This document shows positions 1 to 64,000 of a stretch of 64,000 nucleotides of DNA, one piece after another. The position numbers and the translations under genes were made by a program. Below the pieces are notes generated by a model. That model had not been told where the DNA came from, searched no databases, and worked only from the letters and a program-made list of their open reading frames with translations. Origin of the DNA: Synergistaceae bacterium (GTDB taxonomy: Bacteria; Synergistota; Synergistia; Synergistales; Aminobacteriaceae). Where the stretch lies: assembly GCA_031272145.1 (NCBI GenBank), contig JAISUL010000005.1, positions 7,098 through 71,097 of the forward strand. Reading direction: 5' to 3'. Position 1 is the first letter of the stretch. Each line of letters begins with the position of its first letter.

Positions 1-565
1 GCCGAAAGGCTATAGACAGGGGCTCGCCGTCGACGTTCAGCTCGACCAGGAACTCGTCCTTCGTCGGGAGGTCCTTCGCGGCGCGCTCAAGAAGCGACAG
101 GACTCCGCCTGTCTTTTCTTGGCCTGGGCCCGCGCCGCCGAACGCCTCCGCCGCAGCCCCGTTGAGGTATATCTTGCCGCGCCTGTGCATGGCCAGCCAG
201 ATGGGGGCAGTCCACCACACGGGGAACGCCGGGGTGCCGGGGTTCAACGCCTCCTTCAGGGTCGAGACCTCCGAGCCGTCGTCGCTCATGACCAGGGCGT
301 AGGTGTGCTCAAGCTCGAAGCTCGGCTCATTCAGCAGGTCGGCAGCGGCTATCGGCTTGAAAAGCCCGTCCGCCGCGAACGCCCTTATCTCGGAGACCTG
401 CCTCTCCGCGCTGCTCCTCTCGATCATCGCGACGAGCTGGTCTTTGGTGAATATCAGCATGTCCGGCGAGAGCATGACGCAGTAGTCGGCCCTCGCTAGG
501 TAGAGGGCGCGGAGCAGCTCGGCCAGAGTCGAGCTCTGGGTCGTGGACTCTGCGTTCGGCGGCAC
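1..565 (-). CDS. hypothetical protein (partial; continues beyond window start)
   Basis: Stop-free frame from GTG at 565 to position 1. The GTG lies 2 nt after the ftsY stop, with an AAGGTG SD about 7 nt upstream. Own translation VPPNAESTTQSSTLAELLRALYLARADYCVMLSPDMLIFTKDQLVAMIERS... has normal composition, unlike the Arg-rich track ORFs 119..499 and 327..575. Absent from the track because it is open-ended. Confidence 0.5.
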   Translation of the reverse strand, partial: MPPNAESTTQSSTLAELLRALYLARADYCVMLSPDMLIFTKDQLVAMIERSSAERQVSEIRAFAADGLFKPIAAADLLNEPSFELEHTYALVMSDDGSEVSTLKEALNPGTPAFPVWWTAPIWLAMHRRGKIYLNGAAAEAFGGAGPGQEKTGGVLSLLERAAKDLPTKDEFLVELNVDGEPLSIAFR

Positions 566-567
566 GG

Positions 568-1485
568 CTATTCACCTTCTTTCATTAGGGCGGCGGCGAA
601 CTCAGCTGGGTCGAACGGGCTGAGGTCGTCGATCCCCTCGCCGAGCCCGACGTATCGTACTGGCACGCCCATGCCGCAGGCTATCGGCAGGACGATCCCC
701 CCCTTGGCCGTGTTGTCGTACTTAGCGAGGATAACGGCGGACAGGGGCAGAGCCTGGCCGAACGTCTCCGCCTGAACCAGGCCGTTCTGCCCCATGACCG
801 CGTCGAGCGTCAGGACGACCCTTAGGCGCTCTGACCCCGCCTCGCGCTCCAGGACTCTGTGGATCTTCCGGAGCTCCTCCATGAGGTTGTGCTTGGCCTG
901 GAGCCTGCCGGCCGTGTCCACTATCAGGACGTCCGCGTGGTCGGCCAGGGCGGAGCGCCACGCGTCGAAGGCCACAGCCGCAGGGTCGCTGCCCTGCTTC
1001 TGCGACACGACTCTGGCGCCGGCCCTCTCGCCCCAGGTTATGAGCTGCTCAGCCGCCGCCGCCCGGAACGTGTCCGCCGCGGCCAGCACGACTCTCTTCC
1101 CGTCACGGGTGAACTGCGCCGCCAGCTTCCCGGCGGAGGTGGTCTTGCCGCTGCCGTTCACCCCGACCATCAGGAGCACGAGGGGCGAGCGCGACGGGTC
1201 TGGCTCGAAGGGCCTGCCCATGCCCGGCACGGACGACAGGCGCGCCGTGATGTTCGCAGCCAGCGACTCCCTCAGGGCGGACTTGATCGTGATGCCGCTC
1301 TTCTTGGCCTCGGCCCTCATGTCCCTCACGATCTCCTCGGAGAGGGAGGCGCCGACGTCGCCAGCGATCAGCGCCTCCTCGAGCTCCTCCCAAAAGGCGT
1401 CGTCGAACGGCTCGCTTCCGAACAGGGACGAGAGCCGATCTCTGACGCCCTTTAATCCGTCCTTAAGCTTTGAGAACAGGCTCAT
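568..1485 (-). CDS. ftsY: signal recognition particle receptor FtsY
   Basis: 305 aa with SRP-type GTPase motifs GVNGSGKTT, DTAGR and AKYDNTAKGG. Confidence 0.92.
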   Translation of the reverse strand: MSLFSKLKDGLKGVRDRLSSLFGSEPFDDAFWEELEEALIAGDVGASLSEEIVRDMRAEAKKSGITIKSALRESLAANITARLSSVPGMGRPFEPDPSRSPLVLLMVGVNGSGKTTSAGKLAAQFTRDGKRVVLAAADTFRAAAAEQLITWGERAGARVVSQKQGSDPAAVAFDAWRSALADHADVLIVDTAGRLQAKHNLMEELRKIHRVLEREAGSERLRVVLTLDAVMGQNGLVQAETFGQALPLSAVILAKYDNTAKGGIVLPIACGMGVPVRYVGLGEGIDDLSPFDPAEFAAALMKEGE

Positions 1486-2930
1486 GGCTTGCCGCCCTGC
1501 GGGGCCTGCTTATTATTGCTCCCGCCGCGCTGGCCCTGGCCGCCGCGCCGTCCCCTGCGCCGCGGCTGCGGTTGCTGTTGCTGCGGTTGTTGTTGTTTTA
1601 CTAACTCTTTTACCGGCTTTACCGGCTTTACCGGCTTCCCCGGCCCCTGCTCTTTCTGCCGAGTCGCGGTCTGCTGCTTAGGCGCCTGAGCCGCGGTACC
1701 GGGCTGCCTCGGCCCGCCGCCGCGCCGCCTGCCGGAGCCGGCGGGCCTGCTCTGCCCACCGGGCATGCTCTGCCCACTGGGTCTGCCCGACCCGTCGGGT
1801 CTGCTTTGCCCGCCGGGCCTGCTCTGTCTACCTGGCCTGCCTGGCCTGGCTGGGCCTGATTTTTCCTCGGCTATCGCGATCCTCGCGGCTATGTGCTCCT
1901 CGACCGTTATCTTCTCGGGCTTGTCGAGCTTTGGTTTTCTCGCCGCCAGGTCGGTTCTGCCCTTGTCGGCGGTGATGGAGCGCGTCCTGGCTATCTGTGC
2001 CAGGAACAGCGGCTTCTCGTAATACGCCTTGGCCTCCCTCCCGTCCTCCTCCCATGGCTCTCCGCGCGAGACCTTGTCTTTGAACTCCTGGTACCTCGAC
2101 ACGGGCAGGAATATAACCCTTCCGTCGGGGCCACGGACTAGGGCGCACTCGGTGGGAAGGTCGACGCCCTCAAAGACGTAGTTCCCCTCCGCCGTCTTGA
2201 GCTTCGACCCTGGCGCAGGGAGGGACTTCCAGAGGGCGGCGTAGGTGTCGTGCTCGTATGACATGCAGCACATCAGCCTTCCGCATATGCCGGATATTTT
2301 GATCGGGTTCAGCACGAGGTTCTGTTCCTTCACCATGCGTATGTTTATCGGGGAGAAGCCGTGCATCCACGCGCCGCAGCAGCACGGCCTGCCGCAGGAG
2401 GCGACGCCGCCCACGGTCTTGGCCTCGTCGCGCACGCCTATCTGCCTCAGCTCTATCCTCACGCGGAACTCCTTGGCCAGGTCGCGCACGTATTCGCGGA
2501 AGTCCACCCTCTGGTCGGCAGTGAAGTAGAAGAACAGCTTCCTGCGGTCAAGCGTGTACTCGACGTCGACCAGCTTCATAGGGAGCGCGTGGGCGCGGAG
2601 GAGCTCGCGGGCGCGCACGAGAACCCGCCCCTCCAATGCGAGGCGGTCGCGGCAGTCTCGCATGACCGCCTCGTCCGCCTCGCTCACGAAGGCCGCCTCC
2701 TGGAGCATCGGCTCGGCGCCCCTCGGAAGGTCGGAGCGCCTGCTGTCAAAGACGCGGTACCTCGCCTCCTGCTCCTTGGACAGGGCGCCGCCGAGGATGC
2801 CGAGCTCCACGCCCCTGACCGTCTTGAGGACGACCCAGCGCCGGGCGGCGGATATCCCTGCCGCCTCGTCGTCCATACGGACGAGGCCCAGGTACCTAGG
2901 CTTACCGAATACCGCCAAATAGACGCTCAA
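1482..2930 (-). CDS. ricT: PSP1 domain protein (YaaT/RicT family) with long low-complexity C-terminal tail
   Basis: 482 aa. PSP1 core with Cys clusters (SCGRPCCCGAWM, GICGRLMCCMSYEH). The C-terminal ~150 aa are Gly/Pro/Arg/Gln-rich. Lies downstream of holB, as in Bacillus. Confidence 0.85.
   Translation of the reverse strand: MSVYLAVFGKPRYLGLVRMDDEAAGISAARRWVVLKTVRGVELGILGGALSKEQEARYRVFDSRRSDLPRGAEPMLQEAAFVSEADEAVMRDCRDRLALEGRVLVRARELLRAHALPMKLVDVEYTLDRRKLFFYFTADQRVDFREYVRDLAKEFRVRIELRQIGVRDEAKTVGGVASCGRPCCCGAWMHGFSPINIRMVKEQNLVLNPIKISGICGRLMCCMSYEHDTYAALWKSLPAPGSKLKTAEGNYVFEGVDLPTECALVRGPDGRVIFLPVSRYQEFKDKVSRGEPWEEDGREAKAYYEKPLFLAQIARTRSITADKGRTDLAARKPKLDKPEKITVEEHIAARIAIAEEKSGPARPGRPGRQSRPGGQSRPDGSGRPSGQSMPGGQSRPAGSGRRRGGGPRQPGTAAQAPKQQTATRQKEQGPGKPVKPVKPVKELVKQQQPQQQQPQPRRRGRRGGQGQRGGSNNKQAPQGGKP
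1611..1637. repeat. perfect 3 x 9-bp tandem repeat (TACCGGCTT) encoding (KPV)3 in the PSP1 tail
   Basis: Read directly from the sequence. In frame. Confidence 0.9.
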
Positions 2931-3717
2931 AAGGAAGCGCCTCCTTGAGTGTCAGTATCAGCAGATCGCAGAGCATCGTCTGCGAGAGTTTTTTTTGCGC
3001 GGCGACCAGCCTCAGCTTCTCGACCCTCGCCGCGGCATTGGCGTCCCCGTTCTTCAGCAGGCCTGACGCCCATGACGACAGAAGCGCGTCAAACTCGTCC
3101 CCCTGCCCCGCGACTATGGCCAGCCACTCCGCCTCTGACCTAGGCATGGCAGCAGCCGGGGCCGCGGCCAGCGGAACGGCGAGCGACGTGAAGCGCGACC
3201 GGCTGCGCAGCGTGGGCAGCAGCCCGTCCCCCTCCAGTATAAAGAGGATGCACGCGTGAGACGGGGGCTCCTCCGCGAGCTTGAGCAGGCTGTTGGCCGC
3301 GCTGGGCAGCAGCTTGTCGGCGCAGAGCAGGACTCCGAGCCTGCGCTTAGCCGCAGCTGGCTTCGCCGGCATCTCCCGTATCAGGGCGCGGCATGCCTCA
3401 ACGTTGGCCGCCTTGTCGAACTCGCCTGCGACGACCATGTCCGGGTGGACGAGCCCGCTCTTTTCCTCGCCCTTTTCCTTGCCCTTTTCCTTGCCCTTTT
3501 CCTTCCCCTCGCCCTTGCGCCACCCCATGCAGCCGCCGCACCTGCCGCAGCCCGTGCCGCTGTCGCAGAGGTACAGACGCGACATATCGGCCAGCACCTC
3601 AGCGTGCGCCTCGGCCGGGGCGGACACTGCCCAGCAGTGCGGCACAGTCCCGTCCGCGAAGGCCTTTTTGACGGACTCCGGCAGGCCGGAGTTCATAACA
3701 GCAACGAAATCAGACAA
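2902..3717 (-). CDS. holB: DNA polymerase III subunit delta-prime
   Basis: 271 aa. Cys-rich zinc module CDSGTGCGRCGGC, HPD motif and NSLLKLAEEPP box. Synteny tmk-yaaR-holB-yaaT. Confidence 0.78.
   Translation of the reverse strand: MSDFVAVMNSGLPESVKKAFADGTVPHCWAVSAPAEAHAEVLADMSRLYLCDSGTGCGRCGGCMGWRKGEGKEKGKEKGKEKGEEKSGLVHPDMVVAGEFDKAANVEACRALIREMPAKPAAAKRRLGVLLCADKLLPSAANSLLKLAEEPPSHACILFILEGDGLLPTLRSRSRFTSLAVPLAAAPAAAMPRSEAEWLAIVAGQGDEFDALLSSWASGLLKNGDANAAARVEKLRLVAAQKKLSQTMLCDLLILTLKEALPFERLFGGIR
3469..3504. repeat. perfect 3 x 12-bp tandem repeat (GCCCTTTTCCTT) encoding (KEKG)3 inside holB
   Basis: Read directly from the sequence. In frame, between the zinc module and the HPD motif. Confidence 0.9.
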
Positions 3718-4145
3718 CCCTTTATCTCTCCCATCAGCCTCAGGGCCTCCGCCCGCCCTCCCTCGCGCTTGAAGACAGCCTCAAGCTCGGTGAGCGTCGC
3801 CTCGGTCTTCTCCACGATGACGAAGGTGCTGCGGTCGGTCTTGCGCCACCTCAGGTCTCTTTGGGTGCGGAAGCCCTTCAGCGCCCGCGCGAGGAGGCTC
3901 TTTATTATGTCACGGTACTCCACCAGCAGGCGCTCGGCTGGAAACACCGAGAGCTTCGCGGCGGTCGCGTCGAGCCTCTCCATCAGGACGTCTATCTCGA
4001 CCTCCTCGACCGCCTGCTCCAGCGACGTGCCGAACGAGCCCGAGACCCCGCCGACCCCGCGGTGCGAGTCCCCGCCCTTGCCCTGGGCAGGAGCGGCGGG
4101 AAAGCCCCCGCTCTTGCCGTCCCCCTTGACCTTTACGACGGACAC
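3693..4145 (-). CDS. YaaR/DUF327-like protein
   Basis: 150 aa. Assigned from its size and its position between tmk and holB. No diagnostic motif checked. Confidence 0.55.
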   Translation of the reverse strand: MSVVKVKGDGKSGGFPAAPAQGKGGDSHRGVGGVSGSFGTSLEQAVEEVEIDVLMERLDATAAKLSVFPAERLLVEYRDIIKSLLARALKGFRTQRDLRWRKTDRSTFVIVEKTEATLTELEAVFKREGGRAEALRLMGEIKGCLISLLL

Positions 4146-4762
4146 AACAGACGCCTCACCGCATGGAGCACGTCATCCGCCACGGCCTCGACCGGGGCGT
4201 CGGCGTTCACCTTGGCGATCCGATCTGGGAAGCTGTGCGCCAGCGCAGCGTAACCCTCGGCCACGCGCCGCATCATGTCCAGGTCAGCCTCCAGCCGGTC
4301 GGGCTTGCCTCGCAGGGCAACGCGCCTCATCGCGGCCTCAACTCCTATGTCGAGCAGTATCGTGGCGTCCGGCACGGGGAAGCAGCACCACGAGAGCAGC
4401 ATCTCCACCTCGCCGCGAGGAATCCCCCTCCCCCAAGACTGGTACGCCAAAGTGGAGTCGGAGTACCTCTCGCACACGACCCACCTCCCGGACTCGAGGG
4501 CAGGAGTTATGTCCTCGTCGACGTGGATGCTCCTGTCCGCGAGAAACAACAGGAGCTCCGAGCGGCTCGACATGGGAGGCCCGGCGCGGTGCAGCAGCGC
4601 GTCCCGAAGCACCTTGGGCTCGAACTCGCGCCTCGCCTCAGCAAAGCCGCTCAAGCGGCGGCAGAGGATGTCGGCCTGAGTGCTCTTGCCGCTGCCGTCT
4701 ATCCCCTCGATCGTGATAAATCTTCCTAGTCCTGGCCCTGCCCCTTGCTCCAGCCCCGTCAT
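4133..4762 (-). CDS. tmk: thymidylate (dTMP) kinase
   Basis: ATG at 4762 overlaps the upstream stop (ATGA). P-loop FITIEGIDGSGKSTQ. The Arg-rich 5' extension of track ORF 4133..5029 is discarded. Confidence 0.9.
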   Translation of the reverse strand: MTGLEQGAGPGLGRFITIEGIDGSGKSTQADILCRRLSGFAEARREFEPKVLRDALLHRAGPPMSSRSELLLFLADRSIHVDEDITPALESGRWVVCERYSDSTLAYQSWGRGIPRGEVEMLLSWCCFPVPDATILLDIGVEAAMRRVALRGKPDRLEADLDMMRRVAEGYAALAHSFPDRIAKVNADAPVEAVADDVLHAVRRLLCPS

Positions 4763-6468
4763 TTCGGCGACCCCAAATTTATGACCCGCTTCATGAAGCC
4801 CTCGACGACGTACTCTGTCTTGGATATTCGCAGGGTGCCCTCTTTTATGCGCCGGCTCTTCGTCTCGCTTAGGAACTCCCGCTCCTCGTCGTCGCGCCTG
4901 CCGTCCTTGGATTTCTTGTCGTCCTTCTTCGAGTCCTTTTTGTAGTTGAGCTCGACCACGAGCTCGTTGTTGGCGTCCGCCGCGCCCATCTCGGCCAGCA
5001 GCCTGTCGAAGCCGTCCACTGCCTTCCATCCCTCGTCTATGGCCGTCTGGGACATGGAGTTCACGCCGCCGCCCCGCACGACGAGCTCGCAGCTCTCTGG
5101 GGCGTCGTCCTCCGCCCTCGGTATGACGACCTCGAAGCGCTTTTTGATCGGCTCCTTACGCCAGGGGCGCAGCACGACCTCCAGCGGCAGCCTGCCGCCC
5201 GGTGCGGCGTCCTCGGAGACTATGACGTTCTCTATGGTCAAAAGCCGAGGCTCGCGCGTGACGGACACGTCGAGCCTGAACCCGATCGGAAACACCTCTT
5301 TGAAGGGCTGGGTGAGAAAGGTATCGATTATTTCTGCTGTCTCTCTGAGAAGCTCGTCGCCTATGGACGTGCCGGAGAAAAACGCGTTGGTGCGCGTCCA
5401 GCCCCCGGGCAGCCCGGCGCCGTCGACGCGCAGCGTGACTACAGCGGAGCCCTCGCCCTTGCGCCCCCACTGGTCGTCTATAAGGCCGCCGTAGACCCCC
5501 TCTATCAGCTTGGCGCTCAAAAACGCGTCTCGGGCCACGCGGAAGTTCTTGACTCGCCGCTCCCCTCTCCCGTCGGCGTCGCGAAACACCAAGGTCGAGG
5601 TCACGGACGGGGCGAAGTAGCCCATGCGCCCGCCGATCCCGTCCGGCCTGTCCTGAGTCGCTGTGCCGACCATTGCGACCGGCGAGGCCAGCTTGAACGG
5701 CGACATGCTGCCGTCCACTATTCCGTGGACGTATGCCCTAGCCACGGGGAAGCCCACGTCGCCCATCTCCATGAAGGGGTGCCCGAAGGCCAGGAAGCGC
5801 CCGTCCTTCGAGACGGCCGTAACGGTTCCCGTTGCGAACATGTTCACGTCCCCCCAGACCAGAAGCGCCGACACAGCCTCGCCTGGGGAGAACGGCGGGC
5901 CGTTCAGAGGAAGGTCGCCAGCGCCCCCCGCCCCCGGCGAGACGTCGGCTATGCCGGACAGCCTCGACGCGGCGGAGGCGCTGAGCCCCTCCACCGTGAG
6001 CGGAGCCGACGCCCCGGCAGTTGTTACAGCCCCTCCGCCGCCCAAGAAGACGCCCGCCATGTCGGCTATGGGGGTGACCAGGGCCATGCTGTTGTCGCTG
6101 AAGACCCACCCCGCTGCGAGCGCGCCTATCAATCTGTCTCCGACGAAGACGGGGGAGCCGCTCATGCCCTGGGCGACGCGCCCGGTCGGGTGCTCCTTCG
6201 ACGGCGACAGGCGAATCAGGATGCGGCGCCTGGCCCCGTTCCCCTCAGGGATCACGCCGGCCACCTCTATCGGCAGGCTAACCGGCTTCGTCCCCTTCAG
6301 AACCGTGAGCATGGAGCCCCTCATACCCTCCTTGACGCCGCTGACCGGCATGACGGGACAGTTCGGCACGAACTGGGCAGCCTCGCCGGGGAGAACCGCT
6401 ATTATTATTAATAGAAGAAGAACTAAAAAACGCTTCACGAAAACAACTCCGTTACACCTGATCGGCAT
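4759..6468 (-). CDS. SpoIVB-type (S55) serine peptidase, secreted or membrane-anchored
   Basis: 569 aa. N-terminal hydrophobic segment FLVLLLLIIIAVLPGEA and serine motif GMSGSPVF. An alternative GTG start at 6438 has a GGAG SD. Confidence 0.7.
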   Translation of the reverse strand: MPIRCNGVVFVKRFLVLLLLIIIAVLPGEAAQFVPNCPVMPVSGVKEGMRGSMLTVLKGTKPVSLPIEVAGVIPEGNGARRRILIRLSPSKEHPTGRVAQGMSGSPVFVGDRLIGALAAGWVFSDNSMALVTPIADMAGVFLGGGGAVTTAGASAPLTVEGLSASAASRLSGIADVSPGAGGAGDLPLNGPPFSPGEAVSALLVWGDVNMFATGTVTAVSKDGRFLAFGHPFMEMGDVGFPVARAYVHGIVDGSMSPFKLASPVAMVGTATQDRPDGIGGRMGYFAPSVTSTLVFRDADGRGERRVKNFRVARDAFLSAKLIEGVYGGLIDDQWGRKGEGSAVVTLRVDGAGLPGGWTRTNAFFSGTSIGDELLRETAEIIDTFLTQPFKEVFPIGFRLDVSVTREPRLLTIENVIVSEDAAPGGRLPLEVVLRPWRKEPIKKRFEVVIPRAEDDAPESCELVVRGGGVNSMSQTAIDEGWKAVDGFDRLLAEMGAADANNELVVELNYKKDSKKDDKKSKDGRRDDEEREFLSETKSRRIKEGTLRISKTEYVVEGFMKRVINLGSPK

Positions 6469-7565
6469 GCCCGTTTTTCCTGAAACGCAGGTAGCTCATT
6501 ATGAACTCGTCTATGTCCCCGTCGAGCACGGACTGAACGCCGCCCCTCTCGGCACCCGTGCGGTGGTCCTTGACCAGAGTGTAAGGATGGAGCACGTAGG
6601 AGCGTATCTGGCTGCCCCATGTGCTCTCCTTCTTGTCGCCGACCACCGAGGCCAGCGCGTCCTCGCGCTCGCGCATCGCCCTCTCGTAGAGCCTGCTTCG
6701 GAGGACGTGCATCGCGACCTGACGGTTCATGTGCTGCGAGCGCTCATTTTGACAGCTTACCACGATCCCCGTCGGGATATGGGTCACGCGAACGGCGGAA
6801 TCGGTTCGGTTGACGTACTGGCCTCCGGCCCCGCTCGCGCGGAACGTGTCCACGCGCAGGTCCTCCGGCTTGATGTCCACCTCGACGTCGTCCGATAGCT
6901 CTGGCGAGGCCCCGACCGAGGCGAAGCTGGTGTGCCGCCTGTGCGCGGCGTCGAACGGGGAGATGCGCACGAGGCGGTGGACGCCCCGCTCGGACTTCAG
7001 GTATCCGTAGGCGTAGTCCCCCTCTACGAGCACGGTCGCGCTCTTTATGCCGGCCTCCTCGTCCGAGGACGCCTCTATCACGGTCGTCTTGAACCCGTCG
7101 CGCTCCGCCCAGCGCAGGTACATCCGCAGGAGCATCTCCGCCCAGTCCTGCGAGTCGAGCCCGCCGGAGCCGGCGTGGACGGTCAGTATCGCGTTCGCCG
7201 AGTCGTAGTCCTCGCTCAGGAGCAAAAGAAGCTTCTGGCGCTCCATGTCGCGCTTGAGCGCGGAGGCACGGGCGTCAAACTCGCTCTGGAGCTCCGCGTC
7301 GCCCTCCTCGCCGAGAAGCTCCTCAAGAGCCTCCAGGTCGTCGGACTCGCGGCATATCCTGTCCCACTCGCCGAGTCTGCCCGTGACGGCGGACATCTCC
7401 CTCAGCGTCTCTTGGCCGCCCTCCCTCGACCAGAAGTCGGGCTTGGCCGTCTCCTCCGCAAGCTCCGCGGCGCGCGCGGACATCCCAGGCAGGTCAAAGG
7501 CTGTCCCGCAGCTCTTGTTTAAGAAAGCGCAGTTCCTCCAACGTGGAAGCGTTCGTCTGAAGCAT
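6452..7565 (-). CDS. prfB: peptide chain release factor 2, requires programmed +1 frameshift
   Basis: Frame 0 runs from ATG 7565 (AAGGAGG SD) through MLQTNASTLEELRFLKQELRDSL to an in-frame TGA at 7496-7494. The +1 frame continues DLPGMSARAAELAEETAKPDFW... into the 343-aa track ORF. That ORF carries the GGQ motif (SGAGGQYVN) and the SPF motif (RISPFD). Confidence 0.92.
7493..7499 (-). promoter_or_regulatory. RF2 +1 frameshift site CTT TGA C
   Basis: The canonical CUU UGA C heptamer is read directly on the minus strand. Confidence 0.85.
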
Positions 7566-7607
7566 GGCGCCCCTCCTTATCTCACGCGGCCATTCTAGCA
7601 GATCGTG

Positions 7608-7636
7608 TTTACAAAAACGCGCGGACACACTACAAT
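7608..7636 (+). promoter_or_regulatory. sigma70-like promoter for the acyl-CoA synthetase gene
   Basis: TTTACA (7608-7613), 17-nt spacer, TACAAT (7631-7636), about 60 nt upstream of ATG 7698. Confidence 0.45.
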
Positions 7637-7697
7637 GTGATGCGGTCGGCTCCGTATGCCAGCCCCGTTTGTTATTCGGAGGAGGAATTTACTCTTT

Positions 7698-9248
7698 ATG
7701 AGCGTGGATTTGCGGTCGGAAGACACAAGGCTCGAAAGCCTCATCGACTCCAAATTGAACGATAGCCCGGACTCGCGCTGCTTTTGGTGGGACGGCAAGT
7801 GGTACTCCAAGGCCGACCTGTCGCGGATGGCCAGTGGATGCGAAGCTACTCTCCGCGCAGCTGGGTTCGGTAGGGGACAGAGGCTGGCGGTGCTCATGCC
7901 GAACTGCCCCATGGTTCTTGCCCTTTCTCTCGCGGCGTGGAGGCTGGGAGGGAGCGTCTCGCCGCTGAACGTCAAGTCCGGCCTGCCATCCCTCACCGGC
8001 ACCCTCGGCCTCATAGAGCCGTTCGCGGTCGTGGCAGCCGACGCGGTTAAGAAGGAGGCAGGGGAGGCACTGCGCGAGCGCGGCTTCACCTGCGTGACCT
8101 GCCCGCCGCTCGGCCCGCTCCCCGAAATGAGCGGGCACCCGTCTCAGTTCGAGACGCCGGACGTCGCCGTGATATTCGCGACCTCCGGCACGACGGGCCT
8201 GCCCAAGGCAGTGCCCCTGACCCACGCCAACCTGGTGGACAACTGCCTGGTGACCCGCGAGGCCATCTACGGCCTAGCCCCTGGCGACGTGTTCCTCAGC
8301 GTGCTGCCAAACTTCCACTCGTTCGGCTTCACCGTCTCGCTGGTGCTGCCCATCACGATGGACGCCAGCATAGCCATTGTGCCGGGCTTCCTTCCTCCGT
8401 CCCTCACGATCAAGGCGATCAAGGAGGCAGGCACCAACGTGATCTTCGGAGTCCCGACGATATTCTCGTACCTGCTGTCGGCGATGGACCGCGGGGACGC
8501 GCCGAAGGACCTCTTCGCCCGGGCCAAGTACCTCATCACCGGCGGCGACCGCCTCGGGGCCAACCTCCACGACACGGCCGTGCGAGTCGCAGGCAGGGAC
8601 ATAATGGAGGGCTACGGCCTAACCGAGACGTCCCCAGTCGTGGCCGTGAACCGGGACTACAGCGAGCACAGGAGGGGAACGGTCGGGCCGTTCGTCAGAG
8701 GCTACGAGTGGCGGCTCTGCCCGGAGGGGAAAGCTCCGTCCGAGTCGGACGAGAAGAACCCCGAGAACGGCGAGGGAGTCCTTTGGCTGCGAGGCCCGTC
8801 GGTCACGGACGGGTACCTGCGCTCGCCCGAGACGACGGCGGAGCGCTTCAAGCCGGCGGGCAGCGGACGCCCGTGGTTCAACACCGGGGACTACGTCAAG
8901 ATGGACAACGGATACGTAAAAATCCTGGACAGGGTGACGGACATCATCATAGTCGGCGGCTTCAACGTCTACCCCCAGGAGGTCGAGCTGGTGCTCCACT
9001 CCCACCCAGCCGTCAAGACTGCCATAGTCGTCGGCATGCCGCACCACGTCAACGGCGAGGTTCCGAAGGCCTTCGTGCAGAAGGCCGAGGGCGCCGCGGT
9101 CACCGAGCTCGAAATAGTCAAGTTCTGCAAGGAGCACCTCTCGCATTTCAAGGTTCCGCGCAAGGTCGAGTTCGTGGACGACTTTCCCCTCTCCGGCACA
9201 GGCAAGATACTCCGCCGCATCCTGAGGGAAAGGGAGAGGCACGTCTAA
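7698..9248 (+). CDS. AMP-dependent synthetase/ligase (long-chain fatty-acid-CoA ligase-like)
   Basis: ATG 7698 follows a GGAGGA SD. AMP-binding motifs TSGTTGLPKAV, GYGLTETS and a C-terminal GKILRR. Confidence 0.85.
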   Translation: MSVDLRSEDTRLESLIDSKLNDSPDSRCFWWDGKWYSKADLSRMASGCEATLRAAGFGRGQRLAVLMPNCPMVLALSLAAWRLGGSVSPLNVKSGLPSLTGTLGLIEPFAVVAADAVKKEAGEALRERGFTCVTCPPLGPLPEMSGHPSQFETPDVAVIFATSGTTGLPKAVPLTHANLVDNCLVTREAIYGLAPGDVFLSVLPNFHSFGFTVSLVLPITMDASIAIVPGFLPPSLTIKAIKEAGTNVIFGVPTIFSYLLSAMDRGDAPKDLFARAKYLITGGDRLGANLHDTAVRVAGRDIMEGYGLTETSPVVAVNRDYSEHRRGTVGPFVRGYEWRLCPEGKAPSESDEKNPENGEGVLWLRGPSVTDGYLRSPETTAERFKPAGSGRPWFNTGDYVKMDNGYVKILDRVTDIIIVGGFNVYPQEVELVLHSHPAVKTAIVVGMPHHVNGEVPKAFVQKAEGAAVTELEIVKFCKEHLSHFKVPRKVEFVDDFPLSGTGKILRRILRERERHV

Positions 9249-10034
9249 GTGGCGCGCTTAAGGATCGCCACGTTCAACGTGAACTCCGTGAGGAGCCGGC
9301 TACCGATTCTGGAGCGCTGGCTGCCCGGCTCCGGCGTGGACATGCTCTTCCTTCAGGAGACCAAGGCGGTGGATCAGGACTTTCCCGCCGCGGCGCTAGC
9401 TTCCCTTGGATACAGCTCGGCCTTCCACGGGGAGAAGTCGTACAACGGCGTGGCGGTTCTGTTCAAGGGGGAACGTCCCGACGTGTCGTTCGGCTTCGGC
9501 GACGGAGAGCAGCCGGATTTTTCCACGCGCGTGCTCCTTGCGAGGACGCCTAAGTTATCCGTCTTGAACACCTACGTCCCCCAGGGCAAGGAGATAACCA
9601 ACCCCGACTACGAGAGTAAAAAGGCCTTTCTCGATCGCGTGGGGGCGTTTTGCGCGCGCGAGTGCGAAAACGAGCATGCTCTGTTCGCATGGGTCGGGGA
9701 TATGAACGTCGCCCCTACCGAGATGGACGTCACTCACCCTGAGGGCAAGAAGAACCACGTCTGCTTCCACATCGACATAAGGGAGAAGTTCGCCGAGACT
9801 GCGCGGGGGATGACCGACCTCCTGAGGCGGTTCAACCCTGGCGAGGGGGTCTTCACGTTCTTCGACTACCGGGTGAAGGACGCCGAGGCGCGCGGCATAG
9901 GCTGGAGAATAGACCACGTGATGGTGAACGGCGCGCTCGCGGCGCGGGCGTCGGGCTGCTTCGCCGACAGGGCGACGAGGGGTTGGGACAAGCCGTCCGA
10001 CCACGTTCCGGTCGTGGCGGACTTCGACATATAG
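9249..10034 (+). CDS. xth: exodeoxyribonuclease III
   Basis: 261 aa with a GTG start. Exo/endo/phosphatase fold signatures: FNVNSVRSR, LQETK, GDMNVAP, SDHVPV. Confidence 0.9.
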   Translation: MARLRIATFNVNSVRSRLPILERWLPGSGVDMLFLQETKAVDQDFPAAALASLGYSSAFHGEKSYNGVAVLFKGERPDVSFGFGDGEQPDFSTRVLLARTPKLSVLNTYVPQGKEITNPDYESKKAFLDRVGAFCARECENEHALFAWVGDMNVAPTEMDVTHPEGKKNHVCFHIDIREKFAETARGMTDLLRRFNPGEGVFTFFDYRVKDAEARGIGWRIDHVMVNGALAARASGCFADRATRGWDKPSDHVPVVADFDI

Positions 10035-10041
10035 CGGGGGC

Positions 10042-10881
10042 TTGGTTTTGCACAAGGTTTATCTTGGAAGGGACTCGCCCGTGGCCGACGCCGAGCATCC
10101 GCCGTTCTTCGCGGGCTTCTCGTGTCCCTCGGAGGGCTGTTCGATTTTCGGCGCGGTATATTACGCCGAGGGGTTGGGCAATCCCGCCGCGGTTTTCTGC
10201 CACGGCCTGCCGGGGCTCGATAAAAACGGCGACGTTGCCCAGGTTCTGCGATGCGCAGGGTTCAACTCGATAGTGTTCTCCTACAGGGGAACGTGGGGCA
10301 GCAGCGGCTCGTTCGCCTTCTCCGGCATAGCCGCCGACGTGGCCAGCGTGGTCGGCTTGGTGCGCAGGAGGAGGCTCTTGATGCCAGAGCGCTTCGACGG
10401 CAGGGTCGTTCTGATAGGCCACAGCACGGGAGGCTTCGCAGCCATCAAAGCCGCTCTGAGCCTGCCGGAGGTGCGGGATATAGTTCTGCTCTCGGTCTGG
10501 AACGTCGGAGTCGACGGGGCATTGGTCAGGCGAGACGCGGCGACGCGAGCGAGGGTGGAGGAGATACTGAGGAGCGCCGCGTGCTTTTACCACGGCACGA
10601 CCTCCGGCGCGCTGTTCAGCGAGATCACGCGCAACGCCGAGGCCTTCGACCTGAGGAACGACGCAGCGGGACTGTGCGGACGGCGCGTGCTGATGGTGTG
10701 CGGCGACGGCGACGCCTCGGTTCCGGTGGAGGTTCACCAGAAGCCACTGGCCGAGACGTTGAGGAAGGCCGGGTGCGACGTGACGGAGAGGTCGATCAAG
10801 AACTGCGACCACGGTTTTTCCGCCAAGCGCAACGCGCTGATGAGGACCGTCCTTAGGTGGCTGGCCGAGGGCGGGTATTGA
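10042..10881 (+). CDS. alpha/beta hydrolase
   Basis: 279 aa. Nucleophile elbow GHSTGG and a C-terminal DHGF. Start codon uncertain (TTG). Confidence 0.6.
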   Translation: MVLHKVYLGRDSPVADAEHPPFFAGFSCPSEGCSIFGAVYYAEGLGNPAAVFCHGLPGLDKNGDVAQVLRCAGFNSIVFSYRGTWGSSGSFAFSGIAADVASVVGLVRRRRLLMPERFDGRVVLIGHSTGGFAAIKAALSLPEVRDIVLLSVWNVGVDGALVRRDAATRARVEEILRSAACFYHGTTSGALFSEITRNAEAFDLRNDAAGLCGRRVLMVCGDGDASVPVEVHQKPLAETLRKAGCDVTERSIKNCDHGFSAKRNALMRTVLRWLAEGGY

Positions 10882-10910
10882 TATTGAAGGGAACTGCGGA
10901 GGTGTACGAA

Positions 10911-12572
10911 GTGAGTAGATTTTTCACAAACGCCAGCGCGGCATTGCTGGCAGTGCTGTTGGCGACGGGGGCAGCTTGGGCAGAGTACAAGGTTACCACT
11001 GGTGCCGACAGCGGCGCAGGCTCGCTGCGAGAGGTCGTTAAGGAGGCCACGCAATCAGGTACGGATAGCATCATAACCGTAGATGCTTCCGTGAAAAGCA
11101 TTTCTCTCTCGGCACAACTCTCGATCAATTTGATCAATTTGACGAGCAAGCTCACAATAGACGGCGGCGGCGCGACAGTCCGTGGTGCTGGAACACATCG
11201 TCTGCTTTTGATCCAGGGCTCGGGCCAGGTTGAATTCAACAGTCTGACCTTCACCAATGGAGTGCTCGACAGCAATCCCGGCGGCGCAGCTTATATAGAT
11301 GATGCAACCGCGACTGTAACGTTCACGAACTGCACGTTTTACGGCAACAAAGCCAGTAGCGGCGGCGCGGTGTGTGTTTACAACCAGGGAGTGGGCGTCA
11401 CAAAATTCGTCAACTGTACCATCACGGATAACAAGGGCGGCGGCGTCAGCGTCACCGACGGAGGAAGAGCCGCTTTCACGGCGTCGATAATAACGGGCAA
11501 TACGCCCTACGACGTACAAATCGAAGGTCAAGGCTCCATAACAACGGCTCTGTATAACGTCGCAGGCAATGTCAACGATCTCTTCACCTCCGACACCAAC
11601 AGCGTCGGCGTTTCGGCCTCGACTGTTTTCCGATCGGCTACGGTCGGTGACTTCACGCTTGCCTACCCTAGCCCAGCCGTTGACAAAGTCCCTGCAGGCC
11701 AGGGCACTCCAGCGATTGACGCGCTCGGCGTATCCCGACCCATGATGGCCCAAACGGACGCTGGAGCGTTCGAGCTTGTGCCGATTCCGCTTGAGGACGT
11801 TGAGATAGTCGGCCCCGACGAGCTTGAGGTCGGCGACGTCGAACAGTACACTGCCAAGGTTACGCCAGAAAACGCATACGTTTCGTTGAACTGGTCGGCT
11901 AAGGACAACGCCGTTCTAAACGTTATCAGCGATGACGGCGATACCGCGTCGGTCGACGCGCTATCTTACAGCCCGGAATCCGTACTCACGCTCACGGCCA
12001 ATGGCTGGGAGGAAAACGGCAAAACTCCGTTCATCATTCCGGACGAAAAGAAGATCAAGGTCTGGAACGTCCCAACAGAAGCCCCTAAGTCGGTGGACGT
12101 TACGTTTACCAAGTCGGTCGCCTCGATGACACTTGAGTCGGTGGACGTTACGTTTACCAAGTCGGTCGCCTCGATGACACTTGATAACGAGGCGACGTTC
12201 GAGGTAAACGAGGCGACGTTCGAGGTAGAGGTTTCGTATGAACCCAAAGACGCCCGCACAACGGTCAGCGTTGACTTCACGTCCGTCTCGCCCGACGTAG
12301 CGAGCGTGGTCTCGGTACTCTCCCCGAAAAGCGTCGTGGTAAGGGCACACGAGGTTGGTAATACCATCATAGAGGCGAAGGCCGTAGCTACGAACAGCAA
12401 AGGACCAAGCCTTCCAAACCAGGTGGGCACGCCACTTTCCGTCACGGCGCCCAGCGGCGGAGGCGGTACGGCGCCCAGCGGCGGAGGCGGTGGGGGGTGT
12501 GAGTTTGGGTTTGGGGTTACTACTGCTCTGGCCCTGCTCGCGCTTTGCCTGATCCGCTTCTCCAGGCGATGA
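10911..12572 (+). CDS. secreted surface protein with beta-helix-like repeats and a Gly-Cys C-terminal sorting tail
   Basis: GTG 10911 follows a GGAGGTG SD. Signal peptide ALLAVLLATGAAWA. Repeated TFTNCTF/FVNCTITDN motifs typical of polymorphic-membrane/pectin-lyase-like folds. Tail GGGGGGCEFGFGVTTALALLALCLIRFSRR. Confidence 0.7.
   Translation: MSRFFTNASAALLAVLLATGAAWAEYKVTTGADSGAGSLREVVKEATQSGTDSIITVDASVKSISLSAQLSINLINLTSKLTIDGGGATVRGAGTHRLLLIQGSGQVEFNSLTFTNGVLDSNPGGAAYIDDATATVTFTNCTFYGNKASSGGAVCVYNQGVGVTKFVNCTITDNKGGGVSVTDGGRAAFTASIITGNTPYDVQIEGQGSITTALYNVAGNVNDLFTSDTNSVGVSASTVFRSATVGDFTLAYPSPAVDKVPAGQGTPAIDALGVSRPMMAQTDAGAFELVPIPLEDVEIVGPDELEVGDVEQYTAKVTPENAYVSLNWSAKDNAVLNVISDDGDTASVDALSYSPESVLTLTANGWEENGKTPFIIPDEKKIKVWNVPTEAPKSVDVTFTKSVASMTLESVDVTFTKSVASMTLDNEATFEVNEATFEVEVSYEPKDARTTVSVDFTSVSPDVASVVSVLSPKSVVVRAHEVGNTIIEAKAVATNSKGPSLPNQVGTPLSVTAPSGGGGTAPSGGGGGGCEFGFGVTTALALLALCLIRFSRR
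12089..12184. repeat. perfect 2 x 48-bp tandem duplication within the CDS
   Basis: 12089-12136 equals 12137-12184. Encodes SVDVTFTKSVASMTL(E/D) twice. Confidence 0.95.
12186..12227. repeat. perfect 2 x 21-bp tandem duplication within the CDS
   Basis: AACGAGGCGACGTTCGAGGTA occurs twice. Encodes NEATFEV twice. Confidence 0.95.
12444..12491. repeat. perfect 2 x 24-bp tandem duplication within the CDS
   Basis: ACGGCGCCCAGCGGCGGAGGCGGT occurs twice. Encodes (T)APSGGGG twice, just before the sorting tail. Confidence 0.95.
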
Positions 12573-12579
12573 GGACGTT

Positions 12580-13125
12580 ATGGGAGAACCTAAGGACAAG
12601 GACAGGCTGCTCGCCGAGAACTTCCTGGACAGCTCGGCTCTGACGGTCAAACTGTATCCCGACCCGGCGCTGAAGATCCCCGCGGCGCCGGTCGAGAACT
12701 TCGACGACTCCCTTCGCGTCCTCACGGGCAAGATGCGCGCCGTGATGGACACGTTCCAGGGCGTCGGGCTTGCCGCGCCTCAGGTCGGCATATCCAAGCG
12801 CATCGCGATCGTCGCCCACGAAGACCTCTTCTACGTCCTCATCAACCCTCGGCTCGTCGACCAAGACGGCGAACAGGACGGCGACGAGGGCTGCCTCAGC
12901 TTCCCGGACATTTTCGTGCCAGTCAAGCGCCCTATGCGCGTCAAGGTCGCGGCCGCCGACGAAAGCGGGCGCGAGATCGTCCACGAGGTGGACGACTTCA
13001 TCGCTCGGGCGTTCCTCCACGAGATGGACCACCTCGACGGCACCCTCCTCATCGACCGGGTGTCCCCGCTTAAGCGCGAGATGATACGCAAGAAGATGAA
13101 AAAGCGGGGCCGCAAGGGGAAATGA
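12580..13125 (+). CDS. def: peptide deformylase
   Basis: 181 aa with motifs GVGLAAPQ, EGCLSFP and HEMDHL. Confidence 0.92.
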   Translation: MGEPKDKDRLLAENFLDSSALTVKLYPDPALKIPAAPVENFDDSLRVLTGKMRAVMDTFQGVGLAAPQVGISKRIAIVAHEDLFYVLINPRLVDQDGEQDGDEGCLSFPDIFVPVKRPMRVKVAAADESGREIVHEVDDFIARAFLHEMDHLDGTLLIDRVSPLKREMIRKKMKKRGRKGK

Positions 13126-14066
13126 CCAGCAATGCGCGCGCGTGGTTCGTAGGGAGCGGGTCGTTCGCGGCCATGTGCCTCGCGCGCATGAGCGCCGGCG
13201 TCCGGTTCGAGAGGGTGATCACCGGCCTCCCCACGGCGGCGGGAAGGGGATTAGGGAGCAGGCCGTCCCGCGTCGAGGAGGAGTGTACTTCTAATGGCAT
13301 CCCCGTCGAGCGCACCGGCCCCATCAGCGAAAACAACGCCCTGCTGACCGCTCTTCTTACTGATCCGCCTGACGCGATCTTTGTGGTTGACTTTGGGCAG
13401 GTGATACGCGAGCCGATGCTCAGCGCCCCGGCGTGGGGCTGCCTGAACGTGCACCCGTCTATGCTGCCGCGGCTGCGGGGGGCGGCGCCGGTTCAGAGGG
13501 CGCTCATGAACGGCGACGCCTCGACCGGCGTGACGGTCTTTCGCCTCGTGGAGGAGATGGACGCAGGGCCAGTTATGCTGCAGGAGGAGCTGCCGATACC
13601 GCCCGACGCGACCGGCGCGGAGGTCTTTGCCTCGCTGGCAGATCGCGGAGGAGAGCTGGCAGTACGGGCTCTCGGCGCGCTGTCCAGGGGGGAGCTCCGC
13701 GCCGTGCCGCAGAACGGTGCAGCTGCGACCTACGCCCGCAAGCTAGACAAGGCCGAGGCGCACGTGTCATGGACGTGGAGCGCGGAGCGGATACACAACA
13801 CGGTCAGAGCGTTCGACTTCTCGACCGGCGCGTTCGTGACGACCGGCGCGGGCAAGCGCCTAAAGCTATGGCGCGTCTCGCCAGAGGCCGACGAGAATAC
13901 CAGCGCTAACCCCGGAACCGTGCTATGTCTCGCGGACGACCCAATTATCATATGCGGGCGCGAAGCGCTCCGCCTACTAGAGGTGCAGGCGGAGGGGAAG
14001 AGGCGGATGAGCGGCGCTGAGTGGGCGCGTGGCGCCAGGCTTGAAGCAGGGAGCATGATCATATGA
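13122..14066 (+). CDS. fmt: methionyl-tRNA formyltransferase
   Basis: 314 aa. Overlaps the def stop. Motif LNVHPSMLPRLRGAAPVQRAL. def-fmt gene order. Confidence 0.9.
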   Translation: MTSNARAWFVGSGSFAAMCLARMSAGVRFERVITGLPTAAGRGLGSRPSRVEEECTSNGIPVERTGPISENNALLTALLTDPPDAIFVVDFGQVIREPMLSAPAWGCLNVHPSMLPRLRGAAPVQRALMNGDASTGVTVFRLVEEMDAGPVMLQEELPIPPDATGAEVFASLADRGGELAVRALGALSRGELRAVPQNGAAATYARKLDKAEAHVSWTWSAERIHNTVRAFDFSTGAFVTTGAGKRLKLWRVSPEADENTSANPGTVLCLADDPIIICGREALRLLEVQAEGKRRMSGAEWARGARLEAGSMII

Positions 14067-14806
14067 ACAGTGAATTGGACAGGCTAGCCGAGCGAGCTGG
14101 GCTGGGCCAACTGGCTCAGCTTGTCGACTGGCCCAGCGTGATCGCTGTGACCGGGGCCTTGGGGTCTGGGAAGACGGAGTTCGTCCTCAACCTGGCGCTT
14201 GGCCTGAAGCTAAGCGGCAAAAAGGTCACGATAGCCGACGCGGACATAATCAACCCGTACTTCTGCATCCGGCAGGTCACGGAGGCGCTTGAGAGGGACG
14301 GCTTTACAGTTCTGACCCCGCCGGAGGCCGCGAAGTGGTCGGACATGTCGGTCATCAACGCCGGGATAGGCAACGCCATAGCGGCTGGCGACGGCCACCT
14401 CATAATAGACGTAGGCGGGGACGCCGGCGGGGTCATGGCGCTGAAGCAGTTCGAGCCGCTCATAGACCGGGCCGGCTACCTGCTCGTGATGGTGGTCAAC
14501 GCCTACCGTCCGAAGACCTCCACCCCTGAGGGCACTGTGGCCATGGCCAAACGCATGGAGACGCTCTGCGGCCTGAAGGTCGGCGCCCTCGTGTGCAACT
14601 CGCACCTCATGGAGGACACCAAGCCGGAGGACGCGGAGAAGGGGCTGGAGGTCGTGCTGGAGGCCGGGCGAACCATGGGGCTGCCAGTGCTTTACTCAAT
14701 GGTGCGCCCGGAGCACGCAGCAGGCAGTTCCCCTTCCCCGGTTCCCCTGTGGCCTATGACCCGATTTATGAAGCGGCCCTGGGAGGGGTCGGAGATGTGG
14801 GCGTGA
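14063..14806 (+). CDS. P-loop NTPase (MinD/ParA-superfamily-like)
   Basis: 247 aa. Walker A GALGSGKTE and DVGGD. Function not assignable. Confidence 0.55.
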   Translation: MNSELDRLAERAGLGQLAQLVDWPSVIAVTGALGSGKTEFVLNLALGLKLSGKKVTIADADIINPYFCIRQVTEALERDGFTVLTPPEAAKWSDMSVINAGIGNAIAAGDGHLIIDVGGDAGGVMALKQFEPLIDRAGYLLVMVVNAYRPKTSTPEGTVAMAKRMETLCGLKVGALVCNSHLMEDTKPEDAEKGLEVVLEAGRTMGLPVLYSMVRPEHAAGSSPSPVPLWPMTRFMKRPWEGSEMWA

Positions 14807-15599
14807 TGAGCCATGTGACGTTCACCGGGTTGCGCTCCGGCAGGAGGCGGGCGCGCGGCACGTCGGGGTTGCCGAACATGATGGAGCCGGCGAGGAGCTC
14901 GTCCTCCTTCACCCCGATGCTGGCGAGAACCTCAGGGCTCTTGCGCGCGACCCTGTTGAATATCCCAGCCCAGCAGCAGCCGACCCCTAGGGCGTGAGCC
15001 GCCAGCTCGAAGTGGGCCAGGGCTATAGCCCCGTCCTCCGTCACGGTGTTCGGCACGATCGCGGCGGCTAGCTGCGGGGCCCCGCGGAAGATTACGTCGT
15101 GCCCCTTCTCCCACTCGGCTCCGACCCACTCGTCCCACTTCCGACCCGTCGCCCCGGACTTGAGCGCCCTCGCCGTGAGCCCGCCGATCTCCTCGAGCTT
15201 CTCCCTAGTCATGACGATGACCCACCTGACAGGCTGGCGGTTCGACGCGGTGGGGGCGTACCTGGCGGTCTCCAGGAGGCGCGACACCGTCTCCATGCTG
15301 ACGGGGGTCTTCTTGAAGTTCCTGACGCTTCGGCGCGAGCGGAGCAACGTCTCGGCGGAGGCCGGGTCTGGGAACTTAGACCAGTCCACTGCCACGCGGG
15401 GGCCGGTCTGGAAGCTCAGGGAGCAGCAGCCCTTGGGGCAAAACGCGACGCACTGGCCGCAGCGAAGGCACTTCTTCTCGTCCCCCTCAGCGACGAACGG
15501 CCTTTTATCGGGGCCTACCTTTATTATTCCGGACACGCAGACGCGGGAGCAGAGCCCGCAGGTAACGCAGTCCGAGCCTACGGCAAACACGGCCATCAT
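14766..15599 (-). CDS. nitroreductase family protein with N-terminal 2x[4Fe-4S] ferredoxin domain
   Basis: 277 aa. Cys clusters CVTCGLCSRVC and CLRCGQCVAFCP, then a nitroreductase core (RRSVRNF, PTASNRQP). Confidence 0.75.
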   Translation of the reverse strand: MMAVFAVGSDCVTCGLCSRVCVSGIIKVGPDKRPFVAEGDEKKCLRCGQCVAFCPKGCCSLSFQTGPRVAVDWSKFPDPASAETLLRSRRSVRNFKKTPVSMETVSRLLETARYAPTASNRQPVRWVIVMTREKLEEIGGLTARALKSGATGRKWDEWVGAEWEKGHDVIFRGAPQLAAAIVPNTVTEDGAIALAHFELAAHALGVGCCWAGIFNRVARKSPEVLASIGVKEDELLAGSIMFGNPDVPRARLLPERNPVNVTWLITPTSPTPPRAAS

Positions 15600-15611
15600 C
15601 TCCCTTAAAAA

Positions 15612-16112
15612 CTAAAAAAGCTTCTCCTCGGGCTGGAACAGGAAGCCCGTGACTGTCAGGAGCATCGTCTCGTTCTCGTCGTCGCGGCTGCCCATCAGGG
15701 TTATCCGCGCCGGGGTGCAGGTGCCGTCGGAGTGGAAGTAGACGATCTCCGGCTCGAGTTGCCAGCTGCTCCCCTCGATGCGGTACCTTGTGGCGACGGG
15801 CTTCCAGAGGAACTCGGGCGCGGGCGCCGCGAGGAGGAACTGCTGCTCCTCCGCCGCGTCGCCCCGCGTCAGGAGCTCGATGACTATCCGCCCTCTGTCC
15901 GCTCGCCCGTTGGCCAGGTCAACCCTCATCCTGAGCTCTCGCCCGCCAAGCGCCAGGTCGGAGAGCTCCGACACCGCCCGCTGCAGGGTGCGCTGGGTGT
16001 TGTCCATGGAGAGGAACGCAAAGCTCCGCGGCAGGGCCATCGCGGCGGCCAAGCCTATGATCGCCACGATCACCACGAGCTCGAACATAGTGAAGCCGCG
16101 TCTACTCCTCAT
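15612..16112 (-). CDS. pseudopilin (GspH-like), prepilin-type N-terminus
   Basis: 166 aa. N-terminal methylation motif RRGFTMFELVVIVAIIG. Confidence 0.7.
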   Translation of the reverse strand: MRSRRGFTMFELVVIVAIIGLAAAMALPRSFAFLSMDNTQRTLQRAVSELSDLALGGRELRMRVDLANGRADRGRIVIELLTRGDAAEEQQFLLAAPAPEFLWKPVATRYRIEGSSWQLEPEIVYFHSDGTCTPARITLMGSRDDENETMLLTVTGFLFQPEEKLF

Positions 16113-16557
16113 CGTGGTTCGTAACGTCGGCGTTCCTCCCCTCTCCTCCCTCTTCTCCGTCAGGGCCGGTCGAGATTATGTCGAACGCCCCCTTCTCGCC
16201 GGGGCAGCGGTAGATGTAGGGGTAGCCCCAAGGGTCGCTGGGGATGTTCTTCATGTAGGGCTCGGACGGGTACTTCTTCGGGATTGGAGGGACGGTCGGC
16301 TTGCGGACGAGCGCCTCCAGGCCCTGCTGAGTCGTCGGGTACGACCCGTTGTGGAGACGGTACATGTCGAGCGCGGAGGTGAGGGCCTCTATCTGAGACC
16401 GTGCCGCCGTGCGCCGCGCCTCCTCGCCCCTCGCCACGACGTTGGGGACGACTATGGCCGCGAGAAGGCCGAGGATGACCACGACCACCATGATCTCGAT
16501 GAGCGTGAAGCCGCGCCTCCTGCCCATCTTGGCGAACTTCTTAACGAACTTGCGCAT
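16102..16557 (-). CDS. gspG: type II secretion major pseudopilin GspG-like
   Basis: 151 aa. RRGFTLIEIMVVVVILGLLAAIVVPN, then a GspG-like core (DPWGYPYIY). Confidence 0.8.
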   Translation of the reverse strand: MRKFVKKFAKMGRRRGFTLIEIMVVVVILGLLAAIVVPNVVARGEEARRTAARSQIEALTSALDMYRLHNGSYPTTQQGLEALVRKPTVPPIPKKYPSEPYMKNIPSDPWGYPYIYRCPGEKGAFDIISTGPDGEEGGEGRNADVTNHDEE

Positions 16558-16627
16558 GTGCTGCTCCTCCTTAAAAAGCTGTGTGAGATATTATAGCCCG
16601 CTCCGCCCGATCCGAACCGCGTATTTT

Positions 16628-18652
16628 ATGTCCTTGAATCGATCGGCGCCACGAGGTATCCTTGCCTGTGTTGCCGCTAGAACGGCGGATACTGAAAGGC
16701 GAGTGGTTCTCTTGGCTAATCCCGTTGTTAATAAGAAGAGCAAGGCGAAGATCAAGCACGCGACGACGCCAGCACAGCTCCTTGCGCCCCTCCCGCTCGT
16801 CCCGGCCTACGTCGTCGTGCCGCTCTGGTTCGTGTCGCTGGCCCTGCCAAACCTCGTGTACTCCGGCATATACTGGTACGACACTCTGCACATCATGAAG
16901 TTCTTCGTGGCCGGGGTGCCGGTGGGGATAGCGGCGCTCGTGGCCGGGGTGAGGCTCGCACTCTACGGGGGGGAGCGCTTCAGGCTGCGCTTCGACCCGT
17001 TCGCGGCCCTTTGGTTCGCCCTGCTGGCGTACTCGGCGTCTCAGGCGCTCTTTTTGCGCATCTCCTCCTACGTGAGCTTCACTCAGGAGCTCCTCTGCTT
17101 CTCGGCGGTGTGGGCGTTCTACGTGGTCTCGCTGAATTCCTTCCCCAACCGCGCCATCCGCCCGCTGCTCTGGCTCGCAAACGTCAACGCGGCGATAAAC
17201 GTCCTGTTCGCCGAGCTTCAGATACGCGACATAAACGGCGTGCTCAACGTCGGGGACTTTTTCCGCCCGATCCTCCCGACGCCCTTCAACTACATCGGCA
17301 ACACCGGCCAGCAGAACATGTTCGGCCTGTGGATGGCCGTGTGCGTGATGAGCTCCGTCTACCTTTATATAGCCTACGCGACACTGCCCGACGGACGGAA
17401 GCGCCACCCAGCCGTGACCGTCCTGAACCTCGTCCTGATGGGGGTCAACTGCTGGGGGCTCTGGAGCAGCACGAGCCGGTCGGCCATACTCTCGCTGGCC
17501 GTGGGGCTGGCGCTGCTGGCCTTCGTGACGCTGCGGTGCTTCGGGAAGGAGTACACGAGGCGGCTCTGGCACGTCGCGGCGGTGCTGGGCGTCATACTCG
17601 CGGCGGTGTTCCTCATGAACTACGACAGGGCATGGGGGCTCGTCGCTAAGACCCTCGACATGGTGGAGCACTCCGAGACCTACGGCGGGCGCGACGGCAT
17701 ATGGGCGACCTCGCGGACGATGTTCAAGTCCCACCCAGTCCTCGGCGTCGGCATCGGGCAGTACAAGTGGCACTATATGGAGGCCCAAAGGGAGATGTTC
17801 AACTCCTACCCCCACAAGAGGTGGCAGTACACACACTGGGCCCACAACGAGTTCCTCCAGTGGTTCTGCGAGAGCGGCGCGGTCGGGGGAACGGTGCTGC
17901 TGCTCATGTGGGGGGTCTGGGGCTTCCGCCTGCTCAAGAGGGTCAAAAACAGGGAGGACATGGAGGCCGAGGTCATATGGGCATGCGCCTTGGTCGCCCT
18001 CGTGTCGTTCAACGCGTTCTGGACGCGCCCGTTCCACCGCATCGAGAACATCCTCTGGCTGTCGCTGGCCTTCGCCGTGTCTAACCGCGGGATGGACGGA
18101 GGAAGAGTATGGAGTATTTTGTCGAGCTTTTTCTCGCGGCTCGGCAGCGTGCCGGCAAGAACCCTTGGGGCCGCACTCGCTGCCGGGAGCTGCGCCGGAT
18201 TCTTTTTCCTCGGCGACGGGATGGTCGGCGACCGGATGATCCGCGAGGCGCTGAGCACCAGGGACGCCGTCGCGAGACAAAACCTGCTTGAGCGCGCGTC
18301 GACTCACTTCATGGCGAGCAACGACGCGCTGAAGAACCTCGGATACTTCTACCTTCAGGTCGGCCAGCAGACGCAGAACCCCCAGACCGCCGCGAAGGGC
18401 CTTCAGCTTATATGGGAGCACTTCCTCAAGGAGCCGCACTCCGAGGACATGGGCGTCCTGATAGACTGGGCGCAGCGCTTTCAGAACGTCGACATACTGA
18501 ACATCCTCGCCAGCTACCTCAAGCCCGGCACGTACTCCCTTGACGTCAAGCCGGCCACGACCTCCGACGGCAACACCATAAATGCGGTCGTCCTGCGCCA
18601 GTTCGTCGACCCCGACACGCTGCCGGAGGCCTCTGAGGGCAAGAGCGAGTGA
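16628..18652 (+). CDS. O-antigen ligase (Wzy_C) family membrane protein with C-terminal helical-repeat region
   Basis: In-frame ATG at 16628. Multi-TM protein with signature YTHWAHNEFLQWFCESGAVGG. The part of the track ORF 5' of 16628 overlaps gspG and is discarded. Confidence 0.7.
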   Translation: MSLNRSAPRGILACVAARTADTERRVVLLANPVVNKKSKAKIKHATTPAQLLAPLPLVPAYVVVPLWFVSLALPNLVYSGIYWYDTLHIMKFFVAGVPVGIAALVAGVRLALYGGERFRLRFDPFAALWFALLAYSASQALFLRISSYVSFTQELLCFSAVWAFYVVSLNSFPNRAIRPLLWLANVNAAINVLFAELQIRDINGVLNVGDFFRPILPTPFNYIGNTGQQNMFGLWMAVCVMSSVYLYIAYATLPDGRKRHPAVTVLNLVLMGVNCWGLWSSTSRSAILSLAVGLALLAFVTLRCFGKEYTRRLWHVAAVLGVILAAVFLMNYDRAWGLVAKTLDMVEHSETYGGRDGIWATSRTMFKSHPVLGVGIGQYKWHYMEAQREMFNSYPHKRWQYTHWAHNEFLQWFCESGAVGGTVLLLMWGVWGFRLLKRVKNREDMEAEVIWACALVALVSFNAFWTRPFHRIENILWLSLAFAVSNRGMDGGRVWSILSSFFSRLGSVPARTLGAALAAGSCAGFFFLGDGMVGDRMIREALSTRDAVARQNLLERASTHFMASNDALKNLGYFYLQVGQQTQNPQTAAKGLQLIWEHFLKEPHSEDMGVLIDWAQRFQNVDILNILASYLKPGTYSLDVKPATTSDGNTINAVVLRQFVDPDTLPEASEGKSE

Positions 18653-19257
18653 GGCGGGGGTTTACGCTTATAGAGGTCTTGGTCGCGTTCGGCCTGTTCG
18701 GGCTGGTGGCGGCGATGACCTTTGCGCCGGTGATCTACGCCGTGGCCCGCGTGGTCGAGGCGGAGGAGGCGTACTCCGACGCGGCGGCGCTGCGCCGGGC
18801 GGCGCTCTTCATGTCGCGGGACGTCGCTGGCGGGCTTCGCCTCTCGCGGGACATAGTGCGCCTGATCCCCCACGAGGAGTTCGGAGGCGACGGCGACGAC
18901 ACGTTGATCGTGGCGAGCATCACCCCCGCGCGGCAGAACATACCGGCGGGCAGCGTGGTCTACCGCATAGTAAGGAAGTCGTTCACGACCTCCGTGGTGC
19001 CGGGGCTCTACCGCTGGGTGCTGCCCGGCGTCCAGCCGCCCGACGTGAAGCACGACAGGCTGGACGAGAAGGCGGGGCAGCTCATAGTGCCATACGTGGC
19101 CTCGATGAAGCTGTCCGCCCACGCCGGAAGGGACTGGACGAACGAGTACCGCGGGGCAATCCCCTTAGGCCTCAAAATAAAGATGAAGCGCCGAAAGGAG
19201 AGCGAACCTCAGGATGCAGGCGTCGAGGAGGAGTTCATATTCGCGTTCCCGCGCTAG
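18649..19257 (+). CDS. pseudopilin (GspJ-like), prepilin-type N-terminus
   Basis: 202 aa. MRRGFTLIEVLVAFGLFGLV. Confidence 0.7.
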   Translation: MRRGFTLIEVLVAFGLFGLVAAMTFAPVIYAVARVVEAEEAYSDAAALRRAALFMSRDVAGGLRLSRDIVRLIPHEEFGGDGDDTLIVASITPARQNIPAGSVVYRIVRKSFTTSVVPGLYRWVLPGVQPPDVKHDRLDEKAGQLIVPYVASMKLSAHAGRDWTNEYRGAIPLGLKIKMKRRKESEPQDAGVEEEFIFAFPR

Positions 19258-20215
19258 GGGGCGCAGAGGGTTTGTTTTAGTGTCAGTCCTGCTGCTTGGC
19301 ACCGTGCTCATATCATGCGCGACGGCGTTCGCTTGGTTCTCGCGGGTTCAGGTGAGGTCCGCCCTGCGCGAGAAGGAGTCGCTGGAGCGCCGGAGCGCCG
19401 CCGAGGTGCTGGTCGCCGCGATAATAACCGGGATCAAGTCGAACGTGCTGGTCAAGTTCGACTCGCTGCTGCTTCCGTGGTTCAAGCCGTTCATCGCGCC
19501 CATCGACGACGCGGCTTGGGTGATACAGATAAGGCCGCTCGACGACAAGATACCTATAAGGAACATCTTCCTGCCCGACGGCAGCACGCTGCGCACGGAG
19601 ATGCGCGACATGTGGTACGACATGTGGGAGAAGATGAACCGCCGCGACATGGCCGACCTCGTGCTGGACTTCCTCGACCGCGACACCAAGGCGCGCTCCG
19701 GCAGCAACGAGCGCGAGACTCACGTCAACCGCACAGTGCTGGACATGTCGGAGCTGCTGATGCTGGAGGAGATGACCCCGGCAGTGCTCTACGGCCCTAA
19801 CTCCGAGAAGGCGGCGCTGACCCCCGCCACTGCGACTGCGAACGTGCAGCCGGCGCTGAACTCGGGGTTGGATGTAACGGCCGGCCTGACCGACTACTGC
19901 ACCCTATGGTGCGGCAGCAAGATAAACATCAACGTGGCCCCTGTCCGCGTGATGGAGATACTGCCCGGCCTGAACAGCTCCATCGCCGAGCGGATCGCCG
20001 AGGCCCGCGAGACCGCGCCCATAAAGAACATGAGCGACCTGAGGTCCATACCCGGCTTCCCCGCCTCGACCGCGCGGCTCAGCGGCCTGGTGGGGTTCAG
20101 CAGCCAGTACTTCGAGATACGCATGGAGATACTGGACGACAACGACACCGGGGGCGGCTTCGACGTGATATTCGACAAGTCAACGGGACTGATAGTCCTC
20201 TGGGAGGAGATCTGA
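19214..20215 (+). CDS. GspK-like pseudopilin/secretion protein
   Basis: 333 aa. RRGFVLVSVLLLG N-terminus and a helix-hairpin-helix-like segment VMEILPGLNSSIAERIAEAR...LRSIPGF. Confidence 0.62.
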   Translation: MQASRRSSYSRSRARGRRGFVLVSVLLLGTVLISCATAFAWFSRVQVRSALREKESLERRSAAEVLVAAIITGIKSNVLVKFDSLLLPWFKPFIAPIDDAAWVIQIRPLDDKIPIRNIFLPDGSTLRTEMRDMWYDMWEKMNRRDMADLVLDFLDRDTKARSGSNERETHVNRTVLDMSELLMLEEMTPAVLYGPNSEKAALTPATATANVQPALNSGLDVTAGLTDYCTLWCGSKININVAPVRVMEILPGLNSSIAERIAEARETAPIKNMSDLRSIPGFPASTARLSGLVGFSSQYFEIRMEILDDNDTGGGFDVIFDKSTGLIVLWEEI

Positions 20216-20217
20216 AA

Positions 20218-21417
20218 TTGGCGCGCTACGATAACATCGCGTTTTTCCGCGTCGACTCAAGCGGGGCGGAGAAGATCGGGCCGGCGGCGACAGGCAGGGC
20301 GTCTATGAGGCAGGCCAAGACCGCGGTGTCGCTTGTGCCGCTCAAGTCCCTGTCCGTGTCGTCCTTCGCGTTTCCGTTCGGCAACGTCCTTCGCGTGAGG
20401 GACGCGCTCAAGATGCAGAACCTGCCCTACGTCTCGGCGGGCGGCATGGAGCTCTTCCCCTCCGTCATCAAGCACGGGCGGCGCAGCAGCGAGGGAGTGG
20501 TGTGGTTCGCCTCGTCGAGCGAGCTGGGCGGCGTCCAATCCCCGATGGAGCGGCGCGACAACCGCGTGTGGCCCGCGGCACTGCCCTTGGTCTCGGAGAT
20601 CGGCGGCGACGGGGCCACCATCTGGATCGACGCCGAGAACATCTGCTCCATGCTGTGGCGAAACAAGGTTCCGACGTTCTACCGATGGCGGCCCAGACCG
20701 GCCGGAATGGACGACAGGTCAGCGGCCGAGTCGGAGACGTCGTGGCTGATGAACTACGCCGAGGCCGGAAGCGAGGTCGGCTCCGAGTGGGGAAACAAAC
20801 CGGTGTACGTGTTCCACTGGACGACCGAGGCGGAGCGGCTGCCGGAGATAATAAAGGCCAGCCTCGCCCTCTGCCCATGGATAGAGGACGTGAACCTCTC
20901 CGTAAACGCGCTCGACAGCGTGCTGGGCCTGGAGCGCATCGTGCGGTCTTTGTCGCGCGCCGCCATGTGGATATTGGTGATGGGCCTGCTGGTGCTCGTG
21001 GGCAACGCCATGAAGTACTGGGACGCTAAGCGGGACCTGGACGGCCTGCGCGACCGATCCTCCGACCTCTACCGCTCGGCGTTCGACCCGTCGAGGTCGG
21101 GCAGGATAGCCGACCCCCTTGGCCTGGCCCGGTCGAAGATGGCGGAGCTCCGCGGAGGGACATCCACGGGCAGGACACTCCCCGACGTCCTGGAGGACCT
21201 CGGCGGCATATTCGAGCGCAACCCCAGCATGGACGTCCAGCTGGACAGCATGAGGTACACGGCGGACGGGGTGGACTACACTGGCACGGCCAAGGAGATG
21301 GACACAGTCCAGCAGTTCCGCGAGGCGTGGGCGGAGAAGGCCGCCGCTGTGCCGTTCCCGAACCTGAGGAGCGCGCCTGGGATAGGGTACAGGTTCGACC
21401 TGAGCGTGAGGTGGTAG
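20218..21417 (+). CDS. GspL/PilM-N-like secretion or pilus assembly protein
   Basis: In-frame TTG at 20218, just after the gspK-like stop. Has an internal TM (MWILVMGLLVLVG). Assigned from context. Start is uncertain. Confidence 0.45.
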   Translation: MARYDNIAFFRVDSSGAEKIGPAATGRASMRQAKTAVSLVPLKSLSVSSFAFPFGNVLRVRDALKMQNLPYVSAGGMELFPSVIKHGRRSSEGVVWFASSSELGGVQSPMERRDNRVWPAALPLVSEIGGDGATIWIDAENICSMLWRNKVPTFYRWRPRPAGMDDRSAAESETSWLMNYAEAGSEVGSEWGNKPVYVFHWTTEAERLPEIIKASLALCPWIEDVNLSVNALDSVLGLERIVRSLSRAAMWILVMGLLVLVGNAMKYWDAKRDLDGLRDRSSDLYRSAFDPSRSGRIADPLGLARSKMAELRGGTSTGRTLPDVLEDLGGIFERNPSMDVQLDSMRYTADGVDYTGTAKEMDTVQQFREAWAEKAAAVPFPNLRSAPGIGYRFDLSVRW

Positions 21418-21425
21418 CGCCAAGC

Positions 21426-22079
21426 ATGAGCGGCGCCCTCCGCTCGTTATTATCGCTCTGCGCCCACATGCTCTGGCCGGTCTCCTGCCCTGTGTGCGGG
21501 GCTATGGGTGAGGTCATATGCGAGCCGTGCCTCACGCCGCTGCTGAAGCCCCCGCCTCCGCGCTGCCTTGAGTGCGGCGAGCCAGTCCCCTGCAAGCTGC
21601 ACAGGGGAGGAGGCAGGATATACTCGGCCGGCCTCTACGAGGGAGGCCTGAGGGAGGCGGTGCTGATGCTCAAGGGGAAGTACAGGGTGATGGGCGCGCG
21701 GCTGGGCAGGGCATGCGCGCGGGTGCTCGTCAGGCCGGACGCTGACCTCCTCGTGCCGGTTCCCCTGCATCTGGACAGCCCTAGGCGCTACAACCAGGCC
21801 CTCGTCATAGCGGAGGCGCTTGGCAGGGCGTGGGACATAGAGGCGCTGCCCGCCGCGCGCTGGACGAAGGACGCCCCGTCCCGCTCCGGCATGTCCGCCG
21901 CCCAGCGCGAGGCCCTGACCCCGGACTTCTTCGCCTTCGACTCCGTCGCCGGCGCACGGATAGCCCTCGTGGACGACGTGTGCACGACCGGCTCGACTCT
22001 CTCGCGCCTGGCCGAGGCGGCGAGAGGCGCCGGAGCCGACGTCCCCGCCGCCTTCACCGTTGCTCAGACGCCCTACTGA
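21426..22079 (+). CDS. comF: ComF family protein (phosphoribosyltransferase domain)
   Basis: ATG 21426. N-terminal Cys4 (CPVCG...CEPC, CLECG), PRT motif ALVDDVCTTGST. Confidence 0.8.
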   Translation: MSGALRSLLSLCAHMLWPVSCPVCGAMGEVICEPCLTPLLKPPPPRCLECGEPVPCKLHRGGGRIYSAGLYEGGLREAVLMLKGKYRVMGARLGRACARVLVRPDADLLVPVPLHLDSPRRYNQALVIAEALGRAWDIEALPAARWTKDAPSRSGMSAAQREALTPDFFAFDSVAGARIALVDDVCTTGSTLSRLAEAARGAGADVPAAFTVAQTPY

Positions 22080-23248
22080 GCCGCTCCGCTCTTCACCGCC
22101 GCGTCCGCGACAGCCCTCGCCACGGCGGGAACCACCGCCGGGTCCATCACGTCCGGCAGGATGCGGTCGGGCCTCGGGGCGCTGATCAGAGCGGCTATGG
22201 CCTTGGCCGCGGCCAGCTTCATCTCCTCGTTTATGCACCTGGCCCTCACGTCCAGCGCACCACGGAATATCCCTGGGAAGCCCAGGCAGTTGTTGACCTG
22301 GTTGGGGAAGTCGCTGCGCCCGGTGGCTATGACGGCCACCCCGGCCGCCTTTGCGTCGTCCGGGTATATCTCCGGCGTTGGGTTGGCCATCGCGAAGACC
22401 ACGGCGTCCTTCGCCATCGAGCGGGCCATCTCGACCGAGACCGTGTCAGGCGCGGATATGCCCATGAACACGTCCGCGCCCCTCAAGACCTCCGCCAGAG
22501 TCCCCCTCTCGCCGCTCATCAGGAGGGCCAGCTCCTCCTTGACCGGGTTCATGCCGGCCGAGCGGCCCTTGTATATCGCGCCGTTCCTGTCGCACATGAC
22601 GATGTGCTTGGCGCCGGCGCTGGCCAAGAACTTGCATATGGCGGTCCCGGCGGCGCCGGCGCCGTTCATCACGATCTTCACCTCGGACAGCTTCTTCCCG
22701 ACGACCTTCAGCGCGTTGAGAAGGCCGGCAAGGGCTATGACCGCCGTCCCGTGCTGGTCGTCGTGGAAGACCGGTATGTCGCAGAGGGCCTGAAGCCTGC
22801 GCTCGATGTCGAAGCACCGCGGCGCCGATATGTCCTCAAGGTTTATCCCGCCGAGCCCCGGCGTCAGAAGCGACACCGCGTCTATGAACCTATCCGCGTC
22901 CTTAGTGCGCAGCGCGAGCGGGAACGAGTCGATGTCCGCGAAGCGCTTGAACAGGACGCTCTTGCCCTCCATGACCGGCAGCGAGGCCTCAGGCCCTATG
23001 TCCCCGAGGCCGAGCACTGCGCTGCCGTCCGTGATGACCGCGACCGTGTTCCACTTGGACGTGACCTCGTAGACCGCGCTGGGGTGCCGGGCTATCTCGC
23101 GGCACGGCTCGGCCACGCCCGGCGTGTAGGCTACGGCGAGGTCGTCCATCGTGGCGAGCGGCATGCGGCAGGCCGTGGCCAGCTTTCCTCTGGCCTCTCT
23201 GTGCGCTTTCAGGGCGCGCGCCGATATGTCTTCGTCTTTATTAGGCAT
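22073..23248 (-). CDS. NAD(P)-dependent malic enzyme
   Basis: 391 aa. LAVAYTPGVAEPC, ITDGSAVLGLGDIG and GAGAAG dinucleotide fold. Confidence 0.9.
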   Translation of the reverse strand: MPNKDEDISARALKAHREARGKLATACRMPLATMDDLAVAYTPGVAEPCREIARHPSAVYEVTSKWNTVAVITDGSAVLGLGDIGPEASLPVMEGKSVLFKRFADIDSFPLALRTKDADRFIDAVSLLTPGLGGINLEDISAPRCFDIERRLQALCDIPVFHDDQHGTAVIALAGLLNALKVVGKKLSEVKIVMNGAGAAGTAICKFLASAGAKHIVMCDRNGAIYKGRSAGMNPVKEELALLMSGERGTLAEVLRGADVFMGISAPDTVSVEMARSMAKDAVVFAMANPTPEIYPDDAKAAGVAVIATGRSDFPNQVNNCLGFPGIFRGALDVRARCINEEMKLAAAKAIAALISAPRPDRILPDVMDPAVVPAVARAVADAAVKSGAAQ

Positions 23249-23423
23249 GATAAAAAAGTCCTTTCTGTTTTGGCTTGGGAGCGCGGAAGCAGCTATATGT
23301 TATCGCCTCCGCCAAGAAACGGCCTCGGCAAGTCTAGCGGTATTGTGAAAAAAACGCGCCCGCACCCCCGTTTGCGATATAATGCTCAGAGTAACAAAAC
23401 CACGCTCAGAGCGGGGAGTATTT

Positions 23424-24128
23424 ATGGACAGAAGCGGAGACAACAAAAGGAGCGGCCGCCGCGCCGTCAAAATCACAAAGGACAGCACGGAGGACGCGCA
23501 GCGCACGGTGCAGAGGCGGATGGCGCAGCGCAGGAAGCGCCCCAAAGAAAAGGCGCCGATCATGTTCCGCGTCCTGGTGTGGTGCGGCGTCATAATGCTC
23601 TGCTTCGTAGGGGGCTACGTCGGCACGTCATTTATGCTCGACCGGTTCATGAACCGCCAGAGCCTGCTCGACGCGGACTCAGTCAAGGCAAGCGCAGCCA
23701 AGGCCTCCGCCTCCGACGACTACGCGCCGGTCTTGGGCGACATGAAGGCTCAGAAGGTAACCCTCTTCTACCCCAAGAACGACGCGCTCATGGAGGAGAA
23801 GGCCGACTTCATAGCCGTCACGCGCGAGGACAGCATTCAGGACGCCGTGACGAAGCTGCTCTCCCTGTGCGGGATGTTCGGCGGCGACGTCACCCTGAGG
23901 CACGTGTTCCGCAACGTGGACACGGTGTACCTCGACTTCTACGGCCCGTTCGTGGCGGGGCTGGCCGACGCCGGCGAGAGGGCGAGCGCCCTTTTCATAA
24001 CCGGCATAGTGCGCACCATGATGGAGAACTTCTCGCCGATAACCAAGGTGCGCTTCCTAGTGGACTCGAAGCTCGTGACCGCCGGGGCCCCTGTGGACTT
24101 GGCCGCGACGTGGCAGCTCCCGAAATGA
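23424..24128 (+). CDS. GerMN domain-containing membrane-anchored protein
   Basis: ATG 23424 follows a GGGGAG SD. Basic N-terminus, one TM (VLVWCGVIMLCFVGGYVG), then a GerM-like domain (VTLFYP..., VYLDF). Family call from memory. Confidence 0.55.
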   Translation: MDRSGDNKRSGRRAVKITKDSTEDAQRTVQRRMAQRRKRPKEKAPIMFRVLVWCGVIMLCFVGGYVGTSFMLDRFMNRQSLLDADSVKASAAKASASDDYAPVLGDMKAQKVTLFYPKNDALMEEKADFIAVTREDSIQDAVTKLLSLCGMFGGDVTLRHVFRNVDTVYLDFYGPFVAGLADAGERASALFITGIVRTMMENFSPITKVRFLVDSKLVTAGAPVDLAATWQLPK

Positions 24129-24709
24129 TCGCCCGTCTGGCCCTCGCCACCAACAACAGAATGAAATATCTGGAGTTCCTGTCGCTGTGGCCGCCCGATG
24201 CCGGCGAGCTGGTGTGCTCGCCCGGCTTGGTCAGCGTCCCTGAGACGGGCTACACGTACGCGCAGAACGCCATGCTGAAGGCCAAGGCGTGGGCGGAGTT
24301 CACCGGACTCCCCGCCCTGGCGGACGACAGCGGCCTGGAGGTCAACGCCCTGTCCGGGCTTCCGGGCATCATGTCGGCCCGCATAGTCGAGGGCACGGAC
24401 GCCGACCGCAACGCGTGGCTTTTGTCCCAGATGGAGGGACAAAAGAACAGGCACGCCAGCTTTTTCGCCGCCGTTGCCCTGGCCCTGCCTGACCGCACCG
24501 TGGTGGGCTTCGGGGTCTGCAGGGGAAAGATCGGCACCGCACTTGAGGGCGAGAGCGGCTTTGGCTACGACCCCCTGTTCGTGCCGAACGGATACAGCCA
24601 CTCCTTCGGCTCTCTGCCCAAGGACGTGAAGAACGGCATCTCGCACAGGGCTGTGGCCGTCAGGAACCTTCTTGCCGCGCTCCGCGACGAGGGGATACTC
24701 CCGCGATGA
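24125..24709 (+). CDS. rdgB: non-canonical purine NTP pyrophosphatase (RdgB/HAM1)
   Basis: In-frame ATG 24125 overlaps the upstream stop. LATNNRMK, DDSGLEV, FGYDPLF and ISHRA motifs. The first 765 codons of track ORF 21830..24709 are antisense junk. Confidence 0.85.
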   Translation: MIARLALATNNRMKYLEFLSLWPPDAGELVCSPGLVSVPETGYTYAQNAMLKAKAWAEFTGLPALADDSGLEVNALSGLPGIMSARIVEGTDADRNAWLLSQMEGQKNRHASFFAAVALALPDRTVVGFGVCRGKIGTALEGESGFGYDPLFVPNGYSHSFGSLPKDVKNGISHRAVAVRNLLAALRDEGILPR

Positions 24710-25842
24710 ATGACGAACTCAGGACGAAGATGCTTCTGAACGCCTGCCGCGCCCCTCTCGCCGCGTGGGAGAAGATGCGCGGCAGGGACAGCGGCTTTTT
24801 GTCGCCAGACAACGCGGGCGCAGCGAAGGACGCCCTTGGCCTGCGCCAGTCCTCCGCCTTGATTTTGTCGAAGCTGCCGAGGGACTGGCCGGAGCGCGAG
24901 ATGGACAGGCTGGCGGCGTGCGGCGCTCGGTTCGTGTTCATCGACGGCCCGGGCTACCCTGTGCGAATGAAGGACCTGCCGAATCCGCCCATCGGCCTCT
25001 ACGTTAGGGGGAAGGCCGACCTCGACGCTCTGCCTCCGATGGTCGCCATAGTCGGGACCAGGGGGTGCAGCCGCTACGGGTTCACCGTCGCCGAGACGCT
25101 CGGGCGCCTCGTGGTTCGGGCTGGCTACGGGGTGGTCAGCGGCGGCGCCAAGGGGATAGACGCTGCCGGGCACAGCGGCTGCCTGGCCGAGGGCGGCACG
25201 ACTGTCGCGGTGTTCGGCACAGGCATAGACAGGGTTTACCCGGCGGACCACAAGCCCCTGTTCTTGGAGATAGCCAAGCGCGGGGCTCTGGTGTCGGAGT
25301 ACATCATGGGGTCTGGCGGCGAGGCATGGCGGTTCCCTGAGCGCAACCGCCTCATAGTCGGCCTGGGCGGACGCGTCATAGTGGTGGAGTCGCCAGAGGA
25401 CGGCGGCGCGATGATCACCGCCCGACTTGCCCTCAACATCGGGCGCGAGATATGGTGCGTGCCAGGCCGCATAACCGACCCTCAGGCCAAGGGCACGAAC
25501 TCCCTCATACGCGACGGGGCGAACCCGATAGTCGACCTCAGCGACGGCCCGTTCGTCCTGGACGAGTTCATAGGCAAGATAGCGGTGCCATACGAGTCGG
25601 CGCCGATGCCGAAGCCGCAGCCGAAAAAAATTCCGGCAAAGCCCGAGACGCCGCCCGACCCGCCGATGAGCGGCGACGAGCAGAGGGTCTTGGAGATACT
25701 GAAGTCGAAGGGTGGCCGCACCGCCGACGAGATCATGGCGGAGAGCGGCCTGGGCCTGCAGAGCGTGCAGGCGGCTCTGGCGACCCTGTTGGCCTACGGG
25801 TTTGTGCGGGAGTCCGGGCCGGGGCGCTACGGAGCAGTATAG
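24706..25842 (+). CDS. dprA: DNA processing protein DprA
   Basis: 378 aa. Rossmann-like core VSGGAKGIDAAGH, YPADH and a C-terminal winged-helix region. Confidence 0.9.
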   Translation: MNDELRTKMLLNACRAPLAAWEKMRGRDSGFLSPDNAGAAKDALGLRQSSALILSKLPRDWPEREMDRLAACGARFVFIDGPGYPVRMKDLPNPPIGLYVRGKADLDALPPMVAIVGTRGCSRYGFTVAETLGRLVVRAGYGVVSGGAKGIDAAGHSGCLAEGGTTVAVFGTGIDRVYPADHKPLFLEIAKRGALVSEYIMGSGGEAWRFPERNRLIVGLGGRVIVVESPEDGGAMITARLALNIGREIWCVPGRITDPQAKGTNSLIRDGANPIVDLSDGPFVLDEFIGKIAVPYESAPMPKPQPKKIPAKPETPPDPPMSGDEQRVLEILKSKGGRTADEIMAESGLGLQSVQAALATLLAYGFVRESGPGRYGAV

Positions 25843-25857
25843 TAGGAGGTCAAAAAC

Positions 25858-26073
25858 GTGAGGCTTTTCATCCTTTTCCTGTCGATGAGCTGCGTCATAG
25901 CTTACGGCTACGCGCTGGCAGGGTATCTGTCGGGGCAGTTCGGCCAGTACAAGGAGAACTACATAATATGGGGGCTGCTGGTCGGCACGGCGTGCGGGGT
26001 TCTGGCGATGTACCTGTGGAAGAAGCACATGGACGAGTGGTTCGAGCCGACGGACGAGGAGAATAAGAAGTAG
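25858..26073 (+). CDS. small membrane protein
   Basis: 71 aa with two predicted TM helices and a GTG start. No homology recognised. Confidence 0.4.
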   Translation: MRLFILFLSMSCVIAYGYALAGYLSGQFGQYKENYIIWGLLVGTACGVLAMYLWKKHMDEWFEPTDEENKK

Positions 26074-26078
26074 CCGAG

Positions 26079-26444
26079 CTACTCTTTGCGCTTCCCTGCG
26101 TTCCTTATGCGGTAAGTCCTGTTCGCCGGATTCGGGGTGAACGCGTCATCAGAGGCAGCTTCTTTTAGCGCCGCGCTGAGCTCTTTCTCTTGCTCCCTGC
26201 GCTCGCTGCTGCGCGCTCTATGGGACAGGACGGCCTTTGCCGCGAACAGAACCGCGCAGAGGCAGAACGCGAAGATGACCTTGCGGCTTATCTCTATCTG
26301 AACGCCGCTCATGTACCCTGCGCCGAAGATAACCGCGGCGGCGGCGGCGAAGCTGAGTAACGACATGAACAGCCCCCGACGCCGTATGGCCTCGGTCTTG
26401 CGGATCTCCTCGTCCCAGTCGACGCGCTGCCTGCGTCTGGTCAT
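26079..26444 (-). CDS. small membrane protein
   Basis: ATG 26444 overlaps the acpS stop (ATGA). Two TM helices. The 5' extension of the track ORF is discarded. Confidence 0.5.
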   Translation of the reverse strand: MTRRRQRVDWDEEIRKTEAIRRRGLFMSLLSFAAAAAVIFGAGYMSGVQIEISRKVIFAFCLCAVLFAAKAVLSHRARSSERREQEKELSAALKEAASDDAFTPNPANRTYRIRNAGKRKE

Positions 26445-26827
26445 GGAATCGCCTCCAGAGTGACGACAGCCGCAGCGTAGTCCCCGTCGTGGCTTATGGA
26501 GACCCACGCCCTCTTCGCGCCGCTCTCAAACGCCGCGTCGATCTCCGGCGGAACGTAGAGCGACGGCGCCCCGTCCTCGCCTCGCTCGAGGCTGAACCGC
26601 GACGACAGAGCCAGACGGTAAATCGAGACGCCCGACGCCTTGGCGAAAGCCTCGCGCGCCGCGAAGGCCGACGCGTACCTCGCAGCGCGCGTGGTTTTGT
26701 GCACGCGCCCCTTCTCCGCGTACTCGATCTCCGATGGGCTGAACACCCGCTCGACGAACCTGCGCGACCGCACTGCCCGCTCCATCCGCGGTATGCTGCA
26801 GAGGTCTATCCCAGTCCCGACGATCAT
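26441..26827 (-). CDS. acpS: holo-[acyl-carrier-protein] synthase
   Basis: Starts MIVGTGIDLCSIPR (the classic AcpS N-terminus). ATG 26827 overlaps the upstream stop. ISHDGDYA near the C-terminus. Confidence 0.85.
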   Translation of the reverse strand: MIVGTGIDLCSIPRMERAVRSRRFVERVFSPSEIEYAEKGRVHKTTRAARYASAFAAREAFAKASGVSIYRLALSSRFSLERGEDGAPSLYVPPEIDAAFESGAKRAWVSISHDGDYAAAVVTLEAIP

Positions 26828-27432
26828 GAGTTGAACGAGGCCAAGACCCGCCCTGCCTCCGAGGAGACGCGCTTCATCCACTCCCTTTTGGCCGCGACGT
26901 ACTCGGCGTCGCGTATGAAGGGGAGGTTGACCCTCACGTTCTCGACCGCGCCGAGGAGTCCGGCGTAGGCCTGAAGTGCGGCCACGACGAGGTCGCTAGC
27001 CGCCGAGGCGTTGCTCTTCCCAAGGAGGGACTCGGCCAAGGCCATGACCTCGGCGCACAAAGCGGCGATGCCCTCCGGCGAGGCCACCGCGTCCTTGTAG
27101 GCAGCCTGAAGCGCCTCCGACCTAGCGGCTCTGTGCTCCTCTGTGTCCTTCGGCATATCCAGGGCAGCGATGACCGAGTCGAACGCCGCCGCGTCCTTTT
27201 GCGCCGCGTAAATCAGGTCCTCCGAGAGAGCCTCGGCCTGCGCGCGCACGTCCTTGGCCAGCGCCGTGTCGTACTTCGGCCTGCCTATCGTGAGGGAGCA
27301 GACCATGGCGACGAGCGAGGCTCCGAGCGCGCCCGAGACCGCCGCGACCGCTCCGCCGCCTGGCGCGGGCGAGCTCGACGCCAGACTATCCAGAAAACCG
27401 CCTACTGTCATATCCGCAAAACTCACGTACAT
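26824..27432 (-). CDS. cyclodeaminase/cyclohydrolase family protein (FTCD C-terminal-like)
   Basis: ATG 27432 follows an AGGAGG SD. Signature SSSPAPGGGAVAAVSGALGASLVAMV. Confidence 0.75.
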   Translation of the reverse strand: MYVSFADMTVGGFLDSLASSSPAPGGGAVAAVSGALGASLVAMVCSLTIGRPKYDTALAKDVRAQAEALSEDLIYAAQKDAAAFDSVIAALDMPKDTEEHRAARSEALQAAYKDAVASPEGIAALCAEVMALAESLLGKSNASAASDLVVAALQAYAGLLGAVENVRVNLPFIRDAEYVAAKREWMKRVSSEAGRVLASFNS

Positions 27433-27497
27433 GTCCGCGAAAACCTCCTGGAATCTATTGACAAAGATTATACAACCAACCTGTTCACAAAAACCAC

Positions 27498-27576
27498 TTA
27501 TCCACAAAAACCGTTCGACGACGCGAATTCACGAGTTTCGCCGCGACATATCCACAATTTTATCCACTTGTCCACA
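27498..27576 (+). promoter_or_regulatory. cluster of four co-oriented DnaA-box-like 9-mers
   Basis: TTATCCACA (27498-27506, perfect consensus), ATATCCACA (27548-27556), TTATCCACT (27560-27568) and TTGTCCACA (27568-27576). A weaker CTGTTCACA lies at 27481-27489. Confidence 0.55.
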
Positions 27577-27593
27577 GAACGTCGAGGCCGAAG

Positions 27594-27622
27594 TTGACAA
27601 AAAACGGCGGCCGTGCTATACA
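27594..27622 (+). promoter_or_regulatory. sigma70-like promoter
   Basis: TTGACA (27594-27599), 17-nt spacer, TATACA (27617-27622). Lies immediately downstream of the DnaA boxes and upstream of the gene at 27672. Confidence 0.5.
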
Positions 27623-27671
27623 TGGGGCGGCTGAGTCGCAAGCGATGCCATCGGATAGGAGGCGGGCAAAT

Positions 27672-28091
27672 ATGGACGAGCAAGAGGAGAAGCTGTACAA
27701 CGAGAAGCTGGGGCGCACCGAAGACCGGCTGTCGGCGAAGATCAATGCCCTGGACTCTGAGGTAAAAGCCCTGGCGCAGCAAATGAACGAAATGAAGCAC
27801 GACATGCGGGAGCTGCTCGCGTCATATCGGCATGTTTTTTGGGCACTTGTAGCCCTTGCTGTCACCATTGCATTCAGCGCATGGGGCATCTCTAGATACG
27901 ACGAGGATCGGATCGTAGCCCGTGTTCTCGACGCCTTGAACCGCCAGAGCGCTCTGATCGAGAGGGCAGACGGAGCGTCCGCGAGGGTGGTGCCCGCTCC
28001 AACTGCCACAGCTGCGCCTGCGCAGCCCGCGGAGAATGCCAGCGCAGATGTCGCCGGCGTCCCACCATCGCCGCGGACGCGGCGGCAATAG
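27672..28091 (+). CDS. coiled-coil single-pass membrane protein
   Basis: ATG 27672 follows an AGGAGG SD. Coiled-coil N-terminus, one TM (VFWALVALAVTIAFSAWGI) and an Ala/Pro-rich tail. Confidence 0.5.
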   Translation: MDEQEEKLYNEKLGRTEDRLSAKINALDSEVKALAQQMNEMKHDMRELLASYRHVFWALVALAVTIAFSAWGISRYDEDRIVARVLDALNRQSALIERADGASARVVPAPTATAAPAQPAENASADVAGVPPSPRTRRQ

Positions 28092-28122
28092 GCTAAATAA
28101 CTCATAGGAGGCCGGAGCTTTC

Positions 28123-29436
28123 ATGCCTAGAATAGAGGGCTTCAGGGTGAAAAACTTCAGGGCGCTGAAGGACTTAACCCTTGGCCGGCTTTGGAACGGA
28201 GAGGGAGGAGTCAATAAAGCGCTTACGCCGGTCACCGCCGTCATCGGCAAGAACGGCACGGGCAAAAGCACCCTGTTCGACGCGTTCGGCTTCCTGGCGG
28301 ACTGCATGCGGGCAGGCGTGGAGGAGGCCTGCGACATGCGAGGGCGCGGCGGCTTCTCGCGCCTCAGGACGCAGGGCGTGGACGGCAGCATCGAATTCGA
28401 GGTCTACTACCGTGAGAAACCAAGTGACCGCCCCATCACCTACGAGCTTTCGATCGCCCTCGACTCCACTGGCCGCCCTTACGTGCAAAGAGAGCGGCTT
28501 AGGCAGCGCCGACATGGGCAGCAAAGAGGGCGTCCGTACTCGTTCCTAATTTTGGAGAACGGCGAGGGCGTGGCGTGGAAAGGAGAACAGGACGGATTAG
28601 ATGACAACGGCAAGATCGATCTGACGAGCCTTATAAGAGGGGCTAGCAATGAGGATATTGCCGAGTCAAACGTTCGCGAGCGCGTCGAGCTTGACGACAA
28701 CAGGAGGCTTGGAATAGCAGCCTTGGGCGTCTTGAGGCAGCACCCAAGGATAGCTGCCTTTCGTAAATTTATCGAGGGCTGGTATCTGTCCTATTTCACG
28801 CCAGACGCCGCCCGCAGCTTGCCTCTCGCCGGGCCGCAAAGACATCTGAACGTCCACGGCGACAACCTTGGGAACGTCGTCCAGTTCATGGAGCGCGAGC
28901 ATCCGACGGAGTTCAGGCGCATACTTGCCGACATCTCCAAAAAAATCCCAGGGCTTGAGAAGATAGCCACCGAATCCACGCCGGATGGACGCCTGCTTTT
29001 GAAGTTCAACGACTGCGGCTTTCAAGACCCGTTCTACGTGCAGCAGATGTCGGACGGAACGCTCAAGGTGTTCGCGTACCTTCTGCTGCTAGCCGATCCC
29101 ACGCCGCCGCCGCTTCTGTGCATAGAGGAGCCGGAAAACGGGCTGTATCACAAGCTGCTGACGGTACTGGCTCAGGAGTTTCGCGACTACGTCGGCAAGG
29201 GCAAGGCGGCTTCGCAGGTATTCGTAACGACCCATCAGCCGTATTTCGTCGACGCCCTTTCGCCGGAGGAGGTATGGGTGCTGGAAAAAGGCGCCGACGG
29301 CTTGGCGCACGTTAAACGCGCCGACAGCGACCCGACCGTAGCGACCCGACCGTCAAGGCACTGGCCGAGGAGGGGCTGCCGCTGGGCGGGCTTTGGTATA
29401 GCGACTATCTGGAGGGGAAATAAGAATGCACTTTGA
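28123..29436 (+). CDS. ABC/OLD-like AAA family ATPase; C-terminus frameshifted by a 14-bp tandem duplication
   Basis: Walker A GKNGTGKSTLFDA, signature-like MSDGT, Walker B LLCIEEPENGLY, and TTHQP. The last ~28 aa of the track ORF are Arg/Trp-rich junk. Removing one copy of the duplication restores ...DSDPTVKALAEEGLPLGGLWYSDYLEGK with a stop at 29421. Confidence 0.78.
   Translation: MPRIEGFRVKNFRALKDLTLGRLWNGEGGVNKALTPVTAVIGKNGTGKSTLFDAFGFLADCMRAGVEEACDMRGRGGFSRLRTQGVDGSIEFEVYYREKPSDRPITYELSIALDSTGRPYVQRERLRQRRHGQQRGRPYSFLILENGEGVAWKGEQDGLDDNGKIDLTSLIRGASNEDIAESNVRERVELDDNRRLGIAALGVLRQHPRIAAFRKFIEGWYLSYFTPDAARSLPLAGPQRHLNVHGDNLGNVVQFMEREHPTEFRRILADISKKIPGLEKIATESTPDGRLLLKFNDCGFQDPFYVQQMSDGTLKVFAYLLLLADPTPPPLLCIEEPENGLYHKLLTVLAQEFRDYVGKGKAASQVFVTTHQPYFVDALSPEEVWVLEKGADGLAHVKRADSDPTVATRPSRHWPRRGCRWAGFGIATIWRGNKNAL
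29326..29353. repeat. perfect 2 x 14-bp tandem duplication (AGCGACCCGACCGT) causing a frameshift
   Basis: 29326-29339 equals 29340-29353. Read directly from the sequence. Confidence 0.95.
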
Positions 29437-29740
29437 ATTTCTCGTCGAGGATCGTTCGTCTAAGACGGCGATCGATATTCTTTTCCATAAGATAGTCGGA
29501 GAAGAGCATACCCATAGGATACACCCGTACAGCGGTACGTGGGAACTCCTGGCCGAGGCCATATATGAAGGTGGCTATAAGGCTATTGTAAAGCAAAACG
29601 TTGGCGCTGAAAAATCCAAATGGGCGGCCAGCATATGCCCTAAGATGAACGTAAACGACAACAAATCGCCCAGTTTTAACTTCTTATGCGTGACCCTGCG
29701 GGAGTTGGCTGACTCAAAATCAGCGGCAAGTAGATTATAA
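29426..29740 (+). CDS. DUF4276-like protein, apparently internally deleted
   Basis: 104 aa. The N-terminus MHFEFLVEDRSSKTAIDILFHKIVG and the C-terminus GTWELLAEAI...NKSPSFNFL...L match my recollection of the two ends of DUF4276 proteins. Those proteins are usually about twice as long. The family call is from memory and not verified. Confidence 0.5.
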   Translation: MHFEFLVEDRSSKTAIDILFHKIVGEEHTHRIHPYSGTWELLAEAIYEGGYKAIVKQNVGAEKSKWAASICPKMNVNDNKSPSFNFLCVTLRELADSKSAASRL

Positions 29741-29743
29741 AAC

Positions 29744-29763
29744 GGGGAGGCTTGCGCCTCCCC
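29744..29763. terminator. GC-rich hairpin between convergent genes
   Basis: GGGGAGGC-TTGC-GCCTCCCC followed by TTCTCTC. Lies between the DUF4276-like gene (+) and the esterase gene (-). Confidence 0.5.
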
Positions 29764-29768
29764 TTCTC

Positions 29769-30590
29769 TCAGTTCTTGCTCGGGATGAACTTCTGGACGT
29801 ACCCCTTGTCCCTCTGCTTTATCGGCAGCCAGTCCAGAACCTTCTGGATGTTCCGGTCCCAGAAGCTCCACACGTGGTCGCCCTGCTCCTCGTGATACGT
29901 CAGGTTCAGGACGTCCTTCATCTCGTCGCGGAACTTCATGTTCGTCTTGTGCAGCGGATCCTCCGTCCCGCACGTCGCGTACAAGGCGGGCAGCGCGTCC
30001 TTGCCCTTCTCCTTCAACTGCCTCCTCGCTATCTCGTATATGTCGAACTCGCTGCCGCGCGGATCGGGCGTCCCGAAGCTCATGTACATCTCGTCCGCGG
30101 TTATCACGTCGGTGCCGACTAGAAAGCCCAAGTCGATGCAGCCGGAAAGGCTCGCGGCGCAAGAATAGCGCTCAGGGTAGGACAGAGCGGCCTTGAACGC
30201 GCCGTAGCCGCCCATCGACAGCCCGGCTATGAAGGTGTCCTCGCGGGCGCGGGAGATGTGGAACATCTTCGACATAACCTCAGGCAGCTCCTCGACTATG
30301 AAGTCCTCCCACCGATAGCCGTGCGCCTGATTCACAAACCAGCCCCGCTGCGTCGTCGGCATTATCACGGCCAAGCCCATGTCCATCACGTACTGCTCGA
30401 TCGACGAGAGGCGCTGCCACGAGGTCTCGTTCCTCATGAGGCCGTGAAGAAGGTAGAGCACCTGATAGGGCGGCTTGATGACGTCTCGCAGCGTGGGAGG
30501 CGTGCGGGTCGTGTTCTGCGGATACACTACGGACACGTTGCAGTCAATCCTGAGGACGTCGGAGTAGAAACATGCGTTAAGCCACGCCAT
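29769..30590 (-). CDS. esterase (esterase D / tributyrin esterase family)
   Basis: ATG 30590 follows a GAGGAGG SD. MAWLNACFYSDVL..., nucleophile elbow GLSMGGYGA. The 5' 194 codons of the track ORF overlap the aminotransferase gene and are discarded. Confidence 0.85.
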   Translation of the reverse strand: MAWLNACFYSDVLRIDCNVSVVYPQNTTRTPPTLRDVIKPPYQVLYLLHGLMRNETSWQRLSSIEQYVMDMGLAVIMPTTQRGWFVNQAHGYRWEDFIVEELPEVMSKMFHISRAREDTFIAGLSMGGYGAFKAALSYPERYSCAASLSGCIDLGFLVGTDVITADEMYMSFGTPDPRGSEFDIYEIARRQLKEKGKDALPALYATCGTEDPLHKTNMKFRDEMKDVLNLTYHEEQGDHVWSFWDRNIQKVLDWLPIKQRDKGYVQKFIPSKN

Positions 30591-30604
30591 TTTCCTTGCC
30601 TCCT

Positions 30605-31957
30605 CTACCAGCCCTTCACGGTGTCCAGCACGGAGTCCGGTATCTGGCCCTTCTCGAACTCCTCCATCGACTCCTCGATGATGTCGAGCGCCTTGTCCAT
30701 CTCGGCCTTCGTTATCACCAAGGGCGGCTGTATCCTCAGCACGGAGCCGCTGAAGAACGCCAGCAATAGGCCCTTCTCCCACGCGCGGTAGCATATCTTC
30801 GACGTGGCCACGCGGTTGCGCTCCTTCGTCTCGCGGTTCGTCACGAGGTCTACGCCGATCGAAAGCCCTATCCCGCGCACGTCGCCCACGAACTCGAACC
30901 TCTTCTGCATCTCGCGGAAGCGGTGCTGCGCGTGAGCCCCAACCTCGGCTGCGTGGGCTGGGATGTTCTCCTCCTTCAAGACCTTGATGGTGGCGAGGGC
31001 TGCAGCGCAGCAGACGGGGTTGCCGGCGGTCGTGAAGGTGTGCACCGGCGGGTTCAGCGGGTCCATGAGCTCGGCCCTGCTCACGACGCCGGAGAGCGGC
31101 AGGCCGGACGCTATGGCCTTCCCCATGATCATCGCGTCGGGCACCACGCCGAAGTTCTCTATGCCGAACCATTTCCCGGTCCGCCCGAAGCCCTGCTGAA
31201 CCTCCTCCGATATGAAGAGAATCCCGTACTCGTCGCAGAGCCTGCGCAGGTCATGCATGTACTTCACCGGCGGCACGATGAGGCCGGAGTCCCCCTGAAT
31301 CGGCTCGATGATAAACGCCGCCACCTCGTCGGCCGGCATATAGTTCGTGAAGGCGGTCTTGATGAAGTCGATGCAGTAGTCGGACACCTGATCGGGCGTC
31401 ATGCCAGGCACTGGCGGGCGGTACGGGTCAGGGTAGGGGACGTGGTAGATGTCGGGCAGGAGCGGCCCGACCCTGTGCCCCATCGGAAGGCTCACCGCCG
31501 ACAGGGTCATGGCGCCATAGGTGTTGCCGTGGTAAGAGCGGATGTAGGAGACGACCTTCGGCCTGCCGGTGGAGAAGCGCGCCATCTTTATCGCCCCGTC
31601 GTTGGCGTCAGAGCCGCTCAGCCCGTAAAACACGCGCTTGCGGAAGTCGCCCGGCGCCAGAGCCACTATCTCCTTGGAAAGGTGAACAAGCGGCTCGTGG
31701 TACATGTAAACCGTGGTGTAGAGCAGCATCTCCTCGGCCTGCTTCTTGACGGCCTCGACCACCTTGGGGTGGCAGTGCCCGGTGTTGACCGCGCCGGCGC
31801 TCGAAAGCATGTCTATGTAGCTGTTGCCGTCGAGGTCCTCGACTATGGCGCCGCGCCCCCTCTTGATGGCCAGCGGATAGTACGAGATCCTGCTGCCGGG
31901 CGAGAGCAGGGACTTGTCGGCCTCGACTAGCTCGAGGCACTTCGTGAGATTTTTCAT
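30605..31957 (-). CDS. class III (omega/GABA-type) aminotransferase
   Basis: 450 aa. Typical acetylornithine/GABA aminotransferase-like sequence (FISEEVQQGFGRTGKWF, with Lys in MGKAIASG). Confidence 0.9.
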   Translation of the reverse strand: MKNLTKCLELVEADKSLLSPGSRISYYPLAIKRGRGAIVEDLDGNSYIDMLSSAGAVNTGHCHPKVVEAVKKQAEEMLLYTTVYMYHEPLVHLSKEIVALAPGDFRKRVFYGLSGSDANDGAIKMARFSTGRPKVVSYIRSYHGNTYGAMTLSAVSLPMGHRVGPLLPDIYHVPYPDPYRPPVPGMTPDQVSDYCIDFIKTAFTNYMPADEVAAFIIEPIQGDSGLIVPPVKYMHDLRRLCDEYGILFISEEVQQGFGRTGKWFGIENFGVVPDAMIMGKAIASGLPLSGVVSRAELMDPLNPPVHTFTTAGNPVCCAAALATIKVLKEENIPAHAAEVGAHAQHRFREMQKRFEFVGDVRGIGLSIGVDLVTNRETKERNRVATSKICYRAWEKGLLLAFFSGSVLRIQPPLVITKAEMDKALDIIEESMEEFEKGQIPDSVLDTVKGW

Positions 31958-31981
31958 GCCGGTTCCTCCTTAGGTAAGTAT

Positions 31982-32007
31982 AAAAAAAGGCGGGGTGGCG
32001 CCCCGCC
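31982..32007 (-). terminator. rho-independent terminator after dctP
   Basis: Minus strand reads GGCGGGG-CGCCA-CCCCGCC followed by TTTTTTT. Confidence 0.6.
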
Positions 32008-32024
32008 CGCAAAAACTGAAACGC

Positions 32025-33059
32025 TTAGGGTCTCGGAATCCCGGACTCCTGATACACCTTGTCCATGAGCTCCTTGCCGATGGACTGCTCCAGAGACGGC
32101 CACACCGTCTTGCGAACGTGGTCGGCTATATTGGTGAGCTCCTCCGGCGTCAGAATGACTATCTCCCAGCCGTACTCGTCCTTCAGCTTCTGACGGTACT
32201 CCTCGTCGACCGCCGTTGCGCGGTCCCACTGGATGTCGGACTCCTCAAGCGCGGCGGCCTGAAGGATCTCCTGGTCCTCCTTGCTGAGCTTGTTCCACAG
32301 GTCGAGGTTGACCGTGAACCACCAGGACTCGAAGAAGTCGTTGTACTGAATCCAGACCTTGTTCACGTCCTTGAACTGCCAAGCCTGGAAGGGGGGCCCA
32401 CCCATCTGGCCGTCGGCGATGCCGGTCTGAATGGCGCTGTAAGCCTCGGCGTAGGGGATGGGCGTCGCGATGTAGCCCATGGCCTCGTACGTAAGCTCGC
32501 AGGCCTTGATGGGCATGACGCGAACCTTCATGTTCTTGGGCACCGTCGGATCGGCGTAGTTGTCCGGCTTCGTCCTAAGGGAAACGCCGGACATGCCGAC
32601 CGGAACGACCGCGAGGGCCTTCATGTTGTACTTCTCCCAAAGCCCCTGGATGACCTTGTACGCCCAGCCGTCCTTGCCGTAGACCTTCCTCGCCTCGTCC
32701 ACGTCCTTCACCAGATAGGGGAAGTAGTAGGCAAGGTCGAGCTCCGGCCCGAAGTTGGAGTTGGCCTGACCGAGGTTCACCTCAAGGGTGCCGCGGCGGT
32801 TCATCTCGAACGTCTCCGTCCAGTCGCCCAGGGAGTTGCCGGAGAACACGTCGATGTGGATGCGCCCCTTGGTGCGCTCCTCGACCTTCTTGGCAAACGA
32901 CTTCGCACGCTTGTCGTAGTCGCTGTCGACCGGGTGCGTCTGAGCCATGCGCCACTTCAGCTGCTCCGCCGCGCCTGCCGTGTCCGCCGCGCCGACCGTT
33001 AGAAACGCTACGGCCGCCACGAGCGCGAACACCGAACACAAAACGCAAAACTTCTTCAT
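32025..33059 (-). CDS. dctP: TRAP transporter substrate-binding protein
   Basis: ATG 33059 follows an AGGAGG SD. Signal peptide MKKFCVLCSVFALVAAVAFLTVGAA. DctP-family periplasmic protein next to dctQM. Confidence 0.88.
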   Translation of the reverse strand: MKKFCVLCSVFALVAAVAFLTVGAADTAGAAEQLKWRMAQTHPVDSDYDKRAKSFAKKVEERTKGRIHIDVFSGNSLGDWTETFEMNRRGTLEVNLGQANSNFGPELDLAYYFPYLVKDVDEARKVYGKDGWAYKVIQGLWEKYNMKALAVVPVGMSGVSLRTKPDNYADPTVPKNMKVRVMPIKACELTYEAMGYIATPIPYAEAYSAIQTGIADGQMGGPPFQAWQFKDVNKVWIQYNDFFESWWFTVNLDLWNKLSKEDQEILQAAALEESDIQWDRATAVDEEYRQKLKDEYGWEIVILTPEELTNIADHVRKTVWPSLEQSIGKELMDKVYQESGIPRP

Positions 33060-33105
33060 TAACTTACGCCTCCTGTACAAAAATAGGCCACATGTGGCCG
33101 CTAGA

Positions 33106-34416
33106 CTACTTTATGTGCATGATGAGCCGGGGGAGCCACAGGGAGAGGTCGGGGAAGTAGGTCGTCAGGATGATGACGGGCACGTTCCCAAAGAGCATGT
33201 AGACGAGGGCCGGCTTGATGTACTCGTTTATCGGCACGTTGCCGATGCGCCCGCCTAGGTAGAGTATCGGCGCCGTCGGCGGCGTGACGTTCCCAAGGCC
33301 GAGGTTCGTTCCAAGGATGGCCGCGAAGTGCACCGGGTGTATGCCTATCTGAACCATCAGCGGCATCAGGAGCGGAGCCGTGAGCATCGTGCCGCTGAGG
33401 TCGTCCATGAGCATCCCGATGATGATCAGGAACACGTTGACCATGAGCAGAATAACGTACTTGTTGTCCGAGAAGCTGAGCAGGAACTGCGCTATCTTCA
33501 TGGGCACCTGCTGCATCGTGTAGACGCGGCCCAGAATCGTGACGAAGAAAAGCATCAGGCATATGACGCCGCTGGTCGTCGCCGAGACGCAGAAGGCCTT
33601 CCATAGGGTCTTGATCTTGAGCTCCCTGTGGACGAAGAACCCTATCACGATGGAGTAGGCCACGGCCACAGCCGCGGACTCGGTGGGGGTGGTGACTCCG
33701 CCGTAGATGCCGCCCAGTATGATCACGGGCATGAGGAGGCTCCAAATTCCAAGCCGGAAGGCACGGACTATCTCGCGGTTGCGCTCGCGCGGGGGAAGGG
33801 GCGGGTCTACTTTGATGGACGGGAACCGCTTGCACATGAAGTAGTTGATGATGCAGAAGATGATCGTCAGGGTGATGCCGGGGCCGACGGTCGCGAGGAA
33901 ACACGCCGCGACGGACTGCTGTGTGACCCAGCCGTAAAGTATCATCGGCACGGACGGCGGGATGAGCTGGCCCAGGATCGACGCGCAGCTCACCATGGCC
34001 GTGCTGTAGTTTCTCGGGTAGCCGAGCTCCTCGAGGCGCGGGATCATGATGCTGCCGATGCATGCGACCGCGGAGGAACATGTGCCCGAGATGGCGCCGA
34101 AGATCGCGCAGGCGACGATCGTGGCCGCGCCCATGCCGCCGCGAATGCGCCCGAGCATCGAGTTGGCGAAGCCGGTCAGGCGCTCGGCTATTCCGGCGGA
34201 GCTCATCAGCGACCCCGCCATGATGAAGAACGGGATCGACAGAAGCGTGAGGGAGTTCAGCCCCCTGAAGCCGACGGTCGTGAGGAAGGAGAAGTCCGGG
34301 AAGTAGATGAGCCCCATGTATATGGCCGCGGCCATGAAGCAGAAGGGCACGGGGATGCCGAGGACGATGGTTCCGATGAGTATCGCTATGTCTATGGCTA
34401 TGTGCATCGCGCTCAC
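33106..34416 (-). CDS. dctM: TRAP transporter large permease
   Basis: 436 aa, polytopic, typical DctM sequence. Confidence 0.9.
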   Translation of the reverse strand: MSAMHIAIDIAILIGTIVLGIPVPFCFMAAAIYMGLIYFPDFSFLTTVGFRGLNSLTLLSIPFFIMAGSLMSSAGIAERLTGFANSMLGRIRGGMGAATIVACAIFGAISGTCSSAVACIGSIMIPRLEELGYPRNYSTAMVSCASILGQLIPPSVPMILYGWVTQQSVAACFLATVGPGITLTIIFCIINYFMCKRFPSIKVDPPLPPRERNREIVRAFRLGIWSLLMPVIILGGIYGGVTTPTESAAVAVAYSIVIGFFVHRELKIKTLWKAFCVSATTSGVICLMLFFVTILGRVYTMQQVPMKIAQFLLSFSDNKYVILLMVNVFLIIIGMLMDDLSGTMLTAPLLMPLMVQIGIHPVHFAAILGTNLGLGNVTPPTAPILYLGGRIGNVPINEYIKPALVYMLFGNVPVIILTTYFPDLSLWLPRLIMHIK

Positions 34417-34417
34417 C

Positions 34418-34933
34418 TCAGACCGTCAGGTCGAACGGCGGGTAGCCCCGCGCCTGCCGGACGTAGTCCACGAACTCCACGGCGAAGTAGAAGAACATGA
34501 GGATCGAGCTGACGAACAGGCTGGCCTGAGCGCAGACCATCGGAATGCGCAGGGAGGGCGAGCGCTCCCATGTCACGAACGACCACGACACGTAGCTCGA
34601 CGTCCACTCGATGAAGATGCCGGAGAGCACGAGCGTTATGAAGGCGATGACGGCCTTGGCGATGTTGAGCACCCGCTCGTTCGTGACGAAGACGTTGAGG
34701 ATGTCGGCCTTGATGTGGCTGCTCTCCCTCGACCCGTTGGCGGCGCCGATGAAGTAGAGCCAGAAGCCGAAGAGGCACGCGAGCTCCTCCACGCCGAAGA
34801 TCGGCATTCGGAAGAAGTACCTCAGCACCACCTGAACCAGAATGAGCGTGACGATGGAGACCGACGCGGCGACCATCACGATCTGCTGTGCCCAGTCCAG
34901 CAGACGCCACAGGAGCATAAAAGCGTGTTTCAT
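34418..34933 (-). CDS. dctQ: TRAP transporter small permease
   Basis: 171 aa with 4 TM helices, immediately upstream of dctM. Confidence 0.85.
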   Translation of the reverse strand: MKHAFMLLWRLLDWAQQIVMVAASVSIVTLILVQVVLRYFFRMPIFGVEELACLFGFWLYFIGAANGSRESSHIKADILNVFVTNERVLNIAKAVIAFITLVLSGIFIEWTSSYVSWSFVTWERSPSLRIPMVCAQASLFVSSILMFFYFAVEFVDYVRQARGYPPFDLTV

Positions 34934-35102
34934 CCTAATATATCCCCTCTTTCATATCGGGGGTCTCGCCGGGCGGCGATCAGACCCTCTGTAAGCTCGC
35001 TTAAGCTTATCACCCCACAATCCCTCCGTCAACACCTATCTCCTAGAATTCGCACTAGCTGCAGCGCGGTGGCGCGTGCTAGAATGCCCCGTTGGGAGGT
35101 GT

Positions 35103-35159
35103 CGGGTATAACCGCAAAACTTGTTCGGAACACGAAGTTTTTCGGGTATAACCGCAAAA
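35103..35159 (+). repeat. two identical 17-mers (CGGGTATAACCGCAAAA) 40 bp apart, ending 1 nt before the ATG
   Basis: 35103-35119 and 35143-35159. Read directly from the sequence. Confidence 0.85.
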
Positions 35160-35160
35160 A

Positions 35161-36381
35161 ATGAAAAATCGAGACATCTACCTGCGCCAGCTAACGGCGT
35201 TCAAGGACACGTCGCCCGTGAAGGTTGTGACGGGCGTCCGGCGCTGCGGCAAGTCCACGCTGCTCGACCTCTACGAGCGCCACCTGCGCTCGCTGGGCGC
35301 CAGCGCCATCCTGCGGATGAACTTCGAGTCCCTGGAGTTCGAGCATATAAAGACCTACCGAGACCTATACGCCTACATCAAGGCGTGGCTCAGGCCCGAG
35401 GCCCACGGGGCCGAGCCCCCTGGGGCTCACGCCCCTACCGCGTATATCCTGCTGGACGAGGTGCAGCAGGTCGAGGGGTGGGAGCGCGCCGTGAACTCGC
35501 TCCGGCTCGAGCGAGGCGTCGACCTGTACGTCACCGGGTCTAACGCGCGGCTGCTCTCGTCGGAGCTCTCGCCCCTGCTCTCGGGGCGCTACGTGGAGAT
35601 AAAGATGCTGCCCCTCTCCTTCGCCGAGTTCATGGACTTCAACGGCTACCCGCGCGAGGAGGCCGACGTGCGCTTCAACGACTACCTTAAGCGCGGGTCA
35701 TTCCCCGGCGTGACGGAGCTTCGAGACAACCCGACGGCGATCGAGCAGCTGGTCGAGGGGATATACGACACGATCATAATGAAGGACGTGATCATGCGGA
35801 ACTCGGTCCGCGACGCCGCGCTTCTGGACGGGGTGGTGCGCTTCCTGTGCGCCAGCGTCGGGAATTTTCTGTCCACGAAAAAAATCAGCGGCTATCTGAC
35901 CAGCGCCGGGAGGAAGACGAGCGCCGAGACGATCGACAGCTACGTCCGGATGCTGGAGGACGCGTTTTTCATATACCGGGCGCGGCGGTACGACCTCAAG
36001 GGGCACATGCATCTGAAGACGCAGGAGAAGTTCTACGTCGTGGACACGGGCATACGCCGCGCGCTCGTCGGGGCCGGAGACTACGGATTCCTTCTGGAGA
36101 ACGTGGTCTATCTGGAGCTCCTGCGGAGGGGGTACAGGGTCTCCGTTGGCAAGCTGGGCTCGCTGGAGGTGGACTTCGTGGCGGCCAAGGGCGACCGAAT
36201 CGTGTACTACCAGGTGACGGCGTCGGCGCTGGACAAGGGGACGCGGGAGCGAGAGCTGGCCCCGCTGCGCCGCATCCCCGACCACCACGAAAAGGTTCTC
36301 CTGTCGATGGACAGGACGCCGATCAGTAGCTTCGACGGGATACGAAACGTGAACATAGTGGATTTTCTGCTGGGAGCATGA
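35161..36381 (+). CDS. AAA ATPase with DUF4143 domain
   Basis: 406 aa. Walker A GVRRCGKST, Walker B YILLDEVQ. Architecture typical of the AAA_14/DUF4143 family. Confidence 0.8.
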   Translation: MKNRDIYLRQLTAFKDTSPVKVVTGVRRCGKSTLLDLYERHLRSLGASAILRMNFESLEFEHIKTYRDLYAYIKAWLRPEAHGAEPPGAHAPTAYILLDEVQQVEGWERAVNSLRLERGVDLYVTGSNARLLSSELSPLLSGRYVEIKMLPLSFAEFMDFNGYPREEADVRFNDYLKRGSFPGVTELRDNPTAIEQLVEGIYDTIIMKDVIMRNSVRDAALLDGVVRFLCASVGNFLSTKKISGYLTSAGRKTSAETIDSYVRMLEDAFFIYRARRYDLKGHMHLKTQEKFYVVDTGIRRALVGAGDYGFLLENVVYLELLRRGYRVSVGKLGSLEVDFVAAKGDRIVYYQVTASALDKGTRERELAPLRRIPDHHEKVLLSMDRTPISSFDGIRNVNIVDFLLGA

Positions 36382-36391
36382 GCCCCCCTGC

Positions 36392-36844
36392 CTAGCTCCG
36401 CCGCCTCCACGCGACCGCGGCGAGTATAAGCGCCAACGCGCCGAGCGACGCCGCGTCGCACCCGGTGCTGCTGTCCGACGTGTCGGGAACAGGCTCCTTC
36501 GTGCCGGTCGCAGTGAATTCCTGAAGTAGCGTGCTCTGTCCATCTGAGGTGGTCACCGTGTAGCTGATCTGATCGCCAGACTCAAGCCTAAAAGCAACAA
36601 TAACCTCCTCGCCATCGTTCACCACATCACGACTCCAAACCAGGAAGCTGCCACTAGGAATGATGGGAACATAAACAGTCACGCCTCCAGCTGTGTACGT
36701 CACGTCGACCTCCTTATTAGGCATCACTGCCTTCGGATCGACCGTGGTGCCGTCGTCATACGTAGGTCCAGTTATCACCAGCATGGCCCACGCTGCCGTC
36801 GGTAGGGAGAGGCAGAGGCAGAGCAAAAAAACCACCTTACGCAT
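36392..36844 (-). CDS. small secreted protein: stand-alone copy of the S8 C-terminal domain plus Gly-Cys sorting tail
   Basis: 150 aa. Signal peptide MRKVVFLLCLCLSLPTAAWA. The body aligns with the C-terminal domain of the adjacent S8 protein (YDDG..V...AV.PN.EV..TYTA, ISYTVT). Tail STGCDAASLGALALILAAVAWRRRS. Confidence 0.65.
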   Translation of the reverse strand: MRKVVFLLCLCLSLPTAAWAMLVITGPTYDDGTTVDPKAVMPNKEVDVTYTAGGVTVYVPIIPSGSFLVWSRDVVNDGEEVIVAFRLESGDQISYTVTTSDGQSTLLQEFTATGTKEPVPDTSDSSTGCDAASLGALALILAAVAWRRRS

Positions 36845-38704
36845 CTAACTACCCTTTCTAAACATGGCGAGCAGCGCCACCGCGGCCAAGGCGAACATGC
36901 CGGCCACTTCGCAGCCGCCACCGCCGCTGCCAGACGGGACGACGGGAGGCACCGGCACTGTGCCGGTCGCGACGAATACCTGATCCAACGTGCTCTTCTC
37001 CCCTGTTGAGTTATTGGTCGCCGTCACCGTGTAGCTGATCTGAGCGCCTGGCTCCAACACAAAAGAAACGTAGCCATCATCGCTGCTGCTCCCCGTCAGC
37101 CATTTTGATAACGAACCGGCTACAACAGTCGGGTAGAGGGGGAATGTAAACGTCGAGCCTACTGCCGTGTACGTCAGGTTGACTTCTTGGTTAGGAGTCA
37201 CCGCAGACGCATTGACCGGGCTGCCGTCGTCGTACGCAAGCTCTGTTACGGCTATCGCCGACTCCGGCTCCGGCGCCGGCGCCGCCGCGTTCATCGCCGT
37301 CCCCACGTCCAGCAGACCGTGGACAGAGACCTTGTAGCTCGACACGTTCGCGGAAGGCTGAACATACACCTTCGTCCCGTCGTAGTACTCGTAGTAGCCA
37401 CGCGCCTCAGGGTTCACACCCGCGTTTGCGTTGTCCAGAACGCGCTCCTTCAGCTGGGACGCTGTCTCGTCCGGGTATTTTGCGGCGAGCAGCGCCACTG
37501 CCCCGGCCACATGCGGGGCGGCCATCGATGTGCCGTCATCGGAACCGTAGGGCTCGTTCGGGTTTTCCGCCTTTTTGGACAGCACGGTGCTCCATATGGC
37601 GACGCCGGGCGCGGCTATGTCCACGTACTTCTCGCTCCAGTTCGTGAACTCCGCCGCCGCGTCATCGGCGTCCGTCGCCCCGACCACGATCATGTTCTTC
37701 AAGAACCGCCCAAAGGACGCAGGGTAGCAGTAATCCCCCTTATCAATGTAAGTCTCATAGACATCGTCGGCAATGTTCACCGGCGACGGAGCGCCGACCT
37801 CCAGGCTCTCGTTGCCCGCCGCAACCACTATGACGGTTCGGTTCAGATCGTCGAGCGCCTTAAAAGCCAGGAAGAATGGATTGCTCATGAGCTCTTCGGG
37901 CGAGGCTCCCTGCCAGCTGCCAAGCGACAGGTTGAGCGTCGGAACGTGCAGCGATGGGTCTTTTCTAAGGCAGTCCGCCAGGTAGTTCAGCCCTGCTATG
38001 ATGAGGCCGTTAGGCGCACCCTCGTCTGTGAACACCTTGAGGAATATCACCTGCGTGTTCCAGTTGACCCCGACGACTCCCACGCCGTTGTCGCCCAAGG
38101 CGGCGACGGTTCCGGTGACGTGCGTGCCGTGTCCGTCGTTGTCCTGGACGTTCTTGTCTGGCTCGTCCTTCGTGTCGAAGTTTCGGCTGTAATCCATGTT
38201 GATGACGCCCGCGAGGTCAGGATGGCTGACGTCAACGCCGGTGTCCATCACGGCAGCGTAGATGCTCTTGCCGCCCCCCGTGGTGGTGTCCCAAGCCTTC
38301 TCCGCCCCGATCCGCTTCATGCCCCACATACTGCCGTTCTGGTAGTACGGATCGTTGGGCGCCCTAAGCGCCCTGTTGATGTAGTTCGGCGTGGCGCTCA
38401 GCACGTTGGGGTTCTCCTTGAGCGAGGCGATGAGCTCCTCCGTGGTCTTGGTGTCGGACTTCACGTGGACGATGACCTTGCCCTGAAGCTCCGAGATGGC
38501 CGAGTAGGTGCGAGCCACCCGGGCCCCAGCAGCCTCAGCGGCGCTGCGAACATACCCGTCGGACATGGCCTGCGCCCCGCTCGTGCCGCCGCGCATGACG
38601 ACCAGCGCCTCCCCCTCGACGTAGCGGGCAGCTTCGGCTTCAGAAAAGACGGGGAATAAGAATACCGCGGCGAACAGGGCCGCCAGGGTCCTAAAAGCCT
38701 TCAT
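36845..38704 (-). CDS. subtilisin-like (S8) serine peptidase with I9-like propeptide and Gly-Cys sorting tail
   Basis: 619 aa. Signal peptide. Triad contexts MDTGVD, HGTHVTGTVAA and GTSMAAPHVAGAVALL. Tail GGGGCEVAGMFALAAVALLAMFRKGS. Confidence 0.9.
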   Translation of the reverse strand: MKAFRTLAALFAAVFLFPVFSEAEAARYVEGEALVVMRGGTSGAQAMSDGYVRSAAEAAGARVARTYSAISELQGKVIVHVKSDTKTTEELIASLKENPNVLSATPNYINRALRAPNDPYYQNGSMWGMKRIGAEKAWDTTTGGGKSIYAAVMDTGVDVSHPDLAGVINMDYSRNFDTKDEPDKNVQDNDGHGTHVTGTVAALGDNGVGVVGVNWNTQVIFLKVFTDEGAPNGLIIAGLNYLADCLRKDPSLHVPTLNLSLGSWQGASPEELMSNPFFLAFKALDDLNRTVIVVAAGNESLEVGAPSPVNIADDVYETYIDKGDYCYPASFGRFLKNMIVVGATDADDAAAEFTNWSEKYVDIAAPGVAIWSTVLSKKAENPNEPYGSDDGTSMAAPHVAGAVALLAAKYPDETASQLKERVLDNANAGVNPEARGYYEYYDGTKVYVQPSANVSSYKVSVHGLLDVGTAMNAAAPAPEPESAIAVTELAYDDGSPVNASAVTPNQEVNLTYTAVGSTFTFPLYPTVVAGSLSKWLTGSSSDDGYVSFVLEPGAQISYTVTATNNSTGEKSTLDQVFVATGTVPVPPVVPSGSGGGGCEVAGMFALAAVALLAMFRKGS

Positions 38705-39338
38705 TTAATACTCCACCTTTCTCTATGGCTATCGCGCGCCGAATCATCGGCTCGCGCTCAGCGATTATCTCCAGCGCGTCCCCATCCACGTTGTTCAAGT
38801 ACATCCCCCACATGGCCAGAGCCTCCGTGTCGCCGTCAAGCTTCCATTCCAGCAGCCGCGCAAGCTCTAGCACGTGAATCGCCAGCGCGTCCGTGAGCAG
38901 CGCGTTACTTTCAGCCGAGCGGACGTGAAACACTTCGTGGTACTCCTTCGGATCGTTCTCCTCGAAGAGCAGGGAGTCGGCGAGCAGGATGCTTATCACC
39001 TTCGGCAGAGCGAGGTAGAAATTCTCGTCACACGCGTCGTCCACGATCGCCTGGGTCAAGTAGTACATCGCCCGCCACCTCGCGTTCTCCTTGCTGACGC
39101 ACTGGAGTTCGATATGCAGCTTCTCGTGCGCCGCGCTGCGCCAGGCCAGGATGTTCAGCACTAACGGCTTGGGCTCGGTGCACTTCGGCGGCGTGATGGC
39201 ATCCAGCAGCATCAGCTCCTCCGGCAGAATCTCGACCTCCAGGACGAGGCTCAGGAAGCGGGCCAGGATGTCCTTCGTGTCGACGCGGCCAAAAATGCGC
39301 CTGAAGACGTCGTCGCTCTTCCTATCCACGCAACACAT
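38691..39338 (-). CDS. Rpn/YhgA-type PD-(D/E)XK nuclease family protein, truncated at both ends
   Basis: 215 aa from ATG 39338. Paralog of 43443..44357 ([29 protein letters not shown]). Lacks the N-terminal ~10 aa and C-terminal ~80 aa. LDI is replaced by LNI. The 3' end overlaps the S8 start by 14 nt. Confidence 0.65.
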   Translation of the reverse strand: MCCVDRKSDDVFRRIFGRVDTKDILARFLSLVLEVEILPEELMLLDAITPPKCTEPKPLVLNILAWRSAAHEKLHIELQCVSKENARWRAMYYLTQAIVDDACDENFYLALPKVISILLADSLLFEENDPKEYHEVFHVRSAESNALLTDALAIHVLELARLLEWKLDGDTEALAMWGMYLNNVDGDALEIIAEREPMIRRAIAIEKGGVLNEGF

Positions 39339-39342
39339 GACA

Positions 39343-42300
39343 TTACAACCCTCCACATCTGCTGCGCCGAAGCGCCAGCAGCGCCACTGCGGCAAAGGGC
39401 AAGGAAAAGGCCAAAGAAAACACTCCGGCCACCTCGCAGCCGCCGGAGGAACTGCGCCTGCCCGTGTCCTTCATATCCGAGAACTCCAAAGGCCTGGAGT
39501 ACGCCTGAGTATACCCCTTGCCGTCCTTCAAAGTGTACGTGATGCTGTCCAAGCTGCCCTTGTTCAGCTCCGCGGCGCTCGGCACGCCGAAGGTTACCAT
39601 CAGGCCAGGGTCAGAGGCGGCGCCGCTGATCTGCTGATCACCTACCCCTACTAGCTCCCAGTCGGGCGGCGAGACGAACGAGGCGATGCCCGTCACGTCC
39701 ACGCTGACGTCCTTGAGTTTTGCTCCGTCCGCGCCGGGGAGCAGGGGGACGAAGACGCTGACCTTGACGCCGTTCGCGTCCTGCTCGTATTCGAGTTTGC
39801 AGTCGGAGGGGGTCTGGGCGAAGTAGGCCTTCATCGCCGCCTCGAGGTCGAGCAGGCCGTGGGCCGAGACCGTGTAGCCCGAGACGTTGCTGGAGTGCGG
39901 GATCGTCACCTTCTTCGACCTGTCGTAGAACTCGTAGTACCCGTTCACCTCGGGGTTCACGTTCGCGTTTGCGCTGTTCAGGATGCGGGATTTCAGCTGC
40001 GAAGCGGTGGTGCCGGGGTAGGCCGCGGCGAGCAGGGCGACGGAGCCGGCCACGTGAGGCGCGGCCATCGACGTGCCCTGGAACGGGACGTAGAACACGT
40101 TAGAGGATGGGTTCTCATACACCTCGGGCGGGATGGTGCTCCATATCTCCATGCCCGGCGCCGCTATGTCGACGCACTTCTCGCTCCAGTTGGTGAAGTA
40201 CGCCGCCTTGTCGTTGGACGCCAACGCCCCGACCACGATCGCGTTCTTCAGGAGCTGCCCGAGGGACGACGGGTATTGGTACCAGCCCTTTTCAACGTAC
40301 AGGCCGTACTGATGCGGGTCGTCGATGGTGACAGGTGCTGGCACCCCCACCTCCATGCAGTTGTTGCTGGCCGCGATAACCATGACCGTGCTGTCCAGGT
40401 CGTCGAGCGCCTTGAAGAACTCTAGCGACGCGTCGTCCAGCGTGTCCGAGAAGCCGCCTATGGACATGTTCACCGCCGGTATGCGCAGCGCCGGGTCGTT
40501 CAGCAGAAGCCAGACGATGTAGTCGAGGGAGGCGTAGAGGGCGCGCCAGTCGCCCCTGCCGGTTGTGCCGAGCATCCTGAGGGCGATCACCTTGGTGTTC
40601 CAGTTGACTCCGACCACGCCCAGCCCGTTGTTACCCACCGCGGCTATGGTGCCGGAGACGTGGGTTCCGTGCCCGTTGCTGTCCGCGTAGTGGTCGTCCG
40701 GGTCGACGAAGTACTCTCCCTCGCTGTCCACGCTGATGAGCAGGTCGCCGCTGTCGTAGACGAAGTTGAGGCTGAGCTCGGTGTCGACGACGCCCGCGAG
40801 GTCGGGGTGGTCAACGTAGATGCCGCTGTCGATCACCGCCACGCGGATCTCGGAGTCCCCCGTGGTGACGTCCCAAGCCCCGTCGGCGTTGATCCGCTTC
40901 ATGCCCCAAAGGCGGCCGTCCTTGTAGTAAGGGTCGTCAGGCGCCACCTCTGACGGCTGGACGTCGACTGCCTCGATGACGCGGATAGGCGACGCGGCCA
41001 GCACGTCCGGGTTCGTCTTGAGCGAGGCTATGAGCGCCTCCGTGGTCTTCGGGGACTTCATAAGGACGATGATCTTGTTACGAACCTGAGAGACCGAGGC
41101 GAACGTGTGGACGACCTTGGCTCCCGCCGCTGCCGCCGTGCTCCGGACGTACCCGGCGCTGTTCGGCAGGGAGGCAGCGCTGACCGCCTCAGCCGTCTTG
41201 TTGCGCAGGACGACCAGAGCCGTCCCGTCGACATATGTCTCAGCAAACGCAGCGGGGATGACAACGGAGAAGGAAAGCCCCAGGGCAAACAAAAGCGCCC
41301 ACATGCCGCGCTTCCCGCGGAGCGCCAGCGCCAGCAGCAGCGCCACAACCCCGCCCGCGCCGAGCGAGACGGCGTAGCAGCCCACGTCCGAGTCCGGCCT
41401 CGGAGTCGGAGTTGGGGTCGGCACCGTGAAGGTTTGCCATAGCTGCGTGGATGTCCCAGTGGCTGCCGCCGTTGAAAGGCTCGTGGCTCTCACGATGTAG
41501 CTGAACACATCCCCGGAGCTTAGCGAAAACGTGGCCGTTATCTTAGCATCGCCAGGTACCGTCTTAAAATCCGATGGCGTGCCGCTGACCGTCTCGATCT
41601 CAAGGGACGAGTCCGGCACTTCATACGTTCGGCTTATCTGCTCGCCTGGCGTGACGTACGTGAGGGCCTCCGGGGTGACGCCGCTGTCGCTGGTGATCAC
41701 CATTGGCGCCTGCGCCGTCATGGCCTGAGCTAGGTTGATGAGCCCGTTGGCCGAGAGCGTCGTGCCGCTGGCCACGGGGGGGTTCACGCTCGTGTCCGTG
41801 TTTTGCAGAACGCGGGCCTTCAGACGGGGGGCGTCCTCGCCGGGGTGTTCAGCGGCGAGGAGCGCGACGGCGCCGGTCACGTGCGGCGTGGCCATCGACG
41901 TGCCGTGCTTGTAGCCGTAGAGCTCGTGATCCGTGTTGTACTCGTCGGTGGGCAGCATGGTGCTCCATATCCAGACGCCGGGCGCGGCCACGTCGACGTA
42001 CTTATCGCTCCAGTTCGAGAACTCCGCCGCCGTGTTGTCGGACGCCGTTGCCCCGACCACGATCATGTTGTTCAGGAACCGCCCGAGCGACGCGGGATAG
42101 ACGTACCAGCCCTCGGTGATGCCCTCGTCGTTGTGTGCTGGTGCCGGGGCGCCGACCTCAAGTCCCTCGTTGCCGGCGGCCACGACTATGACGACTCGGT
42201 TCAGGTCGTCGAGGGCCTTGTAGACCTCGAAGTACGCGCCGTCCTTGGCGTACTCTTCAGGCGTGGTTGGCTCCCAGCCGCCGAAGGACATGTTGACCGC

Positions 42301-43113
42301 CGGAACGCGCATCGATGTGTTGCGCCTCAGCAGCGTGGTCAGGTAATCGATGGCGTACATCTCGGCGGCGGTCGAGGCCTCGCCGGTGTCGTCGTCGAAT
42401 ATCTTAAGGAATATCACCGGCGCGTTCCAGTTTACGCCCGCGACGCCTATGCGGTTATTTCCAACGGCCGCGACGGTGCCGGTGACGTGGGTGCCGTGTC
42501 CCAGGGCGTCAGAGACGTCCATATCTGGCTGCCCGCTCTGCGTGGCGAAGTTCCGGCTGTAAGTCTTGTCGACGACGTCCTGAAGATCTTCGTGCGCGAG
42601 GTAGACGCCAGTGTCCATGATGGCGGCGTAGACTTTCTCGCCGCTAGCCGTTGCACCGCCCGTGTTGATGTCCCAAGCCTCCTCTGCCCTGATCGCCTTC
42701 ATGCCCCATAGCTGGCTGTAGTCTGGGTCGTCGGGCTCCTTGAACGTCTTCCTGATGTAGTTCGGCATGGCGCTGAGGACGTCCGGGTCTTCGTACAGGG
42801 CGTCGATGAGCTCCTCCGTTGTCTGAGTGCTGGACTTCATATGGACTATGACCTTATTCCGCACCTCCGAGACGGCCGAGTATGTGCGCACCGCCTCTGC
42901 CCCGGCTGCCTCCGCGACGCGGCGGACGTACCCCGCGCCAGCGCCGCCGGAGAGCGACGACGCGCTGAGCGCCCCGCCCGTGCTGTTGCGCAGGACGACC
43001 AAGGCCTCGCCCTCGACGTACCGGGCAGCTTCAGCTTCAGAAAAAGCAGAGGCGAGAAATAAAAACACCGCGACCGTGGCGAGCAGTGCCGCGAGGGGTC
43101 TGAAAATCTTCAT
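39343..43113 (-). CDS. fusion of two complete pre-pro-S8 peptidases in one reading frame
   Basis: ATG 43113 follows an AAAGGTGA SD; 1256 aa. Module 1 (43113-41305) has a signal peptide, propeptide, triad (MDTGVY, HGTHVTG, GTSMATPHVTG) and tail DVGCYAVSLGAGGVVALLLALALRGKRG. It is followed directly by M (41304) WALLFALGLSFSVVIPAAFA. Module 2 has its own triad (IDSGIY, HGTHVSG, GTSMAAPHVAG) and tail SSGGCEVAGVFSLAFSLPFAAVALLALRRSR. Confidence 0.8.
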   Translation of the reverse strand: MKIFRPLAALLATVAVFLFLASAFSEAEAARYVEGEALVVLRNSTGGALSASSLSGGAGAGYVRRVAEAAGAEAVRTYSAVSEVRNKVIVHMKSSTQTTEELIDALYEDPDVLSAMPNYIRKTFKEPDDPDYSQLWGMKAIRAEEAWDINTGGATASGEKVYAAIMDTGVYLAHEDLQDVVDKTYSRNFATQSGQPDMDVSDALGHGTHVTGTVAAVGNNRIGVAGVNWNAPVIFLKIFDDDTGEASTAAEMYAIDYLTTLLRRNTSMRVPAVNMSFGGWEPTTPEEYAKDGAYFEVYKALDDLNRVVIVVAAGNEGLEVGAPAPAHNDEGITEGWYVYPASLGRFLNNMIVVGATASDNTAAEFSNWSDKYVDVAAPGVWIWSTMLPTDEYNTDHELYGYKHGTSMATPHVTGAVALLAAEHPGEDAPRLKARVLQNTDTSVNPPVASGTTLSANGLINLAQAMTAQAPMVITSDSGVTPEALTYVTPGEQISRTYEVPDSSLEIETVSGTPSDFKTVPGDAKITATFSLSSGDVFSYIVRATSLSTAAATGTSTQLWQTFTVPTPTPTPRPDSDVGCYAVSLGAGGVVALLLALALRGKRGMWALLFALGLSFSVVIPAAFAETYVDGTALVVLRNKTAEAVSAASLPNSAGYVRSTAAAAGAKVVHTFASVSQVRNKIIVLMKSPKTTEALIASLKTNPDVLAASPIRVIEAVDVQPSEVAPDDPYYKDGRLWGMKRINADGAWDVTTGDSEIRVAVIDSGIYVDHPDLAGVVDTELSLNFVYDSGDLLISVDSEGEYFVDPDDHYADSNGHGTHVSGTIAAVGNNGLGVVGVNWNTKVIALRMLGTTGRGDWRALYASLDYIVWLLLNDPALRIPAVNMSIGGFSDTLDDASLEFFKALDDLDSTVMVIAASNNCMEVGVPAPVTIDDPHQYGLYVEKGWYQYPSSLGQLLKNAIVVGALASNDKAAYFTNWSEKCVDIAAPGMEIWSTIPPEVYENPSSNVFYVPFQGTSMAAPHVAGSVALLAAAYPGTTASQLKSRILNSANANVNPEVNGYYEFYDRSKKVTIPHSSNVSGYTVSAHGLLDLEAAMKAYFAQTPSDCKLEYEQDANGVKVSVFVPLLPGADGAKLKDVSVDVTGIASFVSPPDWELVGVGDQQISGAASDPGLMVTFGVPSAAELNKGSLDSITYTLKDGKGYTQAYSRPLEFSDMKDTGRRSSSGGCEVAGVFSLAFSLPFAAVALLALRRSRCGGL

Positions 43114-43185
43114 TTTAATATCACCTTTCTTGGGGGTAGGCTTACCCCCTGAACGCGGCAAGTATATCACGCAAGGGGCGGCCCC

Positions 43186-43390
43186 GCGGCAAGCTCCTCG
43201 CGGGTCAGGTCTGTGAAGCGAAGCACGTCATCGAAGGAGAGGCCACCGTCGAGCATCCTGCGGGCCGTTTCGAGACGGCCCTCCGTGCGGCCCTCCGCTC
43301 CTCAGCGCTCTGCATGAACGCCTCCTCTACGGTCATCGCACGCCGAATCATAGGTTCGCGCCTAGCGATCATATCCATCACGCTCCCCTC
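43186..43390 (-). pseudogene. remnant of the 3' end of an Rpn/YhgA-type nuclease gene
   Basis: Aligns with 43456-43788 of the intact paralog but has an internal deletion of about 125 bp. Includes a 97-bp exact match. No start codon or N-terminal domain. Confidence 0.65.
43292..43388. repeat. 97-bp exact direct repeat, copy 1 (partner at 43692..43788)
   Basis: Compared base by base. The offset is exactly 400 bp. Confidence 0.95.
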
Positions 43391-43442
43391 CAAAATCAGT
43401 TTTCTCTGACGGACTGGCGCGCGCTGTTCAAGGAGCTTCGGT

Positions 43443-44357
43443 TTAGGTATGCCAGCCCTGCGCAAGCTCCTCGCGGGTCAGGCCTGTGAGGTTGAGCACA
43501 TAGTCGAGGGAAGCGCCACCGTCGAGCATCTTGCGTGCGATTTCGAGACGACCTTCGAGGCGGCCCTCGCGGCGACCCTTTCGCAGGCCGACCCGCTCGC
43601 CCTTTTTGCGCCCGGTCTTCTCGCCGCGCTGCTTCGCGACGCTTATCGCGTTGCTCCAGTCCAGCCGGGTGCGCTCGCGGATGTCGTACAGCCTCCGCTC
43701 CTCAGCGCTCTGCATGAACGCCTCCTCTACGGTCATCGCACGCCGAATCATAGGTTCGCGCCTAGCGATCATATCCATCACGCTCCCCCTTATGTTGTTC
43801 AGATACATCCCCCACAGCACCAGGGCATCCGTGCCGTCGTCGAGCTTGCGCTTCATCAGGCGCGGAAGCTCTATGACGTGAATCTCCAGCGCGTCCGTAA
43901 AGAGCACGCGCTCCTCGTCGTCAGAGATGTGGAACACCCCGTGGTACTTCGCCTGGTCGCGCCACTTAAAGAGCCGGAAGTCCAGAATCAGGATGCTTAT
44001 CATCCTCGGCAAAGCTGAATAATTTCCCCCGACGGGCAAGTCCTCCGTGAACGCTCGGCCCCAATAGTACATCGCCCGACGCTCCGTGTTGCCCTCGTTG
44101 ACGCACTGGAGCTCTATGTGCAGCTTCTCGTGCGCCGCGCTGTGCTCGGCCATGATGTCCAGAACAGATGACTTGCCCGTGATGTACTTCGACGGCAGCG
44201 CGGGGTTCAGCAGCCTCAGCTCCTCCGGTCTAATCTCGACGTCCAAGACCAAGCTTAGAAAGCGGGCAAGGATGTCCTTCGTGTCCTCCTGGCCAAAGAT
44301 GCGCTTAAAAGCGTAGTCATTTTTGCGGTTCACTCGGTATGACTCCATGGGACGCAT
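43443..44357 (-). CDS. Rpn/YhgA-type recombination-promoting nuclease / putative transposase family protein
   Basis: ATG 44357 follows a GGAGG SD; 304 aa. N-terminus [25 protein letters not shown]...HIELQ nuclease-like motifs and a basic helical C-terminal tail. The 145-aa 5' extension of the track ORF overlaps the VOC gene and is discarded. Confidence 0.8.
43692..43788. repeat. 97-bp exact direct repeat, copy 2 (inside the intact Rpn-type gene)
   Basis: Identical to 43292..43388. Confidence 0.95.
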
Positions 44358-44389
44358 CCCTCCTTTCTCACAAACTATACCACACACCC

Positions 44390-44782
44390 CTACTCGGCCA
44401 GCTCCACCAGGCCGACATCCCGCCCGTACAAGAACGCCACTCTGCGCCCTCCCATCGCGGCGGCAGGGCTCGGGCGCTCCACCACTACGAACCCGCGGCC
44501 CCTCAGCTCCTCGACGGCGCGCTCGATGTCCGGGGCGGAGCAGCACACGTGATACGGGGACGGGCCGTTCTTGCTCAGCCACTGCCCAACAGGGGAAGGC
44601 CGGCCTTCGAGCGGCGCGATGAGCTCGATCTCCCCGCCCTCCCTCCCATGCATAAAGAGAATCCTGACGCCGCGGCCCGTGTCCTCGACCGCCGCGCCGC
44701 TGCGCTCGAAGCCGAGGAGCGCGAACTGCGCTGCGGCGGCCTCCAAATCCCTCACGGCGTAACCTACGTGCTCGATGCCCAT
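44390..44782 (-). CDS. VOC family protein (glyoxalase / methylmalonyl-CoA epimerase-like)
   Basis: ATG 44782; 130 aa. [16 protein letters not shown]... with HVC near the C-terminal half. Confidence 0.72.
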
Positions 44783-44897
44783 TTTCTTGCATCCCCTCCG
44801 AATTCTTTTCTTACGCAACCGCTTGACACATGGTGTATAGTCTAAGAGACGGGTTCGCGCCCTCAAACGCGAGCATACATGGAAACGGGGGATTTTC

Positions 44898-45821
44898 ATG
44901 CAGGAAGTGAAGAAGGTTATAACTGAAGTCGGGACGAACGAGTGGCAGGTTGTGGTCTTCTTCCTTGGAGATCAGTCCTTCGCCATCAACGTCGACAAGA
45001 CGCGCGAGATACTCCGCTGGCCGGGCTGCCGCGTCATCCCCGACTCGCCGGGCGCCATGATCGGGATCACGTCCGTGAGGGGCGAGGTGCTTCCTCTGGT
45101 CGACCTCAGGGTCTTCTTGAACGTCGGCTCGAAGATAGAGGCCGAGCAGAGCAAGGTCATCATAGCCGAGTTCAACGAGGTCAAGCTGGGCTTCGTCGTT
45201 GACGCCGTGGAGAGGATATACCGCATCAACTCCGAGGACCTGGACTCCACGCTCACCGGCAAGTACCTCGGAGAGTGGGTGCTCTACGTCATCAAGAGGG
45301 ACAAGAGGAACGTCCTTCTGCTGGACTACGAGGCCATAGTCCAGCACATAAGCCCGCGGCTCTCGATAGCCAACAACTGGAACCCCGAGGAACTCGAGGC
45401 CCTGACCTCGGAGATCGGCAACCCGGCGGACTTCCGCATCATCGTCGCCGAGGACTCGCCGCTGATCCGCGCTCAGATAAAGGACTCTCTCGCGTCGGGC
45501 GGCTTCACGAACCTCGTGATCTGCTCCGACGGCAAGGAGGCCTACGACCGCATAGCGCACGGTCTGGACGAGGGGAAGGGGTTCGACGTCCTCATCACCG
45601 ACGTTGAGATGCCCCGCCTCGACGGCCTGGCCCTGACCCGGCGGCTGAAGGAAAACGAGGCCACGCGCGACCTGCCCATCATAGTGTTCTCGTCCATAAT
45701 GGCCCAGGACATCAAGGTCAAGGCAGCCAGCGTCGGCGCCAAGTACCAGATAGCCAAGCCCGAGATCTCGCGGCTGGTCGAGTACGTCGTCAAGGTCATC
45801 AAGGAAGCAAAGGCCGCCTGA
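44898..45821 (+). CDS. cheV: chemotaxis protein CheV (CheW-like domain + receiver domain)
   Basis: 307 aa. N-terminal CheW-like domain (FAINVDKTREI) and a C-terminal REC domain (IIVAEDSPLIR, ITDVEMPRLDG, KP). Confidence 0.85.
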   Translation: MQEVKKVITEVGTNEWQVVVFFLGDQSFAINVDKTREILRWPGCRVIPDSPGAMIGITSVRGEVLPLVDLRVFLNVGSKIEAEQSKVIIAEFNEVKLGFVVDAVERIYRINSEDLDSTLTGKYLGEWVLYVIKRDKRNVLLLDYEAIVQHISPRLSIANNWNPEELEALTSEIGNPADFRIIVAEDSPLIRAQIKDSLASGGFTNLVICSDGKEAYDRIAHGLDEGKGFDVLITDVEMPRLDGLALTRRLKENEATRDLPIIVFSSIMAQDIKVKAASVGAKYQIAKPEISRLVEYVVKVIKEAKAA

Positions 45822-45853
45822 CGGGCCAAAAGATCCTTCCTATTATATATAGC

Positions 45854-46546
45854 ATGAAGGACATCGCCCGTGCCAGCTCGATTGGCCTGCGCTATTGGAA
45901 CTCCGATATAGACCTGGAAATAGCGTCGTGGTTCCCGTTCGGCGTGGACTACAAGCCGGTCTCCATAAACGAGCTCCACAGCCTGAAGCTGGAGCGGATA
46001 GCAGCGCGCTGCCTCGACGCTGGGAGCGAGTTTTTCTTCCTTTCGTCGATGTTTAGCGGCTGCGTTGGGAGCCTTATGAGGGATAATTTCTTCAGGGAGG
46101 GAGCGGCTGGCGGAGTGAACCTCGGCTTCATGATGCTTCTGGGCTACTCGCCGAAGATGGAGGAGCTCCTTGGCCGCAGCCTCGCCGGACGGCGCGACGT
46201 AAGGGCGGGGGTGGCGTTCTGCTCTCTGCGCAACAAGACCCTCGCGCTCGAAAACATGAAGGTCATAGTCCTCGTCAGCGACAGCATAATCTTCGGCGAG
46301 GAGGAGTTTTTGACGGACTTTGAGGCTATGTTCGACGGCATGGCTCCGTCCTGCACATCGTATTTCGCCGAGAAGTTCGGCTACCGGCGCTTCCACATGG
46401 CCTACGAGACGGACGACATGACCCAGCTGCGCATAGGCCGCCTGCTCTACGAGATGGAGTTTCCCGAGACGCGGCGCATGGTTGGTCCGTCGCCCGAGAT
46501 GCCGCTGCCGCCGTTTTTGAGGGTAAGCATCGGCTTCTTGGCTTAA
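45854..46546 (+). CDS. hypothetical protein
   Basis: 230 aa with normal composition. No recognised motif. Confidence 0.45.
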   Translation: MKDIARASSIGLRYWNSDIDLEIASWFPFGVDYKPVSINELHSLKLERIAARCLDAGSEFFFLSSMFSGCVGSLMRDNFFREGAAGGVNLGFMMLLGYSPKMEELLGRSLAGRRDVRAGVAFCSLRNKTLALENMKVIVLVSDSIIFGEEEFLTDFEAMFDGMAPSCTSYFAEKFGYRRFHMAYETDDMTQLRIGRLLYEMEFPETRRMVGPSPEMPLPPFLRVSIGFLA

Positions 46547-46549
46547 CAA

Positions 46550-47737
46550 TTGGGGGTGAAGGACTTGGAGATCGACGCTGAGGTCGGAACCGAAGAGGAA
46601 CTCGAAAACGAGGAAGAAACTGAGGAGAGCGGCGACGAGTCCGAGGACCGCAGGGGAGAGTACCTCGGCAAGGTTCGCAACCTGTTCCACGAGGGCCAGG
46701 GACGCGGCTTTGTGACGCATCAGGACATCGAGCGCCACGTCGCGTCTGACCTGAACTCCGACATGCTCGACACCATCCTGAGCAACCTTCAGGAGCTTGG
46801 AATAGAGGTAGTCGAGGAGGAGGGCGCGCAGCGGGGACGCGAGCCGATCATGGAGGGGGAGTCCGGCAAGTCGGACGACATCCCCTTGACCGACCCTGTG
46901 CGCATGTACCTGCGCGAGATAGGCAAAGTGGCGCTGCTGACGGCCGACGAGGAGGTAGACCTGGCCCGCAAGATGGAAAACGGCGACGAAGAAGCCAAAC
47001 GGAAGCTGACCGACGCCAACCTGCGTCTGGTCGTGAGCATCGCCAAAAAATACATAGGCAGGGGCATGCTGTTTTTGGACCTTATTCAGGAGGGCAACCT
47101 CGGCCTCATACGCGCGGTGGAGAAGTTCGACTACCACAAGGGGTTCAAGTTCAGCACCTACGCCACTTGGTGGATAAGGCAGGCGATAACGCGCGCCATA
47201 GCGGATCAGGCGAGGACTATCCGCGTTCCGGTGCACATGGTTGAGACCATCAACAAGATGGGGCGCGTGTCGCGCCAGCTCATCCAGCGCCTTGGCCGCG
47301 AGCCGACCGACGAGGAGATAGCGCGGGAGATGGAGATACTGCCGCGCCGCGTCGAGGAGATACGCAAGATAGCGCAGTTTCCTATCTCCATCGACACCCC
47401 GATAGGCGAGGAGGACGACAGCCTTCTCGGGGACTTCATACCGGACAAAGACCTGCCCGGCCCCGACGAGGTAGCCGAGGCGCACCTGCTGCGCGACATG
47501 CTGGAGAGGATACTGGAGACGCTCTCGGCGCGGGAGAGGGACATCCTGCGGTGCCGCTTCGGGCTGGAGGACGGGCATTTTTACACTCTTGAGGACGTGG
47601 GGCGGAAGTTCGGCGTGACGCGCGAGCGCATACGCCAGATAGAGGCCAAGGCCCTGCGCAAAATACGGCGAGTCGGCCAGAGCTGCCGTTTGACGGAGTT
47701 TCTGAGCGCACGGCCCAACAACCGACGGGAGGGGTGA
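46550..47737 (+). CDS. rpoD: RNA polymerase sigma factor RpoD (primary-type)
   Basis: 395 aa. Acidic N-terminus, region 1.2 [11 protein letters not shown], region 2 [25 protein letters not shown], region 4 [26 protein letters not shown]. Non-ATG start (TTG 46550 or GTG 46556). Confidence 0.9.
47117..47211. repeat. 95-bp tract identical between the two sigma genes (partner at 48270..48364)
   Basis: Compared base by base. Covers region 2.3-2.4 codons. Confidence 0.95.
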
Positions 47738-47741
47738 TGTC

Positions 47742-48860
47742 ATGGAAGTCGAGATGAGAGAAAACGAGCCGGATATCGCCGGCGTCCCTGAGTCAGACAC
47801 AATTCATGGTCTGGTGCGGGAAGGCCAGGCTCGCGGCTTCGTGACGCATCAGGACATCGAGCGGCACGTTCCTGTTGAGACGTGGAGCTCCGAAGGCCTT
47901 GACAGCATCCTGTCCGGCCTGCAGGAACTGGGCATCGAAGTGGTCGAGGACGAAGCGGACAAGGATGCGTCACACTTCGGCGAGGAGGTGCCCCTGCTTG
48001 ACGCCGCGGACGACGACGAGCTGGTGGAGGACATCCCCATCAGCGACCCGGTGCGCACGTACCTGCACGAGATAGGCAAAGTGGCGCTCCTGAACGCCGC
48101 CGACGAGGTAGACCTGGCCCGCAAGGTGGAGGACGGCGACGAGGAAGCCAAGAAGAAGCTCATCGGCGCGAACCTGCGCCTGGTCGTCAGCATCGCGAAA
48201 AAGTACATCGGCCGTGGCATGCTCTTCCTCGACCTGATCCAGGAGGGGAACATAGGGCTCATCCGCGCCGTGGAGAAGTTCGACTACCACAAGGGGTTCA
48301 AGTTCAGCACCTACGCCACTTGGTGGATAAGGCAGGCGATAACGCGCGCCATAGCGGATCAGGCTCGGACTATCCGCATCCCGGTGCACATGATCGAGAC
48401 CATCAACAGGATGGTGAGGGCCTCGCGCGCCTTGGTGCAGCGCTTGGGACGGGAGCCGACCAACGAGGAGATCGCCGACGAGATGGAGGTCGAGCTGTCG
48501 AAGGTCGAGGAGATACGCCGCATCGCGCAGGTCCCCGTCTCGCTGGAGACGCCCATAGGCGACGAGGAGGAGACCCAGCTAGGGGACTTCATAGAGGACG
48601 GCGACAAGCCCAGCCCTGAGGACGTCATGACCGCCCGCCTGCTTCACGATGAGATAGACGCTGTCATACACCTCCTGTCGCCGCGCGAGAGAGAGGTGGT
48701 CTGCCTGCGCTTCGGCCTGTACGACGGGCACTTCTACACTCTGGAGGACGTCGGGCAGAAGTTCGGCGTGACCCGCGAGCGCATACGCCAGATAGAGGCC
48801 AAGGCCCTGAGGAAGCTCCGCAACCCCACCAAGTGCCGCAGGCTGAAGGACTATGTGTAG
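47742..48860 (+). CDS. second RpoD-like (group 1/2) sigma-70 factor, tandem paralog
   Basis: 372 aa. Starts 4 nt after the rpoD stop, with a GGGAGGGG SD inside the end of the upstream gene. All sigma-70 regions are conserved. Confidence 0.85.
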
Positions 48861-49146
48861 CACGCGCGCGTTCGTCGCCGCCGCCGCGTGCCTCGTATTC
48901 CTGTACTCAATGCCGAGCGGTGAGTTCACGTATGGCGATCCTCTGAGCAAGGTCTGCCAGAATGCCGCGCTTCTGGGCTACGACCTGAAGGTGGTGCCTA
49001 CGGAGCCCAGCGCGATTGACGAGTCCTGCGCCCTCGCCGTAACCAAGGGAGGGCGCAGTATCTGCGTCCTTATTTTTGACCGCAGCCTGAAGCTGATGAG
49101 CGTGGAACGCCCCGCTCCGTCCGCAAAAAAAAATAAGAAAAAATAG
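48853..49146 (+). CDS. small secreted protein (hypothetical)
   Basis: 97 aa. Signal-like N-terminus, Lys-rich C-terminus. Overlaps the sigma gene stop by 8 nt. Confidence 0.4.
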
Positions 49147-49166
49147 GAGGCAGTCGCCCTCTCACT

Positions 49167-50345
49167 ATGCTAAAAAACTTTGGCGTTCTTAAGACGCCGG
49201 AGGCCAGGGTCGCGCTCATCTCTCTGGCGCACGGCATCAACGATATGTACGCGGCGTTCCTGTCCACGTTCCTCCCGTTCATCAAGGAGAACCTCGGCCT
49301 GTCGTACTCGCTTGCCGGGAGTTTCAACGTCATAGTCGGATTCTTCCATATAATAGGCCAGCCGGTCATAGGCTACCTCAGCGACCGCATGAGGCGCCCC
49401 ATCCTTATGATGCTTGGGCCTATTTTCTGCGGCGTGGGGGCGATAATGCTGCCCAACACTCGGTCGTACTGGCCGACCATCTTCTTCGCCGGGATGTGGG
49501 GCCTAGGCAGCGCCCTCTACCACCCCCAGGGCAACGGCGGCATAGGCTACGTTGCCCGCCCCGAAAAACTCACCGGCGCCCTCACATGGTTCAACATCGG
49601 CGGGATGCTCGGCGGGATGCTGAGCCCGCTGGTGGCCGTCGGAGTCGTGCATTTTTGGGGCTACAAAGGGCTCTTCGTGACGCTCATACCGGCCGTCATG
49701 CTGAGCGCGCTCATATTCTTCTCGATGCCGCTCCTGAGGCAGGACGTCGGCACCCACCGCGCCGGCCTCGTCAGGACTCTGGGCAGCTTGTTCAAATCCC
49801 TCTACCCCCTGTGGGTGGTCGCCGCGACGCGCGACCTGCTGTTCCAGTGCGTGCGCTTCTTCCTCCCGATGAAGATAGTCGCGGAGGGAGGCGACCTTGC
49901 CGCGGTCGGCTTGGTCGTGTTCCTGACGACGTTCGGCGGGACGGTGTCGATGCCGTTCGCGGTCGCGGCGGCGCGGCGGATAGGGGACTCGCGCACGATC
50001 TTCCGCAGCCTCCTGCTGGGCTTTATGGTGATGACGGCCGGGGGATTCGTGTCCGGCTGGTGGGTTGTGCTGTTCTACATCACGGGGCTTTCGTGCGTCT
50101 ACTCCACTCTGTCGATAACGAGCGCGATGGCGCAGCGCCTGATGCCCGACGAGCGCAGCGCCGGAAGCTCGATAGTGACCGGCCTGGCGTGGGGCGTGAG
50201 CAACATCCTCATACTCCCGTTCGGCGGCCTGGCCGACCTGGTGGGGATAGACATGTCGCTGGTTATCACGAGCATGCTGCCGCTGATTCCACTGCCGTTC
50301 TTCTTCATGAAGATGCGGGCGCTGCAGGACACGCGGAGGCCGTAG
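49167..50345 (+). CDS. MFS transporter
   Basis: 392 aa with ~12 TM helices and the MFS loop motif GYLSDRMRRP. Confidence 0.85.
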   Translation: MLKNFGVLKTPEARVALISLAHGINDMYAAFLSTFLPFIKENLGLSYSLAGSFNVIVGFFHIIGQPVIGYLSDRMRRPILMMLGPIFCGVGAIMLPNTRSYWPTIFFAGMWGLGSALYHPQGNGGIGYVARPEKLTGALTWFNIGGMLGGMLSPLVAVGVVHFWGYKGLFVTLIPAVMLSALIFFSMPLLRQDVGTHRAGLVRTLGSLFKSLYPLWVVAATRDLLFQCVRFFLPMKIVAEGGDLAAVGLVVFLTTFGGTVSMPFAVAAARRIGDSRTIFRSLLLGFMVMTAGGFVSGWWVVLFYITGLSCVYSTLSITSAMAQRLMPDERSAGSSIVTGLAWGVSNILILPFGGLADLVGIDMSLVITSMLPLIPLPFFFMKMRALQDTRRP

Positions 50346-50346
50346 G

Positions 50347-50374
50347 AGGCGCTCGATCAAAGGCGCTCGATCAA
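50347..50374. repeat. perfect 2 x 14-bp tandem duplication (AGGCGCTCGATCAA)
   Basis: 50347-50360 equals 50361-50374. Intergenic, 1 nt after the MFS stop. Confidence 0.95.
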
Positions 50375-50403
50375 AAAAGGGCCTCGCGGGATTCGCGAGG
50401 CCC
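50373..50403 (-). terminator. rho-independent terminator after the ankyrin gene (left island boundary)
   Basis: Hairpin GGGCCTCGCG-GGATT-CGCGAGGCCC with a T-run on the minus strand. Confidence 0.6.
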
Positions 50404-50429
50404 TGCCCCTACTGACTCAGCGACGCGCG

Positions 50430-51395
50430 CTAACCCTTCACGGCCTTTATCAGCTCGGCCATGGCGGGGGTGCATTGCAAGGTCTTGTTCTTGGCAGAGT
50501 GGGAGAGGATGCCCTCGCCGTTGCAGTCCCGCACTTTGGGGTCGGCACCGGCGTTGAGCAGGAGGGGTATTACCTCAGGGTTGCGGTTGGACATAGCGGC
50601 GCACATCAAAGCCGTCCAGTCAACATTGCTCTTAGCGTTGACGTCCGCTCCGGCATTGAGCAGGATGGAGAACGCCTCAAGACTGGTGTTGGATATGGCG
50701 GCCCTGATCAGGGCTGTCCAGCCGTACTTGTCCTTGGCGTTGACGTCTATCCCGGCATCGATCAGGACGGAGAGCACCTTAGGGTTGCGATTCTCGCCGG
50801 CGGCGGACATCAAGATTGTCCCGCCGTCCATGTTCTTCGCGTGGATGTCCGCCCCGGCCTTGATCAGGACGGAGAGCACCTCAGGGTTGTCGTTGTCCTT
50901 GGCGGCGCACAGCAAGACCGACCACCCGTACTTGTTCTCGGCGTTGACGTCCGCCCCGGCCTTGATCAGGGTGGAGAGCACCTCAGGGTTGCTGTTGAAC
51001 TTGGCGGCGTATATCAAGGCTGCCGCACCAGTGTCTTCATTCTTAGCTTCGATCTCTGCCCCGGCCTCGAGCAGGGCGGAGACCACCTCAGGGTTGCTGT
51101 TGAACCCGGCGGCCAACATCAAGGCTGTCATGCCGCCCTCGCCCTTTGCATTGACGTCTGCCCCGGCCTCTATGGCCGCTTTGACATCCTTGGGAGTGCC
51201 GCTGGAGGAAGATACCCAAAGCCGCTGATTAGCATCGTAGTCTGCCCGTGCTTCCGTCCCCAAAAAAACCACGCAAATCCCCCCTAAAAATAACTTGGGG
51301 CCTCTCGACCCCCGGGCCTGCGGCGCTTGTGGACTGCTTCGGCAGACCGCCCATCCCTCATTTCGGATTCTATCGCACCGAACATAAAAAATCAA
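50430..51395 (-). CDS. ankyrin-repeat protein; native start codon and half of the signal peptide deleted
   Basis: About 8 ANK repeats (G.TALM.AA..N.NPEV...L..AGADVNAK). Residues ...LFLGGICVVFLGTEARADYD align with the signal peptide of the 55277 copy. A ~40-bp deletion removed the RBS and ATG. The only upstream ATG (51395) adds a non-signal 46-aa extension. Confidence 0.65.
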   Translation of the reverse strand: MIFYVRCDRIRNEGWAVCRSSPQAPQARGSRGPKLFLGGICVVFLGTEARADYDANQRLWVSSSSGTPKDVKAAIEAGADVNAKGEGGMTALMLAAGFNSNPEVVSALLEAGAEIEAKNEDTGAAALIYAAKFNSNPEVLSTLIKAGADVNAENKYGWSVLLCAAKDNDNPEVLSVLIKAGADIHAKNMDGGTILMSAAGENRNPKVLSVLIDAGIDVNAKDKYGWTALIRAAISNTSLEAFSILLNAGADVNAKSNVDWTALMCAAMSNRNPEVIPLLLNAGADPKVRDCNGEGILSHSAKNKTLQCTPAMAELIKAVKG

Positions 51396-51437
51396 GGGGG
51401 GCGTTGGGCGGAGTGCGAAAATGCCCCCATGAACCCC

Positions 51438-51466
51438 TTGACAACTGGGCTCCGAAGTGGTATACT
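51438..51466 (+). promoter_or_regulatory. strong sigma70 promoter P1 (extended -10)
   Basis: TTGACA (51438-51443), 17-nt spacer ending in TGG, TATACT (51461-51466). Part of the repeat element 51343-51488. Confidence 0.65.
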
Positions 51467-51543
51467 TAGTATACCTAGTTCAGGAGGCAATACGTTGAGC
51501 GTCAGATTATTGGAAGGCAGCTATAGTTAGGAGGCGGTTTGCG

Positions 51544-51828
51544 ATGGCGGTTAGGGTTCACATTGTTACACCTGAGGAAGAGGCTAAGGAGGAGCGGGCG
51601 AAGACGATAGGTCTTTTGAACTTCACCATCTGCCTCGACATTATTGCTTTTGTTGTCGTTTATTTAGAGTCCGTCCAGAGTGGCGTCTGGTATTGGCAAG
51701 TGTTTATCTGGACGGTGACTATCGGCGCCGGGGTTGTGCTAGCCAGCTTGAGCAAGGTATTTCGTACCATACTGGCCTATGCTTTCGTTCTTTGGGCGGG
51801 GTGGCTCACCCTTACTGGAGGCATGTAA
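51544..51828 (+). CDS. small membrane protein
   Basis: 94 aa. AGGAGG SD 8 nt upstream. 3 hydrophobic helices. Downstream of P1. Confidence 0.55.
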   Translation: MAVRVHIVTPEEEAKEERAKTIGLLNFTICLDIIAFVVVYLESVQSGVWYWQVFIWTVTIGAGVVLASLSKVFRTILAYAFVLWAGWLTLTGGM

Positions 51829-51838
51829 TATACCGTCG

Positions 51839-51875
51839 AAAAAAGGCCTCGCGGGTACTCCGCCCCGCGAGGCCT
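51839..51875 (-). terminator. rho-independent terminator (minus strand; hairpin shared with the + gene)
   Basis: AGGCCTCGCGGG-8 nt-CCCGCGAGGCCT, with an A-run on plus that is a T-run on minus. Confidence 0.6.
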
Positions 51876-51920
51876 TCATAATTAAATCCCGACATATCCT
51901 AACCGTTCTTTTCGATAATC

Positions 51921-52781
51921 CTATCCCTTGAGGGCGTCGATCAGGGCGGATAGCACTGGAATATTGCTGTGCTTGGCGGCGTACATCAGGGGCGTCCAGC
52001 CGTCGCTGTTCTTCGCCCCGGCGTCCGCTCCGGCGTCGAGCAGGGCGAGGATCACGGGGGCGTTGTCGTCCATGGCGGCACACAGCAAGGCCGTCCAGCC
52101 GGCATTGTTCTCCGCGTTGACGTCGGCTCCGGCGTTGAGCAGAGCGGCGATCACGGGGATGTTGTTGTACTTAACGGCGTACAGCAGGGCCGTACAGCCG
52201 GCATTGTCCGCCGCGTTGACGTCGGCCCCAGCGTTGAGCAGGGCGGCGATCACGGGGGTGTTGTCGTCCCTTGCGGCGTACAACAACGCCGTCTGGCCGG
52301 CATTGTCCTTCGCGTTCACGTTTGCCCCGGCGTTTAGCAGGACGGAGATCACCTCAGGGCTGCTGTCGTACCGCACGGCGCACAACAACGCCGTCCAGCC
52401 TAGTAAATTGCCCCTCGCGTTGACGTCTGCCCCGGCGTCTAGCAGAACGGAGATCACCGGGGCGTTGTTGTGCTTGGCGGCGCACAACAGGGCAGCCATG
52501 CCGGCAGCGTCCTTCGCGTTCACGTCGGCTCCGGCGTCGACGGCCTCCTGAACCTCCTGTGGGGTGCCGGTTTTGCAGAGCGCGGCGAAATCCTCCGCGC
52601 TCATCCTTCCGGCCTCGGCGCAGCCTTCCCGCTCGTCCTTCGGCTTCGGCGCGGCAGGCTCGCTCGGCGGCGCGTAAATCGCCATGCTATCCTGTAAGAT
52701 GCGATCCAGCTTCGCCTCTAGTTCGGCCTTGAACTCCTTCCACGGGACTGTAAGCATTTGCAGCCTCTCCTTTGTACTCAT
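51921..52781 (-). CDS. ankyrin-repeat protein (cytoplasmic, coiled N-terminus)
   Basis: 286 aa. No signal peptide. About 6 ANK repeats after an EDFAALCKTGTPQEVQEAVDAGADVNAKD cap. Confidence 0.85.
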   Translation of the reverse strand: MSTKERLQMLTVPWKEFKAELEAKLDRILQDSMAIYAPPSEPAAPKPKDEREGCAEAGRMSAEDFAALCKTGTPQEVQEAVDAGADVNAKDAAGMAALLCAAKHNNAPVISVLLDAGADVNARGNLLGWTALLCAVRYDSSPEVISVLLNAGANVNAKDNAGQTALLYAARDDNTPVIAALLNAGADVNAADNAGCTALLYAVKYNNIPVIAALLNAGADVNAENNAGWTALLCAAMDDNAPVILALLDAGADAGAKNSDGWTPLMYAAKHSNIPVLSALIDALKG

Positions 52782-53611
52782 CGAGTCGCCGCCCTCAGCG
52801 CGGCGAGGGCGGCGGTATTCTCCAATGCCTTGTTACGGACGGCGTAGTCCAGGGCTTTGTTGCCGCCGGCGTCCTTTGCGTTGGCGTCGGCCCCGGGCCT
52901 GAACAGGTCGGCCTTGAACAGCAGGGCGGAGACCGCGTCGGGGCCGTTATGCGCGGCGGCAAGCATCAAAGCCGTGACGCCGCCCTCGCCCCTTGCCTCG
53001 ACATCTGCCCCGCCTCTGATAAGGGCGGAGAGCACGTCGGGGTTGCCGTTGTGCTGCGCGGCGAGCATCAATGCCGTAAAGCCGTCCTTGTTTTTCGCCT
53101 CGGCGTCTGCCCCGCGCCTGAGCAGGATGAAGGGCACGTCAGGGTCGCCGTTGAACTGCGCGGCCAACATTAAAGCCTTAACGCCGTCCTTGTTCTCCGC
53201 GTTCACATATGCCCCGGCGTCTATGGCCTCCTGAACCTCCTGAGGCGTTCCGGTTGCGCACGTCTCTAGGAAGTTCTTCGCTTTGCCGGTCTTAAAAATC
53301 TTCTCCAGCGCGGCGAAGTCGTCGGTGCTAGTTAAAACTCCGTCGATCAATGCTGACAGCACGTCGGAGTTGTCGTTATGCTCGGAGGCTAGCATCAAAG
53401 CCGTCCAGCCGTCCTTGTCCTCCGCGTTCACCTTGGCCCCTGCGTTGAGAAGGACTGAGATCACGTCCGCGCTGCCGTTGAAGGCGGCGGCGTACATCAG
53501 CGGCGTCCTGCCGCTCTCCTTGTCACGCGCGTTGACGTCGGCTCCGGCATAGATGGCATCCTGAACCTCCTGAGGCGTTCCGGCTCTGCACAGCGCGGCG
53601 AAATCCTCCAC
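52778..53611 (-). CDS. ankyrin-repeat protein (cytoplasmic)
   Basis: 277 aa with a GTG start. Two cap-plus-repeat blocks. 4-nt overlap with the downstream ANK gene. Confidence 0.85.
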   Translation of the reverse strand: MEDFAALCRAGTPQEVQDAIYAGADVNARDKESGRTPLMYAAAFNGSADVISVLLNAGAKVNAEDKDGWTALMLASEHNDNSDVLSALIDGVLTSTDDFAALEKIFKTGKAKNFLETCATGTPQEVQEAIDAGAYVNAENKDGVKALMLAAQFNGDPDVPFILLRRGADAEAKNKDGFTALMLAAQHNGNPDVLSALIRGGADVEARGEGGVTALMLAAAHNGPDAVSALLFKADLFRPGADANAKDAGGNKALDYAVRNKALENTAALAALRAATR

Positions 53612-53636
53612 GTCTTACGGCCTCCTATAACTGCCC

Positions 53637-54341
53637 CTACTCCCGCTGGCCGCGGCGTTTCGCGTTGTTGCGGATGTCGTCGAGGTCGGAGGACTCGATG
53701 ACGCCAGTCCTGCGAAACTTCCTCATGGTCTTGTCCATCGTCTTGAAGTTCGCGTCTACGCCGTCGCGGTCGGCCATCCAGTTGGCCGTTCTGTCCGCGC
53801 CTATGCCGACGCGGCGAGCGGTGCGCACGGCGTCGATGTTGGCACCGAGGAAGATAAACTCCCAGCCCGCCGCCTTCTGACGCTCGATCATCGCCTTGAC
53901 CTGCTCAGCGGAGTACTCGCGGCTGCTGTTTTCCTCGCCGTCCGTGATGATGACGAACATCACTTTCTCAGCGCGCTCGCCTTCCTCCGTTTGCGACTGG
54001 GTGTTGCTGACCTTGTTGATCGTCATCCCAATCGCATCAAGAAGCGCGGTGTTGCCTCCCGCCTGATACTCCTGTTCCGTGATCGGGCGGACTGACCCGA
54101 TGGGAACGCTGTCGTGGAGCAGCGTGTAGTTTGTGTCGAACAAAACCGTCGTGACGCGGCACTCGCCGTCGGACGCGTCGGGGGTGAATATCCCCTCGGA
54201 GGTGATTATCATGTCAGGCGGCACCGTCTCTCGCTGCTGGGCAAGCATTGAGTTGTAGCCTCCGATGGTGTCGGACTCCAAGCCGCTCATGGAGCCGCTT
54301 TTGTCGAGAATGAACACCAGTTCCGTTAAACCTTTTTTCAT
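53637..54341 (-). CDS. vWA domain protein
   Basis: ATG 54341 follows a GGGGGG SD; 234 aa. MIDAS DKSGSMS, GNTALLD and ITDGEENSS. First gene of the vWA-ANK-ANK operon. Confidence 0.85.
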   Translation of the reverse strand: MKKGLTELVFILDKSGSMSGLESDTIGGYNSMLAQQRETVPPDMIITSEGIFTPDASDGECRVTTVLFDTNYTLLHDSVPIGSVRPITEQEYQAGGNTALLDAIGMTINKVSNTQSQTEEGERAEKVMFVIITDGEENSSREYSAEQVKAMIERQKAAGWEFIFLGANIDAVRTARRVGIGADRTANWMADRDGVDANFKTMDKTMRKFRRTGVIESSDLDDIRNNAKRRGQRE

Positions 54342-54460
54342 AGTGAAACCCCCCATATAAAAGCCAAAGTAAAGTCCACCGGCGCAGACCGCCGTACCCA
54401 AGAACACCGCACAAATCCCTGCCGAAACAACCCGCGCAAAATCTACATACTAACCCCTCC
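54342..54460 (-). pseudogene. decayed ankyrin-type RBS, start and signal-peptide remnant upstream of the vWA gene
   Basis: Minus strand reads AGGAGGGGTTAGT ATG TAG ATT TTG CGC GGG ... and aligns with AGGAGGGGTTAGT ATG GTG AGT TTG CGC AGG of the copy at 55277. Stop at codon 2. Confidence 0.55.
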
Positions 54461-54590
54461 TATTCGGGGAAGGGGTTGCCAATCCCAAGCAGACCACTCA
54501 TCCCTCATATCGAATTATATCACACCGAACACAAAAAATCAAGTGGAACATGAGGGGCGGAGGTGCGAAAATATGACCCCCATGACCCCC

Positions 54591-54619
54591 TTGACAACTG
54601 GGTTCCGAAGTGGTATACT
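54591..54619 (+). promoter_or_regulatory. strong sigma70 promoter P2 (extended -10), paralog of P1
   Basis: TTGACA (54591-54596), 17-nt spacer ending in TGG, TATACT (54614-54619). Part of the repeat element 54490-54643. Confidence 0.65.
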
Positions 54620-54694
54620 TAAGTTACGCCACGTTCAGGAGGCGGTGCTGGCGTCCGTGGCGGCCAACGTTTGTTTAGAGAGGATGTGTTAGTT

Positions 54695-54910
54695 ATGTTG
54701 ACGGTGTCCCGTGAGGAGTTCGAGGCTGAGGAAGCGCGGATTAAGGACTTGGAGAAAATCTCGCCTATGTTTGCGCATGACTTGTGGAACCAGTACGTTG
54801 AGTTGGTGACCGTGCCTAACCCGCCGGAGCTTGACGCCAAGATCAGGCGATACATTAGGCGCCAGCTTTTTCCGGGGAGGCAGCTGATGTTGGAATGGCC
54901 AACATCTTGA
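54695..54910 (+). CDS. small hypothetical protein downstream of P2
   Basis: 71 aa from ATG 54695 (GAGAGGA upstream). Soluble, charged. No homology recognised. Confidence 0.35.
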   Translation: MLTVSREEFEAEEARIKDLEKISPMFAHDLWNQYVELVTVPNPPELDAKIRRYIRRQLFPGRQLMLEWPTS

Positions 54911-55055
54911 GCAATATTGCACCGCCGGCCACTTGCATGGACGCGTTTATCTGCCCGAATACGAACCGCGGCAGGAGGCGCTGCGGCACGGGAGTATAGG
55001 GGAAGTGAATCCCATGAAGATGATAAAGCAGCAGCCCCCGCGCCGCGTGCGAAGT

Positions 55056-55277
55056 AGGGTTGCTGCTGTATCTGGCAGCGTACATCAAGGCTGTCCAGCC
55101 GTCGTCCTTGTCCTTCGCCTTGACGTCGGCCCCGGCCTCAATAGCCGCCCTGACCTCCTCTGGGGTGCCACCAGCGCACAACTTCAAAAACGCCTCGTTA
55201 TCGTAGGCGCCGTACGCAACCGTCCCCAAGAACACCACGCAAACCCCCGCCAAAACCAGCCTGCGCAAACTCACCAT
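55056..55277 (-). pseudogene. truncated ankyrin-repeat gene (signal peptide + first repeat only)
   Basis: MVSLRRLVLAGVCVVFLGTVAYGAYDNEAFLKLCAGGTPEEVRAAIEAGADVKAKDKDDGWTALMYAARYSSNP. ANK similarity then stops, and the rest of track ORF 54855..55277 is unrelated. Confidence 0.6.
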
Positions 55278-55354
55278 ACTAACCCCTCCTAAATACTCGG
55301 GGAAGGCGCTCTCCGCACCCTCCCCGGCCCGTGGCGTCCGTGGACTGCGTTCCC

Positions 55355-57250
55355 CTACGCCGGTATGCTAGTCTCGTCCTTGAACTCCGGTATGCTAGCC
55401 TCGCCCTTGAGGAACCTCGTGATCAGGCCTATGAACTCTCGATCGCGATCGTAGACGTCCTCCTTGCGCCATTCGTGGATGACCTCGCCGTTGATCGTCT
55501 GCATATACCGCGTATCCTGCTCGGCCAAGTCCCACACGTCGGCTATCTTGGAGGGGTCGACCCCGGGTAGAGGTTTTTTGGGGGCCTTGGCGTAGTAGTT
55601 AGCCCGTTTAAACTCGAACGCGCCATTAGAAGCCTTGGTGTTCAGAGGTGCCTCGATAACCACCTTGTTTCCAAAAAGCTCCATGCACGCATTGGCATCC
55701 GCATCAGTCCAGTATTGAGAGTAGGCCTGTCTCCACTTCTTGGGGAGGATGTGCTCGATCGAGAACGGTCGCAGCTGCTCTTCCTGCTCCTTGTTGAGAT
55801 ATGCATGGAGAAGCAGGAAGACCTTGTCGAGCTTTGAACTCGGCGCGCTGCACTGCCTGAGCGCCTCGTCCGTCGGAATCTTTGGAGCGAAGATCGTGTT
55901 GAGCACCTCAGCCGTCGGATTCTTAGGAGCGTCAGGGCCGCCTACTAAATCGGCGCACTTCTTGACGAGCTCACCCCTAAGACTCACGCCGTGCTTCTCG
56001 AGGTACGCACAGCACATGAAGGCCAGCAGCTTCTCCAAAAAGAGGCAAAACTGCTCGTCGGAATAGCTGGTGCGCATATAGTTTATGAAAAACACGCTCA
56101 CTGCGTACCGCCATATTTCGACGGGGTAACAAGAAAAGCAGTGGAGGTATTTCCGAGCCCGGCGCGAAATGGAGTAGCCCTCAGCTTCGTCAGGGTCACT
56201 GCCGTAGACGTGTCCCCAGAACTTGGCCAGCGCCATAATGTTGTCCATAAGGTCAGGCTCTCGCAGATGCTCGTAGTTTTTGTCCGTGTAAAATGGACGC
56301 AAACCAGGAACAGTGGTATCCCTGTAGTTTGCACGAGCAAGAAGGACGTACATGTAATAGCGGAATATGTCGTTGATCGTGAAATCGTCGGGGTTGGACA
56401 CCGCATCTTTACACTTCGCGGAGAGTCGCTTCCATTGCTCAATGAAGTCCTTCTCGCGCCCCTCGGTTTTCTTAAAACCGTACAAATACGCCTTGAAGAC
56501 ATCGGAGTCTGTCAGAGGCTGCCCTCGATCGCTCATCCGGCTGAAGATCGTCAATGCCATATCTGTTGATGGACACTCGACGGGCAAGACGATGCATCGC
56601 CGCAGAAGCAAGCCGCAAAGCTTGTCCCAGTTCGGCTCGCTCTCGGCAAGTTTGTCGCAGCGCTCTCGGAAACGAAGGTAGTTCTTCGAGTAATTGTCCG
56701 TAGGTTTCGCGTCCTTAGCGTTAGCGTTTTGATCCGCCTCGCCGGTGCTGCCGGTGCTAAGTATGTTCACGAATATCTTCCAGTGGTCGTCAGCCACGGC
56801 ACGTGACTCGATGCGCACCCTGCTTGAATCGAGAACCTTCCCCGAATCAGGGTCAGTATGCCAAATACATGCCGCCATATCCCGCAGCAGTTGAGCAACG
56901 GCCGCTTTTGCGTCAGGGTTAAGCTGAGCATCCTCCAGCTTCTTGTAAAACATCCGAAGCATAAGGAGAAGCGACGTTATCCTTTGCTGACCATCAACGA
57001 TCTCCCAGACGCCCCTGCCGGGTTCGCGTTCGCTGACTACGCGTTCGCTGACTACGATAGTGCCGAGAAAATACTCATCATTTTCTCCAGCCTGTCGCCA
57101 GAACTCGACGATGTCATCCCAAAGCTGATCGCACGCGTCAGTATCCCAGGCGTACTCACGCTGGTACTCCGGAATGACGAATTGGCGCTCTCCCAAGAAA
57201 ACGCCAACTTTTTCCTTGAGCACAACAAGTGCTTTCACTGGCCCACTCAT
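55355..57250 (-). CDS. DUF262 + DUF1524 protein (GmrSD-type, putative type IV restriction / modified-DNA nuclease)
   Basis: ATG 57250; 631 aa. N-terminal DUF262 signature FVIPEYQREYAWD and DGQQR. C-terminal His-Me-like IEHILPKKW...LNTKASN. Visibly more AT-rich than the flanks. Confidence 0.85.
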   Translation of the reverse strand: MSGPVKALVVLKEKVGVFLGERQFVIPEYQREYAWDTDACDQLWDDIVEFWRQAGENDEYFLGTIVVSERVVSEREPGRGVWEIVDGQQRITSLLLMLRMFYKKLEDAQLNPDAKAAVAQLLRDMAACIWHTDPDSGKVLDSSRVRIESRAVADDHWKIFVNILSTGSTGEADQNANAKDAKPTDNYSKNYLRFRERCDKLAESEPNWDKLCGLLLRRCIVLPVECPSTDMALTIFSRMSDRGQPLTDSDVFKAYLYGFKKTEGREKDFIEQWKRLSAKCKDAVSNPDDFTINDIFRYYMYVLLARANYRDTTVPGLRPFYTDKNYEHLREPDLMDNIMALAKFWGHVYGSDPDEAEGYSISRRARKYLHCFSCYPVEIWRYAVSVFFINYMRTSYSDEQFCLFLEKLLAFMCCAYLEKHGVSLRGELVKKCADLVGGPDAPKNPTAEVLNTIFAPKIPTDEALRQCSAPSSKLDKVFLLLHAYLNKEQEEQLRPFSIEHILPKKWRQAYSQYWTDADANACMELFGNKVVIEAPLNTKASNGAFEFKRANYYAKAPKKPLPGVDPSKIADVWDLAEQDTRYMQTINGEVIHEWRKEDVYDRDREFIGLITRFLKGEASIPEFKDETSIPA

Positions 57251-57295
57251 AACTATACCCCTTTCCGGGTAATGGCCGAGAATTTGCAGATGATC

Positions 57296-57317
57296 CACAA
57301 GGTCTATTATAAGACAC
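57296..57317. repeat. third copy (19/22) of the 22-bp repeat, within the P4 leader
   Basis: CACAAGGTCTATTATAAGACAC versus CACAAGGTACATTATGAGACAC at 61766. Confidence 0.85.
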
Positions 57318-57350
57318 CGTCCCGGCCACCCCAATTTACTGACGTCAAAG

Positions 57351-57379
57351 ATTATACACCCAATCCGTAAAAAACGCAA
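57351..57379 (-). promoter_or_regulatory. sigma70 promoter P4 driving the DUF262/DUF1524 gene
   Basis: Minus strand: TTGCGT (57379-57374), 17-nt spacer, TATAAT (57356-57351). The leader AAATTGGGGTGGCCGGGACG (57337-57318) is identical to 62075-62094. Confidence 0.6.
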
Positions 57380-57539
57380 CCCCTTCCGTCGAGTTTCGAG
57401 CTTGCTTTTTCGGTCTGTCCCAACGGCGCGGGCAGTGACCCCTCCCCTACTCCTGAGGTATCTATCCCGTAGGTCGGCATGCTACCAAGCATACCTCGAT
57501 CCTGTCTGGCGCAACGTCTATATCCATGCATCAAAACAG

Positions 57540-59390
57540 CTAAAAATTTTTCACCACGTTCCAGTCCGCCACTGCCTGGGCGAGTGCTTTTGCAGCATCC
57601 ACGCCTTTGGGCGTCAAAGCGTCACGCGCTAACATAATTTCCTGTCGACAGCGCGTGACGGCTGAGAAGTAGGTACGCAGCTGGTTTTCTATACCTGCCT
57701 TGTAAGACAGGTATTTAGCGCGTATTTCATCTACGTCCTTCTGGCTAACCGTAGGTGCCTGGCTTTGTCTAAATCCCTCTGCGCACTTCTCGCGCCACAC
57801 CATCAGCCGTTTCGTTCGTACTGGCCCAAAGCCGCGTATCGCGCGAATCTTGTCCTCGGATACGTCCGCTGCCGTCGTGACACCGTGAGAGTAGAGAGTA
57901 GCCCTCAGTGAGCCGGTACTAGTGCCATAACTGCCCTTAAGGTACTCCTTATTAACGGCATCATCTAGCGAAAACGCCCTCAGAAACTTTTCTAGCTGCG
58001 CTCTTGAATCCGTACTGAGCGCGTTAATCTCGCGTTGCTCCTGCTGCATAAGTTCCACGTATTTGCCATGGAGTTTGTCTGCGGCCTCGCGAATATCCAG
58101 AAACCTACGCCGAGATGCCGTCTGATCCCACTGTGCCTTAAGGCCATCGTAGTGCTTTTGCGCGTCCTTGAGAGCTAGCTCGCGGCGTCTACGCACGGTG
58201 GCAACACCTACCCTAGGGCACGGTGTTGGGGTAACGCTGATCCTTTGCCAGTCGGGGAAATCAGCGCTCGGCGGCACCGGTACGGCCTTAATCTTAGCCC
58301 ATATCTCATCAACGCCGACATCGGGGCTGGTGGGTTGTTCGGTTGTGTTCGGCGGAAACATAAGTACACCTTGGCGCTCCAAAGCACACCACGGACACTC
58401 AGCGGCGCCCTTGGGGTAGACGTGCGACCTCCACACGTCACATTCCTTTAGCCCGTCGCAAAGGTCTTTCAGCGCGTGGTACCACTCCAGAGCGGTCGGA
58501 CGGCATTTCACTCCGTCTTCGGTAAACGCCCGCTCGAACATTGCCACCATATTTGACGGCAGCATAGATACTGGAATAGTCCCTTTGGGCGGTGCTATGC
58601 CACGAGACCTAGCATCTCTAGCATAAGCGTAACGGAACTCTTTTATCTTCTCTTCAAGCAGTTCCCCGATGCCAGCTCTCAAAGTGACACCAGCGTACGG
58701 ATGCCGTCCACAGAACAGCAAGTGAAATATGAGTATGGCAAGCCCAAAGTTATCGTGATTTTGGGTTCGTGTAATGTTGCTAAAAGATTTGCCCTGAAGC
58801 TCAGGCGGCGTGAAATTACCGACGCCGACTTCGCACAGATGCCATACGCCGTTGACCTTGATCTGAAAGGAATCGGCGTCGATGAGAACCACCTTGTCGT
58901 CGTACAATGCCTTTTGGTTATTCCAAGCTAAAGCATTGCCTTCGTTGACGTCGCCTATCACGTGTGCATTCTTGTGCATACCATAAAACGCGCCGGCCGT
59001 GCTCAGCGCGACGCGAAGCAAAAAACTCCACTTCGCGCCGGGCCTTGCTGCCATACGATCGCGAGGATTGTAAAGTTTGTGAAGAGGCGTGAGATTCCCG
59101 AAATTGGGCATCAAGAATCCCACGATGGGACCGCCGCGCCTTTCGCACAGCGTAGCAGTCGGCCACGCCGAAACCTCGCTAAGCTCTTTATTCGCGTGGG
59201 TCGCCATGAAATTCAACTTAGCTTGTTTGGCCGCGTTTGGCAACCGATTGGGGTGATAGATCTTAGCCACCATGCCACGGTGAGCTGGAACTGCTCCGAC
59301 CCAACCCTCTCCGCCAACACCTATTGGCTTGTCATCGATCTCAACCTGTGCACCGGCCGAGGTATAATAAAGTTTAAGCACCACAAGCAC
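57540..59390 (-). CDS. Ser/Thr protein kinase-like protein with C-terminal helix-hairpin-helix (TerY-P kinase)
   Basis: 616 aa. Kinase-like GVGGEG...VAKIY, catalytic HVIGDVNEGN, LIDADSF. C-terminal HhH IRAIRGFGPVRTKRL. Start codon (GTG region) uncertain. Confidence 0.8.
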   Translation of the reverse strand: MLVVLKLYYTSAGAQVEIDDKPIGVGGEGWVGAVPAHRGMVAKIYHPNRLPNAAKQAKLNFMATHANKELSEVSAWPTATLCERRGGPIVGFLMPNFGNLTPLHKLYNPRDRMAARPGAKWSFLLRVALSTAGAFYGMHKNAHVIGDVNEGNALAWNNQKALYDDKVVLIDADSFQIKVNGVWHLCEVGVGNFTPPELQGKSFSNITRTQNHDNFGLAILIFHLLFCGRHPYAGVTLRAGIGELLEEKIKEFRYAYARDARSRGIAPPKGTIPVSMLPSNMVAMFERAFTEDGVKCRPTALEWYHALKDLCDGLKECDVWRSHVYPKGAAECPWCALERQGVLMFPPNTTEQPTSPDVGVDEIWAKIKAVPVPPSADFPDWQRISVTPTPCPRVGVATVRRRRELALKDAQKHYDGLKAQWDQTASRRRFLDIREAADKLHGKYVELMQQEQREINALSTDSRAQLEKFLRAFSLDDAVNKEYLKGSYGTSTGSLRATLYSHGVTTAADVSEDKIRAIRGFGPVRTKRLMVWREKCAEGFRQSQAPTVSQKDVDEIRAKYLSYKAGIENQLRTYFSAVTRCRQEIMLARDALTPKGVDAAKALAQAVADWNVVKNF

Positions 59391-59409
59391 CTCCGAAATT
59401 CAATGCCAA

Positions 59410-60192
59410 CTACGCCATGCGGCACGCTAGAGCCAGCGTCTTGTCGTCGTCCGTACGACTATTGACGTTATCGCAGTCCAAGAAGTCAAGCAAGTCCGTA
59501 TAAAGCTCCCGCTCTCTTCCATGCTGTTTAGCCAACAGCATGTCAAAAAGCCGCCTAAAAAAGGGTTGATGCGGTAGCGGCGGTGCGTTCCTAAAATCCA
59601 GAGCCAGCCTTTCTAGACCGTCAGTGAACATCGCGACGTGGAGAGGCTTACGATGCTCAAAGACCCTGGTCCGCAATATGCCAAGCGCGTTATCGTCTGT
59701 GACGAAGTGTGTACTGTTGGCGTACTCACCATGCATAGGCGGAATGGCGAGCTGCAGCCCTAACCCGTTATCTACCTCGAACACAATGGCACCATCTCCG
59801 ATCTGCATGAACAATGCCACGTTCATGTAGCAAACGGCACCGAGAAACGTGGTCGCGAAGTCCTTATGCCGTAGGCCAAGATCATCAGCTTGTCGGAAGA
59901 TTCGAGCGCGAACCTCATTGACGCAGTCGAACGCTACGCTCTCCCAATCTTCGAGCAAAGCGAAACCTTCCTCTGCGCGCCTCTTGATAAACAGATTGGC
60001 AGTGTGCACAGCCCGCTCGGCGCCATCTGCACCCCGCGCTGCGCTACCAGCGCCGTCAGCTACGAACATGGACAATACTGGCCATCCGGAGGCTGCTACT
60101 CGCTCTCGAACGCAGTAACAGTCTTCGCAAGGTTTATTAACGTGCTTATGCGACACCCCCACGGATGACGCAGCAACTGTCGCCCACGTCAT
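59410..60192 (-). CDS. PP2C-family protein phosphatase (TerY-P phosphatase)
   Basis: ATG 60192 overlaps the upstream stop (ATGA); 260 aa. VADGAGSA, QIGDG and MFTDGL motifs. Confidence 0.75.
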   Translation of the reverse strand: MTWATVAASSVGVSHKHVNKPCEDCYCVRERVAASGWPVLSMFVADGAGSAARGADGAERAVHTANLFIKRRAEEGFALLEDWESVAFDCVNEVRARIFRQADDLGLRHKDFATTFLGAVCYMNVALFMQIGDGAIVFEVDNGLGLQLAIPPMHGEYANSTHFVTDDNALGILRTRVFEHRKPLHVAMFTDGLERLALDFRNAPPLPHQPFFRRLFDMLLAKQHGRERELYTDLLDFLDCDNVNSRTDDDKTLALACRMA

Positions 60193-60854
60193 CTCACGAT
60201 GCAGTCCTTGGGCGAAGGCGGCAAAACATCCGCGCCGGGCGTCGACGTCGAGGCACCCACCGAATTCCCAAGCCACTTGAACAATTCCTGGAATTTCAAT
60301 CCATCCAGCTTCAGCGGCTCTCGGATGCTGATCTGTTGTAATATATCCATGTTAGCGTCCATGACCCCAACAGCATAAAAAATGAACGCTTTCGCGTCTT
60401 CCCCTGTTTTTACTAAATCAGAGACAGAATACCAGTCGTCTGTGGGTTCGCCGTCGGTGACGAGGAATATCCACGGGCGGTAGTACGCGATACCGTTCTT
60501 CCTGTATATCCCCTTGCGTTCCTTCACGAGTCGGATCGCCTCGCTAATGGCCTCGCCCATCGGCGTGAGACCGCCAGCGGTTAGTATCGGAGGCTCAAAC
60601 CGCTCAGCTTCAGTGAACGGCATTTTGAGCACCACCGCTTCTCCAAACGTCACGATAGCCACCTCGACCCGCTTCATAGCGACAGGGTAGTCGACAAGAG
60701 CATCTTTGAACGTCGTCAATCCAGCGTTCAGCTCGTCGATAGGCTGGCCGACCATGGACTCTGAAACGTCGAGAAGCAGAACGCAAGGACACCTAGGTTC
60801 AGGGTTCCCGGCGAAATCGTCATCGGATGCAATCGTGCTCGCCCTTCGTGTCAT
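60189..60854 (-). CDS. TerY/YegL-type vWA protein, copy 2
   Basis: 221 aa. [25 protein letters not shown] and VTDGEPTD. Confidence 0.85.
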
Positions 60855-61525
60855 ACCGTTGCCCAGCCCTTAGGAGAAGATAGTTGGACATCTGTCCCTG
60901 GAGTCGAGCTCGACACGCTCCGCAGCGACGCCGAGAGCCACCGAAACAGCTCTTGAAACTTCAGCCCCTCCAACATAAGCGGCTCGCGCACGCTGATCTG
61001 CCGCAAGACCTCCATGTCGGCACCCTTAACAGCGATGGCAAAGAAGCTGAACTCCTTCCTCTCCTCTCCAGCTTGCACGGCATCAGGGACAGAGTCCCAT
61101 GCGTCGTTGGGCTCGCCGTCGGTTATGAGGAATATCCACGGGCGGTAGTACGCGATACCGTTCTCTTTATATATCTCCTTGCGTTCCTTCACGAGTCGGA
61201 TCGCCTCACCGATGGCAGCACCCATCGGCGTAAGACCGTTGGCGGTCAGACTCGGCGGCTCGAAGCCATCGGCATCGGTGAATGGCATCGCGAGCGTCAC
61301 CGCCCCCCCAAACGTCACTATGGCAACCTCGACCCGCTTCCTAGCGAGAGCATCGGCAGCGATTTCCTCTTTGAACGTAACCAACCCAGCGTTCAGCTCA
61401 CCGATAGGCTGGCCTGCCATTGAACCTGAAACATCAAGAAGTAGAACGCATGGACATCTCGGCTCAGGGTTGGAAGCAAATATATCATCGCTCGCCAGAG
61501 TCTCGAGCTGTTCGTCCATAGCCAT
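60851..61525 (-). CDS. TerY/YegL-type vWA protein, copy 1
   Basis: ATG 61525 follows a GGAGGTG SD; 224 aa. [25 protein letters not shown] and ITDGEPND. Confidence 0.85.
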
Positions 61526-61765
61526 TTCCGCACCTCCATACACGATACGCTAGTTTTCAGAACTAGCACAAAACCATAGGTGACTAAAGCACCATCGCCA
61601 GACCTCCGCACATGCACTATGTCGAGCCCCCACTCTAGCTCGCCGCGAAACTGACGTTGCGATGCTCCACTAACCCTAAGTGCCCTTGGGGCGGGGCGCG
61701 GAGGCCCCTGCAGTCCCCTAAACTCCGCGTTGTTCCTTGGAATGGCTTAGGGTCTCACAATGAAC

Positions 61766-61787
61766 CACAAGGTACATTATGAGACAC
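61766..61787. repeat. 22-bp inverted repeat, left arm (CACAAGGTACATTATGAGACAC)
   Basis: Exact reverse complement of 62095..62116. Confidence 0.95.
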
Positions 61788-62032
61788 GCCCTAATCCCTA
61801 TGGCCAGCCCCCCAGTTTTGCCAGCTTGAACTTCGCGAGCGAGTAGGGGGAGTCCGGAGGATGGCCGAGGGCAGAGCAAGAGGCAGGTCAGGGGCAGGCC
61901 GGCCTCCCGGAGGGCGCTTCCGAAAAAAAATCCCCGACCCACCCAGGAGTAGGGGAGGGGATAGGGGAGCGCCGTTGGGAGATTGGGGGGGGGTGAATTT
62001 TAGAAAAGTTGAAAGATTGTGTATGAAAGGGG

Positions 62033-62059
62033 TTGCATTTTCCATGAACATGGTATACT
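62033..62059 (+). promoter_or_regulatory. extended -10 promoter P3 inside the repeat-bracketed segment, pointing away from TerY-P
   Basis: TTGCAT (62033-62038), 15-nt spacer ending in TGG, TATACT (62054-62059). Followed by a leader homologous to the P4 leader. Confidence 0.55.
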
Positions 62060-62094
62060 ATACCAGGCATCAGGAAATTGGGGTGGCCGGGACG

Positions 62095-62116
62095 GTGTCT
62101 CATAATGTACCTTGTG
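62095..62116. repeat. 22-bp inverted repeat, right arm
   Basis: GTGTCTCATAATGTACCTTGTG is the reverse complement of 61766..61787. Confidence 0.95.
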
Positions 62117-62230
62117 TACGCTCCACGAAGCTCAAGTCATACCGAGGCTTCCCGCACAGTTTAACATTGCGCTGGTGCCCTGGCTCCCGCAGCTAGGACT
62201 CTTTCCCACTGCCAAGCTGCGCAGCCACAG

Positions 62231-62269
62231 CAAAAATAGCCCCGCGGGGTACTCTACCCCCCGCGAGGC
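62231..62269 (-). terminator. rho-independent terminator after the PPIase gene (right island boundary)
   Basis: Minus strand: GCCTCGCGGGG-GGTAGAGTA-CCCCGCGGGGC (11-bp stem with one G-U pair) followed by TATTTTTG. Confidence 0.65.
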
Positions 62270-62318
62270 CCTGCCTGCGGACTCAGGCTACCGCTGCCCC
62301 CCGTCACGAACCAGCGCT

Positions 62319-63182
62319 CTACGAATCCGCCTTCTTCTCCACCTTGTACCGCTTCTTCAGCTCCTCAAGGACGCTCTGGTACTTCTCGCCCTTCTTCTCG
62401 TTGGTCAGGAACTGGATGATCTGCGCCTTCACGTCCTCATAGGGCGTCAGGGCGGCGGGCTTCTTCTCCTCCAGCTTGATGATGTGCCAGCCAAAGGCGC
62501 TCTTCACCGGCGCGGACACGTCGCCGGGCTTCTCTAGGGCGAAGGCCGCCTCCTCGAACTCCGGCACCATCTGGCCCTTGCCGAAGAAGCCAAGGTCGCC
62601 GCCGTTCGCAGCCGAGCCAGGGTCCTTCGAGTACTCGATGGCCACTGCGTCGAACGACGCGCCGTCCTTGAGCTTGCCCTGCACTTCCTCCACCTCGGCC
62701 TTGGCGTCGTTGTCGCCGCTCAGCAGGATGTGCCGAACCCTGATCTGCTCAGGCGTGGTGAACCTGTCCTTGTGCTCGTCGTAGAACTTCTTCGCATCGG
62801 CGTCCGAAACCTTGACGTCCTTCAGAGCCTCGTCGATGTCGGTCTTCGCCAGAGCCTGAGTGCGGAAGTTCGCCATCAGCTCCTTGAAGCTAGCTGTGTC
62901 GGCCAGCCCGCGCTTCTCCCCGTCCAGAGCGAACAGCCTCACGGCTATGAGCTCGTCGAGGATCGCGGCCCGCCCCTGCTCGTTGTCGTAGACCATGGTG
63001 CCCTGAGGCCCCATCGCGGTTATGACCTTGTCGACGTCGCCGGCTTTGATCTCCTGCCCCTCGACCACGGCCAAGACCTTGTCCGCCGACACAGCCGCCT
63101 CAAGCGGCGAGGCGAGCGCCCCAAGCCCAAGGATCAGAACCAAGGCCACCAAAGACGGAATAAACTTTCTTGTGCTGCCCAT
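62319..63182 (-). CDS. parvulin-type peptidyl-prolyl isomerase (PrsA/SurA-like), secreted
   Basis: Signal/anchor FIPSLVALVLILGLGALA. PpiC domain with RVRHILL and FGWHIIKLEEKK. Start at ATG 63182 (alternatives 63200 and 63227). Confidence 0.8.
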   Translation of the reverse strand: MGSTRKFIPSLVALVLILGLGALASPLEAAVSADKVLAVVEGQEIKAGDVDKVITAMGPQGTMVYDNEQGRAAILDELIAVRLFALDGEKRGLADTASFKELMANFRTQALAKTDIDEALKDVKVSDADAKKFYDEHKDRFTTPEQIRVRHILLSGDNDAKAEVEEVQGKLKDGASFDAVAIEYSKDPGSAANGGDLGFFGKGQMVPEFEEAAFALEKPGDVSAPVKSAFGWHIIKLEEKKPAALTPYEDVKAQIIQFLTNEKKGEKYQSVLEELKKRYKVEKKADS

Positions 63183-63316
63183 ACTCAAACGACCTTTCAT
63201 AAGGCTGAATTGTGAAGCTCGGCGCATTCTATCACAAAGCGCCCGCCTCGAAGAGCGTTTTGCGTTGTATTCCTCACACGAAATAACGTAAAATTTGAGG
63301 ACAAGGGGGTGCTTTC

Positions 63317-64000
63317 ATGCGCGGATATTCGCGTATCGGTATCAGAAATGCTGGCAAAAAAATTTTTATGGCTTTGACTCTGGCCGCGGCGTGCCTTTTC
63401 TCGGCTGCGGCGTGGGCAGCGGACGTCCCGATGAGAGGCGACGACTTCCGAGTCGACCTCAAGGACGACGCGTACGTGGGGGCAGAGGTCACCCTGTTCC
63501 TGTCCGGCTGGCGCACCGAGGAGACCGGCGTCTACTTTGAGTGGTCGATCGAGGGCAACACGAGGTCGATGACGCTGCGCGGGAACGGGGCCGAGTGCCG
63601 CTTCATTCCCTGCGACACGGAGCCCGTCGCCGTGTCGGTCTTGGCTCGGAGCGCGAGCGGGCAGACCTTGGCCGACGCCGCGCTGCTCCTGACCGCCAAG
63701 GAGTTCACCGTTAACATAGTCAAGGTCGAGTCGCCGAAGATAGTCCTTTGGGATTCCGAGGCGAAGAAGGACGTCGAGGTGGACGGCATAGTCATAGGCG
63801 AGCCAGCCGTGTTCGAGGCGAGGCTTACGCCGGCGTACAGGGGCAGGCTGACCTCCAGCTGGAGCACCGACGCTATGACGGCCATCGTGGAGGAGGAAGG
63901 GGTGCGCATCACGGTCGAGCGCGGCGACGTCGGCGACATGGAGCTGGCAGTGTCCCTGGCCGACGACAAGGGGTTCCCACTTGGGCACGCGTCCGGCAGG
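63317..64000 (+). CDS. secreted hypothetical protein (partial; continues beyond window end)
   Basis: ATG 63317 follows an AAGGGGG SD. Own translation MRGYSRIGIRNAGKKIFMALTLAAACLFSAAAWAADVPMRGDDFRVDLKDD... has no stop through 64000. Absent from the track because it is open-ended. Confidence 0.6.
   Translation, partial: MRGYSRIGIRNAGKKIFMALTLAAACLFSAAAWAADVPMRGDDFRVDLKDDAYVGAEVTLFLSGWRTEETGVYFEWSIEGNTRSMTLRGNGAECRFIPCDTEPVAVSVLARSASGQTLADAALLLTAKEFTVNIVKVESPKIVLWDSEAKKDVEVDGIVIGEPAVFEARLTPAYRGRLTSSWSTDAMTAIVEEEGVRITVERGDVGDMELAVSLADDKGFPLGHASGR

What the first reader, a model, noticed from the sequence alone, without database searches (positions are those of the whole stretch)
61766..62116. 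Promoter-bearing 351-bp segment bracketed by perfect 22-bp inverted repeats and pointing away from the TerY-P operon: candidate invertible (phase-variable) promoter
CACAAGGTACATTATGAGACAC (61766-61787) is the exact reverse complement of 62095-62116.

Between the two arms lies an extended -10 promoter (TTGCAT 62033-62038; TGG-TATACT 62051-62059) that reads rightward. There is no gene in that direction. The transcript would run into the terminator and 3' end of the convergent PPIase gene.

A homologous promoter-leader module sits in the opposite orientation in front of the DUF262/DUF1524 gene. On the minus strand it reads TTGCGT-17 nt-TATAAT (57379-57351), then AAATTGGGGTGGCCGGGACG (20/20 identical to 62075-62094), then a 19/22 copy of the repeat (57317-57296), then the gene.

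The sequence just outside the left arm on the TerY side (minus strand GTTCATTGTG...GCCATTCCAAGGAA) resembles what follows the repeat in the DUF262 leader (GATCATCTGC...GCCATTACCCGGAA). I counted about 20/34 identical positions.

Flipping 61788-62094 would therefore rebuild the same layout (promoter, leader, repeat, gene) in front of the vWA/TerY operon. I could not find a convincing promoter for that operon in 61526-61765. The defence operon thus appears switched off by a DNA inversion. The inversion may be an evolutionary scar or a reversible switch; no invertase gene lies in this window.
Basis: partly seen in the sequence, partly recalled or inferred. Interest (0 to 1): 0.8.

Follow-up and report, generated by a model that had tools for sequence, protein, structure and literature searches.

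The report
Candidate invertible promoter beside a defence operon
A 307-bp promoter-bearing DNA segment, bracketed by perfect 22-bp inverted repeats, sits upstream of a vWA/phosphatase/kinase-like (TerY-P-like) defence operon in an uncultured Synergistaceae bacterium. It has been flipped at least once and may still flip in the population, which makes it an ordinary kind of on/off switch in an unusual place.

Summary
The arms 61766-61787 and 62095-62116 are a perfect 22-bp inverted repeat (none expected by chance) and the only such repeat in the window.

A rightward promoter-like site lies between the arms. A paralogous promoter-leader-22-mer module precedes the GmrSD gene.

- **Past inversion.** The GmrSD module is collinear with the inner flank of the right arm plus the outer flank of the left arm (26/49 identical, p<5e-5). 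It therefore matches the flipped arrangement, which implies an inversion with crossover inside the 22-mer.
- **Assembly break at the repeat.** An independent k=31 Logan assembly of run SRR14710912, 100% identical over 9.9 kb, ends one contig exactly 22+8 = k-1 bases from the outer edge of the right arm. That is the signature of a graph branch at the repeat boundary. A positive control in the same assembly obeyed the same rule.

Weaknesses:
- No recombinase gene lies in the 64 kb.
- No reads or close relatives were available.
- The promoter is only a consensus match.
- Another module copy elsewhere in the genome could explain the contig break.

Verdict: a probable site-specific inverton (about 0.6), assembled facing away from the operon. 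It is a new member of a known kind.

The parts
61766..61787 (-). Left arm of the inverted repeat (reads GTGTCTCATAATGTACCTTGTG on the minus strand)
   Evidence: perfect complement of 62095-62116; 0 expected by chance.
62095..62116 (+). Right arm of the inverted repeat (GTGTCTCATAATGTACCTTGTG)
   Evidence: Logan contig L026 ends at 62087, which is this arm plus exactly 8 nt.
61788..62094 (.). 307-bp interior, the putative invertible segment. Its plus strand is G-rich, unlike its neighbours.
   Evidence: GC skew is +0.30 over 61800-62099 but negative in the windows on either side; flipping it restores collinearity with the GmrSD module.
62033..62061 (+). Promoter-like site reading rightward. TTGCAT, then a 15-nt spacer to TGG-TATACT (extended -10), or a 17-nt spacer to TACTAT.
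   Evidence: Sequence. Aligns without gaps to TTGCGT-17-TATAAT of the GmrSD module. The same TGGTATACT -10 follows a perfect TTGACA at 54591-54619. Not called by the consensus scan.
62075..62094 (+). Conserved leader block AAATTGGGGTGGCCGGGACG, 20/20 identical to the GmrSD leader. With the first 6 nt of the arm it forms a 26-nt identical block.
61944..61980 (+). Two perfectly conserved blocks upstream of the promoter (CAGGAGTAGGGGAGGGG and GCGCCGTTGGGA), shared with the GmrSD module. Function unknown.
   Evidence: (pair I11).
61925..61948 (-). Weak hairpin followed by T8 on the minus strand. In the present orientation it lies in the path of any leftward transcription towards the operon.
   Evidence: The fold is no better than shuffles (z about 0), so this is a weak call.
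61750..61765 (+). Outer half-site GGGTCTCACAATGAAC, matching 13 of the first 16 nt of the 22-mer. With the left arm it forms a 38-nt near-palindrome laid out 16-6-16 around CACAAG.
   Evidence: 28 of 38 positions are self-complementary, p about 1e-4. The right arm has no such outer half (6 of 38).
61717..61765 (-). Outer flank on the TerY side, homologous to the 3' part of the GmrSD leader. It contains GCCATTCCAAGGAA.
   Evidence: (family D2): 26/49 identical in register, p<5e-5.
62117..62165 (+). Outer flank on the PPIase side, a weak and degenerate homologue of the TerY-side flank.
   Evidence: 23/49 identical in register, p about 0.0006-0.001.
57540..61525 (-). Operon that the flipped promoter would drive: vWA (60851-61525), vWA (60189-60854), PP2C (59410-60192) and a kinase-like 616-aa protein (57540-59390).
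   Evidence: Pfam hits for VWA, VWA and PP2C_2. The kinase-like protein has no HMM or PDB hit. Its kinase motifs and a CPWC zinc-ribbon-like motif were read by eye.
57296..57455 (-). Paralogous fixed module in front of the GmrSD gene (55355-57250): upstream blocks, TTGCGT-17-TATAAT (57379-57351), leader, and a 19/22 copy of the 22-mer.
   Evidence: Pfam GmrSD_N and GmrSD_C.
62229..62270 (-). Intrinsic terminator of the PPIase gene (12-bp stem followed by a U-run). It insulates the operon from upstream transcription.

Best explanation
The segment 61788-62094 is most likely a site-specific invertible promoter (an inverton).

Proposed mechanism (inferred):
- A recombinase encoded outside this window pairs the two 22-bp sites and exchanges strands within them, flipping the 307-bp interior.
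- In the assembled orientation the promoter reads towards the 3' end of the PPIase gene. The vWA-vWA-PP2C-kinase-like operon then has no recognisable promoter. It is shielded from upstream transcription by the PPIase terminator and possibly by a weak hairpin-T8 inside the segment.
- In the other orientation the promoter, the conserved 26-nt leader block and the 22-mer join the TerY-side flank. This gives the same promoter-leader-repeat-gene layout that drives the neighbouring GmrSD gene, with a 5' leader of about 300 nt.

Shown:
- The repeat itself and the module homology.
- The chimeric homology pattern, which demands at least one inversion with crossover in the 22-mer.
- A contig break at the repeat boundary in an independent assembly.

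Inferred: reversibility, the recombinase, promoter activity and the phenotypic effect.
For: 1. The inverted repeat is perfect, unique and far beyond chance.

2. The homology pattern is chimeric.
- The inner flank of the right arm matches the GmrSD module strongly.
- The outer flank of the left arm matches the 3' part of the GmrSD leader at 26/49, p<5e-5.
- The outer flank of the right arm matches that leader part only at 19/49.
- The flipped sequence aligns to the GmrSD upstream region over 96 nt (score 82). The present sequence aligns over 28 nt (score 36).

3. The arms are 22/22 identical although their outer flanks have decayed to 23/49. The unpaired GmrSD copy has drifted to 19/22. This fits selection for arm-to-arm identity, as expected of recombination sites, better than a shared operator.

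4. An independent assembly breaks at the repeat.
- Logan contig L026 (run SRR14710912) is 100% identical to window 62087-63795. It ends with the 22-mer plus exactly 8 nt, which is 30 nt, or k-1 for Logan's k=31 (PMC12424806).
- Positive control: L028 from the same run starts at 48780, exactly the last shared 30-mer of a known repeat.
- Breaks with no identified cause occur about once per 3 kb (three contigs totalling 9.9 kb). By that rate, which is my estimate, a break at that exact base by chance has a probability of about 3e-4.

5. No promoter is called in 61526-61765. The only weak candidate I found by eye would start transcription inside the Shine-Dalgarno sequence.

6. The left site has a 16-6-16 inverted architecture, like the core site of a tyrosine recombinase.
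Against: - No tyrosine or serine recombinase domain was found in any ORF of the 64 kb. The remaining 38 kb of the contig and the rest of the genome could not be read.
- No read-level evidence and no assembled contig in the other orientation were obtained. Four look-ups of ORFs within or next to the segment found nothing.
- The contig break is equally explained by a further copy of the leader plus 22-mer elsewhere in the genome. A variant at 62086 would also explain it, though only by coincidence.
- Four other contig ends in the same assembly have no identified cause.
- The right arm lacks the outer half-site.
- The promoter is below the consensus-scan threshold.
- Its -10 is palindromic, so a leftward promoter may already exist in the present orientation.
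- No relatives are close enough to compare orientation. Best identities are 70% for vWA, 52% for GmrSD and 63% for PPIase.
Confidence: 0.6

Rival explanations
1. Fossil inversion. The promoter segment was flipped once, by a recombinase since lost or by rare homologous recombination between the 22-bp repeats, and is now fixed. The operon is permanently silenced or expressed by other means, and there is no phase variation.
For: - The chimeric homology pattern proves only that one inversion happened.
- No recombinase lies in the window.
- The right arm lacks an outer half-site.
- The 102-kb source contig and the Logan contig both show the same orientation next to the right arm.
Against: - The arms are 22/22 identical while their flanks have decayed to about 47%. 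This argues for continued constraint or homogenisation.
- The Logan contig ends exactly at k-1 from the outer edge of the repeat. That needs a second context for the repeat in the sample.
- By general knowledge, 22 bp is short for RecA-dependent recombination.
Confidence: 0.2
2. Not a switch. The 22-mer, the 26-nt leader block and the downstream GYCATWCC motif are parts of a repeated promoter/5'-UTR cassette, acting as an operator or a structured leader RNA. The rightward promoter constitutively makes an antisense or small RNA. The left copy is a degenerate leader, and the operon uses an unrecognised promoter or the leftward extended -10.
For: - The 26-nt leader block is perfectly conserved between modules that are otherwise about 75% alike.
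- The left site is a near-palindrome, as operators often are.
- In the flipped leader the motif GCCAUUCCAA pairs with UUGGGGUGGC around an 11-bp hairpin (z = -2.3).
- The -10 region is a palindrome that gives TGGTATAGT on the minus strand.
Against: - This reading does not explain why the GmrSD module is collinear with two non-adjacent pieces that become adjacent only after inversion.
- The GmrSD leader folds no better than shuffles, and so does the present rightward transcript.
- There is no Rfam match.
- An operator shared by both modules should not be 22/22 between the arms yet 19/22 in the GmrSD copy.
Confidence: 0.13
3. Mobile-element remnant. The 22-mers are terminal repeats of a MITE-like element, or end structures or cassette sites of the horizontally acquired GmrSD/TerY-P island, dispersed through the genome.
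For: - The island genes have GC3 of 0.58-0.66 against mostly 0.8-0.9 in neighbouring genes, and the segment sits at the island's right edge.
- The TerY-P operon is bracketed by inverted, outward-facing copies of the module spanning roughly 170 bp (pairs I1 and I11).
- The Logan break could reflect another copy elsewhere.
Against: - There is no target-site duplication (flanks ...ATGAAC and TACGCT...).
- Homology to the GmrSD module continues beyond the outer end of the 22-mer. A terminal repeat should not do this.
- No further copies occur in the 64 kb.
- Exact-pattern scans of species-representative genomes, JGI metagenome contigs and viral contigs gave only chance hits.
- BLAST against plasmids and phages found nothing.
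Confidence: 0.05

Closest known systems
E. coli fimS switch (FimB/FimE tyrosine recombinases)
   Same: A promoter-bearing segment of about 300 bp, bracketed by short inverted repeats, that turns an adjacent operon on or off by inversion. The recombinase-binding half-sites around the repeats are dissimilar, as they are here at the right arm.
   Different: The fim repeats are 9 bp and the recombinase genes lie next to the switch. Here the repeats are 22 bp, no recombinase lies within 62 kb to the left or 2 kb to the right, and the target is a defence-type operon. This comparison rests on my knowledge of the fim system, not on a test here.
Bacteroides invertible promoters (Mpi and Tsr recombinases; 'invertons' found by PhaseFinder-type scans)
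   Same: Promoters sit between inverted repeats. A recombinase encoded elsewhere can act on several loci that share repeat and promoter sequence. Phase variation of such loci changes phage susceptibility (PMC13139388).
   Different: The phylum is different (Synergistota). Only one repeat pair is seen here, plus one unpaired paralogous module. There is no sequence similarity to those repeats that I can point to, and inversion has not been shown at read level.
Clostridioides difficile RecV switches (cwpV, flgB)
   Same: A short invertible element with inverted repeats of about 21 bp lies in the leader of an operon, and the recombinase is encoded at a distant locus. In cwpV the off orientation places a terminator in the leader. 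Here a weak hairpin-T8 faces the operon in the present orientation.
   Different: Those switches lie downstream of a fixed promoter, whereas this segment carries the promoter itself. The terminator call here is weak. This comparison is from my own knowledge.
TerY-P triad (Anantharaman et al. 2012; Gao et al. 2020; described in PMC11090510)
   Same: A TerY-like vWA protein, a PP2C phosphatase and a kinase-like protein with a C-terminal zinc-ribbon-like motif, next to a GmrSD type IV restriction gene in a compositionally foreign island.
   Different: The vWA gene is duplicated. The kinase-like protein matches no Pfam, NCBIfam, PADLOC or PDB sequence model. None of the four proteins matches any PADLOC model. 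A defence role is not shown.

Membership tests
Invertible promoter switch (inverton) | Short segment bracketed by inverted repeats | tested here: met
   Perfect 22-bp arms 307 bp apart, 0 expected by chance, unique in the window.
Invertible promoter switch (inverton) | Outward-reading promoter inside the segment | tested here: inconclusive
   TGG-TATACT extended -10 with TTGCAT 15 nt upstream. It aligns to the GmrSD promoter, and the same -10 follows a perfect -35 at 54591-54619. It is below the scan threshold, and there are no transcript data.
Invertible promoter switch (inverton) | Both orientations occur (in a population or among strains) | tested here: inconclusive
   Past inversion is inferred from the chimeric homology. 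The Logan k=31 contig ends at repeat + 8 = k-1, and a positive control obeys the same rule. No contig or read in the other orientation was obtained.
Invertible promoter switch (inverton) | A site-specific recombinase that acts on the repeats | tested here: not met
   No recombinase domain was found in any ORF of the 64-kb window.
Invertible promoter switch (inverton) | The adjacent gene depends on the switch (no promoter of its own) | tested here: inconclusive
   No promoter is called in 61526-61765, and the PPIase gene has a strong terminator. A leftward extended -10 exists in the palindromic -10 region.
MITE / terminal-inverted-repeat element | Target-site duplication flanking the terminal repeats | tested here: not met
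   The flanks ...ATGAAC and TACGCT... share no direct repeat.
MITE / terminal-inverted-repeat element | Homology among copies ends at the terminal repeat, and copies are dispersed | tested here: not met
   Homology to the GmrSD module runs 49 nt beyond the outer end. There are no other copies in the window or in the collections scanned. The genome itself was not available.
Tyrosine-recombinase core site (two inverted binding elements around a 6-8 bp overlap) | Inverted half-sites flanking a short asymmetric spacer at both partner sites | tested here: inconclusive
   The left site fits: 16-6-16 with 13/16 matches around CACAAG, and 28/38 positions self-complementary, p about 1e-4. The right site has only the inner half (6/38).
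TerY-P triad | TerY-like vWA protein plus PP2C phosphatase | tested here: met
   Pfam VWA (7.6e-11 and 6.5e-10) and PP2C_2 (3e-38).
TerY-P triad | Ser/Thr kinase fused to a zinc ribbon or OB fold | tested here: inconclusive
   No Pfam, NCBIfam, PADLOC or PDB hit. The single-sequence AlphaFold model is unusable (pLDDT 36). Kinase-like motifs (GVGGEG, VAKIY, HVIGDVNEGN, DADSF) and CPWC were read by eye only.

The most novel reading that the evidence does not exclude
The three 22-mer sites in the island are recognition sites of one trans-acting recombinase that rearranges promoter-carrying defence cassettes. The sites are the GmrSD copy at 57296-57317, the left arm and the right arm.

- Recombination between the left and right arms flips the promoter.
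- The GmrSD copy and the left arm are direct repeats 4470 bp apart. Recombination between them could excise the whole TerY-P operon as a circle.
- Recombination between the GmrSD copy and the right arm could invert the whole operon.

This would be a cassette-shuffling system for defence genes in which each cassette carries the promoter for its neighbour.
Probability: 0.08. Interest if true: 0.7.

Novelty: new member of a known kind. Interest (0 to 1): 0.42.

Why it matters
If confirmed, this would be a phase-variable promoter in Synergistota, controlling a TerY-P-type vWA/phosphatase/kinase-like operon beside a GmrSD restriction gene. I know of no described inverton in that phylum, though I ran no literature search on this point.

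It would add a defence operon of poorly understood function to the loci that bacteria switch stochastically. Bet-hedging against autoimmunity or fitness cost is a plausible reason.

It would also give a handle on an unknown recombinase and its 22-bp site.

There is a methodological point too. A past inversion could be inferred here from a single assembly, because a paralogous module preserves the ancestral layout. The position of a k-mer assembly break relative to a short repeat can also flag heterogeneity without access to reads.

Tried and rejected
Searches for related sequences that gave nothing useful:
- **Genome scan.** The 19-mer leader pattern against species-representative genomes gave 12 loci, all chance hits in GC-rich genomes.
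- **Metagenome scan.** The degenerate 22-mer against JGI metagenome contigs gave 9 unrelated loci, and the source contig is not in that collection.
- **Viral scans.** Two scans gave no hit or only chance hits.
- **BLAST.** blastn against plasmids and phages found nothing.
- **Protein homologue searches.** All three found no relative close enough to compare orientation.

Look-ups of encoding contigs:
- Source-contig proteins and the nearest GmrSD relative are not on record.
- ORFs inside the segment are not on record.

RNA readings:
- Rfam gave nothing at gathering scores. At relaxed thresholds it gave only sub-threshold matches such as sX13 at 22 of 50 bits. I reject a known RNA family.
- A C-rich minus-strand small RNA ending at the T8 run has no structural support (z = +0.9).

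Other points:
- **Weak own promoter.** The candidate TTGTGC-18-TATCGT (61571-61542, minus strand) would start transcription inside the Shine-Dalgarno sequence, so I reject it.
- **Coding potential.** Small ORFs in the segment (86, 71 and 111 aa) have no family hit (only the 86-aa ORF was scanned) and are not conserved in the GmrSD module, so I treat them as non-coding.
- **Structure.** Prediction for the kinase-like protein failed (pLDDT 36), so I ran no fold search.
- **Inner-flank homology.** The gapped similarity between the left arm's inner flank and the leader (AAACTGGGGGGCTGG against AAATTGGGGTGGCCGG) is only marginal (p 0.05-0.09). I do not rely on it.
Full report
**Source and setting**

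The window comes from a 102,179-bp contig of an uncultured Synergistaceae bacterium. NCBI proteins MDR1740337.1 (GmrSD), MDR1740341.1 (vWA) and MDR1740342.1 (PPIase) are encoded on it.

All genes around the finding lie on the minus strand:
- a peptidyl-prolyl isomerase (PPIase), 62319-63227
- vWA, 60851-61525 (GGAGG Shine-Dalgarno sequence, ATG at 61525)
- a second vWA, 60189-60854
- PP2C phosphatase, 59410-60192
- a 616-aa kinase-like protein, 57540-59390
- GmrSD (DUF262/DUF1524), 55355-57250

The five genes from GmrSD to vWA have GC3 of 0.58-0.66. The PPIase gene has 0.86, and most other neighbours lie between 0.8 and 0.9. They therefore form a horizontally acquired island, and the finding sits at its right edge.

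The lineage is isolated. The best non-self identities are 70% for vWA, 52% for GmrSD and 63% for PPIase. Orientation could not be compared among relatives.

**The observation**

The 22-mer at 61766-61787 is the exact reverse complement of 62095-62116, with 307 nt between the arms.
- No match is expected by chance.
- Among inverted pairs up to 3 kb apart, it is the only perfect one of 16 nt or more in 64 kb.
- It cannot be extended by one base in either direction.

A 19/22 copy precedes GmrSD at 57296-57317. The 20-mer AAATTGGGGTGGCCGGGACG lies just upstream of both this copy and the right arm, and is identical in both places. The two modules align without gaps at 77% over 90 nt. Further upstream they share two perfect blocks of 17 and 12 nt.

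The promoter claim needs a correction.
- TTGCAT and TATACT are 15 nt apart, not 17.
- TACTAT at 62056-62061 is the hexamer homologous in position to the GmrSD TATAAT, with a 17-nt spacer.
- The simple consensus scan calls neither promoter, because both -35 hexamers match at only 3 of 6 positions.
- In favour of the promoter, TGGTATACT is an extended -10. The same nonamer follows a perfect TTGACA at 54591-54619 in this genome.
- The -10 region is a palindrome (62051-62065), so an extended -10 (TGGTATAGT) also faces left.

**Evidence that an inversion happened**

I oriented all three copies as GTGTCT... and compared the flanks in register.

Downstream of the 22-mer, over 49 nt:

| Comparison | Identical | p |
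|---|---|---|
| GmrSD leader vs TerY-side flank of the left arm | 26/49 | <5e-5 |
| TerY-side flank vs PPIase-side flank | 23/49 | about 0.0006-0.001 |
| GmrSD leader vs PPIase-side flank | 19/49 | about 0.02 |

Upstream of the 22-mer, the GmrSD module matches the inner flank of the right arm strongly. Its match to the inner flank of the left arm is at best marginal.

The GmrSD module is therefore collinear with two pieces that are not adjacent now. They become adjacent if 61788-62094 is flipped.
- A local alignment of the GmrSD upstream region scores 82 over 96 nt against the flipped sequence.
- Against the present sequence it scores 36 over 28 nt.

This chimeric pattern is what an inversion with crossover inside the 22-mer leaves behind.

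The arms are 22/22 identical, yet their outer flanks share only about 47%. The unpaired GmrSD copy has drifted to 19/22. This points to a constraint on arm-to-arm identity, as expected for partner recombination sites. It fits less well with a binding site that all copies share.

**Anatomy of the sites**

The first 16 nt of the 22-mer (GTGTCTCATAATGTAC) occur four times: in the GmrSD copy (13/16), in both arms, and at 61750-61765 just outside the left arm in the opposite orientation (13/16).

The left site is thus a 38-nt near-palindrome of two 16-nt elements around CACAAG.
- 28 of 38 positions are self-complementary, p about 1e-4.
- This is the layout of a tyrosine-recombinase core site.
- An operator or an RNA hairpin would have the same layout.
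- The right arm has the same spacer in inverted orientation but no outer element (6/38).

I treat the core-site reading as a lead, not a result.

**Evidence from an independent assembly**

A Logan assembly of run SRR14710912 holds the same strain. Three contigs are 100% identical to the window:
- L026 = 62087-63795
- L027 = 57378-60405
- L028 = 48780-53902

Logan contigs come from a k=31 de Bruijn graph in which k-mers seen only once are dropped and every 31-mer is distinct (PMC12424806).

L026 ends with CACAAGGTACATTATGAGACAC followed by CGTCCCGG. That is the right arm plus exactly 8 interior bases, 30 nt in all, which equals k-1.

In such a graph, a contig ends with the last (k-1)-mer that two contexts share.
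- Here that would mean the interior end plus the arm occurs with two different continuations beyond 62116.
- A mixture of orientations predicts exactly this.
- In a single fixed orientation this 30-mer is unique, and no break is expected.

I checked the rule with a control chosen before the look-up. The window has a 36-nt repeat at 47621-47656 and 48774-48809. L028 starts at 48780, the last shared 30-mer, as predicted.

Cautions:
- Four of the six contig ends seen (57378, 60405, 63795, 53902) have no identified cause. Unexplained breaks therefore occur about once per 3 kb, and a chance break at that exact base has a probability of roughly 3e-4 by my estimate.
- A variant at 62086 would give the same end, though only by coincidence.
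- A further copy of the leader plus 22-mer elsewhere in the genome would give the same end for a systematic reason.
- I could not fetch the neighbouring contigs. Look-ups work only through exact proteins, and the small ORFs of the segment are not on record.

**What the switch would do**

In the assembled state:
- The promoter faces the 3' end of the PPIase gene.
- The PPIase terminator is strong on the minus strand. By eye, the same hairpin has no U-run after it on the plus strand, so the rightward transcript would probably run antisense into the PPIase gene.
- The operon has a 240-nt untranslated region upstream of its start codon in which no promoter is called.
- A weak hairpin with T8 (61948-61925, minus strand) stands between the segment's right part and the operon.

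Flipped:
- The promoter, the 26-nt leader block and the 22-mer join the TerY-side flank.
- The predicted leader of about 300 nt folds better than shuffles (z = -2.3). An 11-bp hairpin forms from the 22-mer and its outer half-site, enclosed by UUGGGGUGGC paired with GCCAUUCCAA.
- With only two or three sequences, this structure cannot be tested by covariation.

**The recombinase**

Pfam scans of essentially every sizeable ORF in the window found no tyrosine or serine recombinase. The only transposase-named genes are two PD-(D/E)XK (PDDEXK_2) ORFs at 38691-39395 and 43443-44792. The plus-strand gene starting near 63316 encodes a secreted protein.

A distant recombinase is normal for some invertons, such as Mpi and RecV. 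Its absence here still keeps the claim open.

**Alternatives**

- **MITE.** This reading fails. There is no target-site duplication, the homology runs past the repeat, and no dispersed copies were found in the window or in the scanned collections.
- **Known RNA family.** Excluded at Rfam thresholds.
- **Fossil inversion, or an operator/leader cassette without inversion.** Both remain possible, and I score them at 0.2 and 0.13.

**The 'TerY-P' label**

The operon has the vWA and PP2C parts of the triad as defined in PMC11090510.
- The third protein has no HMM or PDB match, and its single-sequence model is unusable.
- I read kinase motifs and a CPWC motif by eye only.
- None of the four proteins matches any PADLOC model.
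- The label is reasonable by architecture, but a defence role is not shown.

**Verdict**

This is a well-formed candidate inverton. There is internal evidence for a past flip and indirect evidence for heterogeneity in a natural sample.

The kind of system is known: fimS, the Bacteroides and C. difficile switches, and phase variation affecting phage susceptibility (PMC13139388). What is new is the host phylum, the controlled operon and the 22-bp site.

Noticed in passing
window 55355-62116: The GmrSD gene and the vWA-vWA-PP2C-kinase-like operon have GC3 of 0.58-0.66, against mostly 0.8-0.9 in neighbouring genes. They form a horizontally acquired island whose right edge is the repeat-bracketed segment. 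The operon itself is bracketed by inverted, outward-facing copies of the promoter module, spanning roughly 170 bp (57296-57455 and 61944-62116).
   Followed up: partly
window 57378 (end of Logan contig L027): The Logan contig covering PP2C and the kinase-like gene ends at 57378, inside the -35 hexamer of the GmrSD promoter. No repeat within the window explains this. It could be a variant, low coverage, or a repeat elsewhere in the genome.
   Followed up: no
window 62051-62065: The -10 region of the segment's promoter is a perfect palindrome (TGGTATACTATACCA). It gives an extended -10 on both strands. The GmrSD module has no such symmetry.
   Followed up: partly
window 46550-48860: Two sigma-70 (RpoD-type) genes lie in tandem at 46550-47737 and 47742-48860. 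They share identical stretches of 95 and 36 nt.
   Followed up: no
window 36845-44792: Two subtilase genes (one of 1275 aa) are each followed by a PD-(D/E)XK 'transposase' (PDDEXK_2) ORF. A 97-nt exact repeat lies at 43292-43388 and 43692-43788.
   Followed up: no
window 28123-29436 and 35161-36381: Other candidate defence genes are present. An AAA_21 ATPase matches PADLOC HEC-01A (3e-177). An AAA_14/DUF4143 ATPase matches PDC-S01 (1e-144).
   Followed up: no
window 54591-54619: A near-consensus promoter, TTGACA-17-TATACT preceded by TGG, lies upstream of a small plus-strand ORF between the ankyrin/vWA cluster and GmrSD. I used it only as a local example of the TGGTATACT -10.
   Followed up: partly
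window 50430-55277: A cluster of ankyrin-repeat genes (three clear, one weak Pfam match) with signal-peptide-like N-termini surrounds a vWA gene (53637-54407). The intergenic sequences 54440-54470 and 55280-55310 look alike (ctaacccctcct...cggggaagg).
   Followed up: no
window 57025-57054: A perfect 15-nt tandem duplication (CGCGTTCGCTGACTA twice) lies inside the GmrSD coding region. It is an in-frame duplication of 5 codons (family D11).
   Followed up: no
window 60271-60570 and 60936-61235: The two vWA genes are 75% identical over 300 nt and share exact 30-mers. This fragments k=31 assemblies and explains why no full-length vWA protein from Logan is on record.
   Followed up: yes
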